Virus record (IMG/VR): IMGVR_UViG_3300033153_013649
Location: 1 to 64,000 of that record
Source of the DNA: a virus
Length of the DNA stretch: 64,000 nt
Direction: 5' to 3' (one strand)
Positions 1-64,000 of the stretch are shown piece by piece. The notes beneath the pieces are model-generated. The model saw only the letters and a program-made list of their open reading frames with translations, did not search any database and had not been told where the DNA came from. The translations under genes were made by a program, and so were the position numbers. Every line of letters starts with the position of its first letter. Within the stretch, counting starts at the first letter, position 1.

Positions 1-13
1 ATTAATACTAAAA

Positions 14-418
14 ATGATACGAGCAGCAAATTCTGAAGATTTTGTTGATTTTAAAGAAAACTTTGATGAAGTAATGATCGATAAAATGGATGATTACTTT
101 GAAGATCGATCAGAGAAGATGTTTCAAGAAACTAGAGGGAAAACTTTATTAGAAAGATTACTTTCAGATCCGCAAGTTGATTTACAAATTGTATTGAAAG
201 AAATTATTAAAAGAATCCCAGATGATCTCAAAAAATTAAAAACAATTAAAGATTCAGCTAAAGCTCTATTAAAAAAAGAATATTTAACAAGAGATGATAT
301 AATAACAAATATACTCGATCCATTAATGTTATCTCGTAGTACAGCTAATACAATGGCAATTGATATTAATAATATTTTAAAGAATTTAAAAAGATCACAG
401 AAACAACAAGGAATATAA
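14..418 (+). CDS. prohead core protein, gp67-like (may start upstream of the window)
   Basis: N-terminal helix (MIRAANSEDFVDFKENFDEVM) resembles T4 gp67; lies directly before gp21; frame is open to the window edge. Confidence 0.5.
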   Translation: MIRAANSEDFVDFKENFDEVMIDKMDDYFEDRSEKMFQETRGKTLLERLLSDPQVDLQIVLKEIIKRIPDDLKKLKTIKDSAKALLKKEYLTRDDIITNILDPLMLSRSTANTMAIDINNILKNLKRSQKQQGI

Positions 419-422
419 AATA

Positions 423-1085
423 ATGAATAATTTATTTCCTCTCTTCGAAATGGCTTGTGATATTGAACAAGACATTATTACCGAAGAAAAATCTGGTATT
501 AAAAATATCTATTTAAAAGGGATATATTCACAAGGGGATATTAAAAATAATAATAATCGATCTTATCCAACTTCTGTTTTAGAAAGAGAAATTAAAAAGC
601 TTCAACCTAAAATTTCTTCTGGAATTGGATACGGAGAATTCGGACATCCAAAAACTATTGAAGAAATAAAAGAAATTAATCCTTCAAATGTTTCTCATAG
701 GATCGTTGAAATTAAAAAAAATAAAAACGAATTTCTGGGTAAATCGGTTTTAATTCCCGAAGGTCTCGGAAAAATGGCTATTCAAATGGTTGAAACAGGA
801 GGAAAGTTAGCTATTTCTTCAAGAGGATTAGGATCAGTAAATCGTAAAACTGGAATTGTTGAAAGTAATTATAGAATGATTACGTACGATCTCTGTTTTG
901 ATCCTGGTATGCCAAAAGCACAACAAACTGCAATTATGGAATCGAAAGATTTCTTTTTAGGAGAAAGATATTTTACAGAAGAAGAATGGAAAGTAATAGA
1001 AAAAAATAGATCACGAATACTAGAAACAGCGTTTTTTAGAACTGATTTACTTTCTGGATTATTAAAAATTCGTGATTCGATTTAA
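423..1085 (+). CDS. gp21: prohead protease
   Basis: NNNRSY, GEFGHP, VSHRI and ISSRGLGS motifs of T4 gp21-type proteases; synteny 21-22-23. Confidence 0.95.
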   Translation: MNNLFPLFEMACDIEQDIITEEKSGIKNIYLKGIYSQGDIKNNNNRSYPTSVLEREIKKLQPKISSGIGYGEFGHPKTIEEIKEINPSNVSHRIVEIKKNKNEFLGKSVLIPEGLGKMAIQMVETGGKLAISSRGLGSVNRKTGIVESNYRMITYDLCFDPGMPKAQQTAIMESKDFFLGERYFTEEEWKVIEKNRSRILETAFFRTDLLSGLLKIRDSI

Positions 1086-1097
1086 AATATTTAAATT

Positions 1098-1105
1098 TAT
1101 AAATA
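1098..1105 (+). promoter_or_regulatory. T4-type late promoter
   Basis: Intergenic TATAAATA upstream of gp22. Confidence 0.75.
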
Positions 1106-1165
1106 ATATAAAGAAGTAATTGTAATATTAAAATATCATTTTAAAATTAAAGGGAATCAAATATA

Positions 1166-2056
1166 ATGGACAAAATCAAAATATTATTGGAAGAGCTTTC
1201 CAAAGATAAACCAGAAATTTTTGATAAAGATTTTTCTGATAAACTTTTTAAAGTAATTGAAGAAGTAGTCGAAGCTAAAGTAGAAGAAAAATATTCCAAA
1301 AAACTCGACGAAGAACTTTCCGAAGCAAAAACAAAGCTTGAGAAAGATTTGAGAACTCAAATTTCTGAAGAAACTAAAATTCAGATGAAAGAAGATCTTG
1401 ATAAATTAGTTAATACCCTTGATATTTTCTGTGAAGAAGCTTTTAAGGAATTTTCAGAGGAACATTCTGAAAAAATTGATGAATCAATTAAATCTAATGT
1501 TTCTTTAGATGTCGTTGAAAAACTTCGTGATGTTCTCGAAGAACATGGAATTAAATCTAATGAAACTCAGGTTAACGAAGAAGAATGGCAAGAAAAAGTT
1601 GATGCTTTAAACAGAACTATTGCTAATCTTACTCAAGAACTTTCTGAATCAAATCGTTCTAATGTCGCAAAAGAAGCCGTTGAAATCGTTGAAAGGCTTA
1701 CTGATGATTTAACTCTTGAACAAAAATCGAGAGTAACAAGACTTATTGAAGATTATGAAATCGATGATCTTGAACTATTTGAAAAGAAAGTTAAAAGTTT
1801 AATTAATCTTCTTGGATTATCTGAACAAGACGATGAAGATGAAGATGAAGAAGATGAAGATGAAGATAAAAACGGAAAGAAGAAAAAAGACAGAGAAAAG
1901 GTAAAAGAAGACTTTCTTAGAAATTCCGAAGAAAAAGAAGATAATAAGAACGTTTTAACTGAAAAAATTCCAGCTTTTACTGGAGTTACTAGCGGTCCTA
2001 ATCTAATGTCTAGAGTTAAACTTAATTTAGCCAAAAAACTGTATGAAGAAAAATAA
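1166..2056 (+). CDS. gp22: prohead scaffold/core protein
   Basis: Glu-rich coiled coil with many (L/I)xE sites, between gp21 and gp23. Confidence 0.85.
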   Translation: MDKIKILLEELSKDKPEIFDKDFSDKLFKVIEEVVEAKVEEKYSKKLDEELSEAKTKLEKDLRTQISEETKIQMKEDLDKLVNTLDIFCEEAFKEFSEEHSEKIDESIKSNVSLDVVEKLRDVLEEHGIKSNETQVNEEEWQEKVDALNRTIANLTQELSESNRSNVAKEAVEIVERLTDDLTLEQKSRVTRLIEDYEIDDLELFEKKVKSLINLLGLSEQDDEDEDEEDEDEDKNGKKKKDREKVKEDFLRNSEEKEDNKNVLTEKIPAFTGVTSGPNLMSRVKLNLAKKLYEEK

Positions 2057-2085
2057 TAATGATCATCATCTAAAAAAATTAAAAT

Positions 2086-2093
2086 TATAAATA
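2086..2093 (+). promoter_or_regulatory. T4-type late promoter
   Basis: TATAAATA upstream of the major capsid gene. Confidence 0.8.
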
Positions 2094-2139
2094 GTAATGT
2101 ACTATGAAATATTGAACTTACAAATAAGGATTATAAAAA

Positions 2140-3687
2140 ATGCAAAAAGATAAAAATTTGAAAGATGTAATCATAGATTCTTATATTGAAAGTCTTTCCG
2201 AAGATAAATTATTTTCTAATGAACGAATAAAGGAAACTACTCGTATTATTCTTGAGAATCAATTTAATGATTTCGTCGAAACTACAAAAATTAGTCCGAA
2301 TAGAATCGCTGCACAATTAGTAGACAAAGAAGTTCTTGAATCTGCTGGTTTAACTGAAGTAGCTTCTTCGTATAGTTCTCAAGGAACTGAAGCGGCAGCC
2401 GGAGATATTGCACGATTCGGAGAAATTTATATGCCTATTGCAGCTAAAGTTATTCCGAGTCTCGTTATTAATAATATGGTCGGTGTACAACCGATGACTC
2501 AACCGAACGGCTTTGTATATGCAATGAGAGCTTTCTATGGAACAGGACCTTACGATTCAACTTCAGATCGTCAGGGAGCAAAATATCCGGGTTCGTCTGC
2601 TGCTATTGGCGATACTCAAATTATTAAAGTTGCTTCAGCTACAGGAATTTCAAAAGGTTCTTATCTTATTGATTCGGGAGATGCAGTAGAAGCTCTTGTA
2701 CTTCATATTGAAGATACGCTGATTGTAGTAAAGCATCTTAAAGCTTCAGTATTCGCCGTTTCTGACTCAATTGAAATTCAATCGGCTGCCGATCAAACTT
2801 ATTCCGGTGAAGATACAACCATTTCAGCAGTTTATACAAATGAAATAGCACAATCTCAAGGATTGTTTAAATATTATTCTGGATATTCTGGAACTTCTGC
2901 TTATACAACCGATCAAGGTATGTATGCAACTGATGTTGGTCAAGTAAATATCAAAATTGAAAGATCTACAGTAGAAGCTAAGACTCGTCAGCTCTTCGCT
3001 GAATATCCAATTGAAGCAGAACAAGATTTAAGAGCGATTCATAAACGTGATCTTCGGGCTGAACTTTCTGAACTTACTGCTGGAACAATTGTAAATGAAA
3101 TAGCAAAAGAATTTATTGACGAAATTGATGCAGGTGCTGATTCCGGTGGATCAACTACCGTTTCTTATGCTTCAGACCTCGATGGAAGATGGGAATCTGA
3201 AAAATTCCGTTCACTTTTTACTCGTCTTGTAAAGCTTTCTAATGATATTGCTATTGATACTCGTCTTGGACCGGGTAATTTTATTATTGCTTCTTCTGGA
3301 GTAACAACTGCTCTTTCTCAGTTAGATGGATTTAGTGCACATCCTCTTCCAAATCAAGCTACTTTTAATAATATTTCTAAAATAGGAGCTGATTGGTATG
3401 TGGGTAATATCGCAGGTATGTTCGATGTATATCGTGATATTTGGGCAACAACTGAATATGCAGTAGTTGGACGTAAAGGACCTAATGAATGGGACGCTGG
3501 AGTATTTTTCTTGCCTTATGTTCCTCTTCAGTTCTTTGCAGGAGTTACTCAAGAGAATTTACAGCCTAAGATGAAATTCATGAGCCGTTATGGAAAAATT
3601 GGACACATCTTGAGAACCAACAACGACGTTGCTGACTCTCGTTATTATAGAAAACTCACAGTTTCTGATATGTGGCCGGTTGCATAA
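2140..3687 (+). CDS. gp23: major capsid protein
   Basis: ILENQ, GVQPMTQPNG, VEAKTRQL, QDLRAIH, GNFIIAS, PYVPL and SRYG motifs; probable maturation site GLTE near residue 73. Confidence 0.97.
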   Translation: MQKDKNLKDVIIDSYIESLSEDKLFSNERIKETTRIILENQFNDFVETTKISPNRIAAQLVDKEVLESAGLTEVASSYSSQGTEAAAGDIARFGEIYMPIAAKVIPSLVINNMVGVQPMTQPNGFVYAMRAFYGTGPYDSTSDRQGAKYPGSSAAIGDTQIIKVASATGISKGSYLIDSGDAVEALVLHIEDTLIVVKHLKASVFAVSDSIEIQSAADQTYSGEDTTISAVYTNEIAQSQGLFKYYSGYSGTSAYTTDQGMYATDVGQVNIKIERSTVEAKTRQLFAEYPIEAEQDLRAIHKRDLRAELSELTAGTIVNEIAKEFIDEIDAGADSGGSTTVSYASDLDGRWESEKFRSLFTRLVKLSNDIAIDTRLGPGNFIIASSGVTTALSQLDGFSAHPLPNQATFNNISKIGADWYVGNIAGMFDVYRDIWATTEYAVVGRKGPNEWDAGVFFLPYVPLQFFAGVTQENLQPKMKFMSRYGKIGHILRTNNDVADSRYYRKLTVSDMWPVA

Positions 3688-3712
3688 AATAAAGATTGAA
3701 ATTGAACAAATT

Positions 3713-3749
3713 AATAATCCCAGGAAACTTCTGGGATTATTTTTGTTTT
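3713..3749 (+). terminator. intrinsic terminator after gp23
   Basis: Stem AATAATCCCAG/CTGGGATTATT followed by a T-tract. Confidence 0.85.
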
Positions 3750-3803
3750 AAATTATATATATTAAGGTAAAGATAAACTTCATGACAAAATAAGGAAAGA
3801 AAA

Positions 3804-5294
3804 TTGTTTATAAGAGAATTTAAAGGGCTTCTTAAAGAAAAATATAATAAAGATATATCCAATTTTAATAATAAATCTTTAATAAATATTATTCGGCATC
3901 AAGGAATTTCAAACCTTTTATTTAAAGAAATAGAGGTTAATAATATAGGGGAAGGTTTATATTGTATTTTAAACGAGATTAAAGAAAAACCTAAATGTTT
4001 TTGTGGAAAAGAACTAAAATATATTAATTTTTCAAAAGGATATAGAGAATTTTGTTCTTTAAAATGTAAAACAAAAGGTGTTAGAAATAGAACTGTTCAA
4101 ACCTGTCTTAAAAAATATGGAACAACTACTCCATTATCAAATAAAAAGATACGACAAAAAAGCATTAATACCTGGATGAAAAAATATGGGGTTAATAATC
4201 CTTCTAAATCAAAAGAAATTATTCAAAAACTTCAAAAAAAATCAAAAAATACTTTAAAAAAAGAATTTTATAATTCATTATTCGACGAGAGATTAAATAA
4301 AAAAATTAAACCATTATTTAAATTTGAAGAATATGAAGACGTAAAAAAAGAATATTTCTGGGAATGTTTACAATGTAATAATAAATTTTATAGTAATATC
4401 ATATCAGGAAAAATACCAAGATGTCCAAAATGTTTTCCGAGAGATTCATCTTTTTTAGAAAAAGAAATTATAAACTTTATTATTTCTATAATTGGAACCG
4501 AAAAAATTAAAATTAATGATCGATCTTTTATATATCCTTATGAATTAGATACAGTAATTCCTTCTAAGAAGATAGCTATAGAATTCAATGGATTATATAG
4601 TCATTCCGAATTAAGCGGAAAAGATAGAAACTATCATTTGAATAAAACCGAAAAGTGTAAGGAAAAAGGCTATCAATTGATACAAATCTTTGAAGACGAA
4701 TGGCTAGACAAACAAGAAATAGTTAAAAGTATTTTAAAAGCTAAATTAGATTTATTTGACAGAAGAATTTATGCAAGAAAATGTATAATTAAAGAAGTAA
4801 GTAATAAAAAATCCCGGGATTTTCTTGAAAAAAATCATATCCAAGGACCAATTAATTCTTCCATAAACTATGGACTTTATTATGAAGAAGAATTAATATC
4901 TTTAGTTTGTTTTTCTAAATCCAGATTCTCTAAAAATTATGATTATGAATTATTAAGATTTTGTACTTCTTTAAATATTCAAGTAATAGGAGGATTTTCT
5001 AAACTCTTAAAATATTTTCAAAAAGTTAAACCAGAAGCAAACTTGATTTCATATTGTGATATTAGATACTCAAACGGCCAAGGATATTTAAATTCTGGAT
5101 GGAAACTTTTATATCAATCAAAACCAAATTATTGGTATTTTAATCAAAATCGAATTTTAGAATCAAGAATGAAATATCAAAAACACAAAATACCAAATGT
5201 AAATTTAAGCTTGACCGAATGGGAAAATATGCAGTTAAATGGATATGATAGAATATGGGATTGTGGGAACTTGGTTTTTTGTTTTTATAAATAA
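3804..5294 (+). mobile_element. free-standing homing-endonuclease-like gene (Zn ribbons, KYG repeats, Vsr-like PD-(D/E)XK domain)
   Basis: CxCG and CPKC motifs, KKYG repeats, ELD..IP.KKIAIEFNGLY.H, IFEDEW, C-terminal RIWDCG; TTG start uncertain. Confidence 0.8.
5286..5293 (+). promoter_or_regulatory. T4-type late promoter
   Basis: TATAAATA overlapping the last codons of the endonuclease gene, upstream of the neck genes. Confidence 0.7.
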
Positions 5295-5382
5295 TTAAAA
5301 GAAGTTTTATTCAGTTGAGGGGTAAGGTTTTTCTTCTCCTTTACTTACCCCTTCTTCTGATATTAAATAAAAAGGAAATATT

Positions 5383-5763
5383 ATGGAATTTATATTTACA
5401 AGATTAAGACCAAATATAAAATCATCAATGACTTTTTCTGATTATAGACCTCATAGATATATAACTTTTATTCCTGGTGAATGGAAGAAAGTACATCCTT
5501 CCGTTTTTCAGAATAATAAAAAATATTTAGAATTAAAAAGAAAAACTGAATCTATATTAAAAACCGAAGAAAGAGAAGATTCTGAAGCATCCGAAGAATT
5601 AATCGAAATTCTTACCGATAAAGCTCCAGATGCTCTCGAAGTAGAAATTGAAGAAATGGACGGAGAAGTTGAACCGGAAAAAGCTTGGACAATTGAGGAT
5701 ATGCCTCCCGGATTATCTTATTATAAACAACGCAAATGGAAGAAAGAAAAAGGACTTTTATAA
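5383..5763 (+). CDS. hypothetical late protein
   Basis: 126-aa ORF with AAGGA RBS; its stop overlaps the gp13 start. Confidence 0.6.
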   Translation: MEFIFTRLRPNIKSSMTFSDYRPHRYITFIPGEWKKVHPSVFQNNKKYLELKRKTESILKTEEREDSEASEELIEILTDKAPDALEVEIEEMDGEVEPEKAWTIEDMPPGLSYYKQRKWKKEKGLL

Positions 5764-6434
5764 TGTCTAAAGCAAATCCAACAAATTTATCTGAATTAAA
5801 AGATTATATAAAAGCTAAACTCGGTTATCCTATAGTTTCAATTGAAATTGATGACGATCAGTTAAATATTGTTATAGCTGATACTTTAGAAAAATTTTAT
5901 GAATATAATTATGATGGATCTGAAGAAAAATTTATTGAAATAACAATTGAAGCAACTTCTGTTTCGAATGGAGAATATGTTTTTGATGGAAGTACAGACC
6001 CGGATAATATTATTGCTATTAAAAAGGTTTGGGGATATGATACAATTGTCGAAGCATCATTAAGAGGAACTACTGAATCCTTTTATCAAATTATGAAAAA
6101 TAAAGAATATAAATTTGATTATAATCCCTATAATAATACTCTTCGAATATTCGATCAATTAGATACAGATAGAAAATTTTTAATTGCATATTTAGTTCCT
6201 ATAAATGCAGAATCTAATCCTTCTGTATATAATGATAAAACAGTTAAACAATATGCAACAGCACTAGCTAAAGTACAATGGGGAACAAATTTAGGAAAAT
6301 ACGGATCAGTAATTCTTCCTGGAGATATGGAATTAAAGGGAGATGATATATTAACTGAAGGTAAAGAAGAGCTTGAAAGAGCAGAAGAATCAATGGATAG
6401 TCATTCGTTCCCTGCTTTACCTATAATAGCTTAA
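5763..6434 (+). CDS. gp13: neck protein (head-tail adaptor)
   Basis: ELKDYIKAKLGYP..IE.DDDQ and KQYATALAKVQWGTNLGKY motifs; start moved from 5736 to ATG 5763 (TAATG coupling). Confidence 0.92.
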   Translation: MSKANPTNLSELKDYIKAKLGYPIVSIEIDDDQLNIVIADTLEKFYEYNYDGSEEKFIEITIEATSVSNGEYVFDGSTDPDNIIAIKKVWGYDTIVEASLRGTTESFYQIMKNKEYKFDYNPYNNTLRIFDQLDTDRKFLIAYLVPINAESNPSVYNDKTVKQYATALAKVQWGTNLGKYGSVILPGDMELKGDDILTEGKEELERAEESMDSHSFPALPIIA

Positions 6435-6454
6435 AAAAATTATAAGGAAAAAAT

Positions 6455-6787
6455 ATGAAATATAGAGAAATTTTAGAAGTTAAAAAAGAGAAAAAAGATG
6501 TCCAGTATTTTTTCGATGAATTAGGAGATCTGGATGATACCCGGGCGCTAGGATTTTATGGGATTTTAAAAGATAATACATACTATCTTTTGAGTTCTGA
6601 TAGTGAAAATCCATCTATTTTTCAGAAAGCTACCCCAAAAGATCAAAAAAGATTAAAAATGCATTTTAAAAAGAAATTAATGCGTTTTGTCGATAAGAAA
6701 GAATTTCAAACTGCATTAGCGGGGGAATTTCATGGAAAAACTATAAAGATTGAAGATAAAACCCGTGGTTGGTCAGAAGGAGAATAA
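6455..6787 (+). CDS. putative internal head protein (capsid-targeting-like N-terminus)
   Basis: Starts MKYREILE; AAGGA RBS. Confidence 0.5.
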   Translation: MKYREILEVKKEKKDVQYFFDELGDLDDTRALGFYGILKDNTYYLLSSDSENPSIFQKATPKDQKRLKMHFKKKLMRFVDKKEFQTALAGEFHGKTIKIEDKTRGWSEGE

Positions 6788-6827
6788 ATATTATTCTTTA
6801 CCAATAATGATATAAGGAATAAAAGTA

Positions 6828-7454
6828 ATGACTAAACCTGCAAACGCTTCGAAATGGTTTTCTTTCAATACTGATCATTTAGTTGATTATCAGAAAGCTT
6901 GTTTCGGAGAAGCAGTAAATCTTTTTGGCTGGAATTGTAAATATCTTCCAATAGAATTTGTAGAAGGGGATATTAATTGGGTATTCGGAGAAATTCCAAA
7001 GATCAAATATACTCAAGCTTTTGACTTAAGAATTCATATTGTTGGATATAAAGAATTATATGAAGCAATCGGTGATTACACTAAATTCGGTATGTTATTA
7101 ATGCCAGAAGGTTTAAAAGCTACCGTAGGAAAAGATGATTATAGAAGTATCGTAATTGATGGATCTGGAAATTTTATAAATCCACATCCGGGAGATCTGA
7201 TTATGTTTAGAATTCATAAAGATGACATAATCTTAGAAGTTACTGATGTTGGATTAATGTTTGATTCATATTACGATTTAGATCTTAAATTATATAACTA
7301 TGATGCTCTTACTACTATTAGTACTGATACTCCAGCAGATAATATTGATATTCCAGAAGATTTTCCATCTGATAATAATAATGAAAAGATAGAAGAGCAA
7401 AATGAACAATATCAGGATCACACAAAACGACATCAAACCTGGGGAGCTTATTAA
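6828..7454 (+). CDS. gp14: neck protein (head closure)
   Basis: EAVNLFG..CKYLP, FGE, KFG and PGDLI motifs; synteny 13-14-15. Confidence 0.85.
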   Translation: MTKPANASKWFSFNTDHLVDYQKACFGEAVNLFGWNCKYLPIEFVEGDINWVFGEIPKIKYTQAFDLRIHIVGYKELYEAIGDYTKFGMLLMPEGLKATVGKDDYRSIVIDGSGNFINPHPGDLIMFRIHKDDIILEVTDVGLMFDSYYDLDLKLYNYDALTTISTDTPADNIDIPEDFPSDNNNEKIEEQNEQYQDHTKRHQTWGAY

Positions 7455-7816
7455 TGGGAAGATTTAAAGAATTATTAGAAGCAAAAGTTCCAAATGCTAA
7501 AACAATTGCTCAAAAAATTGTAAAAGAATTGAAAGGACCAGGATTTGGAATGACCGAAGCAGGAGGAAACGGACGAGCAATAGTAAAAGGATCAAATTTT
7601 CAAGTTTGGAATTCATATTATTATGATCGAAATAAGCAGCTAGCTAATCTTTATGACGGATGGAATCCTAAAGGAAAAAATCCTTATTATGCAAATTACT
7701 TTGGTGAAAAATATAATGTAGATTTTAAAATAGTAAAAGACGGAGAAAAAGATGAAGTAAAAAGAGATCTTTCTTGGGTATGGATAGAAATTAAAGTGAT
7801 TCCAAAAGGAGAATAA
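7454..7816 (+). CDS. putative internal head protein
   Basis: Starts MGRFKELLE; TAATG-coupled to both gp14 and gp15. Confidence 0.5.
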   Translation: MGRFKELLEAKVPNAKTIAQKIVKELKGPGFGMTEAGGNGRAIVKGSNFQVWNSYYYDRNKQLANLYDGWNPKGKNPYYANYFGEKYNVDFKIVKDGEKDEVKRDLSWVWIEIKVIPKGE

Positions 7817-8670
7817 TGGCATATTATCATTTTAAAATTTTGGAAAAAATCACCAGCGGAATATTAGATCTTTTTAATGAAATATATATTAAAAAATGGA
7901 AATGGATCGGAGGGAGTTCTCAGTGGGAACTTCAAGATCATTTAGTTCCTATTGAAATAGCTACAAAAGGTAGAATTATTCGAGAATATGAAAATATTAA
8001 ATCTGGAACCATTCGAACCGGGGGAGCAGTAAAAAGACAAGCTAATATTCCTAGAATGGCTTTAATGCTTATAGATTTGAATTCAAAAGTTGAATTTAAA
8101 AATAGTTCTTTAAATCTAGTTAAAGGAGCTACAGCAAATGAATTAGGAATTTTGAAATATGTTCAAGCTCCCTTATGGTTACAAGGATCTTATGAATTAT
8201 CAATTATCACTAGAACTCTGGATGAAATGAGTCAGATCATAGAACAGATATTACCTAGATTCAATCCTCATTTTCCTATAAATGTTCGTATAATTCCAGA
8301 AATTGATTTAACAGTTTCTCTACCAATTACAGTTGAAGCAGCCGTTCCCTTTGAAATTGAAGAAGACTTAGATAAAGAATCAATTAGATTTATCCAAGCA
8401 ACTTTACAAGTTTTGGCTCCAATGCCAATATTTTCTCCATTAACAGAGGGGAAAATTATAAAAAAGATAATATCAAGTTTTGGTACACTAAATGCAGATG
8501 GAACTTACGCTTTACAAGAAATATTTAATGATTTTGCTTTCGATGGAGGGGCTGGAGCAGTTGAAACCTATACTTCAGAAGCAACTTTTGAATGGGATAC
8601 AGATATTGATGCTTCTGGAGCAATAGCTGAAGCAATATTATCAGAAACAACATTTACAATAAACGCATAA
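7816..8670 (+). CDS. gp15: tail sheath terminator/stabiliser
   Basis: YYH..LFN, VPI, IPRM and QIIEQILPRFNP motifs. Confidence 0.92.
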   Translation: MAYYHFKILEKITSGILDLFNEIYIKKWKWIGGSSQWELQDHLVPIEIATKGRIIREYENIKSGTIRTGGAVKRQANIPRMALMLIDLNSKVEFKNSSLNLVKGATANELGILKYVQAPLWLQGSYELSIITRTLDEMSQIIEQILPRFNPHFPINVRIIPEIDLTVSLPITVEAAVPFEIEEDLDKESIRFIQATLQVLAPMPIFSPLTEGKIIKKIISSFGTLNADGTYALQEIFNDFAFDGGAGAVETYTSEATFEWDTDIDASGAIAEAILSETTFTINA

Positions 8671-8683
8671 AAGAGGACAAAAA

Positions 8684-8896
8684 ATGAAATTTTCAGAAAT
8701 AATAAACGAAGAAACTCCTAAAAATATTGAAAATACTCAACTGTTAGCTGATATTGCAAAAAATGTTGGTGACTTGAAAGCAATATTAAAGGACGTAGAT
8801 GATCCAATGGAGTATTTTAAAAATATGAAATTAAAAGAAGGCAAAGTGTTTCTTAAGAAATTAAGAGCTCTTGTTGACCATTTAATGAAAATATAA
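8684..8896 (+). CDS. putative internal head protein
   Basis: Starts MKFSEIINE; GAGGA RBS. Confidence 0.5.
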   Translation: MKFSEIINEETPKNIENTQLLADIAKNVGDLKAILKDVDDPMEYFKNMKLKEGKVFLKKLRALVDHLMKI

Positions 8897-8908
8897 AGGG
8901 AATAAATT

Positions 8909-9337
8909 ATGGCTCAAGCAGAAAGTTGGACATTAGAAGGATGGAAGAAAATTCTAGATCAGTTCTTTAAAATTTCAGGAACAGATTCAGAAGATCTAGA
9001 ACTTATCTTTTTTTCCAATAATTTTACTCCAACAGTAAATACACAAAACTCAGACTTAACTGTAATAAATGATAATGGATTAGAAAATCAAGATCTTGTC
9101 AGAGCAACCTGGCAATCAGCTGATGATGATGGAAATGATATTGTTTATAGTGATTATGATACAAATCCTATAGTTCTTAATATTACAGGTACTCAAAATT
9201 GTTATGGATGGGCAATTAGAGGGAAAACAAGTAATGTAATTTATTATGCTAAAAATCATGGATTAAAATCATTAGAAAATAGTGACACCGTCACAATGAA
9301 TAATTTTAATATGAGAATTAAAATCGTCCCATCATAA
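8909..9337 (+). CDS. putative virion structural beta-sandwich protein
   Basis: Asn/Thr/Asp-rich; L.FFSNNFTP and YGWAI patterns recall small tail/collar proteins; late region. Confidence 0.4.
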   Translation: MAQAESWTLEGWKKILDQFFKISGTDSEDLELIFFSNNFTPTVNTQNSDLTVINDNGLENQDLVRATWQSADDDGNDIVYSDYDTNPIVLNITGTQNCYGWAIRGKTSNVIYYAKNHGLKSLENSDTVTMNNFNMRIKIVPS

Positions 9338-9356
9338 ACAAAAAAGGAATTAAAAA

Positions 9357-9815
9357 ATGAGTAAATTTATTAAAGAATTTTTAGAAGATTATATAACAGT
9401 AACTACAGAAAAACGCCTTGCAAACGCTCGAGCTGGATTTGATCAAGAAATAAATGAACCAGAACTCTTCGAAGAAATGATTAAAGCTAAGGGGCAATTA
9501 GAAAAAGCAATGGAAAGACTTTTTGAGGTTGATATTACTCTAACCGAAGGAAAAGGGCTTCTTGGTCGTTATTCAATGAGTTTTACTGGGACTGTTAACC
9601 TAAAAGGATTACCAAAATTATTTTCCGGTATTATGAAAAAAGCCAAAATCAGTCTTAGTACTAGTACTGGAAATCCATTTTCGAAAACTCCAGATATTAT
9701 TTATCTAGATGTAGAAGATAATCAAGGAAGACAAATAATTGGCGCTAAACCCGTCGGATATACAAGATATAATCTAAAAACTAAGAAATGGCTTATGAAG
9801 AAAGAAAGATTTTAA
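9357..9815 (+). CDS. putative internal head protein
   Basis: Starts MSKFIKEFLE with a second LTE site; AAGGA RBS. Confidence 0.45.
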   Translation: MSKFIKEFLEDYITVTTEKRLANARAGFDQEINEPELFEEMIKAKGQLEKAMERLFEVDITLTEGKGLLGRYSMSFTGTVNLKGLPKLFSGIMKKAKISLSTSTGNPFSKTPDIIYLDVEDNQGRQIIGAKPVGYTRYNLKTKKWLMKKERF

Positions 9816-9820
9816 TTAAT

Positions 9821-10492
9821 ATGAACCGATTCAGAAAAATATATCTTAGAGAAAAAAGATCTCATCCTGATATAAATAAAAAAATATCTGGATATGAAGC
9901 TTTATTGCCGTATAAAAATGATCCAGATATTTATATTTCTTATACTTCTCTCAAAAAAATCGGTATAAATCCGAGTTCAAAATATAATACCCCGATTGGA
10001 ATTTATACTTATCCATTAAAAGAAATATTTCCTATGATAGCAAAAGCTGCAGATTCAGGAAACGTTCCTTTTGGTGGAAATAATCCTTATATTTGGATTT
10101 TAAGATCTAAAAATAAAAAAATTTTTGTAAAAGATGTATATAAATATTCTTCAAAAGATTATAATAGAGACATAAAAAAGATAAAAAAATTATATAGTAA
10201 TCTTAAATTTGTAAAGTACAATAACATAGATTCATTAATAAAGTATAGTATAGAAGAAGTTGATTTTAAATCTCCTTTTAGAATATTCTGGAATATTACA
10301 AGAAATCTAAGTTCAGCTATTAATCCAGGAAATGCAAATAAAACTTGGAACTCTGTTCTTAGAAAATTAGGATATACTGGATTCGCTGATAAATCGGGAT
10401 GGGGTTTTATTCATGAAGCTGAACGAATTCAAGCTGTATTTCTATCAAAAGATGCTTTTACTATCGAAGAAATGATTAATAATATTCCTTAA
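9821..10492 (+). CDS. putative internal head protein, possibly ADP-ribosyltransferase-like
   Basis: In-frame ATG at 9821 (MNRFRKIYLRE) avoids overlap with the previous gene; GIYTYP and LGYTGFAD..IHEAERIQAVFL motifs. Confidence 0.4.
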   Translation: MNRFRKIYLREKRSHPDINKKISGYEALLPYKNDPDIYISYTSLKKIGINPSSKYNTPIGIYTYPLKEIFPMIAKAADSGNVPFGGNNPYIWILRSKNKKIFVKDVYKYSSKDYNRDIKKIKKLYSNLKFVKYNNIDSLIKYSIEEVDFKSPFRIFWNITRNLSSAINPGNANKTWNSVLRKLGYTGFADKSGWGFIHEAERIQAVFLSKDAFTIEEMINNIP

Positions 10493-10542
10493 AAATACTA
10501 ATATAATTTACCATCCAATAAACGGAATTATAAAATAAAATT

Positions 10543-10836
10543 ATGAAAAAATTTTCAACAATACTAAATGAAAAACTAGTAAAATGGACTAATATTTCTG
10601 AAAAAGAATATTTTAAGATTTATAATAAATATGAAAAATTATTAACAGTTTTCAGTTCATTTACAAACAAAACTCCAGGGGGAAGTTCGAGTCCGGGAAA
10701 TTCAATGACTGAATGGGGATTTAGTAATGAAGATGATCCTTTGTTAAAATGGGTATCTACTCCTTCTCCAAAGAATCCAGAAGAACTACTTTATTCTTTT
10801 TATGTAAATAAAAAACAATTAAAGAAGATAAAATGA
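10543..10836 (+). CDS. putative internal head protein
   Basis: Starts MKKFSTILNE. Confidence 0.45.
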   Translation: MKKFSTILNEKLVKWTNISEKEYFKIYNKYEKLLTVFSSFTNKTPGGSSSPGNSMTEWGFSNEDDPLLKWVSTPSPKNPEELLYSFYVNKKQLKKIK

Positions 10837-11333
10837 AAATAGATAAAATAAATCAAAAGCTTGGGATAAAACAAACAGAAGAAGCTACAGATTTAACTGA
10901 AATTGAAAAGGAAGATGAATTAATTCCTTACACAGAAAATCCAGAGTTAATAAAAGATATTGATCAATATAAGGAAGAAAGAGCTCAAAATATTGAAGTC
11001 TTAAAAGAAGCTAGAGATCAAATAGCAAGAGTTATAACTGATTTAGGAGCAAAATTCTCTTTTCCTATTACAGAGGACGGAAAAATAATAAAGATAGGAA
11101 ATAAAGACCTCGAAGCTTTTGCAAAAGTTGTAAAATCTTTAGCAACTATTACTGATACTTTAGATAAAATTTCAGATCCGCAAAAGGTTGAAGGATATAT
11201 TGACCCCCCTCAGAAAGAAGAAAAAGGTCCAGAAAATGTAACAAATATTCAAAATAATTTTATGCTAAATCCAAATCAATTATTAGATATGATAGATTCT
11301 TCTATAAAAAAGGCTAATAACGGTGATAATTAA
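10833..11333 (+). CDS. gp16: terminase small subunit
   Basis: Two-helix core and NVTNIQNNF..QLLDMI C-terminal motif; coupled to gp17. Confidence 0.75.
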   Translation: MKIDKINQKLGIKQTEEATDLTEIEKEDELIPYTENPELIKDIDQYKEERAQNIEVLKEARDQIARVITDLGAKFSFPITEDGKIIKIGNKDLEAFAKVVKSLATITDTLDKISDPQKVEGYIDPPQKEEKGPENVTNIQNNFMLNPNQLLDMIDSSIKKANNGDN

Positions 11334-13030
11334 TGCCAAGAAAAATAGAAAAAGCTCCCGAAATAGAATACACGAACGTTCCATATAGTTTTCTAGGTTT
11401 CTCTGGAATAAAACCTCCAGGAACAAATATTGATTATACTCCAGAAATGATAAAAGAATTCGTAAAATGTTCTCAAGATCCTCTTTATTTTATTACAAAT
11501 TATTACTATATAGTAGAATTAGATAAAGGATTAACAAAGATAAATTTATGGGATTTTCAATATGATTTCATCGATCATTTACATAATAATAGATTTTCAA
11601 TTATATTAGCATCTCGTCAAGTTGGAAAATCTATTATCTCGGTTGGATATATTTTATGGTATATTTTATTTCATCCTTATAAATATGTTGCAGTCCTTTC
11701 TAAAAAGGCAAAAGATGCTTCGGATATAATGAAAAAATTAAAACGTTCTTATGAAAGCATTCCTCAATGGTTACAGCAAAATGTAGCTGGATGGGCTCAA
11801 ACTTCTATTACATTAGAAAACGGATCAGAAGTTACCTCTCAAGCTACAACAGAAACAGCAGGAAGATCTGCAAGTGCTAATATATTATTTTTAGACGAAT
11901 TTGCTTTTGTTCCTCAAAACATAGCAACCGATTTTTATAAATCAGCTTATCCTATTATTTCAAATTCAAAAGAATCAAAAGTCATTATTTGTTCTACCCC
12001 AAACGGCCATAATCATTTTTTTATGATGCTTGATAAAGCTAGGAAGGGAGAAAACGCTTATAAAGATTTTGTAATCCATTGGACTCAGGTTCCTGGAAGG
12101 GACGAAGAATGGAAAAAAGAAACAATTGCTAATTTAGCAATCAATCCGCATATTGACGATGCTAATTCTACTTTTGCACAAGAATATGATCTCAGTTTTG
12201 AAAATTCTGATAAAAAAATACTAATCGGCCCAGGTATACAAAGAAGAATTGCTAATCATATTTCTAATAATGTTAAAGAAATACAATCCTCTATTGCAGA
12301 GTTAAAGGAAATGGATCATTTAACAATTTTTGAAGACCCAGATCCAGGATTTGGTTATTATATTTCTGCTGATGTTGCAGAAGGAATCGGAAAAAATTAT
12401 AGTGTTGCTCATGTACTTAAACTTCTCCCGGAAGGATATAAGCAAGTTGCAATATATAGAAATAATTCTATAATTCCTGTAGCATTTTCTTATGTAATTG
12501 AAACAATAAGTAAAGCATATAATAATGCTTCAATTTTAATAGAAAACAGAAATCCTGGAAATTCAACTTTAGATCATTTATTTTATATGATCGAATCTCA
12601 AAATGTAATACATTCTTCTTTCAAGAAAAAAGACGAATTGGGAATTAAAACTACTAAAAAAAATAGAGACAAAGGTATTACAAAATTAAAAGAATATCTT
12701 GAATATGAAATTTTAGAAATCAATGATTTTATTACTTTTGGAGAAATAACAAATTTTGTAAGAAATAAATTTGGTAAATTTAAAGCTGAATCTGGATGCG
12801 ATGATACTGTTATGGCATTAGTATTATTTTGTTATTGGACAACAAGAGAGGAATTTGAAGGATTTGGATCTGACGAAATTTTAAGAAAGACTAGACAAAA
12901 AATCGAAAAAGATAATCCATATTTATTAGATTTAAATAAGATAAATAAGTTAGAATCAGAAAAAGGAGGAATTACTGTAGTAAATAATTTGGATTATGTA
13001 ACTTATCTTAATCTTAAAAGAAAAAAATAA
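11333..13030 (+). CDS. gp17: terminase large subunit
   Basis: Walker A SRQVGKS, Walker B FLDEFAF, STPNG, nuclease motifs DVAEG and DDTVMAL. Confidence 0.98.
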   Translation: MPRKIEKAPEIEYTNVPYSFLGFSGIKPPGTNIDYTPEMIKEFVKCSQDPLYFITNYYYIVELDKGLTKINLWDFQYDFIDHLHNNRFSIILASRQVGKSIISVGYILWYILFHPYKYVAVLSKKAKDASDIMKKLKRSYESIPQWLQQNVAGWAQTSITLENGSEVTSQATTETAGRSASANILFLDEFAFVPQNIATDFYKSAYPIISNSKESKVIICSTPNGHNHFFMMLDKARKGENAYKDFVIHWTQVPGRDEEWKKETIANLAINPHIDDANSTFAQEYDLSFENSDKKILIGPGIQRRIANHISNNVKEIQSSIAELKEMDHLTIFEDPDPGFGYYISADVAEGIGKNYSVAHVLKLLPEGYKQVAIYRNNSIIPVAFSYVIETISKAYNNASILIENRNPGNSTLDHLFYMIESQNVIHSSFKKKDELGIKTTKKNRDKGITKLKEYLEYEILEINDFITFGEITNFVRNKFGKFKAESGCDDTVMALVLFCYWTTREEFEGFGSDEILRKTRQKIEKDNPYLLDLNKINKLESEKGGITVVNNLDYVTYLNLKRKK

Positions 13031-13050
13031 TTTCTAATAAAAATGAAATT

Positions 13051-13058
13051 TATAAATA
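13051..13058 (+). promoter_or_regulatory. T4-type late promoter
   Basis: TATAAATA upstream of the sheath genes. Confidence 0.75.
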
Positions 13059-13130
13059 TAGATATAAAAAGGTAAATAATCTTTTAAAGAAGAAAAGATT
13101 TAAATCAAAAATAAATTAAGGAAAATATAA

Positions 13131-15095
13131 ATGGCGATACGTCCTAATTATCCTGCAGTAAAATTTGAGGAAAGAGATTTTACATTAAGTATTACTCCTA
13201 CTGTATCATCTATTGGAGCCATGGTTGGAAGATTTCAAAGAGGACCAATTGGGAAAGCTACTCTTATTTCTAATAAAGCTGAATTAATTGAAATTTTTGG
13301 TTTACCAACTACAGCTCTTGATAATTTAGCAGATTGGTATACAGTTAAGAACTTTTTAAATTATACAAGTGGAATATTAGTTCTAAGAGTAGCAGATTCA
13401 ACTGCAATGAATGCCGGAAAAACTTTTAACGACGGTTCTGCTAGTGCTATTGACGCTTTTGCTCAAATTCCCGATGGATATGACATGAGTGGAGTTTCAG
13501 ATATTACTAATTCTGGAATTAATATTGTAGCAAAATATCCGGGAACCTATGGAAATAATATTTCCGTTTCTCTTGTTTTCGAAGATGATTTAAGAATGGG
13601 TCTTACTGATTCTGGATCAGCTCCCGAATGGGATGGAAAATATTATGATAAAAGAGTTCAATTTACAATAGATTCAGCTTCTGGAGCAGCTGTTGGAGAA
13701 TATGTAATTACAGAATATTATAACGATACTACAAAACAAAAATCTTATACTGTTGGATTAGTTTTAGCAGTAGATGAAGCTGGATCAACAAAAACTATAG
13801 ACATTGCTTTTAATGGAGATGATCCTCCCACCCCGGGAAGTTCAGATACATATAAATTAAATAATGGACAAAGTTGGGATGATTCAGGGGCAGTTACTAT
13901 TAGTAATTCAGGTTCAGTTACAGTATTAAATTTCAATACTATAATGAATTATTTTAACGAAGAACTCGACACAGATCAATATGCAATTGTTGTATTTGAA
14001 GATGATAAAGACGGAAATGCTCAATTTAAAGAAAAACATATAGTTTCTCTTACATCAACAGATAAAGATTTCAATGGCAGATCAATATATATTGAAGATT
14101 GGTTAGAACAAAATTCTGCTTATATTTCAGCTGTCTATAATGATGATTCTAATACAGCCAATGGATCAGTTGGAACAGCAACTAAATTAGCTGGAGGCCT
14201 CGATGGTTCTGCATTAACAGCCGGAGATATTATTCTTGCAATGGATCCTGTTTATAGAGATAAGCAATTAGAATTTGGATATTTAATAGACGGAGCTTGG
14301 GCTGGTAATGTAACAGTAATGAATAATATAATTTCAATCGTTGAACAAAGATTAGATAATTTTGCTATACTATCATGCGGAACGGGAGTTTCTGTTTCTT
14401 CTGACGCTGATTTTAAATCAGATGTTCAAACGATGAGGGAATCATTAAGTGATTCTTCTTATTATCATTTTACAGGAAAATTTAAAATTCAATTTGATCC
14501 TTATACAGGAAAGAATTTCAATTGCCCTATTTCTGGAGATATAGCAGGAATATTTGCTCGAACAGATATTTTAGGTGAAATATGGCTTCCCCCTGCTGGA
14601 TATAATTATGGAGAAATCCAAAATATAGTAAAATTACCAATAAATGAATCAAAAACAACTCAGGGAATATTCTATAAAAAACAAATTAATCTTGTTATTC
14701 AAGATAAAAAGTTTGGCGGATATTTCCTTATGTCACAAAAAACAGGAACAGGACGTCCAACTGCATTTTCTGATGTAAATATAAGAAAACTATTTACATA
14801 TACAGAAAACAATATATTAAATTTTTTAAAAACATATTTATGGGAATTTAATGATACGATAACAAGAGAAATTATATCTTCGAGAATAAATAATTTTCTT
14901 GCTACTATTCAAGCAAAAGAAGGAATCGTTGAATATTCTGTAATTTGTGACGAAACAAATAATACTGATGATATAATCGCATCAAATATTTTGATAGTAG
15001 ATATTCTTATTAAACCTTCAAAAGCTATTCATAATATTCATATAAGATTTACTGCAACTAATAAAGATGCGACAGCTTTAGAATTGAATGCATAA
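13131..15095 (+). CDS. gp18: tail sheath protein, copy 1
   Basis: P.V.FEE.D, G.FQRGP, AKYPGTYGN, PAGYNYG, NIRKLF and VICDETNNT motifs. Confidence 0.95.
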   Translation: MAIRPNYPAVKFEERDFTLSITPTVSSIGAMVGRFQRGPIGKATLISNKAELIEIFGLPTTALDNLADWYTVKNFLNYTSGILVLRVADSTAMNAGKTFNDGSASAIDAFAQIPDGYDMSGVSDITNSGINIVAKYPGTYGNNISVSLVFEDDLRMGLTDSGSAPEWDGKYYDKRVQFTIDSASGAAVGEYVITEYYNDTTKQKSYTVGLVLAVDEAGSTKTIDIAFNGDDPPTPGSSDTYKLNNGQSWDDSGAVTISNSGSVTVLNFNTIMNYFNEELDTDQYAIVVFEDDKDGNAQFKEKHIVSLTSTDKDFNGRSIYIEDWLEQNSAYISAVYNDDSNTANGSVGTATKLAGGLDGSALTAGDIILAMDPVYRDKQLEFGYLIDGAWAGNVTVMNNIISIVEQRLDNFAILSCGTGVSVSSDADFKSDVQTMRESLSDSSYYHFTGKFKIQFDPYTGKNFNCPISGDIAGIFARTDILGEIWLPPAGYNYGEIQNIVKLPINESKTTQGIFYKKQINLVIQDKKFGGYFLMSQKTGTGRPTAFSDVNIRKLFTYTENNILNFLKTYLWEFNDTITREIISSRINNFLATIQAKEGIVEYSVICDETNNTDDIIASNILIVDILIKPSKAIHNIHIRFTATNKDATALELNA

Positions 15096-15114
15096 CAAAA
15101 AGGAATTAATATAA

Positions 15115-16818
15115 ATGGCAACAATACCTCCTTACCCAGGTGTAAGTTATGAAGAACAAGATTCCCCTGCTGTTATTGATCAAATTGTAGGTTCTATTCC
15201 AGCATTTGTTGGGAGATTTGAAAAAGGACCAATTAATAAACCAACGTTGATTAAAGATGAAATTGAATTTAGAAAAATTTTCGGGGATCCTGTTATAAGT
15301 GGAAATATTAATACTCTTAAAAGTTGGTTTTCTGTAGCTAATTTCTTTGCATACTCTGCAAATGCTTATATAACAAGAATCGAGACATCGAGTGCAAGAA
15401 ATGCATGTAAATCTTTTTCTTCAACTGCTTCTGATAATACAGATATATCCGTAAAAGACGGAACAGATTATGATACTGTAGCAAATGCTAATTCTGGAGA
15501 ATTAACAATATTTGCAAAAAATCCAGGATCATGGGGAAATGGTGCATCGGGTGGAATCTCTGTCGCTTTTTATGTAGCAGGAACAAATGATACAATAGAA
15601 AACGCCGGAGGTGAAAATTCAAATTGGCACCCATACGTATGGGGTGAAGATCCAACAGATACAGACTTTCAAATTTTTTCAGAGTTTCCAATAGATGGTG
15701 AAATTGCAATTATAGTTTATTGGAATGACAATATAGTAGAAAATTTCATTTGTCATTTAACTCCCGATACATTAAATAGTTCAGGACAAAATTATTATAT
15801 CGGAGAATATCTTAAAGAAAGATCTAGATATATTTCTGCTTATATAAACGGAAATCTCGGAACTTTGACGTCAAAAACAAAAACGAATCTTGCTTCAGGA
15901 ACTCTTGAAAACGCTGCTATTAATGAATCTAATAACGCTAGTCTTATAACAGCTGGATTCGACCTTTATGCAAACAGAGATGAATTTTCTATCGGATTTC
16001 TAGTAGACGGAGAATATAATTTTAAAGCTGTTCATGAGAAAATAGCTTCTTTAGCATATTCTAGAGGGGACTGCTTTGCTATTGGAGGAGCAGATACATC
16101 AACGATACAGAATAAAACAGCAGCTATAGCAACAAGCGACCTCATCCTTTATAAACAGAATTTGTCTATTACTGGAGCAGCTCAGACCTATTTTGGATTT
16201 TATGGACAAATTAAAAAGATGTATAATAAATTTACAGACAAATATCTTTGGATATCCTGTAGTTCTGATGTTGCTGGATTAATGGCTAAAACGGATTCAG
16301 AAGCTTGGCCGTGGTTTGCAACAGCTGGAGCTGACAGAGGAATTCTTCTTAATGTAACAGCTCTCGGATTTTATCCTACTGATGCTCAAATAAGTCAACT
16401 TTATATAAAGAATATTAATACAATTATATTCGATCCTGGATTTGGAAATTTAATTAATGGAAACAGAACTTTAAAACCAACTTCCTCTGCTTTTAGAGAT
16501 ATTAATATTCGTAGATTGTTTACATATTTAGAAACAAATATTGTTGATCAAGGAAAATATTATCTTTTTCAATTAAATAATGAAACAACAAGATCTAAAT
16601 TTAGAACTTCTGTTGAAAACTTTTTAGGAACAGTTCAAGCAAATAGAGGAATTATTACTTATCGAGTTATTTGTGATGAAAATAATAATACACCAACAGA
16701 TATTGATAATAATTTATTAAATCTTGATATAGTCGTTCAACCGAGCAGAGCTATTGGAAATATAGTAGTTAGATTTACAGCAGTTGCACAAGATGTTAAT
16801 TTCTCAGAATTAATTTAA
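15115..16818 (+). CDS. gp18: tail sheath protein, copy 2
   Basis: PGVSYEE.D, GRFEKGP, AKNPGSWGN, AGADRG, INIRRLF and VICDENNNT motifs. Confidence 0.95.
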   Translation: MATIPPYPGVSYEEQDSPAVIDQIVGSIPAFVGRFEKGPINKPTLIKDEIEFRKIFGDPVISGNINTLKSWFSVANFFAYSANAYITRIETSSARNACKSFSSTASDNTDISVKDGTDYDTVANANSGELTIFAKNPGSWGNGASGGISVAFYVAGTNDTIENAGGENSNWHPYVWGEDPTDTDFQIFSEFPIDGEIAIIVYWNDNIVENFICHLTPDTLNSSGQNYYIGEYLKERSRYISAYINGNLGTLTSKTKTNLASGTLENAAINESNNASLITAGFDLYANRDEFSIGFLVDGEYNFKAVHEKIASLAYSRGDCFAIGGADTSTIQNKTAAIATSDLILYKQNLSITGAAQTYFGFYGQIKKMYNKFTDKYLWISCSSDVAGLMAKTDSEAWPWFATAGADRGILLNVTALGFYPTDAQISQLYIKNINTIIFDPGFGNLINGNRTLKPTSSAFRDINIRRLFTYLETNIVDQGKYYLFQLNNETTRSKFRTSVENFLGTVQANRGIITYRVICDENNNTPTDIDNNLLNLDIVVQPSRAIGNIVVRFTAVAQDVNFSELI

Positions 16819-16823
16819 ACATT

Positions 16824-16831
16824 TATAAATA
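16824..16831 (+). promoter_or_regulatory. T4-type late promoter
   Basis: TATAAATA upstream of gp19. Confidence 0.75.
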
Positions 16832-16853
16832 TATAAAAAAACAAGGAAACAAA

Positions 16854-17381
16854 ATGGCTGAATATAAAAGTATCATTGAAAAAATGGCAACTTTTGAAAA
16901 CTTTACAGCATCAAATCGGTTTGAAGCAATAATTGAATTCCCTACTATAGTTGGAATTAATCCGAAAGAAGCTGAAAAAGTAAAACTATTACTTAAAGCT
17001 GCAACAATTCCAACAGAAACCATTGAAGAAATTCCAATTAAATATATGGGACATACCTTCAAAGTTGCAGGGGATCGAGTATATGAAGATTGGACTTCTA
17101 CGATTTATAGTACAGAAGATTGGTCTATAAGAAACAATATTGAGAAATGGATGAAAATCATTAATGATATTGAATCAGGACTTAAATCCCCTCACTCTTC
17201 TTATCTCGGTGACATAAAAATAAAACAATTAGGTATTAATACTCTCGAACCAATTGCTGTTTATAATTTAGTAGGAGCGTGGCCTTCGGTAGTAGGAGAA
17301 ATTACTCTTGATTGGGAATCTGAAAACGAAGTTCAAACTTTTGACGTTACCTGGAAATATCAATACGTAACAAGATTATAA
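16854..17381 (+). CDS. gp19: tail tube protein
   Basis: NRFE, KVAGDRVYEDW, GAWP..VGEI.LDW and TFDVTW motifs. Confidence 0.96.
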   Translation: MAEYKSIIEKMATFENFTASNRFEAIIEFPTIVGINPKEAEKVKLLLKAATIPTETIEEIPIKYMGHTFKVAGDRVYEDWTSTIYSTEDWSIRNNIEKWMKIINDIESGLKSPHSSYLGDIKIKQLGINTLEPIAVYNLVGAWPSVVGEITLDWESENEVQTFDVTWKYQYVTRL

Positions 17382-17393
17382 TTAAATTCTTTT

Positions 17394-17424
17394 AAAAGAA
17401 TCGTTGCGATTACGATTCTTTTTT
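17394..17424 (+). terminator. intrinsic terminator after gp19
   Basis: Stem AAAAGAATCGT/ACGATTCTTTT with T-tract. Confidence 0.8.
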
Positions 17425-17476
17425 ATTTCTAATTTTAATAATATAGTAACATAACATCAAATAAAATAAGAGCATT

Positions 17477-19114
17477 ATGAAAGATTATTTACAAAAAATT
17501 ATCGATGGAATTTTTTCTGGAAAAATAACTAAATCTAATATTAATTCATTTATGGGTTTTTTAGGAAGACATAAAATAAAACATCAAATAAATGAATTAA
17601 TAAAGGATCCAATAAAATTATCAGAAAAAGCTTTTAGAATTTTGAATGATATTAATCATAATCCTGTTTGTAGATGTGGCAACGTTTTAAAATATATTAA
17701 CTTCTATACTGGATATTCAAAAATTTGTGGAAAATGTTCTCGTTCAATAAAATATAATAAAGAAAAAGCTAAAATCAAAAGAAAAAAAACTCTTAAAATA
17801 AAATATGGAGTTACTAATATATCTAAATTAGAATCAATAAAAGAAAAGAAAAAAATTACTAAAAAGAAAAGATATAATGATCAAAATTATAATAACATAA
17901 AAAAGATAAAATCAACATGTCAAGAAAGATATGGAGTTTCTAATCCTAATAAATTAAAATCTATAAGAGATAAAATAGATCAAACAAATATAAAAAAATA
18001 TGGGGCAAAAGCATATATTTGTTCTGAAAAATTTATAGAAAAAAGAAGAGAAAAAATTCGACTGAATAGTTTTAATAATATCATCAGATCAAATAGATTT
18101 AAAGAATTTGGAATAGAACCATTAATAAACTTTAATGAATTCAGTAAATTTGGATTAAATGAAATTTATAAATGGAAATGTTTACAATGTGACAATATAT
18201 TTAAAAGTAATTATCACACTCATCTACCAAAATGTCCAAAATGTAAAAGAAAAAGAAGCACCTCAGAATATAATATATTAGAATGGACAAAAACTCTTGG
18301 ATTTAAAATAATTTCAAATGATAGATCATTAATATATCCACAAGAACTGGATATTATTATTCCAGAGAAAAAAATAGCTATTGAATTTAACGGTCTATAT
18401 TGGCATTCAGAGTTAAATGGGAAAGATAGAAAGTATCATTTGAATAAAACTGAATTATGTCGAAAAAAAGGATACCAATTAATTCACATATTCGAAGATG
18501 AATGGCTAGACAAACAAGAAATAGTTAAAAGTATTTTAAAAGCTAAATTAGGTTTATTTGATAAGAGGATATATGCTAGATCATGTAAAATTTCGTCGGT
18601 TGATTCTATAACATCAAAAGAATTTCTTGAAAAAAATCATATCCAAGGACCAATTAATTCTTCTGTTAATTACGGCCTATATTATTCTGAAGAATTAGTT
18701 TCTATTATATGCCTATCAACTCCAAGATATAATAAAAATCATAAATGGGAATTACTTAGGTTTTGTAGTAAATTAAACACCCAAATTGTCGGTGGAATGA
18801 GTAAGCTGATCAAATATTTTGAAAATAATCATAATGGATCAATAATTTCTTATTGTGACCTTAGATATTCTAATGCTAAAGGGTATATGAATTCTGGATG
18901 GAATTTAATCAACAAAACATCACCTAATTATTGGTATATAAAAAATAATAAAAGATATTCACGAATGAAATTTCAAAAGCATAAGATAAAAAATGTAAAT
19001 CCTTCTTTAACTGAATGGCAAAATATGCAACTAAAAGGATATGATAGAATATGGGATTGTGGAAATTTTGTTTTTATAAATAATAATGTATCAGGTATTA
19101 AAGCCGTCAGGTAA
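17477..19114 (+). mobile_element. free-standing homing-endonuclease-like gene, paralogue of 3804..5294
   Basis: Same architecture: CxCG, KYG repeats, CPKC, KKIAIEFNGLYWH, IFEDEW, RIWDCG. Confidence 0.8.
19075..19082 (+). promoter_or_regulatory. possible T4-type late promoter
   Basis: TATAAATA in the 3' end of the endonuclease gene, same relative position as at 5286. Confidence 0.45.
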
Positions 19115-19155
19115 AAACCGGTATAAGAGGGTTTAAATCCGACGGCTTATTTTTG
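19101..19155 (+). terminator. long-loop stem with T-tract (terminator or small structured RNA)
   Basis: AAGCCGTC...GACGGCTT followed by ATTTTT. Confidence 0.5.
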
Positions 19156-19177
19156 TGCAAAAAAACTAAAAAAGTTG

Positions 19178-19206
19178 TTGACAAATACAAAATAATATAG
19201 TATATT
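19178..19206 (+). promoter_or_regulatory. sigma70-like early promoter
   Basis: TTGACA-17-TATATT with upstream A-tracts. Confidence 0.85.
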
Positions 19207-19235
19207 ATATAGAAGATAATAAGGGAGAGAAGAAA

Positions 19236-20486
19236 ATGAAAGATAATATTAAACAAGAAGAAATCAAGACTACTTATCTGATTCATGAATCTAAGCTTCC
19301 CCGTATACGCGATCGAATAAAGAAGCTTAATAATAAAGCTCGTAAATTAAACTGCCCCGAAATGAAAATCATTATTGATCCTGAACCTACATATATCAAA
19401 GAAAAACCTACCTCTATAAACAACGAACCCGCGAGTACAGTTCCTAAAAAACTTCGATTTTTTAATGTTAAAGTCGAAGGCGCAACTCCAATTATAGATG
19501 GTTGGGAATTCGTTGGAATTATTCTCGATGACGGGTTAACCACTACCATCCATAAACATCCTGAAGCCAGTATTACCCCTGACCTAGTAAAATTTTATAC
19601 TAAACGCGAAAAAACTTGTGATCACTGCAATCATAATCGCTATAGAAAAGATACTTATCTTGTAAAAAAGGTTGATTCTGGAGAAATGAAACAAGTTGGA
19701 TCTGGTTGCATTAGAGATTTTCTCGGTCACATCCCGCTAAAAAGATTTCTTGAATTCTATGAATTAATGGGTGAATACGAAGAAGAACCTATTCGTGAAG
19801 AACGCGGAATAAAACCGGAATACTTCGAATCAACAAAATGGATTATGGCTAACGTTGCTCATTTTACTCGTAAATATGGGTGGGTTTCGAAAGAAAAAGC
19901 TGCAGAAAAAAATAAACTTTCAACCTCTGACCGAGTTTATAATAATCTTTGGGAAAGAAATCCCGAATATTATGAAAAACCTGATAAAGAAATGGAAGAA
20001 ATAGGAATAAAAGCTCTTCAGTACGTACTCAATGAAATTCTTCCTCGTATGCGTATATATAAATCAACTTTTGATGAATATCTCGATTCATTAGATAATT
20101 TAATTCCTTCAGCTCTTAATGACGGAGTAATAAACGTTCGGAATATCGGTTATTTTATTCCTTTAGTTATGATGATGGATAATGATATTCGTCGAATCGA
20201 AAATAAAAAGCTAGAAAAGGAAACTTCTGAATACGTTGGTCAACCGGGAGAACGAAAAGAACGCGAATTAACCTTTTATGACTCGTTTGGATTTGATTCC
20301 AGTTGGGGTTATACTAACGTATATCGCTTCAAAGATGCAAATAAAAATCTCTGGATTTGGATGACTGGTAATCACAAAGATTTCGAAAAAGATAAAATTT
20401 ATAAGATCGTAGGAACAATCAAACGCCATCAGGAATACAAAGGCGTAAAACAAAACTTACTTACAAGATGTAAGATAAAGAAATAA
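19236..20486 (+). CDS. hypothetical early protein (CDHC...VGSGC putative Zn site, possible C-terminal OB fold)
   Basis: 416-aa ORF with its own promoter, GGGAG RBS and terminator. Confidence 0.6.
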   Translation: MKDNIKQEEIKTTYLIHESKLPRIRDRIKKLNNKARKLNCPEMKIIIDPEPTYIKEKPTSINNEPASTVPKKLRFFNVKVEGATPIIDGWEFVGIILDDGLTTTIHKHPEASITPDLVKFYTKREKTCDHCNHNRYRKDTYLVKKVDSGEMKQVGSGCIRDFLGHIPLKRFLEFYELMGEYEEEPIREERGIKPEYFESTKWIMANVAHFTRKYGWVSKEKAAEKNKLSTSDRVYNNLWERNPEYYEKPDKEMEEIGIKALQYVLNEILPRMRIYKSTFDEYLDSLDNLIPSALNDGVINVRNIGYFIPLVMMMDNDIRRIENKKLEKETSEYVGQPGERKERELTFYDSFGFDSSWGYTNVYRFKDANKNLWIWMTGNHKDFEKDKIYKIVGTIKRHQEYKGVKQNLLTRCKIKK

Positions 20487-20510
20487 TTTATAAGTTTTTC
20501 ACTCCAGCTT

Positions 20511-20546
20511 AGAGGATTGATACTGATTGGTCAATCCTCTTTTTTT
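20511..20546 (+). terminator. intrinsic terminator
   Basis: Stem AGAGGATTGA/TCAATCCTCT followed by a T-tract. Confidence 0.85.
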
Positions 20547-20563
20547 GTTTTTAATATTAGGAA

Positions 20564-20571
20564 TATAAATA
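20564..20571 (+). promoter_or_regulatory. T4-type late promoter
   Basis: TATAAATA upstream of gp6. Confidence 0.75.
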
Positions 20572-20603
20572 ATTAAAAACTATAATTTAAACAGGGAAAA
20601 ACT

Positions 20604-23600
20604 ATGTCTTCTAATGACTTTCAAGGATATAATTATACAAATCTGGATTATGATACTCTTTATGACACAATTGTAGATTTCTTTAAAAATGACGAATCTA
20701 GTCCTTTTAGAACAGAAAACGGATTCGATTTCGAAGGTTCAAATATCCGCGAACTTATGAGAATTCTTACATACGTAACTCATCTTAGTGTATTTCATTG
20801 TTCGATTGCTTTAAATGAAATGTATTTTTCAACTGCTAGACTAAGAAAGAATTTAATTAAACAAGTAAAAGCATACGGATATGTACCAAAAAGAAAAAGA
20901 TCATCTAGAAAATATTTAACCATTTATAATAATTCAGATACAATTGTTTCTATACCTTCTTTTGAAGAATTTAAAGCCGAAACTTCTACCAAAGGAACAA
21001 AGAAATTTTATACATTAGATTCTTATGATATTCCTCCAAAAAGTTCAACTACAATTTTAACATATCAAAGTAATAATGGGCCTCAAGTTCAAAATTTTAC
21101 TCTTGAATTCGATAAAGGAAAAGTAGTTCCTATTGAAATAGAATTAGATAATCTTTCAGATGATTACTTCAAAGTAGAAACAAAAGAAGGAGGAGTAATC
21201 ATTCCCTGGACTGAATATCAAAATTTAGATTCTCTTCAAAATCAACAAACTGTTTTAGAACAAAGTCTTCTTTCTGAAAATAAAATATTTTTCTTAGATG
21301 AATCAGAAAAAGGATATACCTTATCATTTTCAGAAACAGGTATAGGAGATATTCCAGCCCCCGATGATGAACAAATAATTACTGTTAGATATATGACAAC
21401 AGATGGAACAGAATCAAATGGAATTTCTACTGATGAATTTGATTTTTCAGATCCATCAAAATATTTTGATGTAAATGGACAAAGTAAATTAAGAATTCTT
21501 TCTAATACAGAAATCACCGATGCTGCTTCAATTGATTCAATGAAGCTCTCTTCACAAGGAGCTAATAAAGAATCTATTAGTGAGATTCGTGAAAATGTAA
21601 TAGCTCAATATAATTCTCAAAATAGAGCAATTACAGATTATGATTATACAAAACTTGCTAAAACTAGTCCTCTTATTGGAGCAACAGGAGATGTAAAAGC
21701 TTATGGTGGGGAAAAACATTCAGGAGGAATAAGACTTGGAAAAGTATTTGTCCTTGGAAAACCAGGAATAGAAGGAAAATACTATTTAACTGCAAGCGAA
21801 AAAGAAGAATTTCTAAATTATATTTCTAAATATAAAATTACTGGAATCGACCCTGTTATCCAACATCCTCATTATATAAATGTAATTGCGAAATACAATT
21901 ATATTTTTAAACATTTTGTAAATGGTCAAGAAGAGATTTCAGCAGAATTAAATAATTTGATTCTTGATTTCTTTAAATCTTCCTTTGGAAAAGTTATTTA
22001 CATCCCAGAACTTATTGAACTCTTAAATAAAAATGAAAATATTGAATCAGCTTTTATAAAAACAGATTTCAAAATTATTTTCGATAAATTAGAACAAGTA
22101 ATTGGCACATTTAAGAAAATTCCAATGGAATATGGGAAAGCAAGTGGATTCCTAAATAGTGACGGAAGTTTCTGGACTGGAAATGTATTTGGTGAAGCTG
22201 GAGATTATACTTCAGAACCTTCAGGTGGATATAATTATGGAACTGTTGAATTTATTAATACTTCAGAAGATTATATTATTGTAAAAATTGCAAACGGGAC
22301 AATCGATAATACAACCTTTGAAGAATTTGAAAAAGGAGACTCTTATTTAACAACAAGAAAAAGTATTGTAGATCTTATTTATCAAGAGCTCCCAAATGAA
22401 AGAGAAGTATATGTAACAGATACTCAAGGTTTCGAAAGAGGAAGAAATGTATCGTCTTTTGATGGAAATAATTTAATACAAGGGAGGACTGAATTCGTAC
22501 GAAGAACCTCTCAAGGAATAAAATATGTTTGGCTAACTCTTGACTCCCTTGTATATCAAAAACTTATTTTATCTCCTGGAGATAATTCTATTACAGGAAC
22601 AAATACTTTTTTAAAAGTAGGGGATTGGATTAGAACCCCTGGAACGACTGGCCAAATTACAAAGATGGATATCCAGTCTTTTAAGATTTTTGTTGAATAT
22701 AGAGGAAACAAATTTGTTGAAGATGATCCTATAGCTTGGATTCAATCTTCTGTAATTTCTTGGACTGATGCTGCAAATTATATAGCTTTAAGAAATGTTG
22801 GAAAAATTAAGACCGTAGAAACCGAATCTTATTTAATCAAAACTTCTAAAGTTTCTGGAGGAGCTGGAGGGGATCAAAACTTCTTTATAAACAAAAATAT
22901 TGAACCTCAAAACGAATGGCAATTCAATGATATTAATACAAGTTATGATTATTCAGATTTTGCTAATGATATTGCCTTTATAAATGGAGTAAATGGATAT
23001 ACAGAAATAGATGTAGTTTATGAAACAAATACTGGTTCTCCGGGAGCTTTAGAAGTAGCAGATATTGTAGAATTTGAAATAGATAATCCTATAAGTGATT
23101 CGAATAAAATTAAAGCTTATGTAATGGCAGTGGACGCAACAACAATAACCTTTAGATATAATCATCTCGATTCGGTTAATTATTTAACCCCTTATGTTTT
23201 AGAAGTAGATGATAAATTCTCAGAAGATACCTATGATTCAGGGAATTGTTGGAAAATAACTGCTATTTCAGATATAAGAAAAATGAATCAAATTAGAGTA
23301 ACAGATTCAGTATACGGAATTCAAATCGGAGACGATGTTTGTGCTAAAAATGATAAGACTTCTATTCCTGACGGAAAATCTCAATATATGACAGCAGAAG
23401 TAATCGATATTTCTGGATTAAATATTAGATTAGATTCTTCTGCAATTATGACAGACTGGAGAGATTATGATGTTCCTTCTAATAAAGGGGTAAAACAAAT
23501 TCATAAAGGAACTTATTGGGAAGATATTAATGTTACAACTGTAACTTACCAATCAAAAAGATATAGTAATATAGCTATTGAGGGGCTAAGATTAAACAAT

Positions 23601-26045
23601 GTAATTAATCTTAACGAAGGGGATATTCTTAAAACTGAAAATGGTTCTGGAAAAATTAAAACCGGTGGAATTTCTACAAGTAATAAAGAAGTAGTTTTAA
23701 CTTTAGATAATCCTATTAATGTTGAAAATAGAATTGATCATCAAGATGATTTTACTCTTTGTGATAACGATGGAACAAATATTAATTTTGAATTTACCAA
23801 AGATGAAGGAAGTACAAGCTCGAGTGGAACAAATGAAATATCTATCTCATCTAATGATAGCGCTCAAGTAGTTGCTTTGGCAATAAAAGATGCAATAAAT
23901 CTAGCAATGAATGGAAGTAATCCTGCATTTACAGCTGCAATAAACGGATCGTATGATTATCAAGTAGATGTAACTAGAATAACTGTTGGAAATTCAAATT
24001 TATCTAATGATTCAAATATCACTGATAATGGAAGTGGATATCCAGATCAATTTGATGTTCCGAATTGGACAGATAACGGAGCAAGTTCATCTGCAACATT
24101 AACTATTACTGCTTGTGCTGCTGATGATATTATGGAACCTGGACGATTCATAACTTCTTCTGCGGGAGGATCAGGTATAGTTATTCTCGGAGGTTCAACT
24201 GATACAGAAATAACAGTTAGATATGATGGAACAGATTTTGCTTCTACTGAAACAGTAGTATTAGGAAATTATTATTTTGGAACTGGATATTCAACTATTA
24301 CCGCAACGGAATTTTTAGGAATTGAAGTATTTCTAGAAGATATAGTAGGTACCTTTGCAAAAGGAACAAAAAATATTCATAAAGTTTCTGCAGCAACGGA
24401 TGATTATTCTCCTGTATATAAATTAAGTGAATATGAAAACGTTTCAGATTTCGAAACTAATTATATAATCGAAGAAACAGGAAACGAAGAAAATTTACCT
24501 TTATTTATAAATAAACTTAATTTCGAAGCGGCAGGAAATCTAGACGCTAATCCTCAAATTGATACTATAGCAAATCTTGGATATAAAGTAGTATTTAATA
24601 CAACTCAAAATTTAGATTCAGATAATATTAGTTTGAAAGTAACTTACGAAGATAATTCTTCAACAGAAACAGAATATACTTTTATAACTGATCAAAATGA
24701 AAATCTCGAACAAAAATTAATATTAAGTAATCATCTCTATAGAGCATACGATGAACCGGGAAAGGTTCAAATCGGAGATGTAGTTGCTCAATTAAAGGCC
24801 GATGGAACTAGTACTCAAACCGGAATAGTTTCAAAAGTTGAAATAGATCCAGATACAAATATAATGTCTGTATACGTTAGATTTGCAAAGGGAACATTTA
24901 GAACTCAAGACCCTAATACTGTTTCTTTTCTGAAAGTATTACCTCAAGACGGTTCTGTTTATTCTGATGCAGCTTATGATTTTATAACAAAATTAGCTGT
25001 TCCAGACGCATCTGATTTTGCAGTTGGAAGTACAAATAATATTTCAGCTAAAAATGGAGCAACTGGTTCAGTATTTTATATTGATTCTAGTCCTACCGGA
25101 TCAAGTACAGATCGAGATTATATATACGTAACTTATACGGGAACTCATTTTACAATAGACACAACTAATAATAACAACCGAATTGATAATCAAGGATCGT
25201 ACGCATCAGCTTCTTATGATACAACAATTGAAGAAATATACGGAGATACTTCTGCAGATGGAGGAAATGAAAAATATTGGAATGCCAGGGCAGAGATAAG
25301 AAAGATTGAATATACCTCTTCTCCAACTGATTTGAATTATTATATAGCTGAATATGAAAGAGTTAATTTATATCTCCAAAGAGGGGACGCTTCAAGTTAT
25401 TCTGTAGGAGATACAATTTCTCAAGGGGTTGGTTCTGATCCAGATATGACAGGAACAGTTATTTATGTAAAAAAATATGATATTGATTCTAGTCAAGAAG
25501 AATTATTTGATTATGTAACAGTAAGATATGATTTAAATACTTCAAGTATGTGGACAACAGGATCTTTAGATACAGGAGGAACAGTAATTCACGTTGGAAT
25601 TGAAAGACCAGAATATATTGCTCGAGTAAATCTTGTATCAGGAGACGTTGAAATAAGAAGAACTAAATTTACTGAAAATACTCGAAGAGCATATATTGCT
25701 TCAATAGGTTCTGATTATATAGAAATTAATACTACAGATGGATCAGATCCAATTACTTCTTTTAAAACTCCAGGAAGTATAGAAGAACCATTATATATTT
25801 GGAATAATTCAGCTTATCAATGGGAAAAATGGGAATATTCAACATTAAACACGGGTCAAAACAGATTTGAAAATAGTATAACAACAATTCCTTCGGGCGT
25901 AACTGCTGGAATGGAAGTATTTCAAGATACAGATCATTATATAAATAGAATTGAATTTGATTTTAAAAATAAAATTGATAGATTAAAACTCGGAAATAGA
26001 TCATTGTTTTATAGTAATTTAGATTTAATAAAGGAACTTAATTAA
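20604..26045 (+). CDS. gp6: baseplate wedge protein with very large C-terminal extension (1813 aa)
   Basis: LDYD, FDFEGS, NE.Y.STA.LR, GYVP, Y.TTDG..SNG, QNRAIT..DY and GGE motifs within the first ~490 aa. Confidence 0.9.
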   Translation: MSSNDFQGYNYTNLDYDTLYDTIVDFFKNDESSPFRTENGFDFEGSNIRELMRILTYVTHLSVFHCSIALNEMYFSTARLRKNLIKQVKAYGYVPKRKRSSRKYLTIYNNSDTIVSIPSFEEFKAETSTKGTKKFYTLDSYDIPPKSSTTILTYQSNNGPQVQNFTLEFDKGKVVPIEIELDNLSDDYFKVETKEGGVIIPWTEYQNLDSLQNQQTVLEQSLLSENKIFFLDESEKGYTLSFSETGIGDIPAPDDEQIITVRYMTTDGTESNGISTDEFDFSDPSKYFDVNGQSKLRILSNTEITDAASIDSMKLSSQGANKESISEIRENVIAQYNSQNRAITDYDYTKLAKTSPLIGATGDVKAYGGEKHSGGIRLGKVFVLGKPGIEGKYYLTASEKEEFLNYISKYKITGIDPVIQHPHYINVIAKYNYIFKHFVNGQEEISAELNNLILDFFKSSFGKVIYIPELIELLNKNENIESAFIKTDFKIIFDKLEQVIGTFKKIPMEYGKASGFLNSDGSFWTGNVFGEAGDYTSEPSGGYNYGTVEFINTSEDYIIVKIANGTIDNTTFEEFEKGDSYLTTRKSIVDLIYQELPNEREVYVTDTQGFERGRNVSSFDGNNLIQGRTEFVRRTSQGIKYVWLTLDSLVYQKLILSPGDNSITGTNTFLKVGDWIRTPGTTGQITKMDIQSFKIFVEYRGNKFVEDDPIAWIQSSVISWTDAANYIALRNVGKIKTVETESYLIKTSKVSGGAGGDQNFFINKNIEPQNEWQFNDINTSYDYSDFANDIAFINGVNGYTEIDVVYETNTGSPGALEVADIVEFEIDNPISDSNKIKAYVMAVDATTITFRYNHLDSVNYLTPYVLEVDDKFSEDTYDSGNCWKITAISDIRKMNQIRVTDSVYGIQIGDDVCAKNDKTSIPDGKSQYMTAEVIDISGLNIRLDSSAIMTDWRDYDVPSNKGVKQIHKGTYWEDINVTTVTYQSKRYSNIAIEGLRLNNVINLNEGDILKTENGSGKIKTGGISTSNKEVVLTLDNPINVENRIDHQDDFTLCDNDGTNINFEFTKDEGSTSSSGTNEISISSNDSAQVVALAIKDAINLAMNGSNPAFTAAINGSYDYQVDVTRITVGNSNLSNDSNITDNGSGYPDQFDVPNWTDNGASSSATLTITACAADDIMEPGRFITSSAGGSGIVILGGSTDTEITVRYDGTDFASTETVVLGNYYFGTGYSTITATEFLGIEVFLEDIVGTFAKGTKNIHKVSAATDDYSPVYKLSEYENVSDFETNYIIEETGNEENLPLFINKLNFEAAGNLDANPQIDTIANLGYKVVFNTTQNLDSDNISLKVTYEDNSSTETEYTFITDQNENLEQKLILSNHLYRAYDEPGKVQIGDVVAQLKADGTSTQTGIVSKVEIDPDTNIMSVYVRFAKGTFRTQDPNTVSFLKVLPQDGSVYSDAAYDFITKLAVPDASDFAVGSTNNISAKNGATGSVFYIDSSPTGSSTDRDYIYVTYTGTHFTIDTTNNNNRIDNQGSYASASYDTTIEEIYGDTSADGGNEKYWNARAEIRKIEYTSSPTDLNYYIAEYERVNLYLQRGDASSYSVGDTISQGVGSDPDMTGTVIYVKKYDIDSSQEELFDYVTVRYDLNTSSMWTTGSLDTGGTVIHVGIERPEYIARVNLVSGDVEIRRTKFTENTRRAYIASIGSDYIEINTTDGSDPITSFKTPGSIEEPLYIWNNSAYQWEKWEYSTLNTGQNRFENSITTIPSGVTAGMEVFQDTDHYINRIEFDFKNKIDRLKLGNRSLFYSNLDLIKELN

Positions 26046-29000
26046 TGCCTATTAATAATCTAAATGAGCCCCCGGTAGAAGGAATCGATCCTGTATTTAA
26101 TCAAAACTCGAAGATCCCTGTTGCTGGAGAAGAAATTATTTCTTCTTATACTTTAGTAACTACTCCATCTGAAAATCAAAAATTTACTATTCCGAATTCG
26201 ATTCCATTTAGTGTAAATGTTTTAAACGTTGAAAAATGGCTAAATAGATGGGTTCGTTATATAAATTGGTATATTTTAGATTCGAATGATGATATTATAT
26301 ATAGCGCTCGTTCCGAAGATTATATGATTCTGAATACAAATATATCAGGAAACAGAAATCCTGGAACTGGCTCTTTACCAAATGCTACTTTTTTAATTGA
26401 TACATTACTTCTTCCGGATGGAACAACACTAACAAGTGATTCAACTTATAGATTACATTTATCAGCAACAACTTTTAAATTTTCTTCGGATGAATTTCCT
26501 CCAGAAAACGAAAGTATTACTGGAATTCCTTTACCTCAAGAAAGAACTGCTAATAGATCAGATCCGATTGAAGATATAACAATAGTATTCCCTTGGAATT
26601 ATCAAAATATTCCTTTTAGTATTAATAATCCATCTCCTCCTTCTTCGGTCACTGATCCGCCAGAGATTCAATCTGTTACAATACAAGACATTCAAACTGA
26701 TTCTATTACAGTAAGAGTTACATGTAATATCAAAGGTTTATTAGATTATGAAATAAACGAAACCGGTACTTTTGAAGGAGATATTGTAAACGAAGGCATA
26801 GATATAGACAAAAGAATCCCTCAAACTGTTCATGATGTAATATTTGATAATTTAGATCCGAATACCCTTTATTATTTTAGATTTCAATTAGTTAGTGAAG
26901 AAGGAGATGAATACGGAGCATGGTCAACTACATATAACGAAACAACTTTAGCTCCAACTGTTGTTGTTCAATCAAGAGGGACTATTTCTAAAAAAGGTGT
27001 TCACCGAGGAACTATTTCTTGGACTACAGATAAAATTGCTTCTGGATATATTGAATATCAAAAAGCTTCTACATATCTTCAATCAGGATGGACTGGAGCA
27101 GAAATAGCTCAAGATACAAATAGATCTATCTCTAAATCAATAACCTTAACTGGATTATTAGCAGGCACCTATTATTATATTCGTCAAAAATCAAAAGGAT
27201 TCGATGGATCTCCATGGTCTAGTTGGTATACAACTGGTTTCTGGACTTATGACACAGATATTGATATTATAACAAAACCAGATATAAATGGAAGTAGTAT
27301 TGATTTTTCAAGTGGATATTCTTTTGAAGTTCAAGGGGTTAGAGAACTTCATCTTCCTTCTAATGTTATAAAAATTAATTGGAAAATTAAATTTGATTCT
27401 AGAACATCAGAAGAAAACGGAGAAAGACCTCCAGCAGACGAAATTAAAAATCTTGATCCGATAATTATAAAAAGTACAATAGTTCCTCAAGAAGGGGATG
27501 ACCCAAATTCAAAAGATAAAAACGGAGAAGAAGAAGATATTTTTGTCTCTCCTAAATTTGACGATTCTTGGATTGAAACGGAATCAGATATAGAAGGTAG
27601 TTATTTCCTTGAAGTTGAAGGAATACTAGCTAATGGATCAAGTAGATCTCTTGGAATTAGAAGTTTTATTCCTAAAGTTTCTTTAGGTCCTCCTCCAAAT
27701 GTAGCATTTACAACTCCAACTATATCAGAAGTATTATCGATTACTCCAACGTTTGTTCTTTCTAATTGGAATACAGTAACAAATCTTGATCGAGTAAGAT
27801 TTAGAATAGAACTTAATGGAGAATATGTTTATGATTATACAGATACAGATGTAGCAGATGGAAGTTTTGATTTTGATACTATTACAAATAAACCCTTATT
27901 AAAAGGAAAAACATATACAGTTTGGGCAAAATACGGTAATAAAAACAACGATGGTACTTTTAATGCTTGGAGTCAAACTTGGAGGGGAGTTGCTTTTAAA
28001 ACCCCAGGGGTTACTCCAGAAAAACCGTCGTTATTAGAACCAACTATCTCAGATCGTCCAGATCCAAGAAAAGAAATAAAATTGAAATTTTCACCGTATA
28101 CTGGATCTGATGGGTTATCTTATGCCGAAATTAGAATAAGTAAAGTTCCTGATTCTGAAACTCCTACTTTTGATGATCTTACTTATTATTATTCATCTGA
28201 TAATATTCATTATTTAAATTCCGATGGAAATGAAATAGTAAGAGTTCCAGAAGGAGTTGATGTTGAACCTCGAGAAGGAGAAAAATTAGCAATAGAAGAA
28301 GCAACTACATATTATATAATATGTACTTATTATGGAAACAACGGGAAATCTATAACGTCTGATGAATTTTATTTTACAACTGATACTGTTTTTACTCCAC
28401 CCCCTCCACCAACGGATTTAAGTCCAAGTATTCAAGTTGAAGTATTAGATGAAAATCATAACATTTTAATTACCCCTGTTGATTTTCCAGATTTATCTCC
28501 TTATATAGGAACAGATCCAGAAATATTTCCATTAGAAGGGGAAACTTATAAAGATTATGTATATGCAGTAGAATATAGAATCACTCCGGGTACAGCAAAT
28601 AATCCAGATGGAGTTAAACAATATTTAACCCCTAATAGCAATTATATATTTGAACATAAAGATCCTCTTTTAATTTCAGGTACTTTGATTGGATTATCTT
28701 CTTCTACAACTTATAAAGTTTGGGTAAGATATTTCAGAACTAATCCAAATCTTGCAGAAGAAGGAGAAGAAAGTGCCGTATCGGATTGGATGTTTGAATC
28801 ATTTACAACCCTGGCTGTAACTTGGAATTCCCAGCCGATTAATATAATTCCAATTAATAATGCTGCTGATCTTAATGGAAATAGCGTAAATTTACAAGTT
28901 TCAGTACCTAGATTGCCTTTTAGGGAGCTCGAAAAAATAACTAATATGGAATGGAGAATTAATACTGATGCGGATTTTCAAGGAACAGAAATAGCTGATA

Positions 29001-32000
29001 TTTCAATCTTAGGAACTCAAAAAGGTAGTATTTATTCTCTAACAGTAGATCCTAGTAATTGGACTACAAATTTCTCCCCTGACACAGAATATTATTGGCA
29101 AGTAAGATCTTATTATTCTGGATCATGGAGTAATTGGAGTAATGTTACAAGCTTTAGAACTTCAAATACAGCAAATCCTGGAAAACCAAGTATAATCGAT
29201 TCAGATAGTTGGATTAATGGATCTACGAATAAAGCAGAAATTTGGGTCCAAACTAGTGACTTCATTGAACCCCCTTGTAAACCCGGAGATTCTCATACTA
29301 AAACTATATATCGAATTCGTGTTTATCCGGGTGGACCAGATTTAGTAAAAGAAGAAGGAACTTCGGGTCAAGATCTTATAGAATTAACTCTCGGAACAAA
29401 CGGAGAATTAATAGGAAATAAATCTTATTACGTAAGTGTTGAACACGTTGGAAGTCTTTCTGGAACAATGTCTGATTGGGTTATAATTAAAACTCCAGGA
29501 GGAGCTCCTATAACTCCAAGAATTATAAAACCAGCAAGGGGTTCTATAAGACAAGAATTCAAAATTAATTCTCTTATTTTAGGTGGTACAAAGTATATTG
29601 GAACAACAGAAGATATGACTGAATCAGATTGGCAAATTGCATCTGATTCATCTTTTACAAATATTATATGGGAAAAATTAGGATATACTGAAGCTGATCC
29701 ATATAAACCTCAAATTACAGTTGATCAAGAACTTGACCCAGGTACCGTATATTATGTAAGAGTAAAATATAGAAACGACGTAGCTGAATCTGATTGGTCG
29801 TCGACCGTAAGAGATTCTTATTTTACAACAAAAGGAAATAAACCGGATACTCCTTCTATAACAGATCCTTCTGAAAATTCTACAGAAAAGGGATGGCTAC
29901 CCGGAAATGGAGATAATACATTACAAGTTGTTGGGAGTCTTTATTCCGGAGAGGGAAGTTTATATGGATATCACGTACAAATTTCTACAAACTCTTCTTT
30001 TACCGGTATAGTATATGACTCAATGTCTATTGGAATAAATCCTACAGAACCATTAACATTTGGATTACGTGAAACTGATTATGAGCTTTTTCCTTATTAT
30101 AAAACAATTTGGAGCAATAATTTATTAGAAACAAATTATGAGCTTGATCAAGATACTTGGTATTACATAAGATTAAAATATTACAATGATGAAGAATGCT
30201 GGTCGGATTGGTCTTTAAGTTCTCATAAATTTAAAACTGGATACGGAGTTCCAAAACAACCAACTATTACTTCTCCGTCAAACGGACAGAGATCTGTTTC
30301 TTTAACCCCAACTTTTACAAGTTCAACTTATAACGGAGCAGCAGCAAGTAGTCATACTGCTTCAAGCTGGTATTTATATAAAATGCCTAATATGCAATTA
30401 GTATGGTCTTCTGTGGGAGATTCTTCTAATAAAACTTCTATTACCCCAGGAACTCATGGAACATGGGAAGTAGGATCTGATGAAGAAAGTTTAGGAAAAT
30501 TATATCAAGCTAGATCATATATTCTTCGTGTTAAATATTCAAACGAAAAAGGATATTCAGATCTTTCTCCTAAAACGGCTTTTGTAGCAATTCCTCAAAA
30601 ACCTCTAAGACCGAATATCTTACCTTCAGATAACCAATCTTTTCATACGAGTATTTGGATGTCTGAAGATAATCATAATATTAATACTGCTTCGTTCAAT
30701 TCTTCCCCGTGGCCAAGCGGTTCAGGTTCAGATATTTATGGAGATCATTTAAAATCTCAATGGGAAATATATGCAGGGGGTGCTACTGATTTAACAGATC
30801 CAGGTGAAGATGAAAATCCTATCTCTAGAATATCTTCTGATCATGATGTTAATGCTTTTTTAAAAACTTGGAATGTTGGAGCAGCGGGATTACTTACTTA
30901 TCATAAAAAATATCGTATAAGGGTTCGTTATTATAATGATTGGGGATGGTCAAGCTGGTCTAAATTATTTGAATTCAGAACATTACCGGATGTTCCAAAT
31001 AAGCCTTCTATATTAGCTCCAACTAATTTATTAACTCAAACAATTGAATCATCTGATGATATTATTAGAGAAGACTGGGAAGATCCATTAACATTAATGT
31101 CAACACCTTTTGATCCAAAAGAAACTGGTACAGAAGAATCTGAACCTAACGGAGAAGAAGAGGTATATGGAACTCCTCCTGGGCCTCCTAGAAATCATAT
31201 TAAAACTCAATGGCAAATTTCTTCTGATGAAGATTTTACAAAAATAACTTATGACGTTGTACAAAATACAAATCCTGGAAATCCTTCGATTGGAATTACT
31301 TACGATCAATTTCCGGTAAAATCGATTGTTGTACCAGGATCATCGGGAAACAGAAGAATATGGGTAGAAGACGAAATAGATGAAAACGAAGAAAAGGCTA
31401 AAGAAGAATTACCAGAAAATGAAAATATTTTAGAAGATGGAGATAAAACAAGAGGACATTATGAAACTATAGATCTTCCTGCTAAAAATCCTTATCTTCC
31501 AAGTAATAAGGTTTTAAGACTTAGAGTAAGACATAAAAATATAGCTGGATGGTCTGATTGGTCAGATACTTCTTATTTTGTTACTATGATTGATTATCCA
31601 GAAACCCCTTTTATCTTACGTCCGACTCCAAATGGCGGAAATAAAATGAAAAGGGAAAACGAAGTATATAAAATGTCTATTTATGAAGGAGAAATTCCAA
31701 TATTTTCTGATGATATTATAGAAAATATAGAGGATCTTGGAGTATTAATTCATAAAGAAGAAGATGATTTATCTCCAAAAGAAGATAGACCTTTTAAGAG
31801 AAGAAAAAAAACTCATATTGAATCTGATTGGGAGATCTGGTCGTTACTTGTAAATCCAACTCTTCCAGAAGCAGAATGGAATTGGGAATTAGTATGGAGA
31901 ATAGCTAAAACTAAATCAATAGTTTTAGATTCTGGTAGTACTTACACTAATGTTTTAGATTCAGACCTCGAAAAAGAGGTCCAAATAAATAATGAAATCG

Positions 32001-34531
32001 TTGGTCAATTATTAGGATACAATAATACAACAAATACTTGGGATGTTTGGATCTATCAAGGGAAAACAATTTCTGTATCTGATAATTTATCTGTTGTAGA
32101 CGGAATCGGAGAAGGAACAGTATCTTCAATTTCTGGGGTAGTTTATAATATTAGAAGAACTGGAATAGAAGACAATCTTACCAGAGTAATTATTAATGAA
32201 ACTTATGGAAATTTCAAAGGACAGTTAGCTGATTCTACAAAATTAGATTATCTTAAAAAATATCGTTTTAGAGTAAGACAACAAAACGACAAAGGATGGT
32301 CGCTTTGGTCAAATTCTATAACCCCTGATCAGGGAACTAATTTTTATGAATTAACAACTACGTTTGCTCCCCCAATTAGACCAGTTCCCTTAAGTCCTGG
32401 AATAAGCAATAGAGATGAACAAAGTCAACTCCCTGATGTTGATGAAAATAATATATCCTTACCAGAATGGTATAAAGATTTATATGGAAATACTATAAAG
32501 GTTAGAAGAATTAATCCTAATCCAATATTAATTGGATCCAAATATCAAGGTGATGGAGAATCTAAATTATTATTTGCTCATTTTCAAATAGCATCTGATA
32601 ATTTATTTGAGAATCTTGCTTGGGAAGGACAAAGGGTATATGGCAAAGATAAAAATCTTTATCAAATAGCAGTTAATACTGCTAATGGAACATTTTTTAC
32701 TTCTACTCTTGATGATCAAGAACGATTGAATTATGAAGGAATATATTATTGGAGGGTTCGCCATTATAATGAAGCTGGATGGTCTGATTGGTCAGAAAGC
32801 GCTAAATTTCAAGTTTCAAAATACAGAAAAGAAATAAAATTTACTGCCAATATAAGTAAAGAACTTACTCATTTGATAGATAGATTTGTTCATCCAAGAA
32901 TACAGAATAAAAGCGAAACTTTTACAGCTTTTATTAATACTTGGCTTAAATTTTTGGATCAATATTCTCATCAATTTATTTTCAATATTTCTGATTTCCA
33001 TAATTTAGGTAAATTTTCTAGAATGACAGAAAATTATTTTGATTGGGATGAATCTATAAAGGATGCTAATTTTAGAAATTATATGTCTGAAGAAGCTCTC
33101 GAAAAATTCAAAACTATATTCGATGGAGAAATCAATCCTGAAATTCTTAGATATTTTCGAGAACTTAATTCTAGAAAAGGTTCAGGATTTTCAATTCAAT
33201 TACTTCTTAAACTTTTAGGATTTGATGTTATAGTTGAACCTATATCTCAATTAACATATAAAATAACTTCTACTGAAGGCAAATTTAGCTCAAAAGAAAA
33301 TATTGAAAAGGTAAATCAAGTAATAGATCTTTTTCATCCTTCGGGAATGAGAAGAATAATGTTTAATGATTTACTATTACCTATTTTTAAATTGAGACAT
33401 AAATTCTATGAAGCTCATCTTACTTATTTTCATTATCAATTAAATGCTGGGTGGGATTATGTAATAATTGAAGTTGATGATATTATTTCTCCTGACTCGA
33501 ATTTTCTTGAAATAGGAGATACAGTAACAGCTCAAAACGGAGCAACAGGTACAGTAATTAATGTTGATTCTCAAAGAAGACCAATTATACAATATGCAGC
33601 TGGAAGTAAATTATTTTCTGCTTTTAAAGAAACTACCTTAACTCTTGGCGGAGCATTTACTGGAGCTTCAAGAGGAGATTATGTAGTGCAAGAAACATCT
33701 GGAGCAATCGGTCAAATTATATATGGAGAAAGTACAACAAGCCTCAAAGTAAGATATGTTGGAACAGATTTCAACGGATCAGATAATATCAGTTTGAGCA
33801 AGATTTATAATGAGAATGTTGAATATAAAACAGTTTCAGATTCTTCGATTTCTGTAAATGCTAAAATCGATCAAGGTTCTTCTTATTCTTCTGGGCATGC
33901 AGAAATAATTGCCATAAGAGGAGGGGGAACGGTTGGAGCAATCGGATTCAAGAATCAAACTGCACCTGGAGCATCAGAATATCAATTTTCTGTAGTACCA
34001 AAATTCTTCTGGAATAAGAAAACTTATGAATTATATGATCTTCATAAAGATATTAATGAAGGATGGCATGGATTTAGTACTCCTGAAGATCTTGCTCATG
34101 TTCCAATTGAAGATTTTGAAAATCTTTGGCCAGAAGATAAAAAAATGATGGTAACTCTTGTTTTAGATGATGATATTTCCGGATTATCTGAAGGAGAAAC
34201 AGTAGTTCATGCTAATATACAATCCTTAGATGATCCAAACGATTTTGATTTTGAAAAAACCGGATATGTAAATAAAATTTATACAGAAAACGGCGAGTCT
34301 TTAATAGATGTATATTATCCAAATAATAATTCTTATAATTATCATGATTGGACTGTCGCTTATGAAGATGAAGAAACATCTACTAAGATTCCTAATATTC
34401 ATGAAGGAACAACGTTTGATGCAGAAGATCCAAATATTCAGTCTATTTTAGAAGTAAGATTTCCTCATGAAAGGATAGATAAAAAGGTTTCTTTTCACAT
34501 TCAAAGACCAAGTTACAACTTACAAGAGTAA
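26045..34531 (+). CDS. giant baseplate protein: fibronectin type III repeats plus gp7-like wedge domain (2828 aa)
   Basis: Repeated YY.RVRY....WS.WS units; late domain with KGS..SIQLLLKLLG and HPSG typical of gp7-like wedge proteins; located between gp6 and gp8. Confidence 0.75.
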   Translation: MPINNLNEPPVEGIDPVFNQNSKIPVAGEEIISSYTLVTTPSENQKFTIPNSIPFSVNVLNVEKWLNRWVRYINWYILDSNDDIIYSARSEDYMILNTNISGNRNPGTGSLPNATFLIDTLLLPDGTTLTSDSTYRLHLSATTFKFSSDEFPPENESITGIPLPQERTANRSDPIEDITIVFPWNYQNIPFSINNPSPPSSVTDPPEIQSVTIQDIQTDSITVRVTCNIKGLLDYEINETGTFEGDIVNEGIDIDKRIPQTVHDVIFDNLDPNTLYYFRFQLVSEEGDEYGAWSTTYNETTLAPTVVVQSRGTISKKGVHRGTISWTTDKIASGYIEYQKASTYLQSGWTGAEIAQDTNRSISKSITLTGLLAGTYYYIRQKSKGFDGSPWSSWYTTGFWTYDTDIDIITKPDINGSSIDFSSGYSFEVQGVRELHLPSNVIKINWKIKFDSRTSEENGERPPADEIKNLDPIIIKSTIVPQEGDDPNSKDKNGEEEDIFVSPKFDDSWIETESDIEGSYFLEVEGILANGSSRSLGIRSFIPKVSLGPPPNVAFTTPTISEVLSITPTFVLSNWNTVTNLDRVRFRIELNGEYVYDYTDTDVADGSFDFDTITNKPLLKGKTYTVWAKYGNKNNDGTFNAWSQTWRGVAFKTPGVTPEKPSLLEPTISDRPDPRKEIKLKFSPYTGSDGLSYAEIRISKVPDSETPTFDDLTYYYSSDNIHYLNSDGNEIVRVPEGVDVEPREGEKLAIEEATTYYIICTYYGNNGKSITSDEFYFTTDTVFTPPPPPTDLSPSIQVEVLDENHNILITPVDFPDLSPYIGTDPEIFPLEGETYKDYVYAVEYRITPGTANNPDGVKQYLTPNSNYIFEHKDPLLISGTLIGLSSSTTYKVWVRYFRTNPNLAEEGEESAVSDWMFESFTTLAVTWNSQPINIIPINNAADLNGNSVNLQVSVPRLPFRELEKITNMEWRINTDADFQGTEIADISILGTQKGSIYSLTVDPSNWTTNFSPDTEYYWQVRSYYSGSWSNWSNVTSFRTSNTANPGKPSIIDSDSWINGSTNKAEIWVQTSDFIEPPCKPGDSHTKTIYRIRVYPGGPDLVKEEGTSGQDLIELTLGTNGELIGNKSYYVSVEHVGSLSGTMSDWVIIKTPGGAPITPRIIKPARGSIRQEFKINSLILGGTKYIGTTEDMTESDWQIASDSSFTNIIWEKLGYTEADPYKPQITVDQELDPGTVYYVRVKYRNDVAESDWSSTVRDSYFTTKGNKPDTPSITDPSENSTEKGWLPGNGDNTLQVVGSLYSGEGSLYGYHVQISTNSSFTGIVYDSMSIGINPTEPLTFGLRETDYELFPYYKTIWSNNLLETNYELDQDTWYYIRLKYYNDEECWSDWSLSSHKFKTGYGVPKQPTITSPSNGQRSVSLTPTFTSSTYNGAAASSHTASSWYLYKMPNMQLVWSSVGDSSNKTSITPGTHGTWEVGSDEESLGKLYQARSYILRVKYSNEKGYSDLSPKTAFVAIPQKPLRPNILPSDNQSFHTSIWMSEDNHNINTASFNSSPWPSGSGSDIYGDHLKSQWEIYAGGATDLTDPGEDENPISRISSDHDVNAFLKTWNVGAAGLLTYHKKYRIRVRYYNDWGWSSWSKLFEFRTLPDVPNKPSILAPTNLLTQTIESSDDIIREDWEDPLTLMSTPFDPKETGTEESEPNGEEEVYGTPPGPPRNHIKTQWQISSDEDFTKITYDVVQNTNPGNPSIGITYDQFPVKSIVVPGSSGNRRIWVEDEIDENEEKAKEELPENENILEDGDKTRGHYETIDLPAKNPYLPSNKVLRLRVRHKNIAGWSDWSDTSYFVTMIDYPETPFILRPTPNGGNKMKRENEVYKMSIYEGEIPIFSDDIIENIEDLGVLIHKEEDDLSPKEDRPFKRRKKTHIESDWEIWSLLVNPTLPEAEWNWELVWRIAKTKSIVLDSGSTYTNVLDSDLEKEVQINNEIVGQLLGYNNTTNTWDVWIYQGKTISVSDNLSVVDGIGEGTVSSISGVVYNIRRTGIEDNLTRVIINETYGNFKGQLADSTKLDYLKKYRFRVRQQNDKGWSLWSNSITPDQGTNFYELTTTFAPPIRPVPLSPGISNRDEQSQLPDVDENNISLPEWYKDLYGNTIKVRRINPNPILIGSKYQGDGESKLLFAHFQIASDNLFENLAWEGQRVYGKDKNLYQIAVNTANGTFFTSTLDDQERLNYEGIYYWRVRHYNEAGWSDWSESAKFQVSKYRKEIKFTANISKELTHLIDRFVHPRIQNKSETFTAFINTWLKFLDQYSHQFIFNISDFHNLGKFSRMTENYFDWDESIKDANFRNYMSEEALEKFKTIFDGEINPEILRYFRELNSRKGSGFSIQLLLKLLGFDVIVEPISQLTYKITSTEGKFSSKENIEKVNQVIDLFHPSGMRRIMFNDLLLPIFKLRHKFYEAHLTYFHYQLNAGWDYVIIEVDDIISPDSNFLEIGDTVTAQNGATGTVINVDSQRRPIIQYAAGSKLFSAFKETTLTLGGAFTGASRGDYVVQETSGAIGQIIYGESTTSLKVRYVGTDFNGSDNISLSKIYNENVEYKTVSDSSISVNAKIDQGSSYSSGHAEIIAIRGGGTVGAIGFKNQTAPGASEYQFSVVPKFFWNKKTYELYDLHKDINEGWHGFSTPEDLAHVPIEDFENLWPEDKKMMVTLVLDDDISGLSEGETVVHANIQSLDDPNDFDFEKTGYVNKIYTENGESLIDVYYPNNNSYNYHDWTVAYEDEETSTKIPNIHEGTTFDAEDPNIQSILEVRFPHERIDKKVSFHIQRPSYNLQE

Positions 34532-34548
34532 ATTTTATATTATAAATC

Positions 34549-34556
34549 TATAAATA
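34549..34556 (+). promoter_or_regulatory. T4-type late promoter
   Basis: TATAAATA upstream of the gp8-like gene. Confidence 0.7.
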
Positions 34557-34607
34557 TTAATACAAAAAGAGAGTTTAAAACTAAAAAAAAACATAAGGAT
34601 TTAAAAT

Positions 34608-35360
34608 ATGGCTTCAAATTCATTGAATACTGTACAGCTGAACAATGCTCTTGCTAAAAGATTTTATGAAGATTATAAGAGTGTAGATGGAGTAGGGCAA
34701 ACAACTCTTATTTATATGGGATTTTTTCAAAACGTTCAAGCTGTTACTGATCTTAATAATTGGAACACCTGGGCAAATTCAAGTAATCCAGCTGGAGTAG
34801 TACCATCTATAACAGATGCTGAATATAAAACATATTTTAACACAAATTCTGATTCATGGAGAAATAAACTTCTTTATATTGCAGGATGTACTGGAATAAA
34901 AATGGTTGAAAAAGATGCTGCTGGATCTATTATTTACGGCGGTCAAAAATGGGAAGAAATATCCTCTTTTGATGAAAATGAAAATACTGTTGGAGATGAG
35001 CCAAGATACATTTGGTTTGAATGTGATCTTAAATTTTTTGATGATCAACTTGCTGTAAATGCAAATATTGGGTCAGGGGAAGAAAGTATTATTACGGGAC
35101 TAGTTCTTTATAAATGCAAAGTTGATTCAGGAGGGGCACCTGTAGCGGCTTCTTTTACTGGATGGACGGATGTTAATTATGATTCAGGAGGTACTGATTT
35201 TAAATATAAGACCATCGATTCTGTACAAGAATCTGATGTTGCTTATGACCCAGTTGATATATCTGATGCTAATCTAGTGCCAATTTATCAAAATACTTTT
35301 TCTGCTTTAGAAAGAAGTGATATATTGAATACTCGTTTTTCTATTATAATAGAGTTCTAA
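34608..35360 (+). CDS. baseplate wedge protein, gp8-like
   Basis: C-terminal IYQNTFSALERSD...FSIIIEF resembles the gp8 C-terminus; synteny 6-7-8. Confidence 0.6.
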   Translation: MASNSLNTVQLNNALAKRFYEDYKSVDGVGQTTLIYMGFFQNVQAVTDLNNWNTWANSSNPAGVVPSITDAEYKTYFNTNSDSWRNKLLYIAGCTGIKMVEKDAAGSIIYGGQKWEEISSFDENENTVGDEPRYIWFECDLKFFDDQLAVNANIGSGEESIITGLVLYKCKVDSGGAPVAASFTGWTDVNYDSGGTDFKYKTIDSVQESDVAYDPVDISDANLVPIYQNTFSALERSDILNTRFSIIIEF

Positions 35361-35384
35361 TAGTTTAAATACAGATAAAGGAAA

Positions 35385-35489
35385 ATGTCTATAATTGCCC
35401 AACAAAGACCGAAGACATATTATTTAGGTAAAAATTATTCTTCAGAAATTCGTTCAAATAAAATTTCTGAAACAATGAAAAATAAATAG
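35385..35489 (+). pseudogene. 34-aa ORF resembling a NUMOD3 motif (probable homing endonuclease relic)
   Basis: Hand translation MSIIAQQRPKTYYLGKNYSSEIRSNKISETMKNK; AAGGA RBS. Confidence 0.35.
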
Positions 35490-35499
35490 GAAAAAATAA

Positions 35500-38196
35500 A
35501 TGGGAACTTATTCAATTCAAATAACCGATTCGTTTAGTGATTGGGTTACAGCTTATAATAATTTAACAGATCAAGTAGATACTATTAGTTCAGATCTTAG
35601 CTGGAGACCTGCTGTTAGATGTCAAGATAGTGTAAATACGTCTAAACCAACAAATAATCCTACAATAGACGGAGTTACAATTGCACTTAGTGATAGAGTA
35701 TTATTTACTAATTTATCTGGAGGGGAATCAGGGGATAATAATAAAGTTTGGTTAGCAACAAGTAGTTTATCTTCTATTGTTTGGACTTTAGAAACCGACG
35801 GACAAGCTGGAAATGGTGATCCAACTGACGGCGATACTATAGCAATAATCGAAGGAACTGTTTATGGAGATCACACTTTCAAATATACTGGTTCAGAGTG
35901 GGTAGATATTGGTACCTTACTTCCCGGAGCAACTACTTCAAGTCCTGGTGTTGTACAATTATACGATGGTACAGATTCTACTTCCGTAACTAAAGCTCCG
36001 ACTGCTAATATTTTAAAATCCGTAAACGATTCTCTTACTTCCCATACAGAAGCAAGTTCAGGGGTACACGGACTCACAGGAACAGTTGTAGGTACATCTG
36101 ATTCTCAGACATTAACAAATAAAACTTTAACTACCCCTACTATCGGAGATTTTACAAATGCGGGACATACCCACGCAGATACAGCAAATGGCGGAGAAAT
36201 AGATCATGTAAATTTGTTAAATAAAGGATCTAATACTCATTCTGATATTGATACTCATATATCAGGATCAAGTGTACATGGAGTAGCAGGAGTAGTAGTA
36301 GGAACTACTAGCTCTCAGACATTAACAAATAAAACTTTAACTACCCCTACTATCGGAGATTTTACAAATGCGGGACATGATCATTCTAATGCTGCTGGGG
36401 GAGGAACAATATCTTATAATGACTTAGATAATGTTCCAAGTACTTTTACCCCTTCTTCTCATGGAAATTCAGCACATACAAGTACATTTATTACTTCTAG
36501 TAGTGTAACTTTCGAAACTTTAGATGGAAATAATGATGTCGGTACAGGTTCAAGTCAAGTTGCACAAGGAAATCATTCGCATAGTCAATTACATAATAGA
36601 TCTCATTTAATGACTTCAACTTCAGATCATTCAGCAACTAATTGGAGGATGTTTTATTCTGATGGATCGGGAGAGATTCAAGAATTATCATTTGGAACTA
36701 ACGGTTATCGTTTAACTTCTAACGGCCCTAGTGCTGCTCCTACTTGGGAATCTGTTGCAGGTGGACATACTCAATTACATGCAATGACTTCAACTTCAGA
36801 TCATTCAGCAAATAATTGGAAATTATTTTATTCTGATGGATCCGGGGACGTCCAAGAATTATCACTTGGAGCTAATAATACCTTTTTAAAAGGGGAAGGA
36901 ACTACTACTTCTCCAAGTTTTGGAGCTATAACTGCAGCTGAATTACCTTCTCATGCACATACCTCATCTTCAACAGGAGGAGATTTTGCATGGGCTGATA
37001 TAACTGGATTCGGTACAGAACCAGGAGCAGTCAGTAGTTCTACATCTGGACAAGCAGGAACTGCTACTACAGTATCTCGTTCAGACCATAATCATGATTT
37101 AGGAACACATGCTCATACTGGAGCTACTAATGGAGGACAATTAGTTGCTACTACAGCAATAACTGCTGGTAATTGGAAAATTTTATATACAAATGATAGT
37201 GGAGCTATAAATGAACTTGCGTTAGGGGCTAATAATACCGTTTTAAAAGGTGAAGGAACTTCTGTCGCGCCAAGCTTCGGACAAATAGATTTTTCAGAAA
37301 TTTCAGGCAGTGTTCCCTCTCATTATCATTCGGGGGGTGATATTACTTCTGGAAATCTTGGATATACTTATATGCCTACCGGTACAGGGACTTGGAATTT
37401 AGGATCCGGACAAACAACTATTCAATCAACAACTTCTGCTCCTGTATTAATACATAGAAATGATACTTCTGCTGATTCTGTTGTCGGAGGATTAATTATT
37501 AGAAAATCAAGATCCAATGGGGTTCATACAGCTGGAGCCGGAGTAGCTTTAAGCTTTTCTTTAGAATCAGGATCTGAAGGTTTTTATAGATCAGCAGGAA
37601 AAATTAGTGCTGTATCTACAAATATATCAAGCACAAGTGTAACTTCTAAACTTGTATTTTCGGTTAATGATACTGCTACAGAAATAGATGTAGTTGAATT
37701 TACTAGAGTTGGAGATATTAATCTTCTAAAAAATCCTGCTACAATCCATTTTGAAGGAGAGGGAATAATTAATAATGGATCTTCAAGTAATCTAACTTTA
37801 GATCCCGGTGGAGGAAGGGTTACTCTTGCCGTTGGAGTAGACCTCTATATAAGTAATGCCGGATCTTTAATGTTTGAAGGAATAAATTATCTAAAAAAAG
37901 GATCGGGAAACGAAATCGAAGTTTATACTAATAGTGCATTAGCAGCAACAATAACAGGAACAGGAATTGATCTACCCTCTAGTGACGATCATATTAAATC
38001 ATCCGGAGGAAACTTAAAACTTATAGCGAACACCCAAACTTTAACTATTAATTCAACAGGATCTATAGGATTACCAGTACTTTCAAGTGCTCCGGGTACC
38101 CCTTCAGAAGGGGACATGTATTATGATTCAACAGACGAAACAGTTTATGTAAGAGGATCTTCTTCTTGGATTAATTTAGGGGGTGAACCAGCATAA
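35500..38196 (+). CDS. tail fibre / baseplate fibre protein
   Basis: Gly/Ser/Thr-rich; DSFSDW N-terminus, IDGVT..DRVL domain, GVVQL, many HxH motifs, C-terminal P.EGDMYYD motif. Confidence 0.8.
36103..36378 (+). repeat. 66-bp exact direct repeat in the fibre gene (36103-36168 and 36313-36378)
   Basis: Both copies encode [22 protein letters not shown]; 210-bp period. Confidence 0.9.
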
Positions 38197-38255
38197 GCAT
38201 AATCTTAAAAGGTAAATTTAATAAATATATAAAAAACAATAAAGGATAATTTTAA

Positions 38256-38963
38256 ATGAATACAAGAAGATTTTATATAACGGTTGATAGACAAAATGGA
38301 TTTGAACAGTATGCAGATATTAATAATCCAAGAACTACAGCTGTAAAATTCAGAAAAGATCAAATATATTATCTAGCAAAAGAATATGTAAATAGGTTAC
38401 AGGGATATCCTCTTGAAGTTTTTGGATCCGAAAATTTTAATTTATTTAATGATAGTATAAGTATTACAGCATTACATGAATATCCCCCTCTTACACCTCC
38501 TGCGAATCAAACATGGCATATAATTTCTAATAAAGACGAAGAAGTATATAACAATACAGTAGAGATTACTTTAGATGCAAATACTCAAAACATTGAAATA
38601 GGGGACTGGGTTACAGCTGAAAACGGAGCAACTGGAAAAGTAAAAGCCGTTTCAATTTTAAATTTTACAATTGCTTATAATAGCATTGATTTTTCAGAAT
38701 CAGCTGGATCAAATAAATTAACTAAAGGAAGAGTATATGATTCAGGAACTTATGATACAATTACAGATGAAGACGGAACCCCCCCTGTTAAAACTAGATT
38801 TTCAGAATTTGCTGCTGAATTAGCATATTATGATGGAAACGATACAGATAATCCTTGGAGATATTTTCATCCGTTTAGAGGATTTAAAATTGACTGGAAT
38901 TCAAATACTTATATTTGGGGACATGATCTTTCTGATGACTTTAGATGGAGAAAAGAAGTATAA
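38256..38963 (+). CDS. virion/fibre-associated protein, DUF2793-like with inserted beta module
   Basis: PP..P...WHI...LAYYDG...WRYFHP..G pattern interrupted by an IGDWVTAENGATG module. Confidence 0.45.
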   Translation: MNTRRFYITVDRQNGFEQYADINNPRTTAVKFRKDQIYYLAKEYVNRLQGYPLEVFGSENFNLFNDSISITALHEYPPLTPPANQTWHIISNKDEEVYNNTVEITLDANTQNIEIGDWVTAENGATGKVKAVSILNFTIAYNSIDFSESAGSNKLTKGRVYDSGTYDTITDEDGTPPVKTRFSEFAAELAYYDGNDTDNPWRYFHPFRGFKIDWNSNTYIWGHDLSDDFRWRKEV

Positions 38964-38965
38964 AA

Positions 38966-40000
38966 ATGTGTAATATTACGGATAAACTTTCAGATTTAGA
39001 GCAACAATTTGATTTTGCTTCGTTGATTAATCTAATTACGATTGAATTTATAAACACTACTAACATAAGAGATATAAACGACAAAATCAATTTTGCTTTG
39101 GAATTAATAGGAAATCATACTGAAGTTGACCATACTTATATTTTTAAAGTTGAAGACGAAAACGAATATATTCAAAATTTAGATTTATATGAATGGAGAG
39201 CTCGAGGTATCGAATCTTTTACAAAAAAATTACAATATATTTCTAAAGAAGAATGGAAAACCCTCTGGGGGAAAAGAGTTATAAGAAATCCAATATCTAT
39301 AGATGACATAGACGAAGAACTTTCAAAAAGAAAAAAAAATAAAGCAATATGTTCTCTTTTTAAAAAACAAGGAATAAAATCGTTGCTTATAATTCCTTTG
39401 TTTATTAATAATAAATTTTTTGGTTTTTTTAGATTAGATTCTTATAGAAAAAAAAGAATTTGGACAAAAAAAGAAATATCTAGATTATCTGTTATTGCTA
39501 AAATATTTACTGAAGCATTAACTAAAAGGATGAAAATAAAAATAACTGAACAAAAATATAAAAAAGCGAAAGAATTCAATGATTCTATTATCAAAGCGTT
39601 TCCTGACGATATGTTTATTTTAGATAAACACAAAAAGATACTTTGGTCAAACAAAAAAACTCTTTTAGAAAATGATAAAAATAATTTTTTTGAAGGAAGA
39701 TTTGAATTAATAAGAGCAAATTATAATCTAACAACAACAGAAAATAAACAGATTTGTCCTATAACCTTTGTTTTAAAAACAAAAAAAACCTTAGAACTTG
39801 AAATAAAAGCAAAAGATAAACATTTCTGGTATGCTATAACCCCTTGTAATATGAACGAAGAGGTTAAAACCGTATTAGTTATAAGGAGAGACTTTACTAA
39901 TAGAAAAGAATTTTTGGAATTAGAAAAAATGATTTCTCTAATAGAAGAAATAACTAGCACACGAAACAAACTCAATATAACTTTAAGAGAGATAAATTAA
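38966..40000 (+). CDS. GAF-PAS sensory protein with no output domain
   Basis: GAF: INFALELIG..VDHTYIF..YEW.A.GI..QGIKSLLIIPL..GFFRLD..W...EI..L; PAS/PAC: SIIKAFPDDMFILD..ILWSN..RDFTNRK; start at 38945 or 38966. Confidence 0.85.
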   Translation: MCNITDKLSDLEQQFDFASLINLITIEFINTTNIRDINDKINFALELIGNHTEVDHTYIFKVEDENEYIQNLDLYEWRARGIESFTKKLQYISKEEWKTLWGKRVIRNPISIDDIDEELSKRKKNKAICSLFKKQGIKSLLIIPLFINNKFFGFFRLDSYRKKRIWTKKEISRLSVIAKIFTEALTKRMKIKITEQKYKKAKEFNDSIIKAFPDDMFILDKHKKILWSNKKTLLENDKNNFFEGRFELIRANYNLTTTENKQICPITFVLKTKKTLELEIKAKDKHFWYAITPCNMNEEVKTVLVIRRDFTNRKEFLELEKMISLIEEITSTRNKLNITLREIN

Positions 40001-40440
40001 TGAAAAACATTACTACTATTCCAGAAGAAGCCCCTCAAAAATATAAAGAACTTATTGAATCTCTTCTTAAAAGTTATAGTGATAACACCGGGGTACTTCA
40101 ATTCATTTTAGAAATGAATAATACTATTAAAGAAATTCTTATCGGAAAACAAGAAAATCTTGATAAGGGAGAACCTGTTGGAGGAATGAAAGCAGATATT
40201 TTAACAATTAAAAAAGCTGTTAAACTTTCCCCTGCAGCAGAAGAAGATAGAATATATACGTATGAAGATCTAGTAAAAGAAGTAAACAAAAATTTAAAAG
40301 ATTTAATTACAGAAAAAATTTCTGAAATTCTCAAAGAATTAAAAAGAAAAACCCCCTGGAAGGACAAAATGACTTTATTAAAAGATATAATAATATCTAT
40401 AGGAATTATTATATCTATAATATTTAATTGGATTAAATAA
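40000..40440 (+). CDS. helical protein with a C-terminal transmembrane segment (holin candidate)
   Basis: Ends DIIISIGIIISIIFNWIK; TAATG-coupled on both sides. Confidence 0.45.
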   Translation: MKNITTIPEEAPQKYKELIESLLKSYSDNTGVLQFILEMNNTIKEILIGKQENLDKGEPVGGMKADILTIKKAVKLSPAAEEDRIYTYEDLVKEVNKNLKDLITEKISEILKELKRKTPWKDKMTLLKDIIISIGIIISIIFNWIK

Positions 40441-41249
40441 TGAATTTTTTTAAAAACTTAAAAAATCTTGCTATTACCTCATTGATAATTATAATAACAA
40501 TAACAATTTGGCAATGGAATAATTCAAATAATAAAAAAGATGAACAATTATTCGAAGCTAACTTAAAAACATCCCAGATCTTAGCAGAAAACGATACTTT
40601 AAAATTAAATAACAATAAATTATTCGAACAGCTTATTTTCATTGAAAATGATAAAAATCGTTTAGACGAAGATTTAGGTAAACTAAAGGGGAAAATTGAA
40701 GGGCAAATTCGACAAATTACTAAATTAAAATTTGAAGTATTAAAAGCTAATGGTACAATTAGTGGATTAATAATATCAAGAGATTCTCTCAGAGAATTTT
40801 ATGATCGTCAAGGTAACTTATTAACAATGTTTAGAGAAACTTTTGATATTTCTGATTCAACAGAATTTTATAATTTAATACAAAAACTAACTATTACTGG
40901 AACTAATAATGAAATAGATCATATAGATAATGAATATAGTCTTAAAATGAAGCCTTTTGATTTAGTCTTAGTTACTTCAAAAATTGATAAATATATATAT
41001 AAAATAACTGCATCAGCTCATGATTTTTATAAATTAAGAGACGCAAGTACGATAATTACAATTGAGAATCCTTATGAACCAACTTCTTTCTGGAAAAGAT
41101 GGAATATCGGATTAGGAATTGGAATTTCAGGATTTAATCAAAACGCGTATGGAATCGGGGGCCTTAAATATCAAAAACATTATTTCGGTATAACATACGA
41201 CGGAAAAAACAAAGGAATACAATATATGTATTTTTTGAAAAAGGAATAA
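40440..41249 (+). CDS. membrane-anchored coiled-coil protein (spanin candidate)
   Basis: Basic N-terminus, TM LAITSLIIIITITIW, coiled coil, Gly/aromatic beta-strands at the C-terminus. Confidence 0.45.
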   Translation: MNFFKNLKNLAITSLIIIITITIWQWNNSNNKKDEQLFEANLKTSQILAENDTLKLNNNKLFEQLIFIENDKNRLDEDLGKLKGKIEGQIRQITKLKFEVLKANGTISGLIISRDSLREFYDRQGNLLTMFRETFDISDSTEFYNLIQKLTITGTNNEIDHIDNEYSLKMKPFDLVLVTSKIDKYIYKITASAHDFYKLRDASTIITIENPYEPTSFWKRWNIGLGIGISGFNQNAYGIGGLKYQKHYFGITYDGKNKGIQYMYFLKKE

Positions 41250-41256
41250 CAAAAAA

Positions 41257-41832
41257 ATGAAATCATTTAAAGAAACATTAAGTATTTTAGAAAATACTGA
41301 TAATTCTGATATTCTTTGGGAATGGACATCAAAAGCTAAAGATGTTTGGCTAAAAAAGAACAAGGATGCTTCATTTACAACAACTAAGGTAAGGGATACT
41401 TTTCTAATTTCTTGTGGGCCTCTTGAATATTATTATGATGGTATATGGAAAGGAAAACACGGAGCTTTTAAATTAGCAGCAATCGATGCTACTAAACCGA
41501 AAGATCTGCCAAAGGATTTTAATACCTTCTTTTCAATGCTTCAAAAAAAATATAATGATATACGAAGAGAAATGGAAAAGGGAACAGATTTAGCATTTAA
41601 TAAAATCTCTAAATATATAAAGAAAATGGAAAATAATGAAGATTTAAGAATAATTAAAGAAAAGGGACCGAGGGAATATCCTCAGGTAGTAGTATTTCTA
41701 AATAATAAATCAATATATGCAACAAATGGAACAAATTATATACAAACATTAGGAAGAGGCATTCCTAGTTTTAAAGAATTTTCTGATATTATAAAGATAA
41801 AAAGATTTAAAAGTGAATTCGGAAGAGTATAG
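41257..41832 (+). CDS. putative internal head protein
   Basis: Starts MKSFKETLSILE; AAGGA RBS. Confidence 0.45.
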   Translation: MKSFKETLSILENTDNSDILWEWTSKAKDVWLKKNKDASFTTTKVRDTFLISCGPLEYYYDGIWKGKHGAFKLAAIDATKPKDLPKDFNTFFSMLQKKYNDIRREMEKGTDLAFNKISKYIKKMENNEDLRIIKEKGPREYPQVVVFLNNKSIYATNGTNYIQTLGRGIPSFKEFSDIIKIKRFKSEFGRV

Positions 41833-41843
41833 AAAGAAAATTT

Positions 41844-42470
41844 ATGGAAAAATTTACCTCTAATTTTTTTGGAAATCCCTTAAGCTCAGTTTTTCATGAA
41901 TTAAATCTTTATGATTATAGCAAAATTGATGAAAAAAAGCCACCTCTATTTTATACCCCAGATGACCCCGAATATGAAATTTCTTATGCTTTTCATAAAG
42001 AAAATAATCCGGATTATATAAGTGAAAATTTTGATCTTAAAGAATTTTCGGTTTCAGCAGATTTTCCAGAATTAGCTAAAAAACAAAAGTTTACTCCAGA
42101 ACAAGAAGCTACAATAAGAAAATTAGTTATCGAATTAATTCAACCTATTAGAACTTTTTTTAATGAATGGGTATCAGTCCTTTCTGGACTAAGGCAAGAT
42201 GACTTAAATACAGCAGTAAAAGGTTCAAAAACATCAGATCATAGACTTGGGGCAGCTGCCGATATTACTTCTCTTAAAATACAATATGACCCAGAATCAA
42301 CTGCTTGGGATTTATGGAAAAATCTAGGATTGAAAGACAATATGCATTTAAAGCAATTAATATTTTACAAAAAGAAAAGATTTTTACATGTTTCAATTAA
42401 TAATCCTAATAGTAGAACCAGACATGAATTAATAGATTGGGATGGAAATAGAAAGGTAGTTGCAACATAA
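41844..42470 (+). CDS. peptidase M15A family endolysin (Zn peptidoglycan peptidase)
   Basis: SENF.LKEF, SGLR...N.AV.G...SDH..G.AADI and FLHVS motifs. Confidence 0.88.
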   Translation: MEKFTSNFFGNPLSSVFHELNLYDYSKIDEKKPPLFYTPDDPEYEISYAFHKENNPDYISENFDLKEFSVSADFPELAKKQKFTPEQEATIRKLVIELIQPIRTFFNEWVSVLSGLRQDDLNTAVKGSKTSDHRLGAAADITSLKIQYDPESTAWDLWKNLGLKDNMHLKQLIFYKKKRFLHVSINNPNSRTRHELIDWDGNRKVVAT

Positions 42471-42471
42471 A

Positions 42472-42966
42472 ATGCCAGCAACAATAATTGTTCCAAATAT
42501 AAATAGTATTTTCGAAATAGCTTTCGAAAAATATCCAGAATTAGCCAATCAAATTATTGAAGTAGCTATGCCGGGAATTAGCATAGATCCTACCGATTTT
42601 AGAGTAAAAGAATTTAGAATCCGACAATTACCAACTCAAAATGAACCAACGAAAGAAGAAATGACAATTACCTTTAATGCTGATGAAAATTTTGATAACT
42701 ATTATACCATTTATACATGGATACGCTCAGGTACGCGTGGGGGTATGGGAATACATGCAAGAGATCTAGATTCGGATATTATTCTTACATTAACAGATTT
42801 AAATAAACGTCCTATAATGAAGCTTGTTTATAAACATTGTTTCCCAACTAATCTTTCTGAAATGCCTTTAAATACTCAAGACGAAGGAAACACCCCGTTA
42901 AACTTTACAGCAACCTTTGTAGTAAATGATATTTTAATAACTAGATTAGACCCCAGTTTAAAATAA
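42472..42966 (+). CDS. tail completion / tube terminator protein, gp3-like (tube fold)
   Basis: MPGI, ITFNADENFDNY..IY.WI and CFPTNLS motifs; ATG 42472 preferred over TTG 42460. Confidence 0.7.
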   Translation: MPATIIVPNINSIFEIAFEKYPELANQIIEVAMPGISIDPTDFRVKEFRIRQLPTQNEPTKEEMTITFNADENFDNYYTIYTWIRSGTRGGMGIHARDLDSDIILTLTDLNKRPIMKLVYKHCFPTNLSEMPLNTQDEGNTPLNFTATFVVNDILITRLDPSLK

Positions 42967-42975
42967 AAATAATTG

Positions 42976-43005
42976 TTGACAAAGTATAATTAAATTTGGT
43001 ATATT
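42976..43005 (+). promoter_or_regulatory. sigma70-like promoter
   Basis: TTGACA-18-TATATT. Confidence 0.75.
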
Positions 43006-43010
43006 ATTAT

Positions 43011-44567
43011 ATGATGCAAATCAAGTGCTATCTAAAAGATATGTTCAACCTTAAGCTTTCGATAATTGAAATTGATAGGATTGAAATTCAAAGAAATCTT
43101 TCTTCTTATATGAGTGTATATGCGCCAGCATACCGATTCGATTGGAGATTTAAAAAGAAACTTTGGGATGGTAAACTCTATTTTTATAAAATATCTACTC
43201 AAACTCTTCCTCGAGGACTACTTTATGAACTAAAAAAATTTTGTAAAATCTTTAATTATTCTCTTTGGATCGATGAAGGAATTGAAATAAATAATTTTTC
43301 AGGACTATCTAAAAGAGAAGTTGAAGATTTCATTTTAAATCTTGTTAATAATATGAATATTCCTAAGGAATATTATCCGAGATCATATCAATTAAAATAT
43401 TTTACTAAATTTATACAAAAAAATGTATTATTATTAGAATCCCCTACCGCATCTGGAAAATCCTTAATTATTTATATGTGTTTATTGTATACCTTGAATT
43501 TACTTCCTAAGGAAAAACAAATACTTATTATTGTTCCAACTATACAATTAGTAGAACAAATGTTTCATGATTTTAAAGATTATGGTTTTCCATCTTATAA
43601 ATATTGTTCAAGAATATATTCAGAAAGAAAAAAAGAATCATTAGAAAAACTTCGAACTAAAAAAAGAGTAATAATTTCTACTTGGCAATCTTTGAAAAGT
43701 CTTCCCCCATCAGAATTTCAAAATATAGGATTTGTAGTTGGAGACGAAGCTCATGAATTTAAAGCTCATCATGCTAAAAAAATAGTTGAATCTTGTAAGA
43801 ACGTTGATTTCAAACTTGGAACTACTGGGACTCTTCATACTAGAGATAAAGCATCAAAAATGACAATCGAAGGAATATTCGATAAAGCAATAAAATATAT
43901 AGATATTAATCAATTGATTCGCAAAAAACATATATCTGATTTTAAAATACAAATTTTAAATTTAATATATCCAGATAATATCTGTAAAATGGCAAAGACC
44001 TTTAATTTTCAAGCTGAAATGGATTTTATTGCACTTCAACCATATAAAAAAATAGTAATTAATAAAATTTGTGAGAAGATTGTATCAAAAGGGGAGAACG
44101 TTCTTATTCTTTTTAAAACTAGGTCTTACGGAAAACAATTAATAGAAGAACAACTCAAAAAATTTAAGCCCTTATATGTAGACGGTACAATAAAAATGAA
44201 AGATCGAAAAAAGGTAGTTTTTGATTGTGAAAACAAAAAAGGAATAATAGCAGTTTGTTCTTTTGGTACTTTCAAAAGAGGAATCAATATAAAAAATCTT
44301 CATCATATAATATTCTCACAATCAATTAAGACTGAAATTGGATTATTACAATCTATCGGAAGAGCATTAAGAATCCATGAATCTAAAGGTTTTGCTACGA
44401 TTTGGGATTTAGTAGATAATTTAGCAATTAAAAAACATATAAATTTTTCATTAAGACATTTTAATGAGCGTAAAGAAATATACGAAACCCAGGGATTTAA
44501 AAATATAAAATTCAAGGATATAATATGTCAAAAATTGGAAAAAAGCGAATCAATATCGAAGCAATGA
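43011..44567 (+). CDS. uvsW: SF2 DNA helicase UvsW
   Basis: WDGK, PTASGKS, STWQS, DEAH, GTTGT and LQSIGRALR motifs; ATG 43011 preferred because TTG 42996 lies inside the promoter. Confidence 0.93.
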   Translation: MMQIKCYLKDMFNLKLSIIEIDRIEIQRNLSSYMSVYAPAYRFDWRFKKKLWDGKLYFYKISTQTLPRGLLYELKKFCKIFNYSLWIDEGIEINNFSGLSKREVEDFILNLVNNMNIPKEYYPRSYQLKYFTKFIQKNVLLLESPTASGKSLIIYMCLLYTLNLLPKEKQILIIVPTIQLVEQMFHDFKDYGFPSYKYCSRIYSERKKESLEKLRTKKRVIISTWQSLKSLPPSEFQNIGFVVGDEAHEFKAHHAKKIVESCKNVDFKLGTTGTLHTRDKASKMTIEGIFDKAIKYIDINQLIRKKHISDFKIQILNLIYPDNICKMAKTFNFQAEMDFIALQPYKKIVINKICEKIVSKGENVLILFKTRSYGKQLIEEQLKKFKPLYVDGTIKMKDRKKVVFDCENKKGIIAVCSFGTFKRGINIKNLHHIIFSQSIKTEIGLLQSIGRALRIHESKGFATIWDLVDNLAIKKHINFSLRHFNERKEIYETQGFKNIKFKDIICQKLEKSESISKQ

Positions 44568-44995
44568 AAAAAGAATTAAGCTTCCTTTCTATAAATTTAG
44601 AGGGGTCTTTAATAAGAAAATTATGTAAACATTTAGAAGATTTACAACCAAAAAAGATAATTGAAATTGGTACATTACAGGGGGTGATAACTATATTTCT
44701 AGCTAAAATTGCTGATAGAGTAGAAACCTTTGATAATATTGAAAATCCAATTTGTTTTAAACTTTGGGGTCATTTTAGAGTAAAAGATAAAATTTCTTAT
44801 AATATTGTAAAAAGTAATAAAGAAAAAGCTGATGCAATAGATAGATTCGAATCTTCAGATTATCAACTAGTTTGTATAAATCAAGTTCCTACGCCAGGAT
44901 CGCCGAGATTCTTTGATTATGATATTACTAGCAGATTCAAAAATCATTTTCTTACTCCAGCAGGACTAGAGTACTCCAATCCTTATTTTTTTTGA
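44525..44995 (+). CDS. class I SAM-dependent methyltransferase-like protein
   Basis: PKKIIEIGTLQG motif I followed by V.TFD. Confidence 0.5.
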   Translation: MSKIGKKRINIEAMKKELSFLSINLEGSLIRKLCKHLEDLQPKKIIEIGTLQGVITIFLAKIADRVETFDNIENPICFKLWGHFRVKDKISYNIVKSNKEKADAIDRFESSDYQLVCINQVPTPGSPRFFDYDITSRFKNHFLTPAGLEYSNPYFF

Positions 44996-45003
44996 AATAA
45001 AAG

Positions 45004-45032
45004 TTGACAAATAAGAATTAATTTTGTATATT
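45004..45032 (+). promoter_or_regulatory. sigma70-like early promoter
   Basis: TTGACA-17-TATATT. Confidence 0.85.
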
Positions 45033-45070
45033 ATAATTAGATAATAAAATCTATAATGGGAGGAAAAATT

Positions 45071-45268
45071 ATGAAACCCAGCGATTTGAAAAAAAAGCTA
45101 GTAAAAGATCTCAATGAATCTCATGTAATGTTACTCAAAGGTTTTTATGACTATGATCTTGCTGATTTGCCAAATCTTTTGGAAGCTAAAGAAATAACTA
45201 TTAAAATAAAAAAAGCAGCAGATAAGATGCTCAAAACATTATCTAAAGAGATAAGTAAACTTCAATAA
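45071..45268 (+). CDS. small hypothetical early protein
   Basis: GGAGG RBS precedes ATG 45071 within ORF 45056..45268. Confidence 0.55.
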   Translation: MKPSDLKKKLVKDLNESHVMLLKGFYDYDLADLPNLLEAKEITIKIKKAADKMLKTLSKEISKLQ

Positions 45269-45403
45269 AAAAGACTTATTTAATAATAAATGGTTGTTCA
45301 GAAAATATGATACTACCTCGAAGGGATTTAAGGAATATAAAAAAGGAAATAAATAACTAACAGATCAAAAAAGATTTCTCTTCAATTTTATACATTTAAA
45401 ATA

Positions 45404-46468
45404 ATGAAAAATGCATTAATAGTAGATTTTTCAAATCTTGCTGCTCGCGCATTTTGGGCTGTGAACTTAAAAACCTCTGATGGAAGGCATTCTGGCTTAG
45501 TATACGGCATGCTACGTATGTTATTCAATAAAATACAAGGCCTTAACATTACATCTGTATATATTTGTATGGACAGAAAGCCATATTGGAGAAATCTTGT
45601 ATTTCCAGAATATAAAAAAGGACGCAGAAAATCACAAGATCTAATGGGGGATTATTACGATGATTATATCGAGCAATTAGAAGATATGAATCGTCTTTTA
45701 CCTGCCTTAGGATTCTATTGTCTTGCTTATAAAGGAATGGAAGCTGATGATATTGCTGCAGCTTTTGTTTTTAAATTTAAAGATCAATATGATAATTTAT
45801 ATACTTATTCCGGCGATCATGATTGGTTTCAATTAGTTGGAGGAAAGGTTAAACATATCCAACCGAAAATAAAATCTGATGATATTATTATATCAGAAAA
45901 TAACTTTTCTGAAATAGTTGGAGTAAAAGATACAAATACCTTTCTTGATATTCTTTGTTTTGCGGGAGATCACGGTGATGCTATACCTTCAATATTTGCA
46001 ACCAGAAATGGAACAGAAGAAGAAGGATATTATTGGGAAGAACCAGCAAGAGTAATTTCAGAATCTAAAATAAAAAAGATTCTTGCCTCCCCTTATAATG
46101 AAACTAAAAACCTTCTTGAAGGAAAAATTAATCCTGTTAAAGGAATTGGTCCTAAAACTGAAATCTTATTTTCTAAAATTTCTGATATTCAAAGAGAAAG
46201 ATTTAAAATAAATAAAAAACTTATAAATCTTCAAAATGGAAAAGAAAAGTTAGAAGCCCTCAGAGAACTTAAAAATGAATTTGAAATTCCAAAACATAAT
46301 GAGAATATGCTTGCTCATATAATTCAAAAATATGAATTATCTTCAGTTCGTATAACCAAAGACTTTCCTTATTATTATATAAATATTGGAAAATATAAAG
46401 AAAAACCTGTAATAAATAAAAGTAAATTTATGAATTTATTAAAAGAAAGCAGAGAATGGCGACTGTAG
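45404..46468 (+). CDS. rnh: 5'-3' exonuclease / flap endonuclease (T4 RNase H family)
   Basis: LIVDFSN, WR..FPEYK.GR, EADD, SGDHD..QL and GD.GD motifs. Confidence 0.9.
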   Translation: MKNALIVDFSNLAARAFWAVNLKTSDGRHSGLVYGMLRMLFNKIQGLNITSVYICMDRKPYWRNLVFPEYKKGRRKSQDLMGDYYDDYIEQLEDMNRLLPALGFYCLAYKGMEADDIAAAFVFKFKDQYDNLYTYSGDHDWFQLVGGKVKHIQPKIKSDDIIISENNFSEIVGVKDTNTFLDILCFAGDHGDAIPSIFATRNGTEEEGYYWEEPARVISESKIKKILASPYNETKNLLEGKINPVKGIGPKTEILFSKISDIQRERFKINKKLINLQNGKEKLEALRELKNEFEIPKHNENMLAHIIQKYELSSVRITKDFPYYYINIGKYKEKPVINKSKFMNLLKESREWRL

Positions 46469-46848
46469 ATATAAAGAAAAAATTAGAAGAAGATCTAATA
46501 ATAGACGAAGCAAATCTTGTTGGAGAATTAAAAAAACAAAAAGATTTGTTACTTACTTGGAGTAATCGATTAAACAGTGTACAAAACGAACTTACTAAAA
46601 CTATTATTTTATTAGATAGAATCTATTACGAAAAATATAAATTTTATAAAGACGAATTTGAAAGAGCTCTTAAAGATAGAGAAATAAAAATATATGTTGA
46701 AGGACATGCAGATATTATTAAGCTAAAAGAAAAAAAGAGAGAATTTGAACTTTTAAGATCAACTATTAAAGGCGGAATTGTTGCTCTTCGAACAAAAGGA
46801 AAAACAATAAATACCCTTATATCTCTTCAAGAAAAAGAAATGATATGA
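46456..46848 (+). CDS. uvsY: recombination mediator UvsY-like
   Basis: EEDL.ID...L helical protein of expected size, near uvsW and gp25. Confidence 0.7.
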   Translation: MATVDIKKKLEEDLIIDEANLVGELKKQKDLLLTWSNRLNSVQNELTKTIILLDRIYYEKYKFYKDEFERALKDREIKIYVEGHADIIKLKEKKREFELLRSTIKGGIVALRTKGKTINTLISLQEKEMI

Positions 46849-47549
46849 AACCCCCCTTAAATATAATTTTTTGCGGAAATTTTAAATCTTCTTTAATAAA
46901 ACAAATAAATAGTCATTTATTTAATAATGAAGGAATAATTACTTCTATAGAAGATGCTCTATATGAAATTGTTGATAATCCTACACTTTTACAAGAATTA
47001 AAATATCAAGAAATAAAAAAAGAAGCTAGAAGTATCTATAAAAAACTTGAAATTCCTGCAAAGTTAGTTCCTGATAGTGTAATTACAGTAGATAAATCTG
47101 TATTTGAAGATGAAGAATTTATGGAAGTATTTAATTCGTCTTCTCGAGAAGAAAAATTAAAATTATTAAAAGCAGTAATAGAAATTTTATATCCAAATCA
47201 AAAATGGATAATAAATCGATTTTTATATAATCTTATATTTTTTCAAAAAATCAAAGCTACTATAGTTAATAATAATCTCATAAACAATATATATATTTTT
47301 GAAGTAAATAATTTTGAGGATCTCGTTGAAATTCTTTCTAACAAATATTTTGATTCAATTGTAATTTCTACAGGTTCAACTGATACTGAAATAGTAGAAA
47401 AAATAACAAAAGGATATATCGAACCCTTTTATTTTATTAGAAATGATGAATTTTTATTTTTTACTATAAATAAATCGAAATCTCATAATTATAATTTTTA
47501 TAAGATATACAAAAATTTACAAAAATATTTAATCGAAAATTTTTCGTGA
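46845..47549 (+). CDS. hypothetical protein, possibly a degenerate NMP-kinase fold
   Basis: N-terminus resembles the dNMP kinase at 51018 but lacks the GK P-loop. Confidence 0.4.
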   Translation: MKPPLNIIFCGNFKSSLIKQINSHLFNNEGIITSIEDALYEIVDNPTLLQELKYQEIKKEARSIYKKLEIPAKLVPDSVITVDKSVFEDEEFMEVFNSSSREEKLKLLKAVIEILYPNQKWIINRFLYNLIFFQKIKATIVNNNLINNIYIFEVNNFEDLVEILSNKYFDSIVISTGSTDTEIVEKITKGYIEPFYFIRNDEFLFFTINKSKSHNYNFYKIYKNLQKYLIENFS

Positions 47550-47553
47550 CCGA

Positions 47554-47937
47554 TTATTCGTTTGGATTAACTTTAATCTTTACTATTTTTTCAATTCCTG
47601 AATCCTTTTCAGAATAAACAACAGAAATTATTATAACAGTACCAAGATAACTCTCTGCAGTTATATCTTTTATGTCTATACGAGGCTCTTGATTTAAAAG
47701 GTCTCGCTTTAAAATTCTAACTAAAGAATCTCGAGAAATTTCATCATTTGGATCCCAGACAAAATTATGAATTTCTGTTCCTAAATCTGGATCCATTAAA
47801 GCTGATCCCTTCGGGGTAAGAACAATATTTATAATAGATTCTTTTATAGCATCAGAATCAATAAAAAGAGGAATACTTTTATTTTTTGTTGGAGAAGACC
47901 AATCAAGATTTAAATCTACATATTTATAATTTGACAT
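47554..47937 (-). CDS. gp25: baseplate wedge / sheath initiator
   Basis: Y.DLNL, AIKESI.NI.LT.KG...P..G and EPRI motifs. Confidence 0.92.
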   Translation of the reverse strand: MSNYKYVDLNLDWSSPTKNKSIPLFIDSDAIKESIINIVLTPKGSALMDPDLGTEIHNFVWDPNDEISRDSLVRILKRDLLNQEPRIDIKDITAESYLGTVIIISVVYSEKDSGIEKIVKIKVNPNE

Positions 47938-47952
47938 TTTATTACCTTAATT

Positions 47953-48549
47953 TTACATTATATAGCTTTTAATCTGAACCCCTTGCCAAATCCATTCTTT
48001 ATCCTTAAAACTTTTAAAATATTGATTTAAAATATTATTATATTTAGTATTTACTATTTTAAAACTAGAAGAATTATTATAATTATCAACATTCTGGTCA
48101 AATATAACTTTAAGGTATCTTTCCATTTTTTTATAAGATTCACTTCTTAAATTAAATAAAATCGGATAATCCGAAATCGGAACTTGAGGTGCAGGGGGAA
48201 CTGGTAAATAAGTAGCTGTTATAATTCCAATATTTATTGAGTCTAAAAACCAATCATCTATTATTCTAGCAAATTCTACAGCAACTTGTCTTCTTTTTTC
48301 TGAATCTGTATATAATATACTTTTTCTAAAAAGAGTTTCAAAATTTATTTCTAATTTTGAAGAAATATTCCAATTAGAAGCAACAATAACAGGTTGATGA
48401 AATGATTCTGGAGATATAACTTCCCCTGTTTGAATGAACAATTTAGTCTTGGCCGAAATTTCTTGAGCTATAAATTTTGCAGCTCGACGAGGGGTTATTT
48501 CCTCTAATTTCTCATCTTTTGGAATCAAATAATAAAAAAATTTAGACAT
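47953..48549 (-). CDS. hypothetical protein in the baseplate hub block
   Basis: 198-aa ORF between the spike and gp25 genes. Confidence 0.55.
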   Translation of the reverse strand: MSKFFYYLIPKDEKLEEITPRRAAKFIAQEISAKTKLFIQTGEVISPESFHQPVIVASNWNISSKLEINFETLFRKSILYTDSEKRRQVAVEFARIIDDWFLDSINIGIITATYLPVPPAPQVPISDYPILFNLRSESYKKMERYLKVIFDQNVDNYNNSSSFKIVNTKYNNILNQYFKSFKDKEWIWQGVQIKSYIM

Positions 48550-48557
48550 CTAAAAAT

Positions 48558-48983
48558 TTATTCATCCTTTAAAGGCTGAATTTTATCCTCCTTTTTAGGT
48601 TTTACTTTTACCTCTGGATCTTCAATTATTCCAAATCTTTGGAAAGCAGAAATTTCTCGAGGCTTTATTTTTATTCCTGTTGAAACAAGAACCTCTTTTT
48701 TAATAGGAACAAAAGCAATTTCTATATTATAATTAAAAAGATCGTTTAATTTTTCATTTAATTCCTGAATTTTTTCTTTCGGAACTTCTATTTCTCCTTT
48801 ACCGTTATCTTTACCAAGTTTTTTCCAAATTGCTATTCTTCTTTCTTCGTAAATTTGAAGTTCCTCCCCTAATTTTTTATCTAAACGAGACAATTCCCAT
48901 GACATTTCAATAGGTAGATCTTTATCAAAAAACTCTTGAAAAGGAACACGAAAATTAATTAATTCACCGATTGTAATTTTCAT
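48558..48983 (-). CDS. hypothetical helical protein
   Basis: 141-aa ORF with AGGAG RBS and its own sigma70-like promoter. Confidence 0.6.
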   Translation of the reverse strand: MKITIGELINFRVPFQEFFDKDLPIEMSWELSRLDKKLGEELQIYEERRIAIWKKLGKDNGKGEIEVPKEKIQELNEKLNDLFNYNIEIAFVPIKKEVLVSTGIKIKPREISAFQRFGIIEDPEVKVKPKKEDKIQPLKDE

Positions 48984-49024
48984 ATTTTGAATCTCCTTTT
49001 ATTAATTTATTTATTTTATAACTA

Positions 49025-49054
49025 AATATACTGAATCTAATTATACTTTGTCAA
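49025..49054 (-). promoter_or_regulatory. sigma70-like promoter
   Basis: Reverse strand TTGACA-18-TATATT. Confidence 0.75.
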
Positions 49055-49057
49055 TAT

Positions 49058-49753
49058 CTATTTTTTAGTAATACGAACTGTTTCTGTATGCCAATCATCG
49101 TTTATTTGAAACCCATGAGTAATTACAGGGGGGGATGACGGTCCGACCCCTGTTGAATGTATATGATTATTAAAATACTCTAAAAATTTCTCTGAATTTA
49201 TAATTAAATCCCCATTGTTAGTAGAATCTTGAAAATTAATATTTTTTGCCTCAATATTAACAGTTCCCTTAGCAGAAAGATTTATTCCTGACCCTTCTGA
49301 ATTAATATTTATTTGACCGTTTTTTATTTCTATTCTTGTTGAGTTATCATCCTGGGTTATAATTATTTTTCCCTCATCAATTTCTATAGTATGACCGGTC
49401 TTAGTTTTTATTATTCTTCTCCCTGTTTGATAATCAACAGGATTTTCGAAGTCTGAACCCCCTGGAATAACCCCTGTATAAATTCCTTGAGAGATATTTC
49501 CATTGATAAATTGAACAGTAACTATAGAGCCAATTTGAGGAATTCCTGAATCAGATTGAGAATTATGTTGAGCCGTTTGAATAGGATATACTGGTAAAAA
49601 CCAAGGCAATTTTATAGCTGATATATTATTATCATGAATTCCAAACACACGAACTCGAATTCTCCCCTGACGTTCTGGGTCATTTATTTTTTCAACTCGA
49701 CCTAAATATATAGAATTAAATTCATTATTGATCTTGTTTTTTATCTTCTTCAT
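49058..49753 (-). CDS. gp5: baseplate central spike (gp5 N-terminal OB fold / gpV type, no lysozyme domain)
   Basis: GRVE..DP..GR.RVRVFG.H, LPW, T.TGH.IE.D, beta-helix repeats and terminal HIH. Confidence 0.85.
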   Translation of the reverse strand: MKKIKNKINNEFNSIYLGRVEKINDPERQGRIRVRVFGIHDNNISAIKLPWFLPVYPIQTAQHNSQSDSGIPQIGSIVTVQFINGNISQGIYTGVIPGGSDFENPVDYQTGRRIIKTKTGHTIEIDEGKIIITQDDNSTRIEIKNGQININSEGSGINLSAKGTVNIEAKNINFQDSTNNGDLIINSEKFLEYFNNHIHSTGVGPSSPPVITHGFQINDDWHTETVRITKK

Positions 49754-49775
49754 TATGAGGTCTTTCTTTTTTAAT

Positions 49776-49783
49776 TATTTATA
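49776..49783 (-). promoter_or_regulatory. T4-type late promoter
   Basis: TATAAATA on the minus strand upstream of the spike gene. Confidence 0.7.
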
Positions 49784-49811
49784 TATTTTTTACAAAAATA
49801 TCAAAAAAATG

Positions 49812-49853
49812 TTGACATACTAGAAGGTCTTTTAGTATATTATATTATAAATA
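49812..49853 (+). promoter_or_regulatory. sigma70-like promoter with adjacent late-promoter motif upstream of gp55
   Basis: TTGACA(49812)-18-TATATT, then TATAAATA at 49846. Confidence 0.75.
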
Positions 49854-49878
49854 TTTACAGAAAGGAAATGTATATTTA

Positions 49879-50418
49879 ATGAAGAAAAAAATGAACTATT
49901 ATATAGATAATAATGAATTACTCGAATTAATAATTAAATATAAAAAATCAGAAAGTACTAGAGATAAAATTATTAATAAACTCGAATCCGAAAGATTAAA
50001 GCCTTTATCTGAAGAAGAAAAGGATTCATTAGATTATCCAGAAAAAATGTCCGGGATCGATTTAAATCGTTTAGGATCTCTTATTCTATTACTAGTAGAA
50101 AGAATCGCAACAAGATCAAATTTTATTAATTATACTTATAAAGAAGACATGAAATCTCATGCTTGTTTTTCGATTTGGAAGGGATTAAAAACATTTGATC
50201 CAAAAAGAAGTAATAGTCCTTTTTCTTATTTCACTCAAACTACTTTTAATGCTTTCCTATATATTATTAATAAACAAAAATTAACTAGAGAAAGACAAAA
50301 AATATATCAAGAACATGAAATGGAAAAAATAAAAGAAATGGAAGGAAATGAATCTTTAAAGTTAGCAAGAAAAAAATTTACGAGAGAATTTACTTCGAAT
50401 AAACTTTTCTATGAATAA
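49879..50418 (+). CDS. gp55: late-transcription sigma factor
   Basis: YIDN.EL, NF.NYTYKEDM and FDP..S.PFSYFTQ..NAF motifs. Confidence 0.93.
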   Translation: MKKKMNYYIDNNELLELIIKYKKSESTRDKIINKLESERLKPLSEEEKDSLDYPEKMSGIDLNRLGSLILLLVERIATRSNFINYTYKEDMKSHACFSIWKGLKTFDPKRSNSPFSYFTQTTFNAFLYIINKQKLTRERQKIYQEHEMEKIKEMEGNESLKLARKKFTREFTSNKLFYE

Positions 50419-50447
50419 ACAATCATCTAATTCTAAGGGAGAATTAA

Positions 50448-50837
50448 ATGTCAAAGAGTAATATTTCAAAAGTTATAAATAATAATAAAATAGAGAAAGT
50501 AGATAAAAAGGAAGAAAGTTTTAATCCTCTAAAGAATTTTAGAATACCTCAGCATAATAGTAATTGTAAAGTTTGTCATGGAACAGGAAGAATAGGATAC
50601 GAAGTTTATATTCCAAGTGATCATGATAATCAACCACTTAAGTATAAAGAAAAAAAGCCAGATAGAAAAAATAGAAAAAAAGGACCTATCATTGAATGCC
50701 CAGTTTTTAAAAAGGAAATTGATACAGCTCTAAAATCCCATATTAAAAGAGAAAAAGAAATATTTGATAAAAAGAAAGAAATAAAGATTGACAAACTAGA
50801 AAAAAATTCAGTAAGTTCTATAAATGAAAAGATTTGA
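50448..50837 (+). CDS. hypothetical protein with CxxCxGxG Zn motif
   Basis: CKVCHGTG and a distal CP. Confidence 0.55.
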   Translation: MSKSNISKVINNNKIEKVDKKEESFNPLKNFRIPQHNSNCKVCHGTGRIGYEVYIPSDHDNQPLKYKEKKPDRKNRKKGPIIECPVFKKEIDTALKSHIKREKEIFDKKKEIKIDKLEKNSVSSINEKI

Positions 50838-51021
50838 ATTAAAAACCAATAAAAACTTTAGGTTTATAGAAATTATTGATAATTGGAAAAGTAAACCAAT
50901 CAATATAAAAGATATTAATATATTAAAACCTATAATTAATATTCTAAACGAATATTATTCGGATATAGAAGATGGAGAATTTATAGATCTAAAAGAAGAA
51001 GAGAAAAAGGAGAAGTCATGA
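50824..51021 (+). CDS. small hypothetical protein
   Basis: 65-aa ORF overlapping both neighbours. Confidence 0.45.
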   Translation: MKRFELKTNKNFRFIEIIDNWKSKPINIKDINILKPIINILNEYYSDIEDGEFIDLKEEEKKEKS

Positions 51022-51746
51022 ATTTAATTGGGATTGGCTTTAGAGCAAGAGCAGGAAAAGATACTATTGGAAATCATTTAGTAAATAAACATGGATATAC
51101 CAAATTATCATTTGCTAAAGCTCTTTATGAAGAATGTGAAAATTTAATATTAACCCATAAATTTGGAGATCCTTGGTTTTATTGGTATGATAATAGAAAA
51201 TGGTTTAATACAATATCAAATTCAGAAAATCTCAATAGACATTCTATAGAATATTTAAAAGACTGGTTATATTCTCAAAAGATTTTAGCTCTTTATTCAG
51301 AAGAAGGGTATTTAAATTACTATGGAATGAAGAAAAAAGATCCTCAATTGCTTCAAGCTTGGGGAACTGATTTTAGAAGGGAAAGATTTTCTAAAACCTA
51401 TTGGATTGATCAAGTAAAGAAAGAAATTAAAGAATTAAGAAGAAAAGGTTACGAAAATATAGTTATTACAGATGTTAGATTCAATAATGAATTCGAATTC
51501 ATTAAAAAGATGAAGGGAGAGATTTGGAGAGTAGATAGATATGATGCAAAAGGAAATTTAATAATCGATCTATCTAGAGATTCGAACCATTTATCGGAAA
51601 CCGAATTAAAGAACCGTAAATTTGATTTAACAATAAAAAACGATGGAACAATTGAAACCCTATATTCGAAAATAGATGAAATTCTCATTAAAAAACGCAA
51701 AAGAGAGAACCAATATTCCAATAGAAGTTTTGTTATACATTCATAA
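51018..51746 (+). CDS. deoxynucleoside monophosphate kinase (T4 gp1 family)
   Basis: G..RAGKDT, SFA, LLQ.WGTD, ITDVRF.NE and H.SE motifs. Confidence 0.9.
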   Translation: MNLIGIGFRARAGKDTIGNHLVNKHGYTKLSFAKALYEECENLILTHKFGDPWFYWYDNRKWFNTISNSENLNRHSIEYLKDWLYSQKILALYSEEGYLNYYGMKKKDPQLLQAWGTDFRRERFSKTYWIDQVKKEIKELRRKGYENIVITDVRFNNEFEFIKKMKGEIWRVDRYDAKGNLIIDLSRDSNHLSETELKNRKFDLTIKNDGTIETLYSKIDEILIKKRKRENQYSNRSFVIHS

Positions 51747-52674
51747 TAAAACTAATAAAATCTCTACTGCTATAGCATGTTATATTAATTATGCCCTTAA
51801 ACATTTGATAAAAGGGAAATACGAACCTGTTCCTATATCAAATAAAAAAATTGCAGAATTGTTTAATATTTCGGAAAGATATGCTCATAAAATTCTAAAG
51901 AAGCTAGTTTCTTTAAATTATATTTCATGTAAAGAAATAGGAGAATTTCCAGAAGAAATAAAGAAAATATATAAACAAAAAGTTGATTCTTCTTCTTTGG
52001 TTTATTATCGCTCAGAATATTTACAAGAAATAGAAAAACATATTTTTAAATCGAAGAGTCAAAAAATATTAGAAACCCTTCAATGTAAGGGAGAATTTTT
52101 ATTAAAATATAATGAACTCTTTGATTATATTTATCTTAATCTAATTAATGTATATGGTTCAGATCTCTTTATATTAGATAAAGATTTTAAAAGGGTCTTT
52201 AATATTAGTCTAAAAAATATGATGAGATTCAAAAAAGAATATGTAGAATCTTCTTTCAAGATAGTTAATATAAAAAATAGTTTTACACAACATCCAATTT
52301 TAGAAGAATATAAGGATTTTAGTCATTTTAAGATTCGAACAAAGAATAAATTAAAATTAACAAAAGAAGGAATGGATCAGCTTGTTTCATTAAATAGATA
52401 TGCAACTTTTCTAACGAATAAAAGAGCAATAATTCAAAGAAAAAGCCAATTATTAGATTTAAAATCTGATCCAGATAAATTTTTTAGGTTAGGAGCTGCT
52501 TTCTCTGAAAATGAGATTTCAAAAAAAGCTATGAGTTTATTACTCACTAAAGATTTCTTCGTTATTCAGAGAAAACAGCAGCAACTAACTTCAAACTGTA
52601 ATAGCTATATTAAATATTTCGAAAACCCAAAAATTTATTCAGGAAATCTACGACACCTTAAATTTTTGGCTTAA
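51676..52674 (+). CDS. winged-HTH DNA-binding protein (candidate replication initiator)
   Basis: ISNKKIAELFNISERYAHKILKKLVSLNYI helix-turn-helix; adjacent to the repeat-containing non-coding region. Confidence 0.55.
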   Translation: MKFSLKNAKERTNIPIEVLLYIHNKTNKISTAIACYINYALKHLIKGKYEPVPISNKKIAELFNISERYAHKILKKLVSLNYISCKEIGEFPEEIKKIYKQKVDSSSLVYYRSEYLQEIEKHIFKSKSQKILETLQCKGEFLLKYNELFDYIYLNLINVYGSDLFILDKDFKRVFNISLKNMMRFKKEYVESSFKIVNIKNSFTQHPILEEYKDFSHFKIRTKNKLKLTKEGMDQLVSLNRYATFLTNKRAIIQRKSQLLDLKSDPDKFFRLGAAFSENEISKKAMSLLLTKDFFVIQRKQQQLTSNCNSYIKYFENPKIYSGNLRHLKFLA

Positions 52675-52983
52675 AATAATTTCGAACAAAAGGAATGGGT
52701 ATAGGAAAGCTGTGAGAATATTAGGAAATATGAGATAGTTTTTATTAATAAATTAAAATACTTTAAATAAATAAAAGAATAAAGGAAGTAAATAAAGTAG
52801 TTAATATTAAATAAATAATTTTAATCTTTTATTTTTTAAATCCAGTAATCAATTTTAAATATCTATACTCTTCTTTCTAAATATAAATTAACCTTGAAAA
52901 ATTTTTTGAAAAAAAACAATTTTTTGAAAAAAAATTGATTCTCAAAGGTTAATTATCGAATAATAGTGTTTATTAGTTAATAT

Positions 52984-53090
52984 ACTAAAATCTATCCAAT
53001 GAAATACATTTAAATAAAAACTAAAATCTATCCAATGAAATACATTTAAATAAAAACTAAAATCTATCCAATGAAATACATTTAAATAAA
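52984..53090. repeat. three tandem 36-bp direct repeats
   Basis: ACTAAAATCTATCCAATGAAATACATTTAAATAAAA at 52984, 53020 and 53056 (last copy 35/36). Confidence 0.95.
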
Positions 53091-53113
53091 GTATAAAAAT
53101 TTAAAAAAAAGTG

Positions 53114-53142
53114 TTGACTTTTAATTTCTTTATTAGTATATT
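53114..53142 (+). promoter_or_regulatory. sigma70-like promoter of the topoisomerase gene
   Basis: TTGACT-17-TATATT with upstream A-tract. Confidence 0.8.
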
Positions 53143-53166
53143 AGTTATAAGGGATTGGAAAATTAA

Positions 53167-54759
53167 ATGAGCCAAATGAAACAAAATAACTTTAAAGTTT
53201 TAAATGAAGTAGAAGCAGTACACCTAAGACCCGAAATTCTACTTGGTACTACAGAAGTCATAAAAAAGTCTTTCCTGATTTATAACCCTAAAACTGAAGA
53301 ATATGATTCTATTGAATTTGATTATTCGGAGGGATTTTTTCGCTTATTCGAAGAGGCGGTAACTAATTCAATAGATGAGTTTGATAGAAATAAATCCGTC
53401 TCCTCAATACGAATTGAGATCGGGGATGACTTTATTAAAATTCGAGATAATGGTGGGGGATATCCTCTTCATAAATATAAATTTGAGGGGAAAGAAAAAT
53501 ATGCTCCTGAATGGATATTAACTAAATTGAATTCAGGGGTAAATTTTGAGGATATAGATCGTAATACTGTTGGTATGAACGGAGTTGGAATTTCCCTTGT
53601 TAATTTTCTTTCAAAGAAATTTATTCTTCGAACAAAAAACAAAAAATCTCTTAGATATGTCCAAATATTTCGTGACTATTCTAAGAAGAAAACTGAACCA
53701 AAATTTAATGGGAAGGTTTCAGACCATCAATTCGATGGAACAGAAATTATTTTTTATCCTGATTTTGAATTATTTAGATTAGATAAATCTATTCTTAAAG
53801 ATTATATTCCTTTGATGGAAGAATATTTTAGAAAACTTTCTATGGTTTATCCTAAAATCAAATTTTATTTTAATAAAAAAAGGATTAAAACAAGTCAGAA
53901 ACAGACTATTAAAGCTCTTATTAATGGAAATATAATTTATAAAGAAATTACAGATAGCGCTACTATTGCCTTCGGTCTTAGAAGAGATGAGTCAGGGCAA
54001 GATTTCTTTATGATAAATTCGAAACCTATTGAGAGCTGGACGTCTTTTGATATGCCTTTTACATATAACTTATTTAATAATATTAGGGAAAAATTAAATA
54101 AGAAATATAAGCTTAAGATTTCGAGGAATACCTGGTTAAATGAGAATATTACGAGAGTTGGAATATTCAAAGGCCTAAATGTTAAATTTAAAAATCAAAC
54201 AAAGGATATTCTTGCTAGATTTGATTCCTCTGATTATCTCTCGTTTGCTTCGAAAGAAAATATTGAAAGAATAGCTCGAGCCTTTATTAATAATCAAAAA
54301 TTTGTTGAAGCTTATCTTGAATTTCATGCTTCTAAAGATAATCTTGAAGCTAAGAAAAAATTAAAGAAGATAAAAAAACAATTTATTGATAAATTAATAG
54401 AGGCTACCTCAAAAGATCCAGAGGAAAAAATCTTGATAATAACAGAAGGAAATTGTTTAGAAGAAAATACTGAAGTATTAGTTTTAAATCATAATAAATT
54501 ATTTAATAAAAAGATAAAAGAAATTAATATTGGGGATATAGTTTTAACACATAAGAAAAGATTTAAAAAAGTTATTAATAAAGTAGCTAGGAAAAAAAGA
54601 GGTTTTTTAGTAAAATTAAAAAACGGGGAACAATTTATAGCTTCTTCTGATCATAAAATGTATGTTTTTAACAGTTTAAAGAAGGAATTCGAATTTAAAA
54701 AAATAAAGGATCTAAATTTAGATTATGATAAATTGGTTAAACATAATGAATTATTATAA
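53167..54759 (+). CDS. gp39: type II topoisomerase large subunit, N-terminal part (GHKL ATPase) fused to split-intein N-fragment
   Basis: E...NSIDE, DNGGG, GMNGVG; reaches IITEGN then CLEENTEV...(intein). Confidence 0.93.
   Translation: MSQMKQNNFKVLNEVEAVHLRPEILLGTTEVIKKSFLIYNPKTEEYDSIEFDYSEGFFRLFEEAVTNSIDEFDRNKSVSSIRIEIGDDFIKIRDNGGGYPLHKYKFEGKEKYAPEWILTKLNSGVNFEDIDRNTVGMNGVGISLVNFLSKKFILRTKNKKSLRYVQIFRDYSKKKTEPKFNGKVSDHQFDGTEIIFYPDFELFRLDKSILKDYIPLMEEYFRKLSMVYPKIKFYFNKKRIKTSQKQTIKALINGNIIYKEITDSATIAFGLRRDESGQDFFMINSKPIESWTSFDMPFTYNLFNNIREKLNKKYKLKISRNTWLNENITRVGIFKGLNVKFKNQTKDILARFDSSDYLSFASKENIERIARAFINNQKFVEAYLEFHASKDNLEAKKKLKKIKKQFIDKLIEATSKDPEEKILIITEGNCLEENTEVLVLNHNKLFNKKIKEINIGDIVLTHKKRFKKVINKVARKKRGFLVKLKNGEQFIASSDHKMYVFNSLKKEFEFKKIKDLNLDYDKLVKHNELL
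54454..54756 (+). mobile_element. split intein N-fragment (101 aa)
   Basis: Block A CLEENTEV, IKEINIGDIVLTH, block B-like ASSDHKMY, then stop codon. Confidence 0.9.
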
Positions 54760-54816
54760 CGTTGCCTCCCTCAGCTCATATTAAAAAACTTAGATTTAAT
54801 AAATAATATTAAGAAT

Positions 54817-56013
54817 ATGAAGATCGAGGGAATTAAAATGAAGGATAAATTTAAAATAGTAATTAAAACTGATAAAATGAAAAAGTATATTCATGAATAT
54901 ATGAAATATGAAATGATAAATAACAACCATTTTTCAATTATAGGTTTACTTAAAAATCATATTCATAAAACTAAAGGAATTTCTTTGGAAGAGTATTTAT
55001 CTAAGCAAAATAAAATTCGCAAGTGTAATTTCTGTAATAATTTTAGTAAAATTGTTGGATTTTCTTTCGATTCTTTTAAATCAGGAACATTATTTATTTC
55101 AAATATAAAATATAAAAAAAATTTTTATTATTGCTATAGTAAGGATTGTCCCGGAAAGAAATTAAATCCTAATAGTGTTGAATTTGTTTCTAAATCTAGA
55201 AATATTTCAAACGAAGAAGCTTTGAAATATATTCATAGGAGAAATAAATCCCCCTTTTATAGAGAAAACCATAATTCTTTAAAAGAATATAAATCTTATC
55301 AAAGACGAGATGAAAAATGGTTTATTGAAAATAATAAATCTTTTGATAAATTCAAAAAGAGATTAAGATATATTAATACTTTAGATTATTTTATTGAAAA
55401 ATTAGGTAGTAAAGAATTAGGATTAGCGAAATATTTAGAAATAAATAAAAGAAAAGATTCAATGTCATTTAATCATTATTTGAAGAAATATAATAATAAT
55501 TATATTGTAGCGAGAAAAGAATATAATAAAAGAATAAAAAAATGCTGTTCTAATTTATCTCCTTTTATTTGTAACGGGGTTTCAAAAGAATCTATTAAGG
55601 TATTATTAAAATATTATAAATTTTTTAGAAGACAGAATATTGATAAGGATAAAATATTTATAGGATTAAAGGGGAGTTCAGAATATAATATTTTATATAA
55701 AACCAAGGAGGGAAATAAAAGATTTTTTTATGACTTTACAATACCTGAAATAAAATTAATAATAGAATATCACGGAGAGAAATTTCACCCAAATCCTAAA
55801 TGGAGATTTGAAAATATAAACAAGTGGAATAAATGGAGGGGGATATTTGATAATTTAAATGTCGAGAAAAGGTATAAATTAGATTTACTAAAGAAAAAAG
55901 AAGCTGAAAAATCTGGCTTTAAAGTTTTTGAAATATATTCTTCTGATAATAAAGAAGAAAAATATGAGGAAATTATTAATTGGTGGTATTTAAAGGAAAA
56001 CAAAAATGAATAA
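54817..56013 (+). mobile_element. free-standing Vsr-like PD-(D/E)XK endonuclease gene between the split-intein halves
   Basis: FFYDF..KLIIEYHGEKFH...D..KK..A...GF.VFEI; Cys/His-rich N-terminus; true start may be ATG 54838 (GAGGG RBS). Confidence 0.8.
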
Positions 56014-56131
56014 TAATTTTAAATTATTAGAAATCGACTCAATAGAAGAGATAGAAGAAGTTGAAATGATAGATCTATCTGTTCAAAAAGATGAAAGTTT
56101 TACTTTATCGAATGGTTTAATTTCTCATAAT
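56006..56131 (+). mobile_element. split intein C-fragment (42 aa)
   Basis: Blocks F/G ending His-Asn followed by Ser+1. Confidence 0.9.
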
Positions 56132-56641
56132 TCGGCGGCTGGAGCATTTAGAAATGTTCGTAATAGTAAAATTCATTCTATATTACCTCTTAAAGGTAAA
56201 GTTCCAAATGTTAAGAAATTAACTCTAAAAGAAGTTTTAAAAAATCCTTCCTATCAAAATATTATCGGGTCACTCAGATTAACAGGTGATAATTCAGATT
56301 TAAGACACGGTAAAGTTTATATCGCAACAGATACAGATCCAGACGGGAAACATATTCGAATTCTTTTAATTCAATTTTTTGCAAAATTCTTTCCTGAATT
56401 TATTGATGAAGGTAGATTGTTTATTTTAAATTCTCCTTTGTATGAATATAAATTAAACAAAACTTTGAAATATTCTTATGGGGAGAAACCCCCTCCAGAA
56501 GCTACTGATATTAGTTATTTTAAAGGATTAGGTTCGAATACTAAAACTGCTAATAAAGAGATTATGGAAAATCCTAAGCTCTTATTAATAAAAGATTCCA
56601 AAGAATTAAAGAAAATATATAGAGAACTTTATGATTATTAA
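56006..56641 (+). CDS. split-intein C-fragment fused to topoisomerase II TOPRIM domain (gp60-like part)
   Basis: MIDLSV....F.LSNGLISHN|SAAG, then PLKGKVPN, ATDTDPDGKHI and YFKGLGS. Confidence 0.93.
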   Translation: MNNNFKLLEIDSIEEIEEVEMIDLSVQKDESFTLSNGLISHNSAAGAFRNVRNSKIHSILPLKGKVPNVKKLTLKEVLKNPSYQNIIGSLRLTGDNSDLRHGKVYIATDTDPDGKHIRILLIQFFAKFFPEFIDEGRLFILNSPLYEYKLNKTLKYSYGEKPPPEATDISYFKGLGSNTKTANKEIMENPKLLLIKDSKELKKIYRELYDY

Positions 56642-56664
56642 TTGGGAAATAATCAAAAAATATA

Positions 56665-56694
56665 TTGACAAACAAGAATAAAAATTTGTATATT
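56665..56694 (+). promoter_or_regulatory. sigma70-like promoter
   Basis: TTGACA-18-TATATT. Confidence 0.8.
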
Positions 56695-56721
56695 ATAATA
56701 ATATAAATTTTAGAGAAAAAA

Positions 56722-57999
56722 ATGGAAGAAATAAAAAGGTGGTATAAAGAATACGAAATTAAAACTGTATTTGATCGAGCTGTACCTTCGATTATGGATG
56801 GTTTTAAACCGGTTCAAAGAAAGATTTTTTATACTGCTCTTAGTAGGCTTAAAAGTAAAATGAATACAAACGCCTTTAGTGGGGCAGTAAAAGAATATTC
56901 TAATTATCATCACGGTGATATGTCGATTGTTGCTACAGTTAATAATATGGTAGCTGAATTTAGAAATAATTTTCCTATATTTTTAGGGTATGGGAATTTT
57001 GGAGATAAATTAGAACATACTCCCGCAGCCGCACGATATACAGAAATTTCTTTGAATCCAGAATATTTGAAATATATGGTAATGAATGAAATATTGGAAT
57101 ATGAAATTCAAGACGATAATAAAATACATGAACCAAATTATTATCTTTTTACTCTTCCAATGGTTCTTATAAATGGAACCAGAGGTATAGCAGTTGGAAT
57201 GAAAACGGATATTCTTCCATATAAACTTTCTGATATTAAAAGAAACGTAAAACAGGTAATTAATAATAAGAAACAAACCCCTCTTATTCCTTTCTTTCCT
57301 CAATTTAAAGGTAAGGTAAAAAGAGAAAATTCTAAATGGGTTCAATATGGAAATATTGAACTAGAAAATTCTACTACTATTAAAATAACTGAATTAACAA
57401 CTAATTATGAAAGTGTTAAATATCTTCAAGTATTAGAAGAGTTAAAAGAAAATAAAGTCATTTATGATTATGAAGATAATTCTTCAGATAAAGTAGAGAT
57501 CGTTGCTAAAGTTACTAAAGAAGTATCTAAAAAAATTAGAAACAAGCTTCATAAAACTTTCAAATTAGTTTATAATCTTCAAGAAAATATTAAAGTACTT
57601 GATCCTTCCGGAACTAAGGTTTTAGAATTTAATACCCCAGAAGAATTAATTGAAACTTTTGTTCTAGAAGTTCTTAAAAAATGTGATAGATATAGAATTG
57701 AAAAAATGAAGGAATATGAAAAAACAATTGATAAATTAATTCAGAAGATTAAATTTATTAAATTCGTTTCTTGTATTAATAATATTACAGATCTTTCTAG
57801 AAAAGAATTAAAGAGGTTAGTTCTGGAAAAAATAAAGATCGATAGGAAATATCTTGATGAATTTTTACAAATTTCTATATTCGGTTTAACCAAAGATTCA
57901 GTAAAGAAATACGAAAAAGAAATTAAAGAATTCAAAATTAAATTAAATAAATTTAAAAGAATGAATAAAAACGATATATATTTAGGGATGATTATATGA
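56722..57999 (+). CDS. gp52: type II topoisomerase medium subunit (GyrA/ParC-like)
   Basis: RA.P...DGFKPVQR, YHHGD, GNFG, active-site AAARYT, NG..GIAVG. Confidence 0.96.
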   Translation: MEEIKRWYKEYEIKTVFDRAVPSIMDGFKPVQRKIFYTALSRLKSKMNTNAFSGAVKEYSNYHHGDMSIVATVNNMVAEFRNNFPIFLGYGNFGDKLEHTPAAARYTEISLNPEYLKYMVMNEILEYEIQDDNKIHEPNYYLFTLPMVLINGTRGIAVGMKTDILPYKLSDIKRNVKQVINNKKQTPLIPFFPQFKGKVKRENSKWVQYGNIELENSTTIKITELTTNYESVKYLQVLEELKENKVIYDYEDNSSDKVEIVAKVTKEVSKKIRNKLHKTFKLVYNLQENIKVLDPSGTKVLEFNTPEELIETFVLEVLKKCDRYRIEKMKEYEKTIDKLIQKIKFIKFVSCINNITDLSRKELKRLVLEKIKIDRKYLDEFLQISIFGLTKDSVKKYEKEIKEFKIKLNKFKRMNKNDIYLGMII

Positions 58000-58220
58000 T
58001 AAGTTATAATTTATTAATGGAGTATTATATAGCTTCAGATTCTGAATCTTATATAGGGGCCACTCTTCAATATATTGATAAATGTTTAGATATTGATATA
58101 AGTGAATTCAAAAAATCTGATCTTCCTCCGGAATGGCTTCAGTTAATTGAAAAAGAAGCTCGAGAAATGAATCTTATTAAAGACAACGATAATAAGCATA
58201 ATTTTTTGGAATTGAGTTAA
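57996..58220 (+). CDS. gp33: late-promoter co-activator, gp33-like
   Basis: SYI.A.....D.DI...IEKEAREMNLIK pattern; synteny 33-59-32. Confidence 0.65.
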   Translation: MISYNLLMEYYIASDSESYIGATLQYIDKCLDIDISEFKKSDLPPEWLQLIEKEAREMNLIKDNDNKHNFLELS

Positions 58221-58233
58221 TTAATGAGAAAAT

Positions 58234-58869
58234 ATGCCAGAATATCATAATTATACAGCTGAAGAGATTCATTCAAAGATCTTTTATACATCAAAATATT
58301 TTAAGCCCTTTAATTGGGATTCTAGATCTCCAATTGATTATAAAAGGTATATTTTAAGAAATATTACAAATAATAAAGTATTTAAGAGAAACAAAAACTT
58401 TTATAAATTACTTGGAGAAAAATATCCTCTTAAAGAAAATCTAGATTCGATAATTTATGGAATATTTTTGAGTAGTAGTACTCCAGATATATATAGTTTT
58501 GATATTAAGGAATTTCCGAAATTTCATCGCAGATGGGTATCGTTCAAGACTCAATTAAAATCAAAAACTAGAGAAGATTTAAGAGTAATTAAAGAATATA
58601 TGAGGATCTACCAACTTTCTTTTTGGGGATTAATAAAATATATCCCGAATATAAGTGATCATGTTTCTCATATTTTTTATTTATATAAAGACTCTAGAAT
58701 AACTGCGTCTACCTTTGGAGTTGTTTATTTAAAGGCTTTTGAAAATCCAAAGGCTCTAGAAAGATTTAAAGAATGGCAAAAAAAATATGAGCGTAGCTTA
58801 AATTCTCAAGAATTTTTTAGAGAAGTATTTCGTTGGTATCGATTAGTAAAATTAGCAAAAAGTTGTTGA
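58234..58869 (+). CDS. helicase loader, gp59-like
   Basis: Size (211 aa), basic/aromatic composition with F.KRN..FY.L..KY, position between gp33 and gp32. Confidence 0.5.
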   Translation: MPEYHNYTAEEIHSKIFYTSKYFKPFNWDSRSPIDYKRYILRNITNNKVFKRNKNFYKLLGEKYPLKENLDSIIYGIFLSSSTPDIYSFDIKEFPKFHRRWVSFKTQLKSKTREDLRVIKEYMRIYQLSFWGLIKYIPNISDHVSHIFYLYKDSRITASTFGVVYLKAFENPKALERFKEWQKKYERSLNSQEFFREVFRWYRLVKLAKSC

Positions 58870-58895
58870 CAAACTATCTTTGATTTTTGTAAATT
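58866..58895 (+). promoter_or_regulatory. sigma70-like promoter of gp32
   Basis: TTGACA-18-TAAATT. Confidence 0.65.
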
Positions 58896-58961
58896 AAGTA
58901 TAAAGAAATAAGAATAATAGAATAAAAAGAAAAAAAAGACAAAAGACAAGGAGAAAATAGA

Positions 58962-59957
58962 ATGAATAGAACAGATATTTTAAAACAAATAGCAGAAAAT
59001 AAGAAAAAAATTAAGGACAGTGTAAAAAAAGGATTCGAAGATAATAGAGATAAAACTTTTTGGCTTCCCCCCTGGGATCAAAATACCCAAACTGGATCTG
59101 CAGTAATTGCTTTCCTTCCTTTTTCTAATATGTTTCTCGATGAAGCAGATAAAAATTTCGAAATAGCTCCATACGTGTTTGTTCCGGAACATTCAAATAT
59201 GACTGGAACTCGAGGAAAAAAATATTGGGGGATTTTATGCAGAAGTATTTTCGGTCGGGGAGAATGTCCTATATGTAATAAATTTTGGGAATATTGGAAT
59301 TCTAGTGAAGAAGATAAAAATTTTGCAAAGGGGATGGGAATATCTCGAAAAAGATCTTTTGTTGGTAATATTATTGTAATTGATAATAAAAATAATCCTA
59401 GTGAAAACGGAACAGTTTTTAAATGGAAGTTTGGTATAAGAATTAAAGAAAGAATTGATGCAAAGATTAGTCCTAGAGATCCGAATGAACCTTCTCAATT
59501 TGTTTATAATCCTTCAAGAATTGTTCCCTTTAAAGTAAATATTATTGAATCTGGAGGATTTCGTGATTATGGTCAATCTGAATGGCTTACTGATGGTAAA
59601 TCTATAGCCGACTGGATAATGCCAGAAGCAACAAAAGCAGAAAAAACAGATTTCATTGATAATCTTCCCCTTTATTCTGTTCAAGATATTATTAAAAAGG
59701 AATATTATAAATCGTATGAAGAAGTAGAGATTATCCTTAATGATGTTTTAAGAGCTAATGGAGTTAAAGTAAGTGAAACAGTAAAAAAACCAAAAGAACT
59801 AAAAACTGTTTCTGATGAAGCTCCAGAGGATGAACTTTTTGGGGGAGAAATTGAAGTAGAAGAAGATAAGATTCAAGATGAAGATCTTTTAGAAACAGAA
59901 GAAGAAGATAGTTTTGTAGATGGATTATTTGATGATGAAAGAACCGAAGGAGAATAA
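58962..59957 (+). CDS. gp32: single-stranded DNA-binding protein
   Basis: D..FW, G.AVI.FLP, H...C.....CPIC Zn site, P.ENG.VF...FG, acidic tail. Confidence 0.93.
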   Translation: MNRTDILKQIAENKKKIKDSVKKGFEDNRDKTFWLPPWDQNTQTGSAVIAFLPFSNMFLDEADKNFEIAPYVFVPEHSNMTGTRGKKYWGILCRSIFGRGECPICNKFWEYWNSSEEDKNFAKGMGISRKRSFVGNIIVIDNKNNPSENGTVFKWKFGIRIKERIDAKISPRDPNEPSQFVYNPSRIVPFKVNIIESGGFRDYGQSEWLTDGKSIADWIMPEATKAEKTDFIDNLPLYSVQDIIKKEYYKSYEEVEIILNDVLRANGVKVSETVKKPKELKTVSDEAPEDELFGGEIEVEEDKIQDEDLLETEEEDSFVDGLFDDERTEGE

Positions 59958-59961
59958 TTAA

Positions 59962-60675
59962 ATGGAGAAATGGAAAATTACAGAAGAGCAAATTGTTACT
60001 TTACAAGATGCATGTAAGATTAATGAACTTCTTCTTATAAAGCCTGAATCTAAAGAACTTATTTCCACTGATTCTATAGATGAATCATTTAATGTTTTAT
60101 TTCTTAATACAAGTTTTGGTTATTCATTTGAAAAAGCATTTATTGTTCATAATCTTTCTGAAATTGTTAAAGTAATAAAAAATATCGGATCCGGAGCAGT
60201 GATATTATTAGCAGAGGATAAACTTTCTGTTATGGATCCAAAAGGTGATATTAAATGTAATTATCTTTATGCTTCAGAAGATATAGTTGATAATATTAAC
60301 AAAGTATATGGATTATATCAAGATTATATATCATCGATTAAAAATAATGAACAAACAAAGAGGTTCAAATTTGCTGATATATTTTTTAAAAGAATTAAGA
60401 CCTTTAGTTCTTTTAATTTTAATACTCTTTCCTTTCAAAAGGATCAAATTATAATTTATGATAATACTGGTTCAACTGAAATTAATCAGAAAGATAATGT
60501 AATTCTTAAAACTGAATCTGAATTTGATAAAAATTTCCGACTTGATTTGGACCTTCAGGACTTTCGTAAATTAAAGGAAGGAAATTATATATGTTATGGT
60601 TCTCCTCAAGGCTTTATTCTTTTTGAAGATGAAGAAAATAAAAATGTTTATCTTCTTGCTTGTAATAATCTATAA
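59962..60675 (+). CDS. gp45: sliding clamp
   Basis: Size, KIN..L N-terminus, KL..GNY C-terminal motif; precedes gp44. Confidence 0.7.
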   Translation: MEKWKITEEQIVTLQDACKINELLLIKPESKELISTDSIDESFNVLFLNTSFGYSFEKAFIVHNLSEIVKVIKNIGSGAVILLAEDKLSVMDPKGDIKCNYLYASEDIVDNINKVYGLYQDYISSIKNNEQTKRFKFADIFFKRIKTFSSFNFNTLSFQKDQIIIYDNTGSTEINQKDNVILKTESEFDKNFRLDLDLQDFRKLKEGNYICYGSPQGFILFEDEENKNVYLLACNNL

Positions 60676-60699
60676 ATCTTTTTAAATTAAAGGCATGAA

Positions 60700-61662
60700 A
60701 TGGATTTATCACAATCTATGTGGGAGTTTAAGTATGCTCCCAGAAGTGTTGATGAATTAATTCTTCCAAATCGTTATATTGATTTGTTTAAAAGATGGAT
60801 ATCAAATCAAATGGTAGACAATTCTCTATTTGTCTCTCACGAACCCGGTTCGGGTAAAACTTCCGTTGCAAAAATCATAATTAATTCTAAAATATTTTCT
60901 ACATTATTTATTAATGCTTCAAGAGAAACATCTATAGATAATGTTAGAAATAATATTAAAAATTTTGTTAAAACTGTATCCATATCAAATAGGAATTCTC
61001 CGAAGGTAGTTATATTGGATGAAGCAGATAGATTATCAGCACAAGCTTTAGATGCACTAAAGGGGGAAATCGAAGCTGCATCTAAAAACGCTAGGTTTAT
61101 TTTTACTGCTAATCGTAAATCTGCTTTTCCAAAACCAATTAAATCAAGATTAAATGAATTTGATTTCGACCAGATGTTTTCTGAAAATAAAAGAGAGATG
61201 TGGACAAAAGGTTACGAAAGGATGAAATTTATTCTTGAATCAGAGGGAATTGAATTTGATTATAAAACTGTTGGAAATATAATAAAGAGATTCGCTCCTG
61301 ATTGGAGAAATATAATACGAATTTTACAATTAATGTCTGCGTTTAATAATGAAATCACGAAGGAAGATTTTTCAAGTTTGGATGTAACTACAAACCTTAC
61401 AGAATTAATTGATCTCTGTAAAGAAAACGAATTTCAGAAAATTCGAGAGTTCTGTGTTAAAAATATCGGAAACGAAATGAATTTAGTTCGAGGATTATTT
61501 ACTCTTACAAAGTCTGTAGAAATGTTTAAATCTCAAGAAGATGCAGCGATGCTTATTATTAATCTTGCTGATTTTGAAGAAAAAATACTTAATGTTCCAG
61601 ATCTAGATATTTACTTTACTGGATTAATTCTTAAAATTTCTAAGGAAGTAAAATTTAGATGA
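60700..61662 (+). CDS. gp44: clamp loader large subunit
   Basis: W..KYAP, PGSGKTS, INAS, ILDEAD, FIFTAN and SR motifs. Confidence 0.95.
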   Translation: MDLSQSMWEFKYAPRSVDELILPNRYIDLFKRWISNQMVDNSLFVSHEPGSGKTSVAKIIINSKIFSTLFINASRETSIDNVRNNIKNFVKTVSISNRNSPKVVILDEADRLSAQALDALKGEIEAASKNARFIFTANRKSAFPKPIKSRLNEFDFDQMFSENKREMWTKGYERMKFILESEGIEFDYKTVGNIIKRFAPDWRNIIRILQLMSAFNNEITKEDFSSLDVTTNLTELIDLCKENEFQKIREFCVKNIGNEMNLVRGLFTLTKSVEMFKSQEDAAMLIINLADFEEKILNVPDLDIYFTGLILKISKEVKFR

Positions 61663-62081
61663 AAAAATTAGAAGAACCTTTATCTTCAAGGATAATTGAT
61701 TTTATTAATATAAATTTGCCTTTTGGAATAAAGATTCGGTGGGGGGTATCTCGTTGGTGTCTTTTGATTGGTAAATTTGCTATTAAATTTCCTATGGTAG
61801 TTCGATTAAAATATTTTTATTATGGTTTATTTGCAAATTTAGTTGAAGGAGAATTTAAAGGCCACGAGGAAAGGTATAAAATACCTAAGATTTATTTCAA
61901 GGGTATTTTAGGATTTGGAATAATATCTGAAAGATGTTCTTTACTAACTGATGATGAATATTATTCGATTGATAAGGAATTTTTCCCTATAAATCGAGAT
62001 TTTCAATATAGAAATATAGGGAAAACAAAAGATGGTAGAATTGTAATGGTAGATTTTGCAGAAGTATATAAAGAGAATTAA
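61659..62081 (+). CDS. minimal protein-kinase-like protein
   Basis: WGVSR loop, AIK, helix E, RDFQYRN and VDFA motifs in 140 aa. Confidence 0.5.
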   Translation: MKKLEEPLSSRIIDFININLPFGIKIRWGVSRWCLLIGKFAIKFPMVVRLKYFYYGLFANLVEGEFKGHEERYKIPKIYFKGILGFGIISERCSLLTDDEYYSIDKEFFPINRDFQYRNIGKTKDGRIVMVDFAEVYKEN

Positions 62082-62085
62082 TTTG

Positions 62086-62115
62086 TTGACAAACTATGAA
62101 GGGATTTAGTATAAT
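62086..62115 (+). promoter_or_regulatory. sigma70-like promoter
   Basis: TTGACA-18-TATAAT; only 2 nt from the gp62 ATG, so its target may lie further downstream. Confidence 0.65.
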
Positions 62116-62117
62116 AA

Positions 62118-62480
62118 ATGATTAATAATTTTTTTGATGTACTTAAAAATATTACTTATTCCAAAAACCCTAATGATCTTGGAACAAGTGAATATAAGCC
62201 TTATATGGTAAATAGATATTTATCTATGCATAAGAATTATTTTTTCTTTGCAGAATTAATGAATAATAATCTCTATCTTCTTTTAAAAGAATATCAAGAA
62301 CTTTTATTGTTTTATATTATTCCGAAAAAATGGGTTTTTTTTAAATATATAAAATCCGATAAAAGAAAAAAAGTTAATGGATTTGAAGAGATTCAAAATA
62401 AATTTAATTTATCTAATCAAAAAACAAACGAAGTTATAGCATTTCTTAATCGTTTAAATAATGCAAGAGATGGATTTTGA
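62118..62480 (+). CDS. gp62: clamp loader small subunit
   Basis: FD.LK.I...K, Y.PYMVNR.LS and A..MN motifs. Confidence 0.85.
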   Translation: MINNFFDVLKNITYSKNPNDLGTSEYKPYMVNRYLSMHKNYFFFAELMNNNLYLLLKEYQELLLFYIIPKKWVFFKYIKSDKRKKVNGFEEIQNKFNLSNQKTNEVIAFLNRLNNARDGF

Positions 62481-63517
62481 TTGAACATTATATTTTGAAT
62501 TCTGGATTAATAGGAGTTACGAAAGTTAGTGAAAATATTTGGAAAGCTCGCTGTCCTGTTTGTGGGGATTCTAAAAAATCATTAACTAAAAAAAGATTTA
62601 TTATAATGTTTAAAGAAAAAAGGGTGTTCTGCCATAACTGTAATTATTCTGCTACATTTGAATGGTTTTTGAAAAAAGAAAAACCCGAAATATATGATTC
62701 GTATATTAAAGATATATTATCGAAGTCTAAAAAGAGGGAAAAAATTGAATTCAAATTAGATAAAGAACTTATTCAAAGAAGAAAAAAATCATTTAATGAA
62801 ATTATAAAGGTTTTTATAAAGCACGGAGGACAGAAAAATATATCTCATATAAAATTTGTATCAGATTATCTGAATTCTAGAGGATTAAACCAATTTAAAC
62901 ATAAGTTTTGGTATATTTCAAATTATACAGCATTTGTAAATGATTTAGAAAAAGCAGATAATAAATGTAATCCAAAATCAGATGAACGTCTTGTTATTCC
63001 TTTCGTTATTAATGAAACAAAAGAAATATATGCTATGCAAGGACGAGCTTTGAGAGGTCAAAATCCTAGGTATCTTACTTCAATTTTTACTGAATCAAAA
63101 GGAAAAATCTATAATTATTATAATTTGGATAAAGAATCCTCAGTTTTTATTACAGAGGGGCCAATTGATTCTTTATTTCTTCCTAATGCGTGTGCTCTCG
63201 CAGGGAGTGCGATAACCCGAGATATTCTCGAAAAGTTTAAAGAATTTCAGAAAGAAGTAATTTTTATATTTGATACTGATTTTGTGTATAACAAATCTAT
63301 TAGGAAATCTGTGAATATAATTTTAGATAATGGATTTAATATATTTTTTCCTCCTAAAAAATGGATGAAATATAAAGATATAAATGATATTGTAATAGGT
63401 GAAAGGATAACTACTAAAGATGATCTTAGAATGATTATTTTAGAAAATTCTCATAAAGGGATATTAGGAAAAACTTTATTATCAAAATATCCAATAAAGA
63501 AGGATATATTAAGATGA
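62477..63517 (+). CDS. gp61: DNA primase
   Basis: RCPVCGDS..CHNC Zn ribbon, RLVIPF, QGRAL, TEGPIDSLF and KDIND motifs. Confidence 0.95.
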   Translation: MIEHYILNSGLIGVTKVSENIWKARCPVCGDSKKSLTKKRFIIMFKEKRVFCHNCNYSATFEWFLKKEKPEIYDSYIKDILSKSKKREKIEFKLDKELIQRRKKSFNEIIKVFIKHGGQKNISHIKFVSDYLNSRGLNQFKHKFWYISNYTAFVNDLEKADNKCNPKSDERLVIPFVINETKEIYAMQGRALRGQNPRYLTSIFTESKGKIYNYYNLDKESSVFITEGPIDSLFLPNACALAGSAITRDILEKFKEFQKEVIFIFDTDFVYNKSIRKSVNIILDNGFNIFFPPKKWMKYKDINDIVIGERITTKDDLRMIILENSHKGILGKTLLSKYPIKKDILR

Positions 63518-64000
63518 AAAAACTCGTGAAACTTTTTTCATATCCTGGTGCAAAATATCATATAGTTCCAATTGTTAATAAATTAATAAGTAGATTGGAT
63601 CTAGATATTTATATAGAACCTTTTTTAGGGAGTGGGGATATTTTCTTGAATCTTAATAAGGATTTTAAATTTTATACGTTGAATGATATTAGTTTTGATT
63701 TGATGAATATATGGAATACTTTTAAAGAGATAGATTACGAATTATATAAAAAAGAAATAATGTTTATAAGAAATAAATTTGGAGATATTGGAAAAGATAA
63801 AGAGGCTTATTATACTTTTAGAGATTTTTTTAATGAAAAATTTTATAAGATTTGTGGTAAAGAATATAATAGAAGAGGAATATATCTTCATATTTTAATT
63901 TCCTCTTGTATTAATCATTTAGTGAGATTTGGACCGAAAGGCTTTTCTCAATCGTATGGCAAGAGATGGAATATTCTTTCTGAATTAGATTTTAAGAATT
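63514..64000 (+). CDS. dam: Dam-like DNA adenine methyltransferase (D12 class), truncated by the window end
   Basis: Hand translation MKKLVKLFSYPGAK...YIEPFLGSG..F...LND; absent from the ORF track because it has no stop in the window. Confidence 0.85.
   Translation, partial: MKKLVKLFSYPGAKYHIVPIVNKLISRLDLDIYIEPFLGSGDIFLNLNKDFKFYTLNDISFDLMNIWNTFKEIDYELYKKEIMFIRNKFGDIGKDKEAYYTFRDFFNEKFYKICGKEYNRRGIYLHILISSCINHLVRFGPKGFSQSYGKRWNILSELDFKN

Follow-up and report, generated by a model that had tools for sequence, protein, structure and literature searches.

The open reading frame at 38945-40000 of an uncultured T4-like phage (IMGVR_UViG_3300033153_013649, hereafter the study phage) encodes a soluble sensor of 351 amino acids with the build GAF-helix-PAS-helix. 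This gene and the two behind it, which encode the membrane proteins p146 and p269, lie where the late tail-fibre gene block ends, and homology and gene order show that the three make up a conserved phage cassette. Recurrence of the cassette in relatives and the selection acting on it support the view that the sensor gene truly belongs to the phage, is maintained by selection and has a functional link to the membrane proteins encoded beside it. The window, i.e., the whole stretch of DNA that was analysed, comprised 64,000 nucleotides. What is new here, as read from sequence, is the conserved sensor/p146/p269 cassette, a 3-TM gene beside it in relatives, the exchangeable sensor inputs, and the selection on the sensor.

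Locus layout and the output-less sensor

The features of the locus are as follows.

38256-38963 (+), g235, 235-aa gene that follows the 898-aa tail fibre gene and is conserved upstream of the cassette (homology to a gene of relative L012)
38945-40000 (+), output-less GAF-PAS sensor, 351 aa (ORF, Pfam, AF2, Foldseek, homologue searches)
38975-39469 (+), GAF domain, residues about 11-175 (PF01590 and structural match)
39467-39598 (+), long linker helix, residues 175-218 (AF2 secondary structure)
39599-39895 (+), PAS domain with C271 (CPI) and C301 (TPCN), ending in RRDFTNRK (alignment to the PAS domains of homologues, AF2)
39896-39994 (+), C-terminal amphipathic helix, residues 318-350 (AF2, pLDDT above 90)
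40000-40440 (+), p146, tail-anchored; helical domain on the cytoplasmic side, TM segment at residues about 123-145 (40366-40434; hydrophobicity, homologues)
40440-41249 (+), p269, 269 aa, with an N-terminal TM segment (about 40470-40520), a coiled coil and a beta-rich Gly/aromatic C-terminal domain (low-confidence model)
41257-41832 (+), p191, outside the conserved cassette
41844-42470 (+), M15 (LAS-type) peptidoglycan peptidase, 208 aa, endolysin candidate (Pfam, PHROGs, motifs)

The stop codon of the sensor gene overlaps the start of p146 in a TAATG (39998-40002), and the stop of p146 overlaps the start of the TM/coiled-coil gene p269 in the same way (40438-40442), as the earlier note on this DNA had described. 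The three genes are thus predicted to be translationally coupled via these TAATG junctions. A second possible start of the sensor gene lies at 38966, 2 bases past the stop of g235. The g235 product has no TM segment and no family match in Pfam or PHROGs.

In the Pfam search, the GAF model PF01590 exceeded its gathering score (26-28 bits vs a cut-off of 22.4 bits) at residues 51-188. The AF2 model of the sensor (pLDDT 89) had as its top structural match for this domain 6oap_A, the GAF domain of a dual-sensor kinase (Z 19.9, rmsd 2.4 Å, 174 residues), and Foldseek matched the sensor to GAF domains with a probability of 1.00. Pfam PAS models gave no match at E<=0.1 to the sensor protein itself; residues about 203-322 align with Pfam-called PAS_9/PAS_4 stretches of the homologues P0028, P0071 and P0062, and residues 222-316 form a five-stranded PAS-type core in the AF2 model (pLDDT about 90). 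According to a cysteine inventory over the phage sensors, the C271/C301 pair of the PAS domain is invariant.

After the RRDFTNRK motif, helix 318-350 is all that remains of the protein in the model, and its length and hydrophobic periodicity are kept in all phage orthologues. This helix is the sole candidate output element. No HisKA, HATPase_c, GGDEF or HTH domain was found in the Pfam search of the sensor, which stops 33 residues past the PAS domain, without the DHp/HisKA and HATPase_c parts of a sensor histidine kinase. Additionally, the next gene product, p146, contains no histidine. The soluble GAF and PAS protein without kinase, GGDEF or HTH domain that the earlier note had read from the sequence, ending shortly after its RDFT motif, was therefore recovered, the GAF domain by Pfam and the PAS domain through homologues and AF2.

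The nearest end-to-end relative of the sensor is a stand-alone protein of 348 aa (33% identity, E 8e-54). The GAF(-PAS) module of the sensor is common in cellular multi-domain kinases and cyclases, with 8,989 matches in the homologue search (E down to 1e-50), and the identity to any cellular kinase was at most about 30-35%. The GAF-PAS inputs of bacterial and archaeal histidine kinases and diguanylate cyclases are homologous to the phage sensor, have the same fold, and share with it a DIT-E/D-RK end motif leading into the signalling helix. Unlike these inputs, the phage sensor ends after the helix, without DHp/CA, GGDEF or receiver domains, and belongs to a separate phage-borne clade. In the tree, the phage PAS-plus-helix modules (n=5) formed one clade with a long stem (support 100/99), which shows that the phage sensors, as placed by sequence, share a single origin. 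The N-terminal input varies by lineage (GAF, PAS or none), whereas the Cys-bearing PAS domain and the terminal helix are constant. This difference between lineages supports a real sensing role. The dN/dS was lowest for the 3-TM gene (0.12), with 0.30 for the sensor and 0.31 for the p146 homologue, values that show purifying selection.

The cassette in related phages

Homologues of the cassette genes were found in the same order on phage contigs from landfill and anaerobic digesters, directly past tail-fibre genes. In L006/L009/L011, the order is a fibre-like gene, a 431-aa gene, a 3-TM gene, the GAF-PAS sensor, the p146 homologue and the p269 homologue, followed by opposite-strand genes; L002 has a gene order of the same type. 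L012/L005 carry a g235 homologue, the 3-TM gene, a PAS-PAS sensor and a p146-like N-terminus, and in L003/L004 the end of the 3-TM gene is followed by a PAS-only sensor. In L002 and L006, a p146 homologue comes directly 3' of the sensor gene (E 6e-10 and 7e-9), and the homologue after the sensor in L005/L012 is an N-terminal fragment. The p269 homologue occupies the same position in L006/L009/L011 (E 9e-19), and the g235 homologue of L012 is a 158-aa gene upstream of the 3-TM gene (E 8e-6 and 2e-4). At least four lineages (about four in all) are known, mostly from contigs under 2.3 kb, and the p269 linkage was therefore seen in only two of them.

The small 3-TM gene is holin-shaped and lies directly upstream of the sensor in the relatives, two genes upstream of p146. 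Its products begin with a lambda-S-like pair of start codons with basic residues between them, and this dual start may hint at a holin nature. The gene is missing from the complete genome of the study phage.

In the study phage, the M15 gene matched PF08291 (E 1.8e-7, 31.7 bits vs a cut-off of 23.2 bits) and phrog_894, 'endolysin' (E 9e-23). Its translation shows the SDH..G.A.D and LHV motifs (metal-binding H/D/H), and its end overlaps a tail-tube-like gene (phrog_45). Its product may serve in lysis or, alternatively, be carried in the virion as an entry enzyme. The M15 endolysin candidate that the earlier note had placed one gene beyond p269 is thus present and of that family. The intervening p191 has no family match in Pfam or PHROGs, shows no homology to the gene that L002 carries behind its sensor (E 0.5), and is missing from the L006/L009 cassette. 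No peptidoglycan hydrolase was found on a 10-kb relative contig. Judged by gene content, the cassette does not keep an endolysin gene beside it. The survey of gene neighbourhoods that the earlier note had called for gave a mixed outcome: the sensor/p146/p269 order recurs and in relatives a holin-shaped gene abuts the sensor, but the link to the M15 gene is not kept.

The position of the cassette equals that of the holin gene t in T4, where gp37, gp38 and t are followed by opposite-strand genes. T4 lysis inhibition, with holin T, the periplasmic antiholin RI and the cytoplasmic antiholin RIII, is encoded in this same late slot at the end of the tail-fibre operon, and RIII is a precedent for a soluble protein acting on a membrane lysis protein (PMC11413866). 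Unlike the sensor described here, RIII has no ligand-sensing domain, and T4 perceives its signal on the periplasmic rather than the cytoplasmic side. The earlier note had described the periplasmic domain of holin T as GAF-like; no such statement was found in the T4 lysis-inhibition papers searched.

Membrane proteins p146 and p269

At 146 aa, p146 is a small membrane protein. Its one hydrophobic segment, at about residues 123-145, is preceded by a K/R-rich stretch, in agreement with the helical cytoplasmic domain and single C-terminal TM segment claimed before. Only three residues follow this segment, and p146 therefore lacks the charged cytoplasmic tail of canonical holins. No holin family match to p146 was found in Pfam, PHROGs or NCBIfam, and none of the cassette members matched a holin, antiholin or spanin family in these databases. 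Given also the 3-TM protein of the relatives as a better candidate, the identification of p146 as a holin was not sustained.

XhlA and SPP1 gp24.1 are C-terminally anchored proteins that cooperate with a canonical holin, and XhlA-type proteins need that second holin (PMC6316719). p146 shares the build of the PBSX XhlA/XhlB and SPP1 gp24.1/gp26 systems (PMC6316719), in which the N-terminal part is helical and cytoplasmic and the single TM segment lies at the very end of the chain, and in relatives p146 is likewise encoded near a multi-TM holin-shaped gene, which the study phage lacks. However, p146 is almost twice as long as XhlA/gp24.1 proteins, has no PF10779 match in Pfam, scored at chance level against XhlA/gp24.1 (Atlas score 0.81), and shows no homology to gp24.1 (hhalign probability 0.2%). 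Moreover, the PBSX/SPP1 systems belong to phages of Gram-positive hosts and include no sensor, whereas the cassette has one.

p269 has a hydrophobic segment at about residues 11-27; in a low-confidence model, used for secondary structure only, a helix extends to about residue 87 and the part beyond is beta-rich. p269 thereby shows the N-terminal TM segment and periplasmic coiled coil of an i-spanin (Rz/Rz1). Unlike i-spanins, it carries an extra 180-residue beta-rich domain and has no embedded or adjacent o-spanin gene, with no lipobox ORF on the plus strand at 38000-43000; it also has neither a lipobox nor a family match of its own. The earlier assignment of p269 as a spanin consequently finds no family or lipoprotein partner to lean on. 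A unimolecular spanin of the T1 gp11 kind was considered and rejected (reversed arrangement with the TM segment at the N-terminus, no lipobox). p269 also shares the topology of T4 holin T, with its TM segment at the N-terminus and its large outer domain, without any sequence relationship, and kinship with holin T was rejected as well (no PF11031 match; hhalign probability 0.1%). Other lysis candidates of the study phage lie far off, namely, at 109.5 kb, an SLT transglycosylase with a TM anchor, as well as several small ORFs with two TM segments each.

Possible roles of the cassette

We tentatively favour a reading, to which we give a little less than an even chance, in which the cytoplasmic sensor acts by contact on the neighbouring membrane proteins and thereby tunes a late membrane event, probably the timing of lysis. 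The sensor gene keeps its membrane-protein neighbours at the slot used for lysis timing in T4, and the sensor therefore probably ties a late membrane event to an intracellular signal. The sensor would be a soluble, probably dimeric protein of the cytoplasm, with the Cys-bearing PAS domain and the terminal amphipathic helix as its constant part and an exchangeable N-terminal input. Because it has no enzymatic or DNA-binding output, its action would have to be by protein contact. Its likeliest partners would be p146, contacted at the helical domain in the cytoplasm, and, in relatives, the 3-TM protein, contacted at its cytoplasmic tail. Contact would make the late membrane event, most probably holin triggering, occur earlier or later, with the sensor as an antiholin-like or co-holin-like control and redox state, a metal or a small ligand as the cue; we infer the contact, the lysis role and the cue alike. 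Since the 3-TM gene is missing in the study phage, p146 and p269 would there need a holin encoded elsewhere, or be effectors themselves. For a lysis role we counted the M15 hydrolase one gene downstream in the study phage; against it we counted the missing 3-TM gene, the remote lysis candidates, the few lineages, the inconstant endolysin and the lack of family matches, as well as the exclusion genes that tail-fibre modules of other phages also carry.

The earlier note had proposed that 38945-42470 is a complete signal-responsive lysis module, in which coiled-coil contact with the sensor gates p146 as the holin, p269 serves as the spanin and the M15 protein as the endolysin. The genes are co-directional and tightly coupled, the sensor-p146 pairing is kept in relatives, an M15 hydrolase is nearby, and C-terminally anchored holin components exist (XhlA and gp24.1; PMC6316719). 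However, p146 has no charged tail or family match, XhlA-type proteins require a second, canonical holin (PMC6316719), and the 3-TM protein of the relatives is the better holin candidate; p269 lacks a lipobox and a lipoprotein partner, and the unrelated p191 separates it from an M15 gene whose adjacency is not kept. We regard this proposal as quite improbable. A better, though still unlikely, alternative is a non-lytic membrane module for superinfection exclusion, receptor masking or envelope remodelling that the sensor switches by host state; its place among the tail-fibre genes would reflect a shared receptor or envelope. In phage T5, the gene for the exclusion lipoprotein Llp adjoins the receptor-binding protein gene. 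The cassette always follows fibre-like genes, the g235 family travels along, p269 has a large extracytoplasmic beta-rich domain in its low-confidence model, and there is neither a lysis-family match nor a conserved endolysin neighbour. It is opposed by the holin-shaped 3-TM protein with its dual-start motif, by the position equal to that of T4 t, and by the co-direction of the block with late structural genes, exclusion genes usually being early.

Two further explanations concern the sensor itself. As a dominant-negative decoy, it would use its linker and terminal helices to form a heterodimer with a GAF-PAS histidine kinase of the host, whose signalling would be silenced or hijacked. Thousands of cellular kinases and cyclases share the GAF(-PAS) module, and the phage protein ends exactly at the signalling helix, as seen in the AF2 model; yet the low identity to cellular kinases and the long-stemmed clade of the phage orthologues speak against such a decoy, and the N-terminal domain is swapped or missing by lineage while the membrane-protein neighbours stay, a pattern more readily explained by a partner encoded in cis than by one particular host kinase. 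We consider it very improbable. That the sensor is a functionless, decaying fragment of a captured host kinase, which the earlier note had named as grounds for abandoning its proposal, would agree with the missing output domain. This possibility is itself refuted, to the point of being negligible, by the intact frame, the confident model with clean domain borders, the same-length orthologue aligned end to end at 33% identity, the single old clade of phage sensors, and the dN/dS of 0.30, a value from which it follows that the sensor is not decaying.

For a lytic phage, the main life-history decision is when to lyse the host. Known lysis regulators either sense superinfection from the periplasm (T4 RI, RIII) or respond to quorum signals via transcription factors (VP882 VqmA), and to our knowledge an antiholin that reads an intracellular signal has not been described for any phage. 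VqmA-Phage of vibriophage VP882 is a ligand sensor of the PAS type, encoded by the phage, and it decides the time of host killing (PMC8284805). It has an HTH domain and acts on transcription, whereas the sensor described here lacks any DNA-binding or enzymatic output and has membrane proteins as neighbours.

If the contact reading is true, these phages would read the internal state of the host post-translationally, through a GAF/PAS sensor wired by gene order to membrane proteins of the holin slot, in a cassette of only three or four genes. More broadly, and with greater doubt, phages of anoxic habitats might possess a modular family of output-less sensors that bind holin-type proteins and set lysis by redox, metal or metabolite state. 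If confirmed, the cassette could serve synthetic biology as a ligand- or redox-gated lysis switch; if its role is not lytic, it would still represent a conserved but uncharacterised module of sensor and membrane proteins that T4-like phages from digesters and landfill carry.

Genomic setting and domain layout of the sensor

The sensor gene and its neighbours lie in a complete virus record of 159,837 bp with direct terminal repeats, of which the window (GC ~28%) is the first 64 kb. The gene layout is T4-like, with genes for a large terminase, a pair of sheath paralogues, a tube and a baseplate wedge, besides an ORF of 2828 aa and an 898-aa tail fibre. After these come the genes from the sensor to the M15 peptidase, a tube-like gene and a UvsW helicase. 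Because its large terminase shares only ~38% identity with T4-like cyanophage terminases, the phage was placed at a distance within the T4 superfamily, as an uncultured member. Scans for sigma-70 promoters, terminators and T4 late promoters (TATAAATA) gave nothing above chance, so operon boundaries cannot be claimed. The relevant genes are as follows:

13131-15095 and 15115-16818: adjacent tail-sheath paralogues of 654 and 567 aa, both matching phrog_23 at ~1e-78
16854-17381: main tail tube gene
20604-26045: giant ORF of 1813 aa whose N-terminus is baseplate-wedge-like, preceding the tail-fibre genes
26045-34531: giant ORF of 2828 aa, also ahead of the tail-fibre genes
38256-38963: 235-aa gene upstream of the sensor
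38945-40000: sensor, 351 aa
40000-40440: p146, tail-anchored
40440-41249: p269, N-terminally anchored
41257-41832: p191
41844-42470: M15/LAS peptidase, 208 aa
42460-42966: second, diverged tail-tube-like gene (phrog_45, E 2e-19), its start overlapping the end of the M15 gene

Additionally, a 545-aa gene in the slot of T4 gp20 (portal; 17477-19114) gave full-length PHROGs matches labelled 'homing endonuclease' (E 4e-126), a label that is probably an artefact.

All the ORFs placed by the earlier note between 38945 and 42470 were recovered, as was the TAATG stop/start overlap at 39998-40002; a second TAATG occurs at 40438-40442. A possible second sensor start (38966) lies just past the stop of the upstream gene. 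The description of the sensor as an output-less GAF and PAS protein was confirmed, since it consists of a GAF domain, a PAS-type core and a terminal helix, and kinase, cyclase, receiver and HTH domains are all absent. Its GAF domain scores above the Pfam gathering threshold. The confident AF2 model (70-row alignment, pLDDT 89) places the GAF domain at residues 11-175 and the PAS-type alpha/beta core at 222-316, with a linker helix of 44 residues in between and the terminal helix at 318-350. Structural matching, in which Foldseek was also run, confirmed the GAF fold (Z 19.9, rmsd 2.4 A, 174 residues). The PAS region gave no direct Pfam PAS match and aligns with Pfam-recognised PAS domains of homologues.

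Relatives of the sensor and their gene neighbourhood

An exhaustive HMMER search returned 8,989 hits, nearly all of them large multi-domain kinases or cyclases carrying the GAF(-PAS) unit as an input module. The few stand-alone homologues were P0004 (348 aa, 33% identical to the sensor end to end), P0120 (163 aa, only PAS and helix, 43% identical to sensor residues 203-350) and P0131/P0156 (274-275 aa, with GAF replaced by a different PAS domain). Beyond a few metagenome contigs, no further relatives were found in IMG/VR, INPHARED phages, GTDB genomes or a word-indexed protein search.

In a maximum-likelihood tree of the PAS and helix part, the five phage sensors formed one clade on a long stem (support 100/99), and the 11 PAS domains of cellular kinases that could be aligned there fell outside it. 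A Cys pair (CP... and TPCN) is invariant in the phage clade, and the length of the terminal helix is kept. Between the related contigs L002 and L006, dN/dS was 0.30 (sensor), 0.31 (p146 homologue) and 0.12 (a gene encoding a 3-TM protein). The single clade and the sensor dN/dS exclude a decaying kinase fragment, which the earlier note had considered. In sensor lineages B and D, the PAS domain has two extra Cys and one His (IC..FH...C), giving four Cys in all, whereas the window sensor and lineage C keep only the Cys pair. This residue pattern suggests a metal or cluster site, which may have been lost from the window sensor. Of the four Cys present in L006:3420-4469 and P0131, the window PAS domain (39599-39895) keeps two.

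The contigs of the stand-alone homologues share the neighbourhood of the window cassette (sensor, p146 and p269):

L006, L009 and L011 (landfill leachate well LW4): fibre-like gene, 431-aa gene, 129-aa 3-TM protein, GAF-PAS sensor, 193-aa p146 homologue (E 7e-9), 273-aa p269 homologue (E 9e-19), then opposite-strand genes
L002: closer variant of the L006/L009/L011 type
L012 and L005 (biogas-plant digestate): homologue of the 235-aa gene, 3-TM gene (E 5e-25 against that of L006), PAS-PAS sensor, ORF with a p146-family-like N-terminus
L003 and L004: C-terminus of the 3-TM protein immediately ahead of a PAS-only sensor

This shared order defines a unit of 235-aa-like gene, 3-TM gene, sensor, p146 and p269. 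The window phage has the full unit minus the 3-TM gene only, which lies directly upstream of every other sensor orthologue and has no homologue anywhere in the window phage's genome at E<=10. p191 lies outside the conserved cassette; it does not correspond to the 191-aa gene that follows the sensor in L002 (E 0.5), and that L002 gene is a p146 homologue. A TnpB/Cas12f-like transposase gene (L009:138-1316) lies just upstream of a relative's fibre module.

The sensor input domain varies (GAF, PAS or none) while PAS, helix and neighbour genes remain, as would be expected if the PAS and helix part forms the output surface and the partners are encoded alongside. A complex prediction of the sensor with p146 scored 0.01 with a poorly folded partner, and counts neither for nor against binding.

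Membrane proteins and cell-wall hydrolases

The 3-TM genes (L006:2949-3338; L012:940-1275) encode a small protein family without family assignment, of holin-like size and shape, with a GG[AS]N..[ND]D motif conserved within the last TM segment. Two start codons are possible in each, at a spacing of five or six codons and with basic residues in the interval, an arrangement resembling that of lambda S. The single hydrophobic segment of p146 lies at the very C-terminus with basic residues just before it, indicating that the N-terminal domain is cytoplasmic. p269 is anchored at its N-terminus, continues in a long helix and is beta-rich in the rest; its AF2 model (two-sequence alignment, pLDDT 44) was used for secondary structure only. 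Atlas leads for p146 (XhlA and DUF1515, 0.81) were at chance level and unconfirmed by Pfam or hhalign. Those for p269, viral clusters with DUF6549/DUF6808, were also rejected: neither HMM matches the genome at E<=10, and no mention of either family was found in the literature.

The M15 gene is one gene away from the cassette in the window phage, and a search of a 10-kb relative contig found no hydrolase. The M15/LAS identity behind the proposed endolysin stands, whereas its conserved linkage to the cassette is not supported. Since the gene overlaps the tail-tube-like gene, its product could be a virion enzyme. Other lysis candidates in the genome are small 2-TM ORFs and one protein outside the window:

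109473-110411 (L008:6974-7912): 312 aa, N-terminal TM anchor and SLT lytic transglycosylase domain (E 3.9e-12), a second muralytic enzyme and a possible signal-anchored endolysin

Possible role of the cassette

Tuning of lysis timing is our tentative reading of the cassette, put at somewhat under even chances. In its favour are the holin-like, dual-start 3-TM protein of relatives, the position of the cassette past the fibre genes and ahead of the strand switch, which is the exact site of holin t in T4, and the nearby M15 gene. XhlA and SPP1 gp24.1 share the p146 build, a helical cytoplasmic part with a TM segment at the very end, and need a canonical holin alongside them to kill (PMC6316719); T4 RIII, a cytoplasmic protein, can act on the holin (PMC11413866). 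Against lysis timing stand the lack of any lysis-family match among the cassette proteins, p269 having no lipoprotein partner, the hydrolase-free relative contig, the other lysis candidates and a possible virion role for M15. A non-lytic membrane module for exclusion or envelope functions, which we consider unlikely, would fit the missing family matches and the hydrolase-free contig; the gene position and the 3-TM protein count against it.

The exact assignment of p146 as holin and p269 as spanin appears improbable: the family matches and the partner of p269 are missing. Slightly less probable still is a kinase decoy. For the remark that T4 T is GAF-like, no support was found in the T4 literature searched, and a full-text literature search found no PAS or GAF domains linked to holin cassettes.

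Though homologous to the input modules of kinases, the sensor is not itself a kinase. By function, tuning of lysis timing is nearest to T4 RI/RIII-T, the two-holin systems XhlA/XhlB and gp24.1/gp26, and VqmA-Phage, and membership in each fails by sequence or by defining feature.

Follow-up and report, generated by a model that had tools for sequence, protein, structure and literature searches.

How might a phage obtain a complete type II topoisomerase when the gene for the large subunit is broken in two? The window analyzed here, 64,000 nucleotides at positions 1 to 64,000 of IMG/VR record IMGVR_UViG_3300033153_013649, belongs to the complete 160-kb genome of a T4-like phage and contains such a gene, with an endonuclease gene lying between its two parts. 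On the sequence evidence developed below, we consider it very probable that this large subunit (T4 gp39 type) is encoded by a fractured gene whose halves are joined by class 1 protein trans-splicing. The features of the locus are as follows; the slash in motifs cited below marks the border between host protein and intein, or the insertion point.

53114 to 53142, plus strand: candidate sigma-70-like promoter before ORF1, TTGACT-17-TATATT (10 of 12 in a consensus scan).
53167 to 54453, plus strand: N-extein, residues 1-429 of the topoisomerase II large subunit (PHROG 543, E 2.9e-69; Pfam HATPase_c at residues 55-151).
54454 to 54759, plus strand: putative intein N half, 101 aa, with TAA stop (Cys1; block B S-S-D-H; gp41-1 match; family profile).
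54760 to 54837, plus strand: spacer with a possible hairpin (RNA fold -15.2 kcal/mol; by energy alone not significant, z -1.47).
54838 to 56013, plus strand: ORF2, a free-standing putative homing endonuclease gene (Vsr-like/EDxHD fold match of the model).
56006 to 56131, plus strand: 42-aa putative intein C half with S-H-N at its end (Pfam Intein_splicing, profile positions 118-155).
56132 to 56641, plus strand: C-extein, 169 aa and stop, covering the remainder of TOPRIM plus the C-terminal domain (PHROG 543, 445-624; Pfam Toprim, E 4.5e-09).
56722 to 57999, plus strand: intact gp52-like (GyrA-like) topoisomerase II subunit (Pfam DNA_topoisoIV, E 8.4e-74, profile 1-419 of 432).

ORF1 (53167-54759) encodes 530 aa. 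Its extein of 429 aa, in which the GHKL ATPase and the transducer are followed by the start of TOPRIM, the first strand as far as the catalytic Glu of TEGN, ends in IITEGN; 101 aa starting with CLEENTE and a TAA stop at 54757-54759 come next. ORF3 (56006-56641) encodes 211 aa, of which the first 42 end in LISHN and the remaining 169 form the second extein, starting with SAAGAF. Between the two intein halves of this single locus lies ORF2, with its own ribosome-binding site (GAGGGA) and its own stop. ORF1 and ORF2 share a reading frame, with a single TAA and 19 codons between them; ORF3 is in a different frame from ORF2, overlaps its end by 8 nt (56006-56013) and starts from a separate ATG with an AAGGAA site of its own. 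The division into exteins and intein halves had been described in an earlier note made from the letters alone, and its coordinates and counts proved correct to the residue; how the three frames relate to each other is an addition to that note. In the spacer, CCUCCCUC can pair with the GAGGGA site of ORF2 to form a possible hairpin stem; hairpins in the 5' untranslated region of the endonuclease gene have been described for fractured genes (PMC2677866). A terminator scan found no terminator-like site between ORF1 and ORF3. Promoter, late-promoter and terminator scans are uninformative in such AT-rich DNA, and with 35 promoter-like sites seen for 28.8 expected in this region, the candidate before ORF1 is weak evidence.

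Removing the presumed intein restores an uninterrupted host protein, as judged both from the PHROG 543 profile (topoisomerase II large subunit) and from alignment with unsplit relatives. Residues 2-429 of ORF1 align to profile positions 21-445 and residues 42-208 of ORF3 to positions 445-624; the exteins thus meet at position 445/445, with neither gap nor overlap. The closest unsplit relatives (P0003-P0007), to which the N-extein is 43-53% identical, are 566-598 aa long and read TEG(D/E/Q)SA without a break. The earlier predictions of a spliced product of 429 + 169 = 598 aa, the size of an unsplit subunit, and of a junction restoring TEG.SA are both borne out by these relatives. When ORF3 is aligned to GyrB, LISHN/SAAG lies opposite LVEGD/SAGG, and the break falls within the universal EGD/SAGG active-site motif of TOPRIM. 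Used as a single query protein against IMG/VR, ORF1 returned no relative.

Do the inserted sequences have the makings of an active intein? Cys1 is residue 430 of ORF1, directly after TEGN, and block B, S-S-D-H, occupies intein positions 64-67. The Asp of block F is present; D23, H41 and N42 are invariant in the four C halves compared. In this phage the C half ends in S-H-N/S, and the five C halves examined all show H-N/S. No catalytic position of a class 1 intein is missing, and these positions are conserved across the family. The two halves carry opposite charges (N +11, C -8). Among sequences of known structure, the N half best matches the gp41-1 intein (6qaz), in the same register, with E 0.005 over about 50 residues. 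The Pfam profile Intein_splicing (PF14890) aligns residues 5-42 of ORF3 to its last 38 positions (118-155) with E 0.0023; the scores of the two halves, 13.3 and 18.2 bits, lie below the curated cut-off of 35.8. A model of the isolated N half (pLDDT 84) finds almost exclusively Hint domains among its best folds (Hedgehog, gp41-1, DnaB, Npu DnaE), these matches being weak (Foldseek prob 0.96, E 0.065 or worse, high rmsd). Because the gp41-1 match is in register, the Pfam match in ORF3 covers the end of the profile and the N half defines a family profile with 206 matching proteins, the intein assignment is more than a chance resemblance.

That family profile was built from six N halves and used to search 1.84 billion protein representatives; the 206 matches are those at E<=1e-10, and the best 150 matches were inspected. 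The same N half was found at the same EGx site, as EGx/C(L/I), in 84 of these 150 best cluster representatives; the topoisomerase-site element is common in metagenomes rather than a curiosity. This frequency also leaves the novelty smaller than hoped. Within the family of 84, Cys1 is kept in 80 members, the block-B His in all 84 and the block-B Ser/Thr in 77. Four members have Thr instead of Cys at intein position 1, and standard splicing need therefore not apply to all members.

These four members also lend some weight to a different reading, in which the intein halves are a non-covalent docking pair and the enzyme is active without a new peptide bond, the situation of T4 gp39/gp60 and of phage Aeh1 with its fractured NrdA. 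Indeed, a split phage topoisomerase II, that of T4, works as a complex of gp39 and gp60 (bioRxiv 10.1101/2022.08.31.505936). However, docking alone would leave a 143-residue Hint domain unexcised, two residues from the catalytic Glu, and all residues that serve the chemistry but not docking are kept: Cys1 in 80/84, block-B His in 84/84, and H-N with Ser+1 in 5/5 C halves. We consider simple docking improbable and retain trans-splicing as the preferred explanation.

The gene between the halves encodes 391 aa from the ATG behind GAGGGA, or 398 aa from an ATG at 54817. Its product comprises an N-terminal four-Cys module, helical repeats and a C-terminal Vsr-like/EDxHD nuclease. Searches of PDB and Pfam with the sequence of the nuclease domain returned chance-level or sub-threshold matches only, and a fold comparison was needed for this reason. 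In the ORF2 model (pLDDT 84.8), residues 254-395 match 3hrl (Z 9.3), the catalytic domain of I-Bth0305I (3r3p, Z 8.8, rmsd 2.8 over 95/97 residues) and E. coli Vsr (1vsr, Z 7.8); the top Foldseek match of the nuclease is again Vsr (1cw0, prob 0.99). ORF2 has 62 homologues, among which D306, E317 and H324 are conserved; in an alignment of 31 homologues, D306 and E317 never vary and H324 almost never does. A homologous ORF occupies the same place in five other loci (L004, L016, L017, L018 and L086). Elsewhere the cassette endonuclease has decayed, with a frameshift in L002 and only the nuclease domain left in L006 and L015, which indicates that the locus is evolutionarily unstable. One may then ask whether the topoisomerase gene itself is decaying, with no active enzyme made and the phage relying on host gyrase or topoisomerase IV. 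This we regard as very unlikely, since the present phage has intact reading frames for all three proteins and for the gp52-like partner, and the motifs conserved in the family are still present in the exteins.

The split itself recurs. All 84 family representatives stop 0-85 residues past the N-half profile, and a contiguous intein at the EGx site was seen in none of them (0/84). Longer proteins containing the C half and the junction, as expected of contiguous inteins at this site, were not found either, which is weak evidence given the search method. A layout of separate ORFs was seen in twelve independent loci; loci with separate ORFs include L001 (GenBank LR756500), L002, L003, L004, L006, L015-L018, L026 and L086, and the N part of L008 has no C part next to it. 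The overlap between endonuclease and C part is again 8 nt in L004 and reaches 26 nt in L006. From these comparisons the split does not appear to be an assembly error, and the intein at this site seems always to be split. That an assembly or sequencing artefact has broken up what is really one contiguous intein with an internal endonuclease domain, as the shared frame of ORF1 and ORF2, one TAA apart, might suggest, is hardly credible when ORF3 lies in a different frame with its own ATG and AAGGAA site, more than ten independent assemblies repeat the three-ORF layout with frames that vary, no family representative of the 84 runs on past the N half, and L008 lacks an adjacent C part. We also considered read-through of the single TAA from ORF1 into ORF2, and rejected it because the first two ORFs are in the same frame in only three of the seven loci checked, about the chance rate, and because ORF2 has a ribosome-binding site of its own.

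With trans-splicing as the preferred reading, the following course of events may be proposed. A mobile cassette, made up of the intein N half, a free-standing gene for a Vsr-like (EDxHD) endonuclease and the intein C half, would have inserted two residues past the catalytic Glu of the TOPRIM motif E-G-x/S-A, and a transcript probably common to all three would give rise to three proteins. The intein half of the N precursor (530 aa, intein +11) would associate with that of the C precursor (211 aa, intein -8), and the pair would fold into one Hint domain. Splicing would then start with an acyl shift at Cys1, followed by transfer to Ser+1, cyclization of the terminal Asn with the help of the penultimate His, and an O-to-N shift. 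The expected product is a subunit of 598 aa and about 69 kDa with the junction ...IITEGN-SAAGAF... (predicted junction peptide IITEGNSAAGAFR), which would pair with the intact gp52-like subunit. The endonuclease would be dispensable for splicing; we infer that it cuts intein-free alleles of co-infecting phages, into which the cassette would then be copied.

The same phage genome holds two further split inteins of published kinds, in the gp41 helicase and in NrdJ. The halves of its gp41-type intein (N +13, C -8) have the same charge polarity as those of the topoisomerase intein (N +11, C -8), and the C halves of the two are 47% identical, so that cross-reaction between them may occur and the orthogonal ligation tool proposed in the earlier note stays a candidate. 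Having three split inteins, two of them of like charge polarity, the genome offers a ready natural test of what determines orthogonality in one cytoplasm. A broader proposal, which we put forward tentatively and rate at slightly less than an even prospect, is that the EGx/SA intein is obligately split, owes its spread across widely differing T4-like and jumbo phages to homing, and works beside the gp41- and NrdJ-type inteins without mis-ligation. If this is true, a single genome would contain three inteins that have co-evolved in nature and are orthogonal to one another, one of them an uncharacterized intein that joins at Ser+1. To the few genes published as dependent on trans-splicing, the locus would add an essential replication enzyme broken in its catalytic TOPRIM motif, and candidate natural split inteins with a small, polar N/S junction are also of practical interest.

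Split-intein fractured genes were described from ocean metagenomes by Dassa, London, Stoddard, Schueler-Furman and Pietrokovski in 2009, with gp41-1 to -9, NrdA, NrdJ, IMPDH, DnaE, ligase and terminase as hosts (PMC2677866). The present locus closely resembles these: its 101- and 42-aa halves and 8-nt overlap fall within the published ranges (N half 88-105 aa, C half 33-54 aa, overlap 6-69 nt; PMC2677866), and the Vsr-like nuclease, the opposite charges of the halves and the phage source are shared. It differs in host protein and insertion site, the topoisomerase II large subunit and EGx/SA in its TOPRIM domain, the words topoisomerase and gyrase being absent from PMC2677866, and in that the whole phage genome is known here, with its three split inteins. 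Of the solved structures, the gp41-1 split intein (PDB 6qaz, 6riz) comes nearest in sequence to the N half; its own N half is likewise positive and its C half negative, and Ser stands at +1. Its host protein is another, and the sequence match is weak (E 0.005, about 50 residues). For the nuclease, a close described counterpart is I-Bth0305I, the prototype EDxHD homing endonuclease, found in a group I intron of recA (PMC3239194, PDB 3r3p). The C-terminal nuclease of ORF2 superposes on it and both are phage-borne and tied to self-splicing elements, whereas the N-terminal region of ORF2, with its four-Cys module and helical repeats, is distinct.

In T4 genes 39/60, the same subunit is broken within TOPRIM by a mobile nuclease element. 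The T4 break, at Topo2L residues 466-473 (bioRxiv 10.1101/2022.08.31.505936), lies further downstream and involves the HNH nuclease MobA and translational bypass; no intein is present and the fragments are not joined. The locus described here is broken at EGN/SA, with intein halves and a Vsr-like nuclease, and the contrast with T4 drawn in the earlier note therefore holds. Inteins in GyrB (listed in PMC4760082) interrupt the homologous subunit of cellular type IIA topoisomerases, but are contiguous and cellular where ours is split and phage-borne. Similar by description is a Hint-VSR-HintC insert in Topo2L ORF1 of the metagenomic MGS5, called a 'homing intein' in one sentence of a preprint (bioRxiv 10.1101/2022.08.31.505936): here too, intein halves flank a VSR-type endonuclease in a phage topoisomerase II large subunit; the preprint gives no site, split status, family survey or test. 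The novelty once hoped for is reduced by the published fractured-gene kind (PMC2677866), by this mention of a Topo2L insert (bioRxiv 10.1101/2022.08.31.505936) and by the frequency of the element in metagenomes; no topoisomerase is listed in PMC2677866. As a host of fractured genes, topoisomerase has hardly been described before, and the locus adds a new member to the published arrangement, with a host protein and an insertion site that do not occur in that paper (PMC2677866).

The fractured topoisomerase gene lies in a complete phage record of 159,837 bp with direct terminal repeats; the window spans its first 64 kb. The G+C content of the window is about 28%, and the replication genes are T4-like. 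The locus reads as follows.

Features of the topoisomerase locus
53167-56641, plus strand: three ORFs, head to tail
53167-54759, plus strand: ORF1, 530 aa, part of the topoisomerase II large subunit, then the intein N half and a TAA stop
54838 (likely start, six bases behind GAGGGA) to 56013, plus strand: ORF2
56006-56641, plus strand: ORF3, 211 aa, the intein C half, then the TOPRIM domain; 8-nt overlap with ORF2
56722-57999, 3' of ORF3: intact gp52-like subunit

The phage topoisomerase II large subunit PHROG profile (543) matches ORF1 residues 2-429 (E 2.9e-69); the match stops at ...IITEGN, and 101 residues follow before the TAA. ORF3 opens with 42 residues ending ...LISHN and continues as SAAGAF... 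into TOPRIM (Pfam Toprim, E 4.5e-09). On this single profile, ORF1 covers up to position 445 and ORF3 takes over from position 445 onward. In the nearest unsplit large subunits (P0003-P0007; 566-598 aa, 43-53% identity), TEG(D/E/Q)SA is uninterrupted. Judging from these alignments, the two host pieces join with neither gap nor overlap. In aligned GyrB structures LVEGD/SAGG stands opposite LISHN/SAAG, which places the break within the universal TOPRIM motif, two residues past its catalytic Glu. A catalytic role for this Glu is established in type IIA topoisomerases. A second profile, phrog_28877 (1441 positions, annotated DNA topoisomerase II), matches window 56006-56638, ORF3 from residue 25, which lies inside the intein C half; the profile may derive from intein-containing topoisomerases.

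Motifs and sequence matches identify the inserted segments of ORF1 and ORF3 as the N and C halves of an intein. The N half (101 residues) starts with Cys1 (CLEENTE...) and has the block B motif S-S-D-H. The C half (42 residues) contains the block F Asp; its last two residues are His-Asn, and Ser+1 comes directly after them. By sequence, the solved structure closest to the N half is that of gp41-1, a naturally split intein, and the two align in register (E 0.005); the last 38 positions of Pfam Intein_splicing match the C half with a score under the curated cut-off. When the isolated N half was modelled (pLDDT 84), the best fold matches were nearly all Hint domains, with weak statistics. Net charge is +11 for the N half and -8 for the C half, the same polarity as described for gp41-1 (PMC2677866).

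A profile made from six intein N halves (A2) was searched against 1.84 billion cluster representatives, giving 2258 matches at E<=1e-3, of which 206 reached E<=1e-10. Among the best 150 matches, 84 have the intein directly after the TOPRIM E-G-x. Cys1 is present in 80 of these 84 and Thr in 4, the block-B His is found in all, and 77 have Ser/Thr three residues ahead of it. All 84 end 0-85 residues past the profile match, and none continues into TOPRIM. Across the 84 representatives seen, the EGx-site intein thus appears to be a family always split at this site. The four with Thr as first residue are P0137, P0143, P0188 and P0205 (TEGD/TIHEDE...); Thr is unusual as an intein nucleophile.

Within the same 84 of the best 150 matches, 8 have a short, window-like N half of 95-101 aa and 76 a long one of 149-181 aa, the extra 55-85 residues of which match A2 positions ~45-93 a second time. 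This partial internal repeat, missing from the window's short N half, is seen at L004:7237-7707, L006:6240-6713, L003:5589-6125, L001:5255-5761 and L015-L018, all fetched loci. Between the window and the fetched split-gene phages, host-extein identity is only 26-30%, whereas intein stretches such as SFTLSNGLISHN are nearly unchanged, which fits horizontal spread of the cassette.

Very probably, the three ORFs would be co-transcribed and the two precursors would pair via their oppositely charged intein halves; class 1 trans-splicing would then yield a subunit of 598 aa in which TEGN is joined to SAAG, and this product would associate with the gp52-like subunit. No terminator-like site was detected between the ORFs in a scan of the locus, which is weak evidence. 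The ribosome-binding site of ORF2 could pair within a stem, whose energy is not significant (z -1.47). ORF1 and ORF2 share a reading frame, with one TAA and 19 sense codons between them (54757-54837); they are also in frame at L001 and L016 but not at four other loci, so that this is probably chance. That the fragments assemble only non-covalently is improbable: residues needed only for chemistry are conserved in the EGx-site family, which favours real splicing over mere docking. We consider it quite unlikely that the topoisomerase gene is decaying.

Independent loci carrying the fractured gene
L001 (GenBank LR756500): separate genes as in the window
L002: separate genes; nuclease gene frameshifted
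L003: separate genes; phage recoded TAG=Gln
L004: 309-kb phage; full cassette, identical 8-nt overlap
L006: separate genes; nuclease reduced to a 113-aa remnant
L008:4565-9207: N part with intein half, then unrelated small genes and a DNA polymerase gene
L015-L018, L026, L086: IMG/VR loci with separate genes as in the window

At 66 further IMG/VR loci, both extein matches lie within one unbroken frame; the few others are either truncated by a contig edge or have their break elsewhere. No C part occurs within 3 kb of the L008 N part, so L008 is a dispersed split, like cyanobacterial dnaE. An assembly artefact is extremely unlikely, given the many independent loci with the same separate genes, the ORFs in different frames and the non-adjacent C part of L008. 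The earlier note's observation of a topoisomerase gene fractured by a split intein is confirmed, with all of its numbers correct on rechecking, and its reading, that the subunit would be rejoined by trans-splicing, is supported by seamless exteins, intein motifs and independent loci.

Some loci show additional breaks. At L026:4477-7069 and L086:3497-4873, a second split intein breaks the C part again, close to the TOPRIM DxD motif and ~71 residues from the start of the C-extein, leaving the large subunit in three pieces. The GyrA-like subunit is also fractured at L001:7661-9154 (LR756500), with an N-intein half (YHHGD/CGDYDT) and then a Vsr-like ORF; GyrA-like P0012 has an N-intein half at YHNGN/CLDYDT.

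ORF2 has no significant Pfam match. Conserved among its 62 homologues (247-466 aa, in phage contigs) are four Cys, the motif RNKSPFY, helical repeats and, at the C terminus, the block FFYDF...IIEY.G..FHP. Residues 254-395 of the ORF2 model (pLDDT 84.8) superpose on three nuclease structures: 3hrl, a DUF559-type endonuclease (Z 9.3), 3r3p, the I-Bth0305I homing endonuclease catalytic domain (Z 8.8, 95/97 residues), and 1vsr, E. coli Vsr (Z 7.8). On this model, ORF2 belongs with the Vsr-like/EDxHD homing endonucleases, a family whose existence was originally proposed on the basis of fractured genes (PMC2677866) and which has been characterised (PMC3239194). In L003 the nuclease ORF alone has 17 in-frame TAG codons, and a separate ORF of 129 aa encodes the Vsr-like domain.

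Outside the window, the phage genome contains two more split inteins.

Further split inteins of the same phage
~118600-121400 (L009:529-3325): class II (B12-type) ribonucleotide reductase, GTNP/CLTGDM ... LLVHN/CGEIS
~90016-91854 (L011:355-2193): gp41/DnaB-type helicase, TATSE/C...TKN/S

Between the reductase halves lies a 274-aa ORF without Pfam match, overlapping the C part; the charges (N -4, C +3) are opposite in polarity to those of the topoisomerase intein. The helicase halves are only 60 nt apart with no endonuclease gene between them, and this intein is close to published gp41-1 (N half, E 6.5e-11). Its C half ends T-K-N/S, with a penultimate Lys; the penultimate intein residue is usually His. 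The topoisomerase intein and the phage's own gp41 intein share charge polarity, with sequence identities of 33% between the N halves and 47% between the C halves, so their orthogonality is testable, not a given.

Full-text literature searches for split inteins with topoisomerase or gyrase yielded no description, bar one preprint that mentions, in a single sentence, a metagenomic Topo2L ORF1 split by a 'homing intein', a VSR endonuclease between Hint and HintC (10.1101/2022.08.31.505936). T4 39/60 is split at residues 466-473, with an HNH nuclease and no intein (10.1101/2022.08.31.505936), further downstream than the EGN/SA site, and contiguous GyrB inteins occur in cells (PMC4760082). The window's arrangement is of the same kind as the fractured genes of Dassa et al. 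2009 (PMC2677866), with intein half sizes, ORF overlap and nuclease type all within the published ranges; the host differs, a topoisomerase II large subunit, whereas the eight host types described there include no topoisomerase. The fractured topoisomerase gene, barely described and common in uncultured phages, is a further case of a known gene arrangement.
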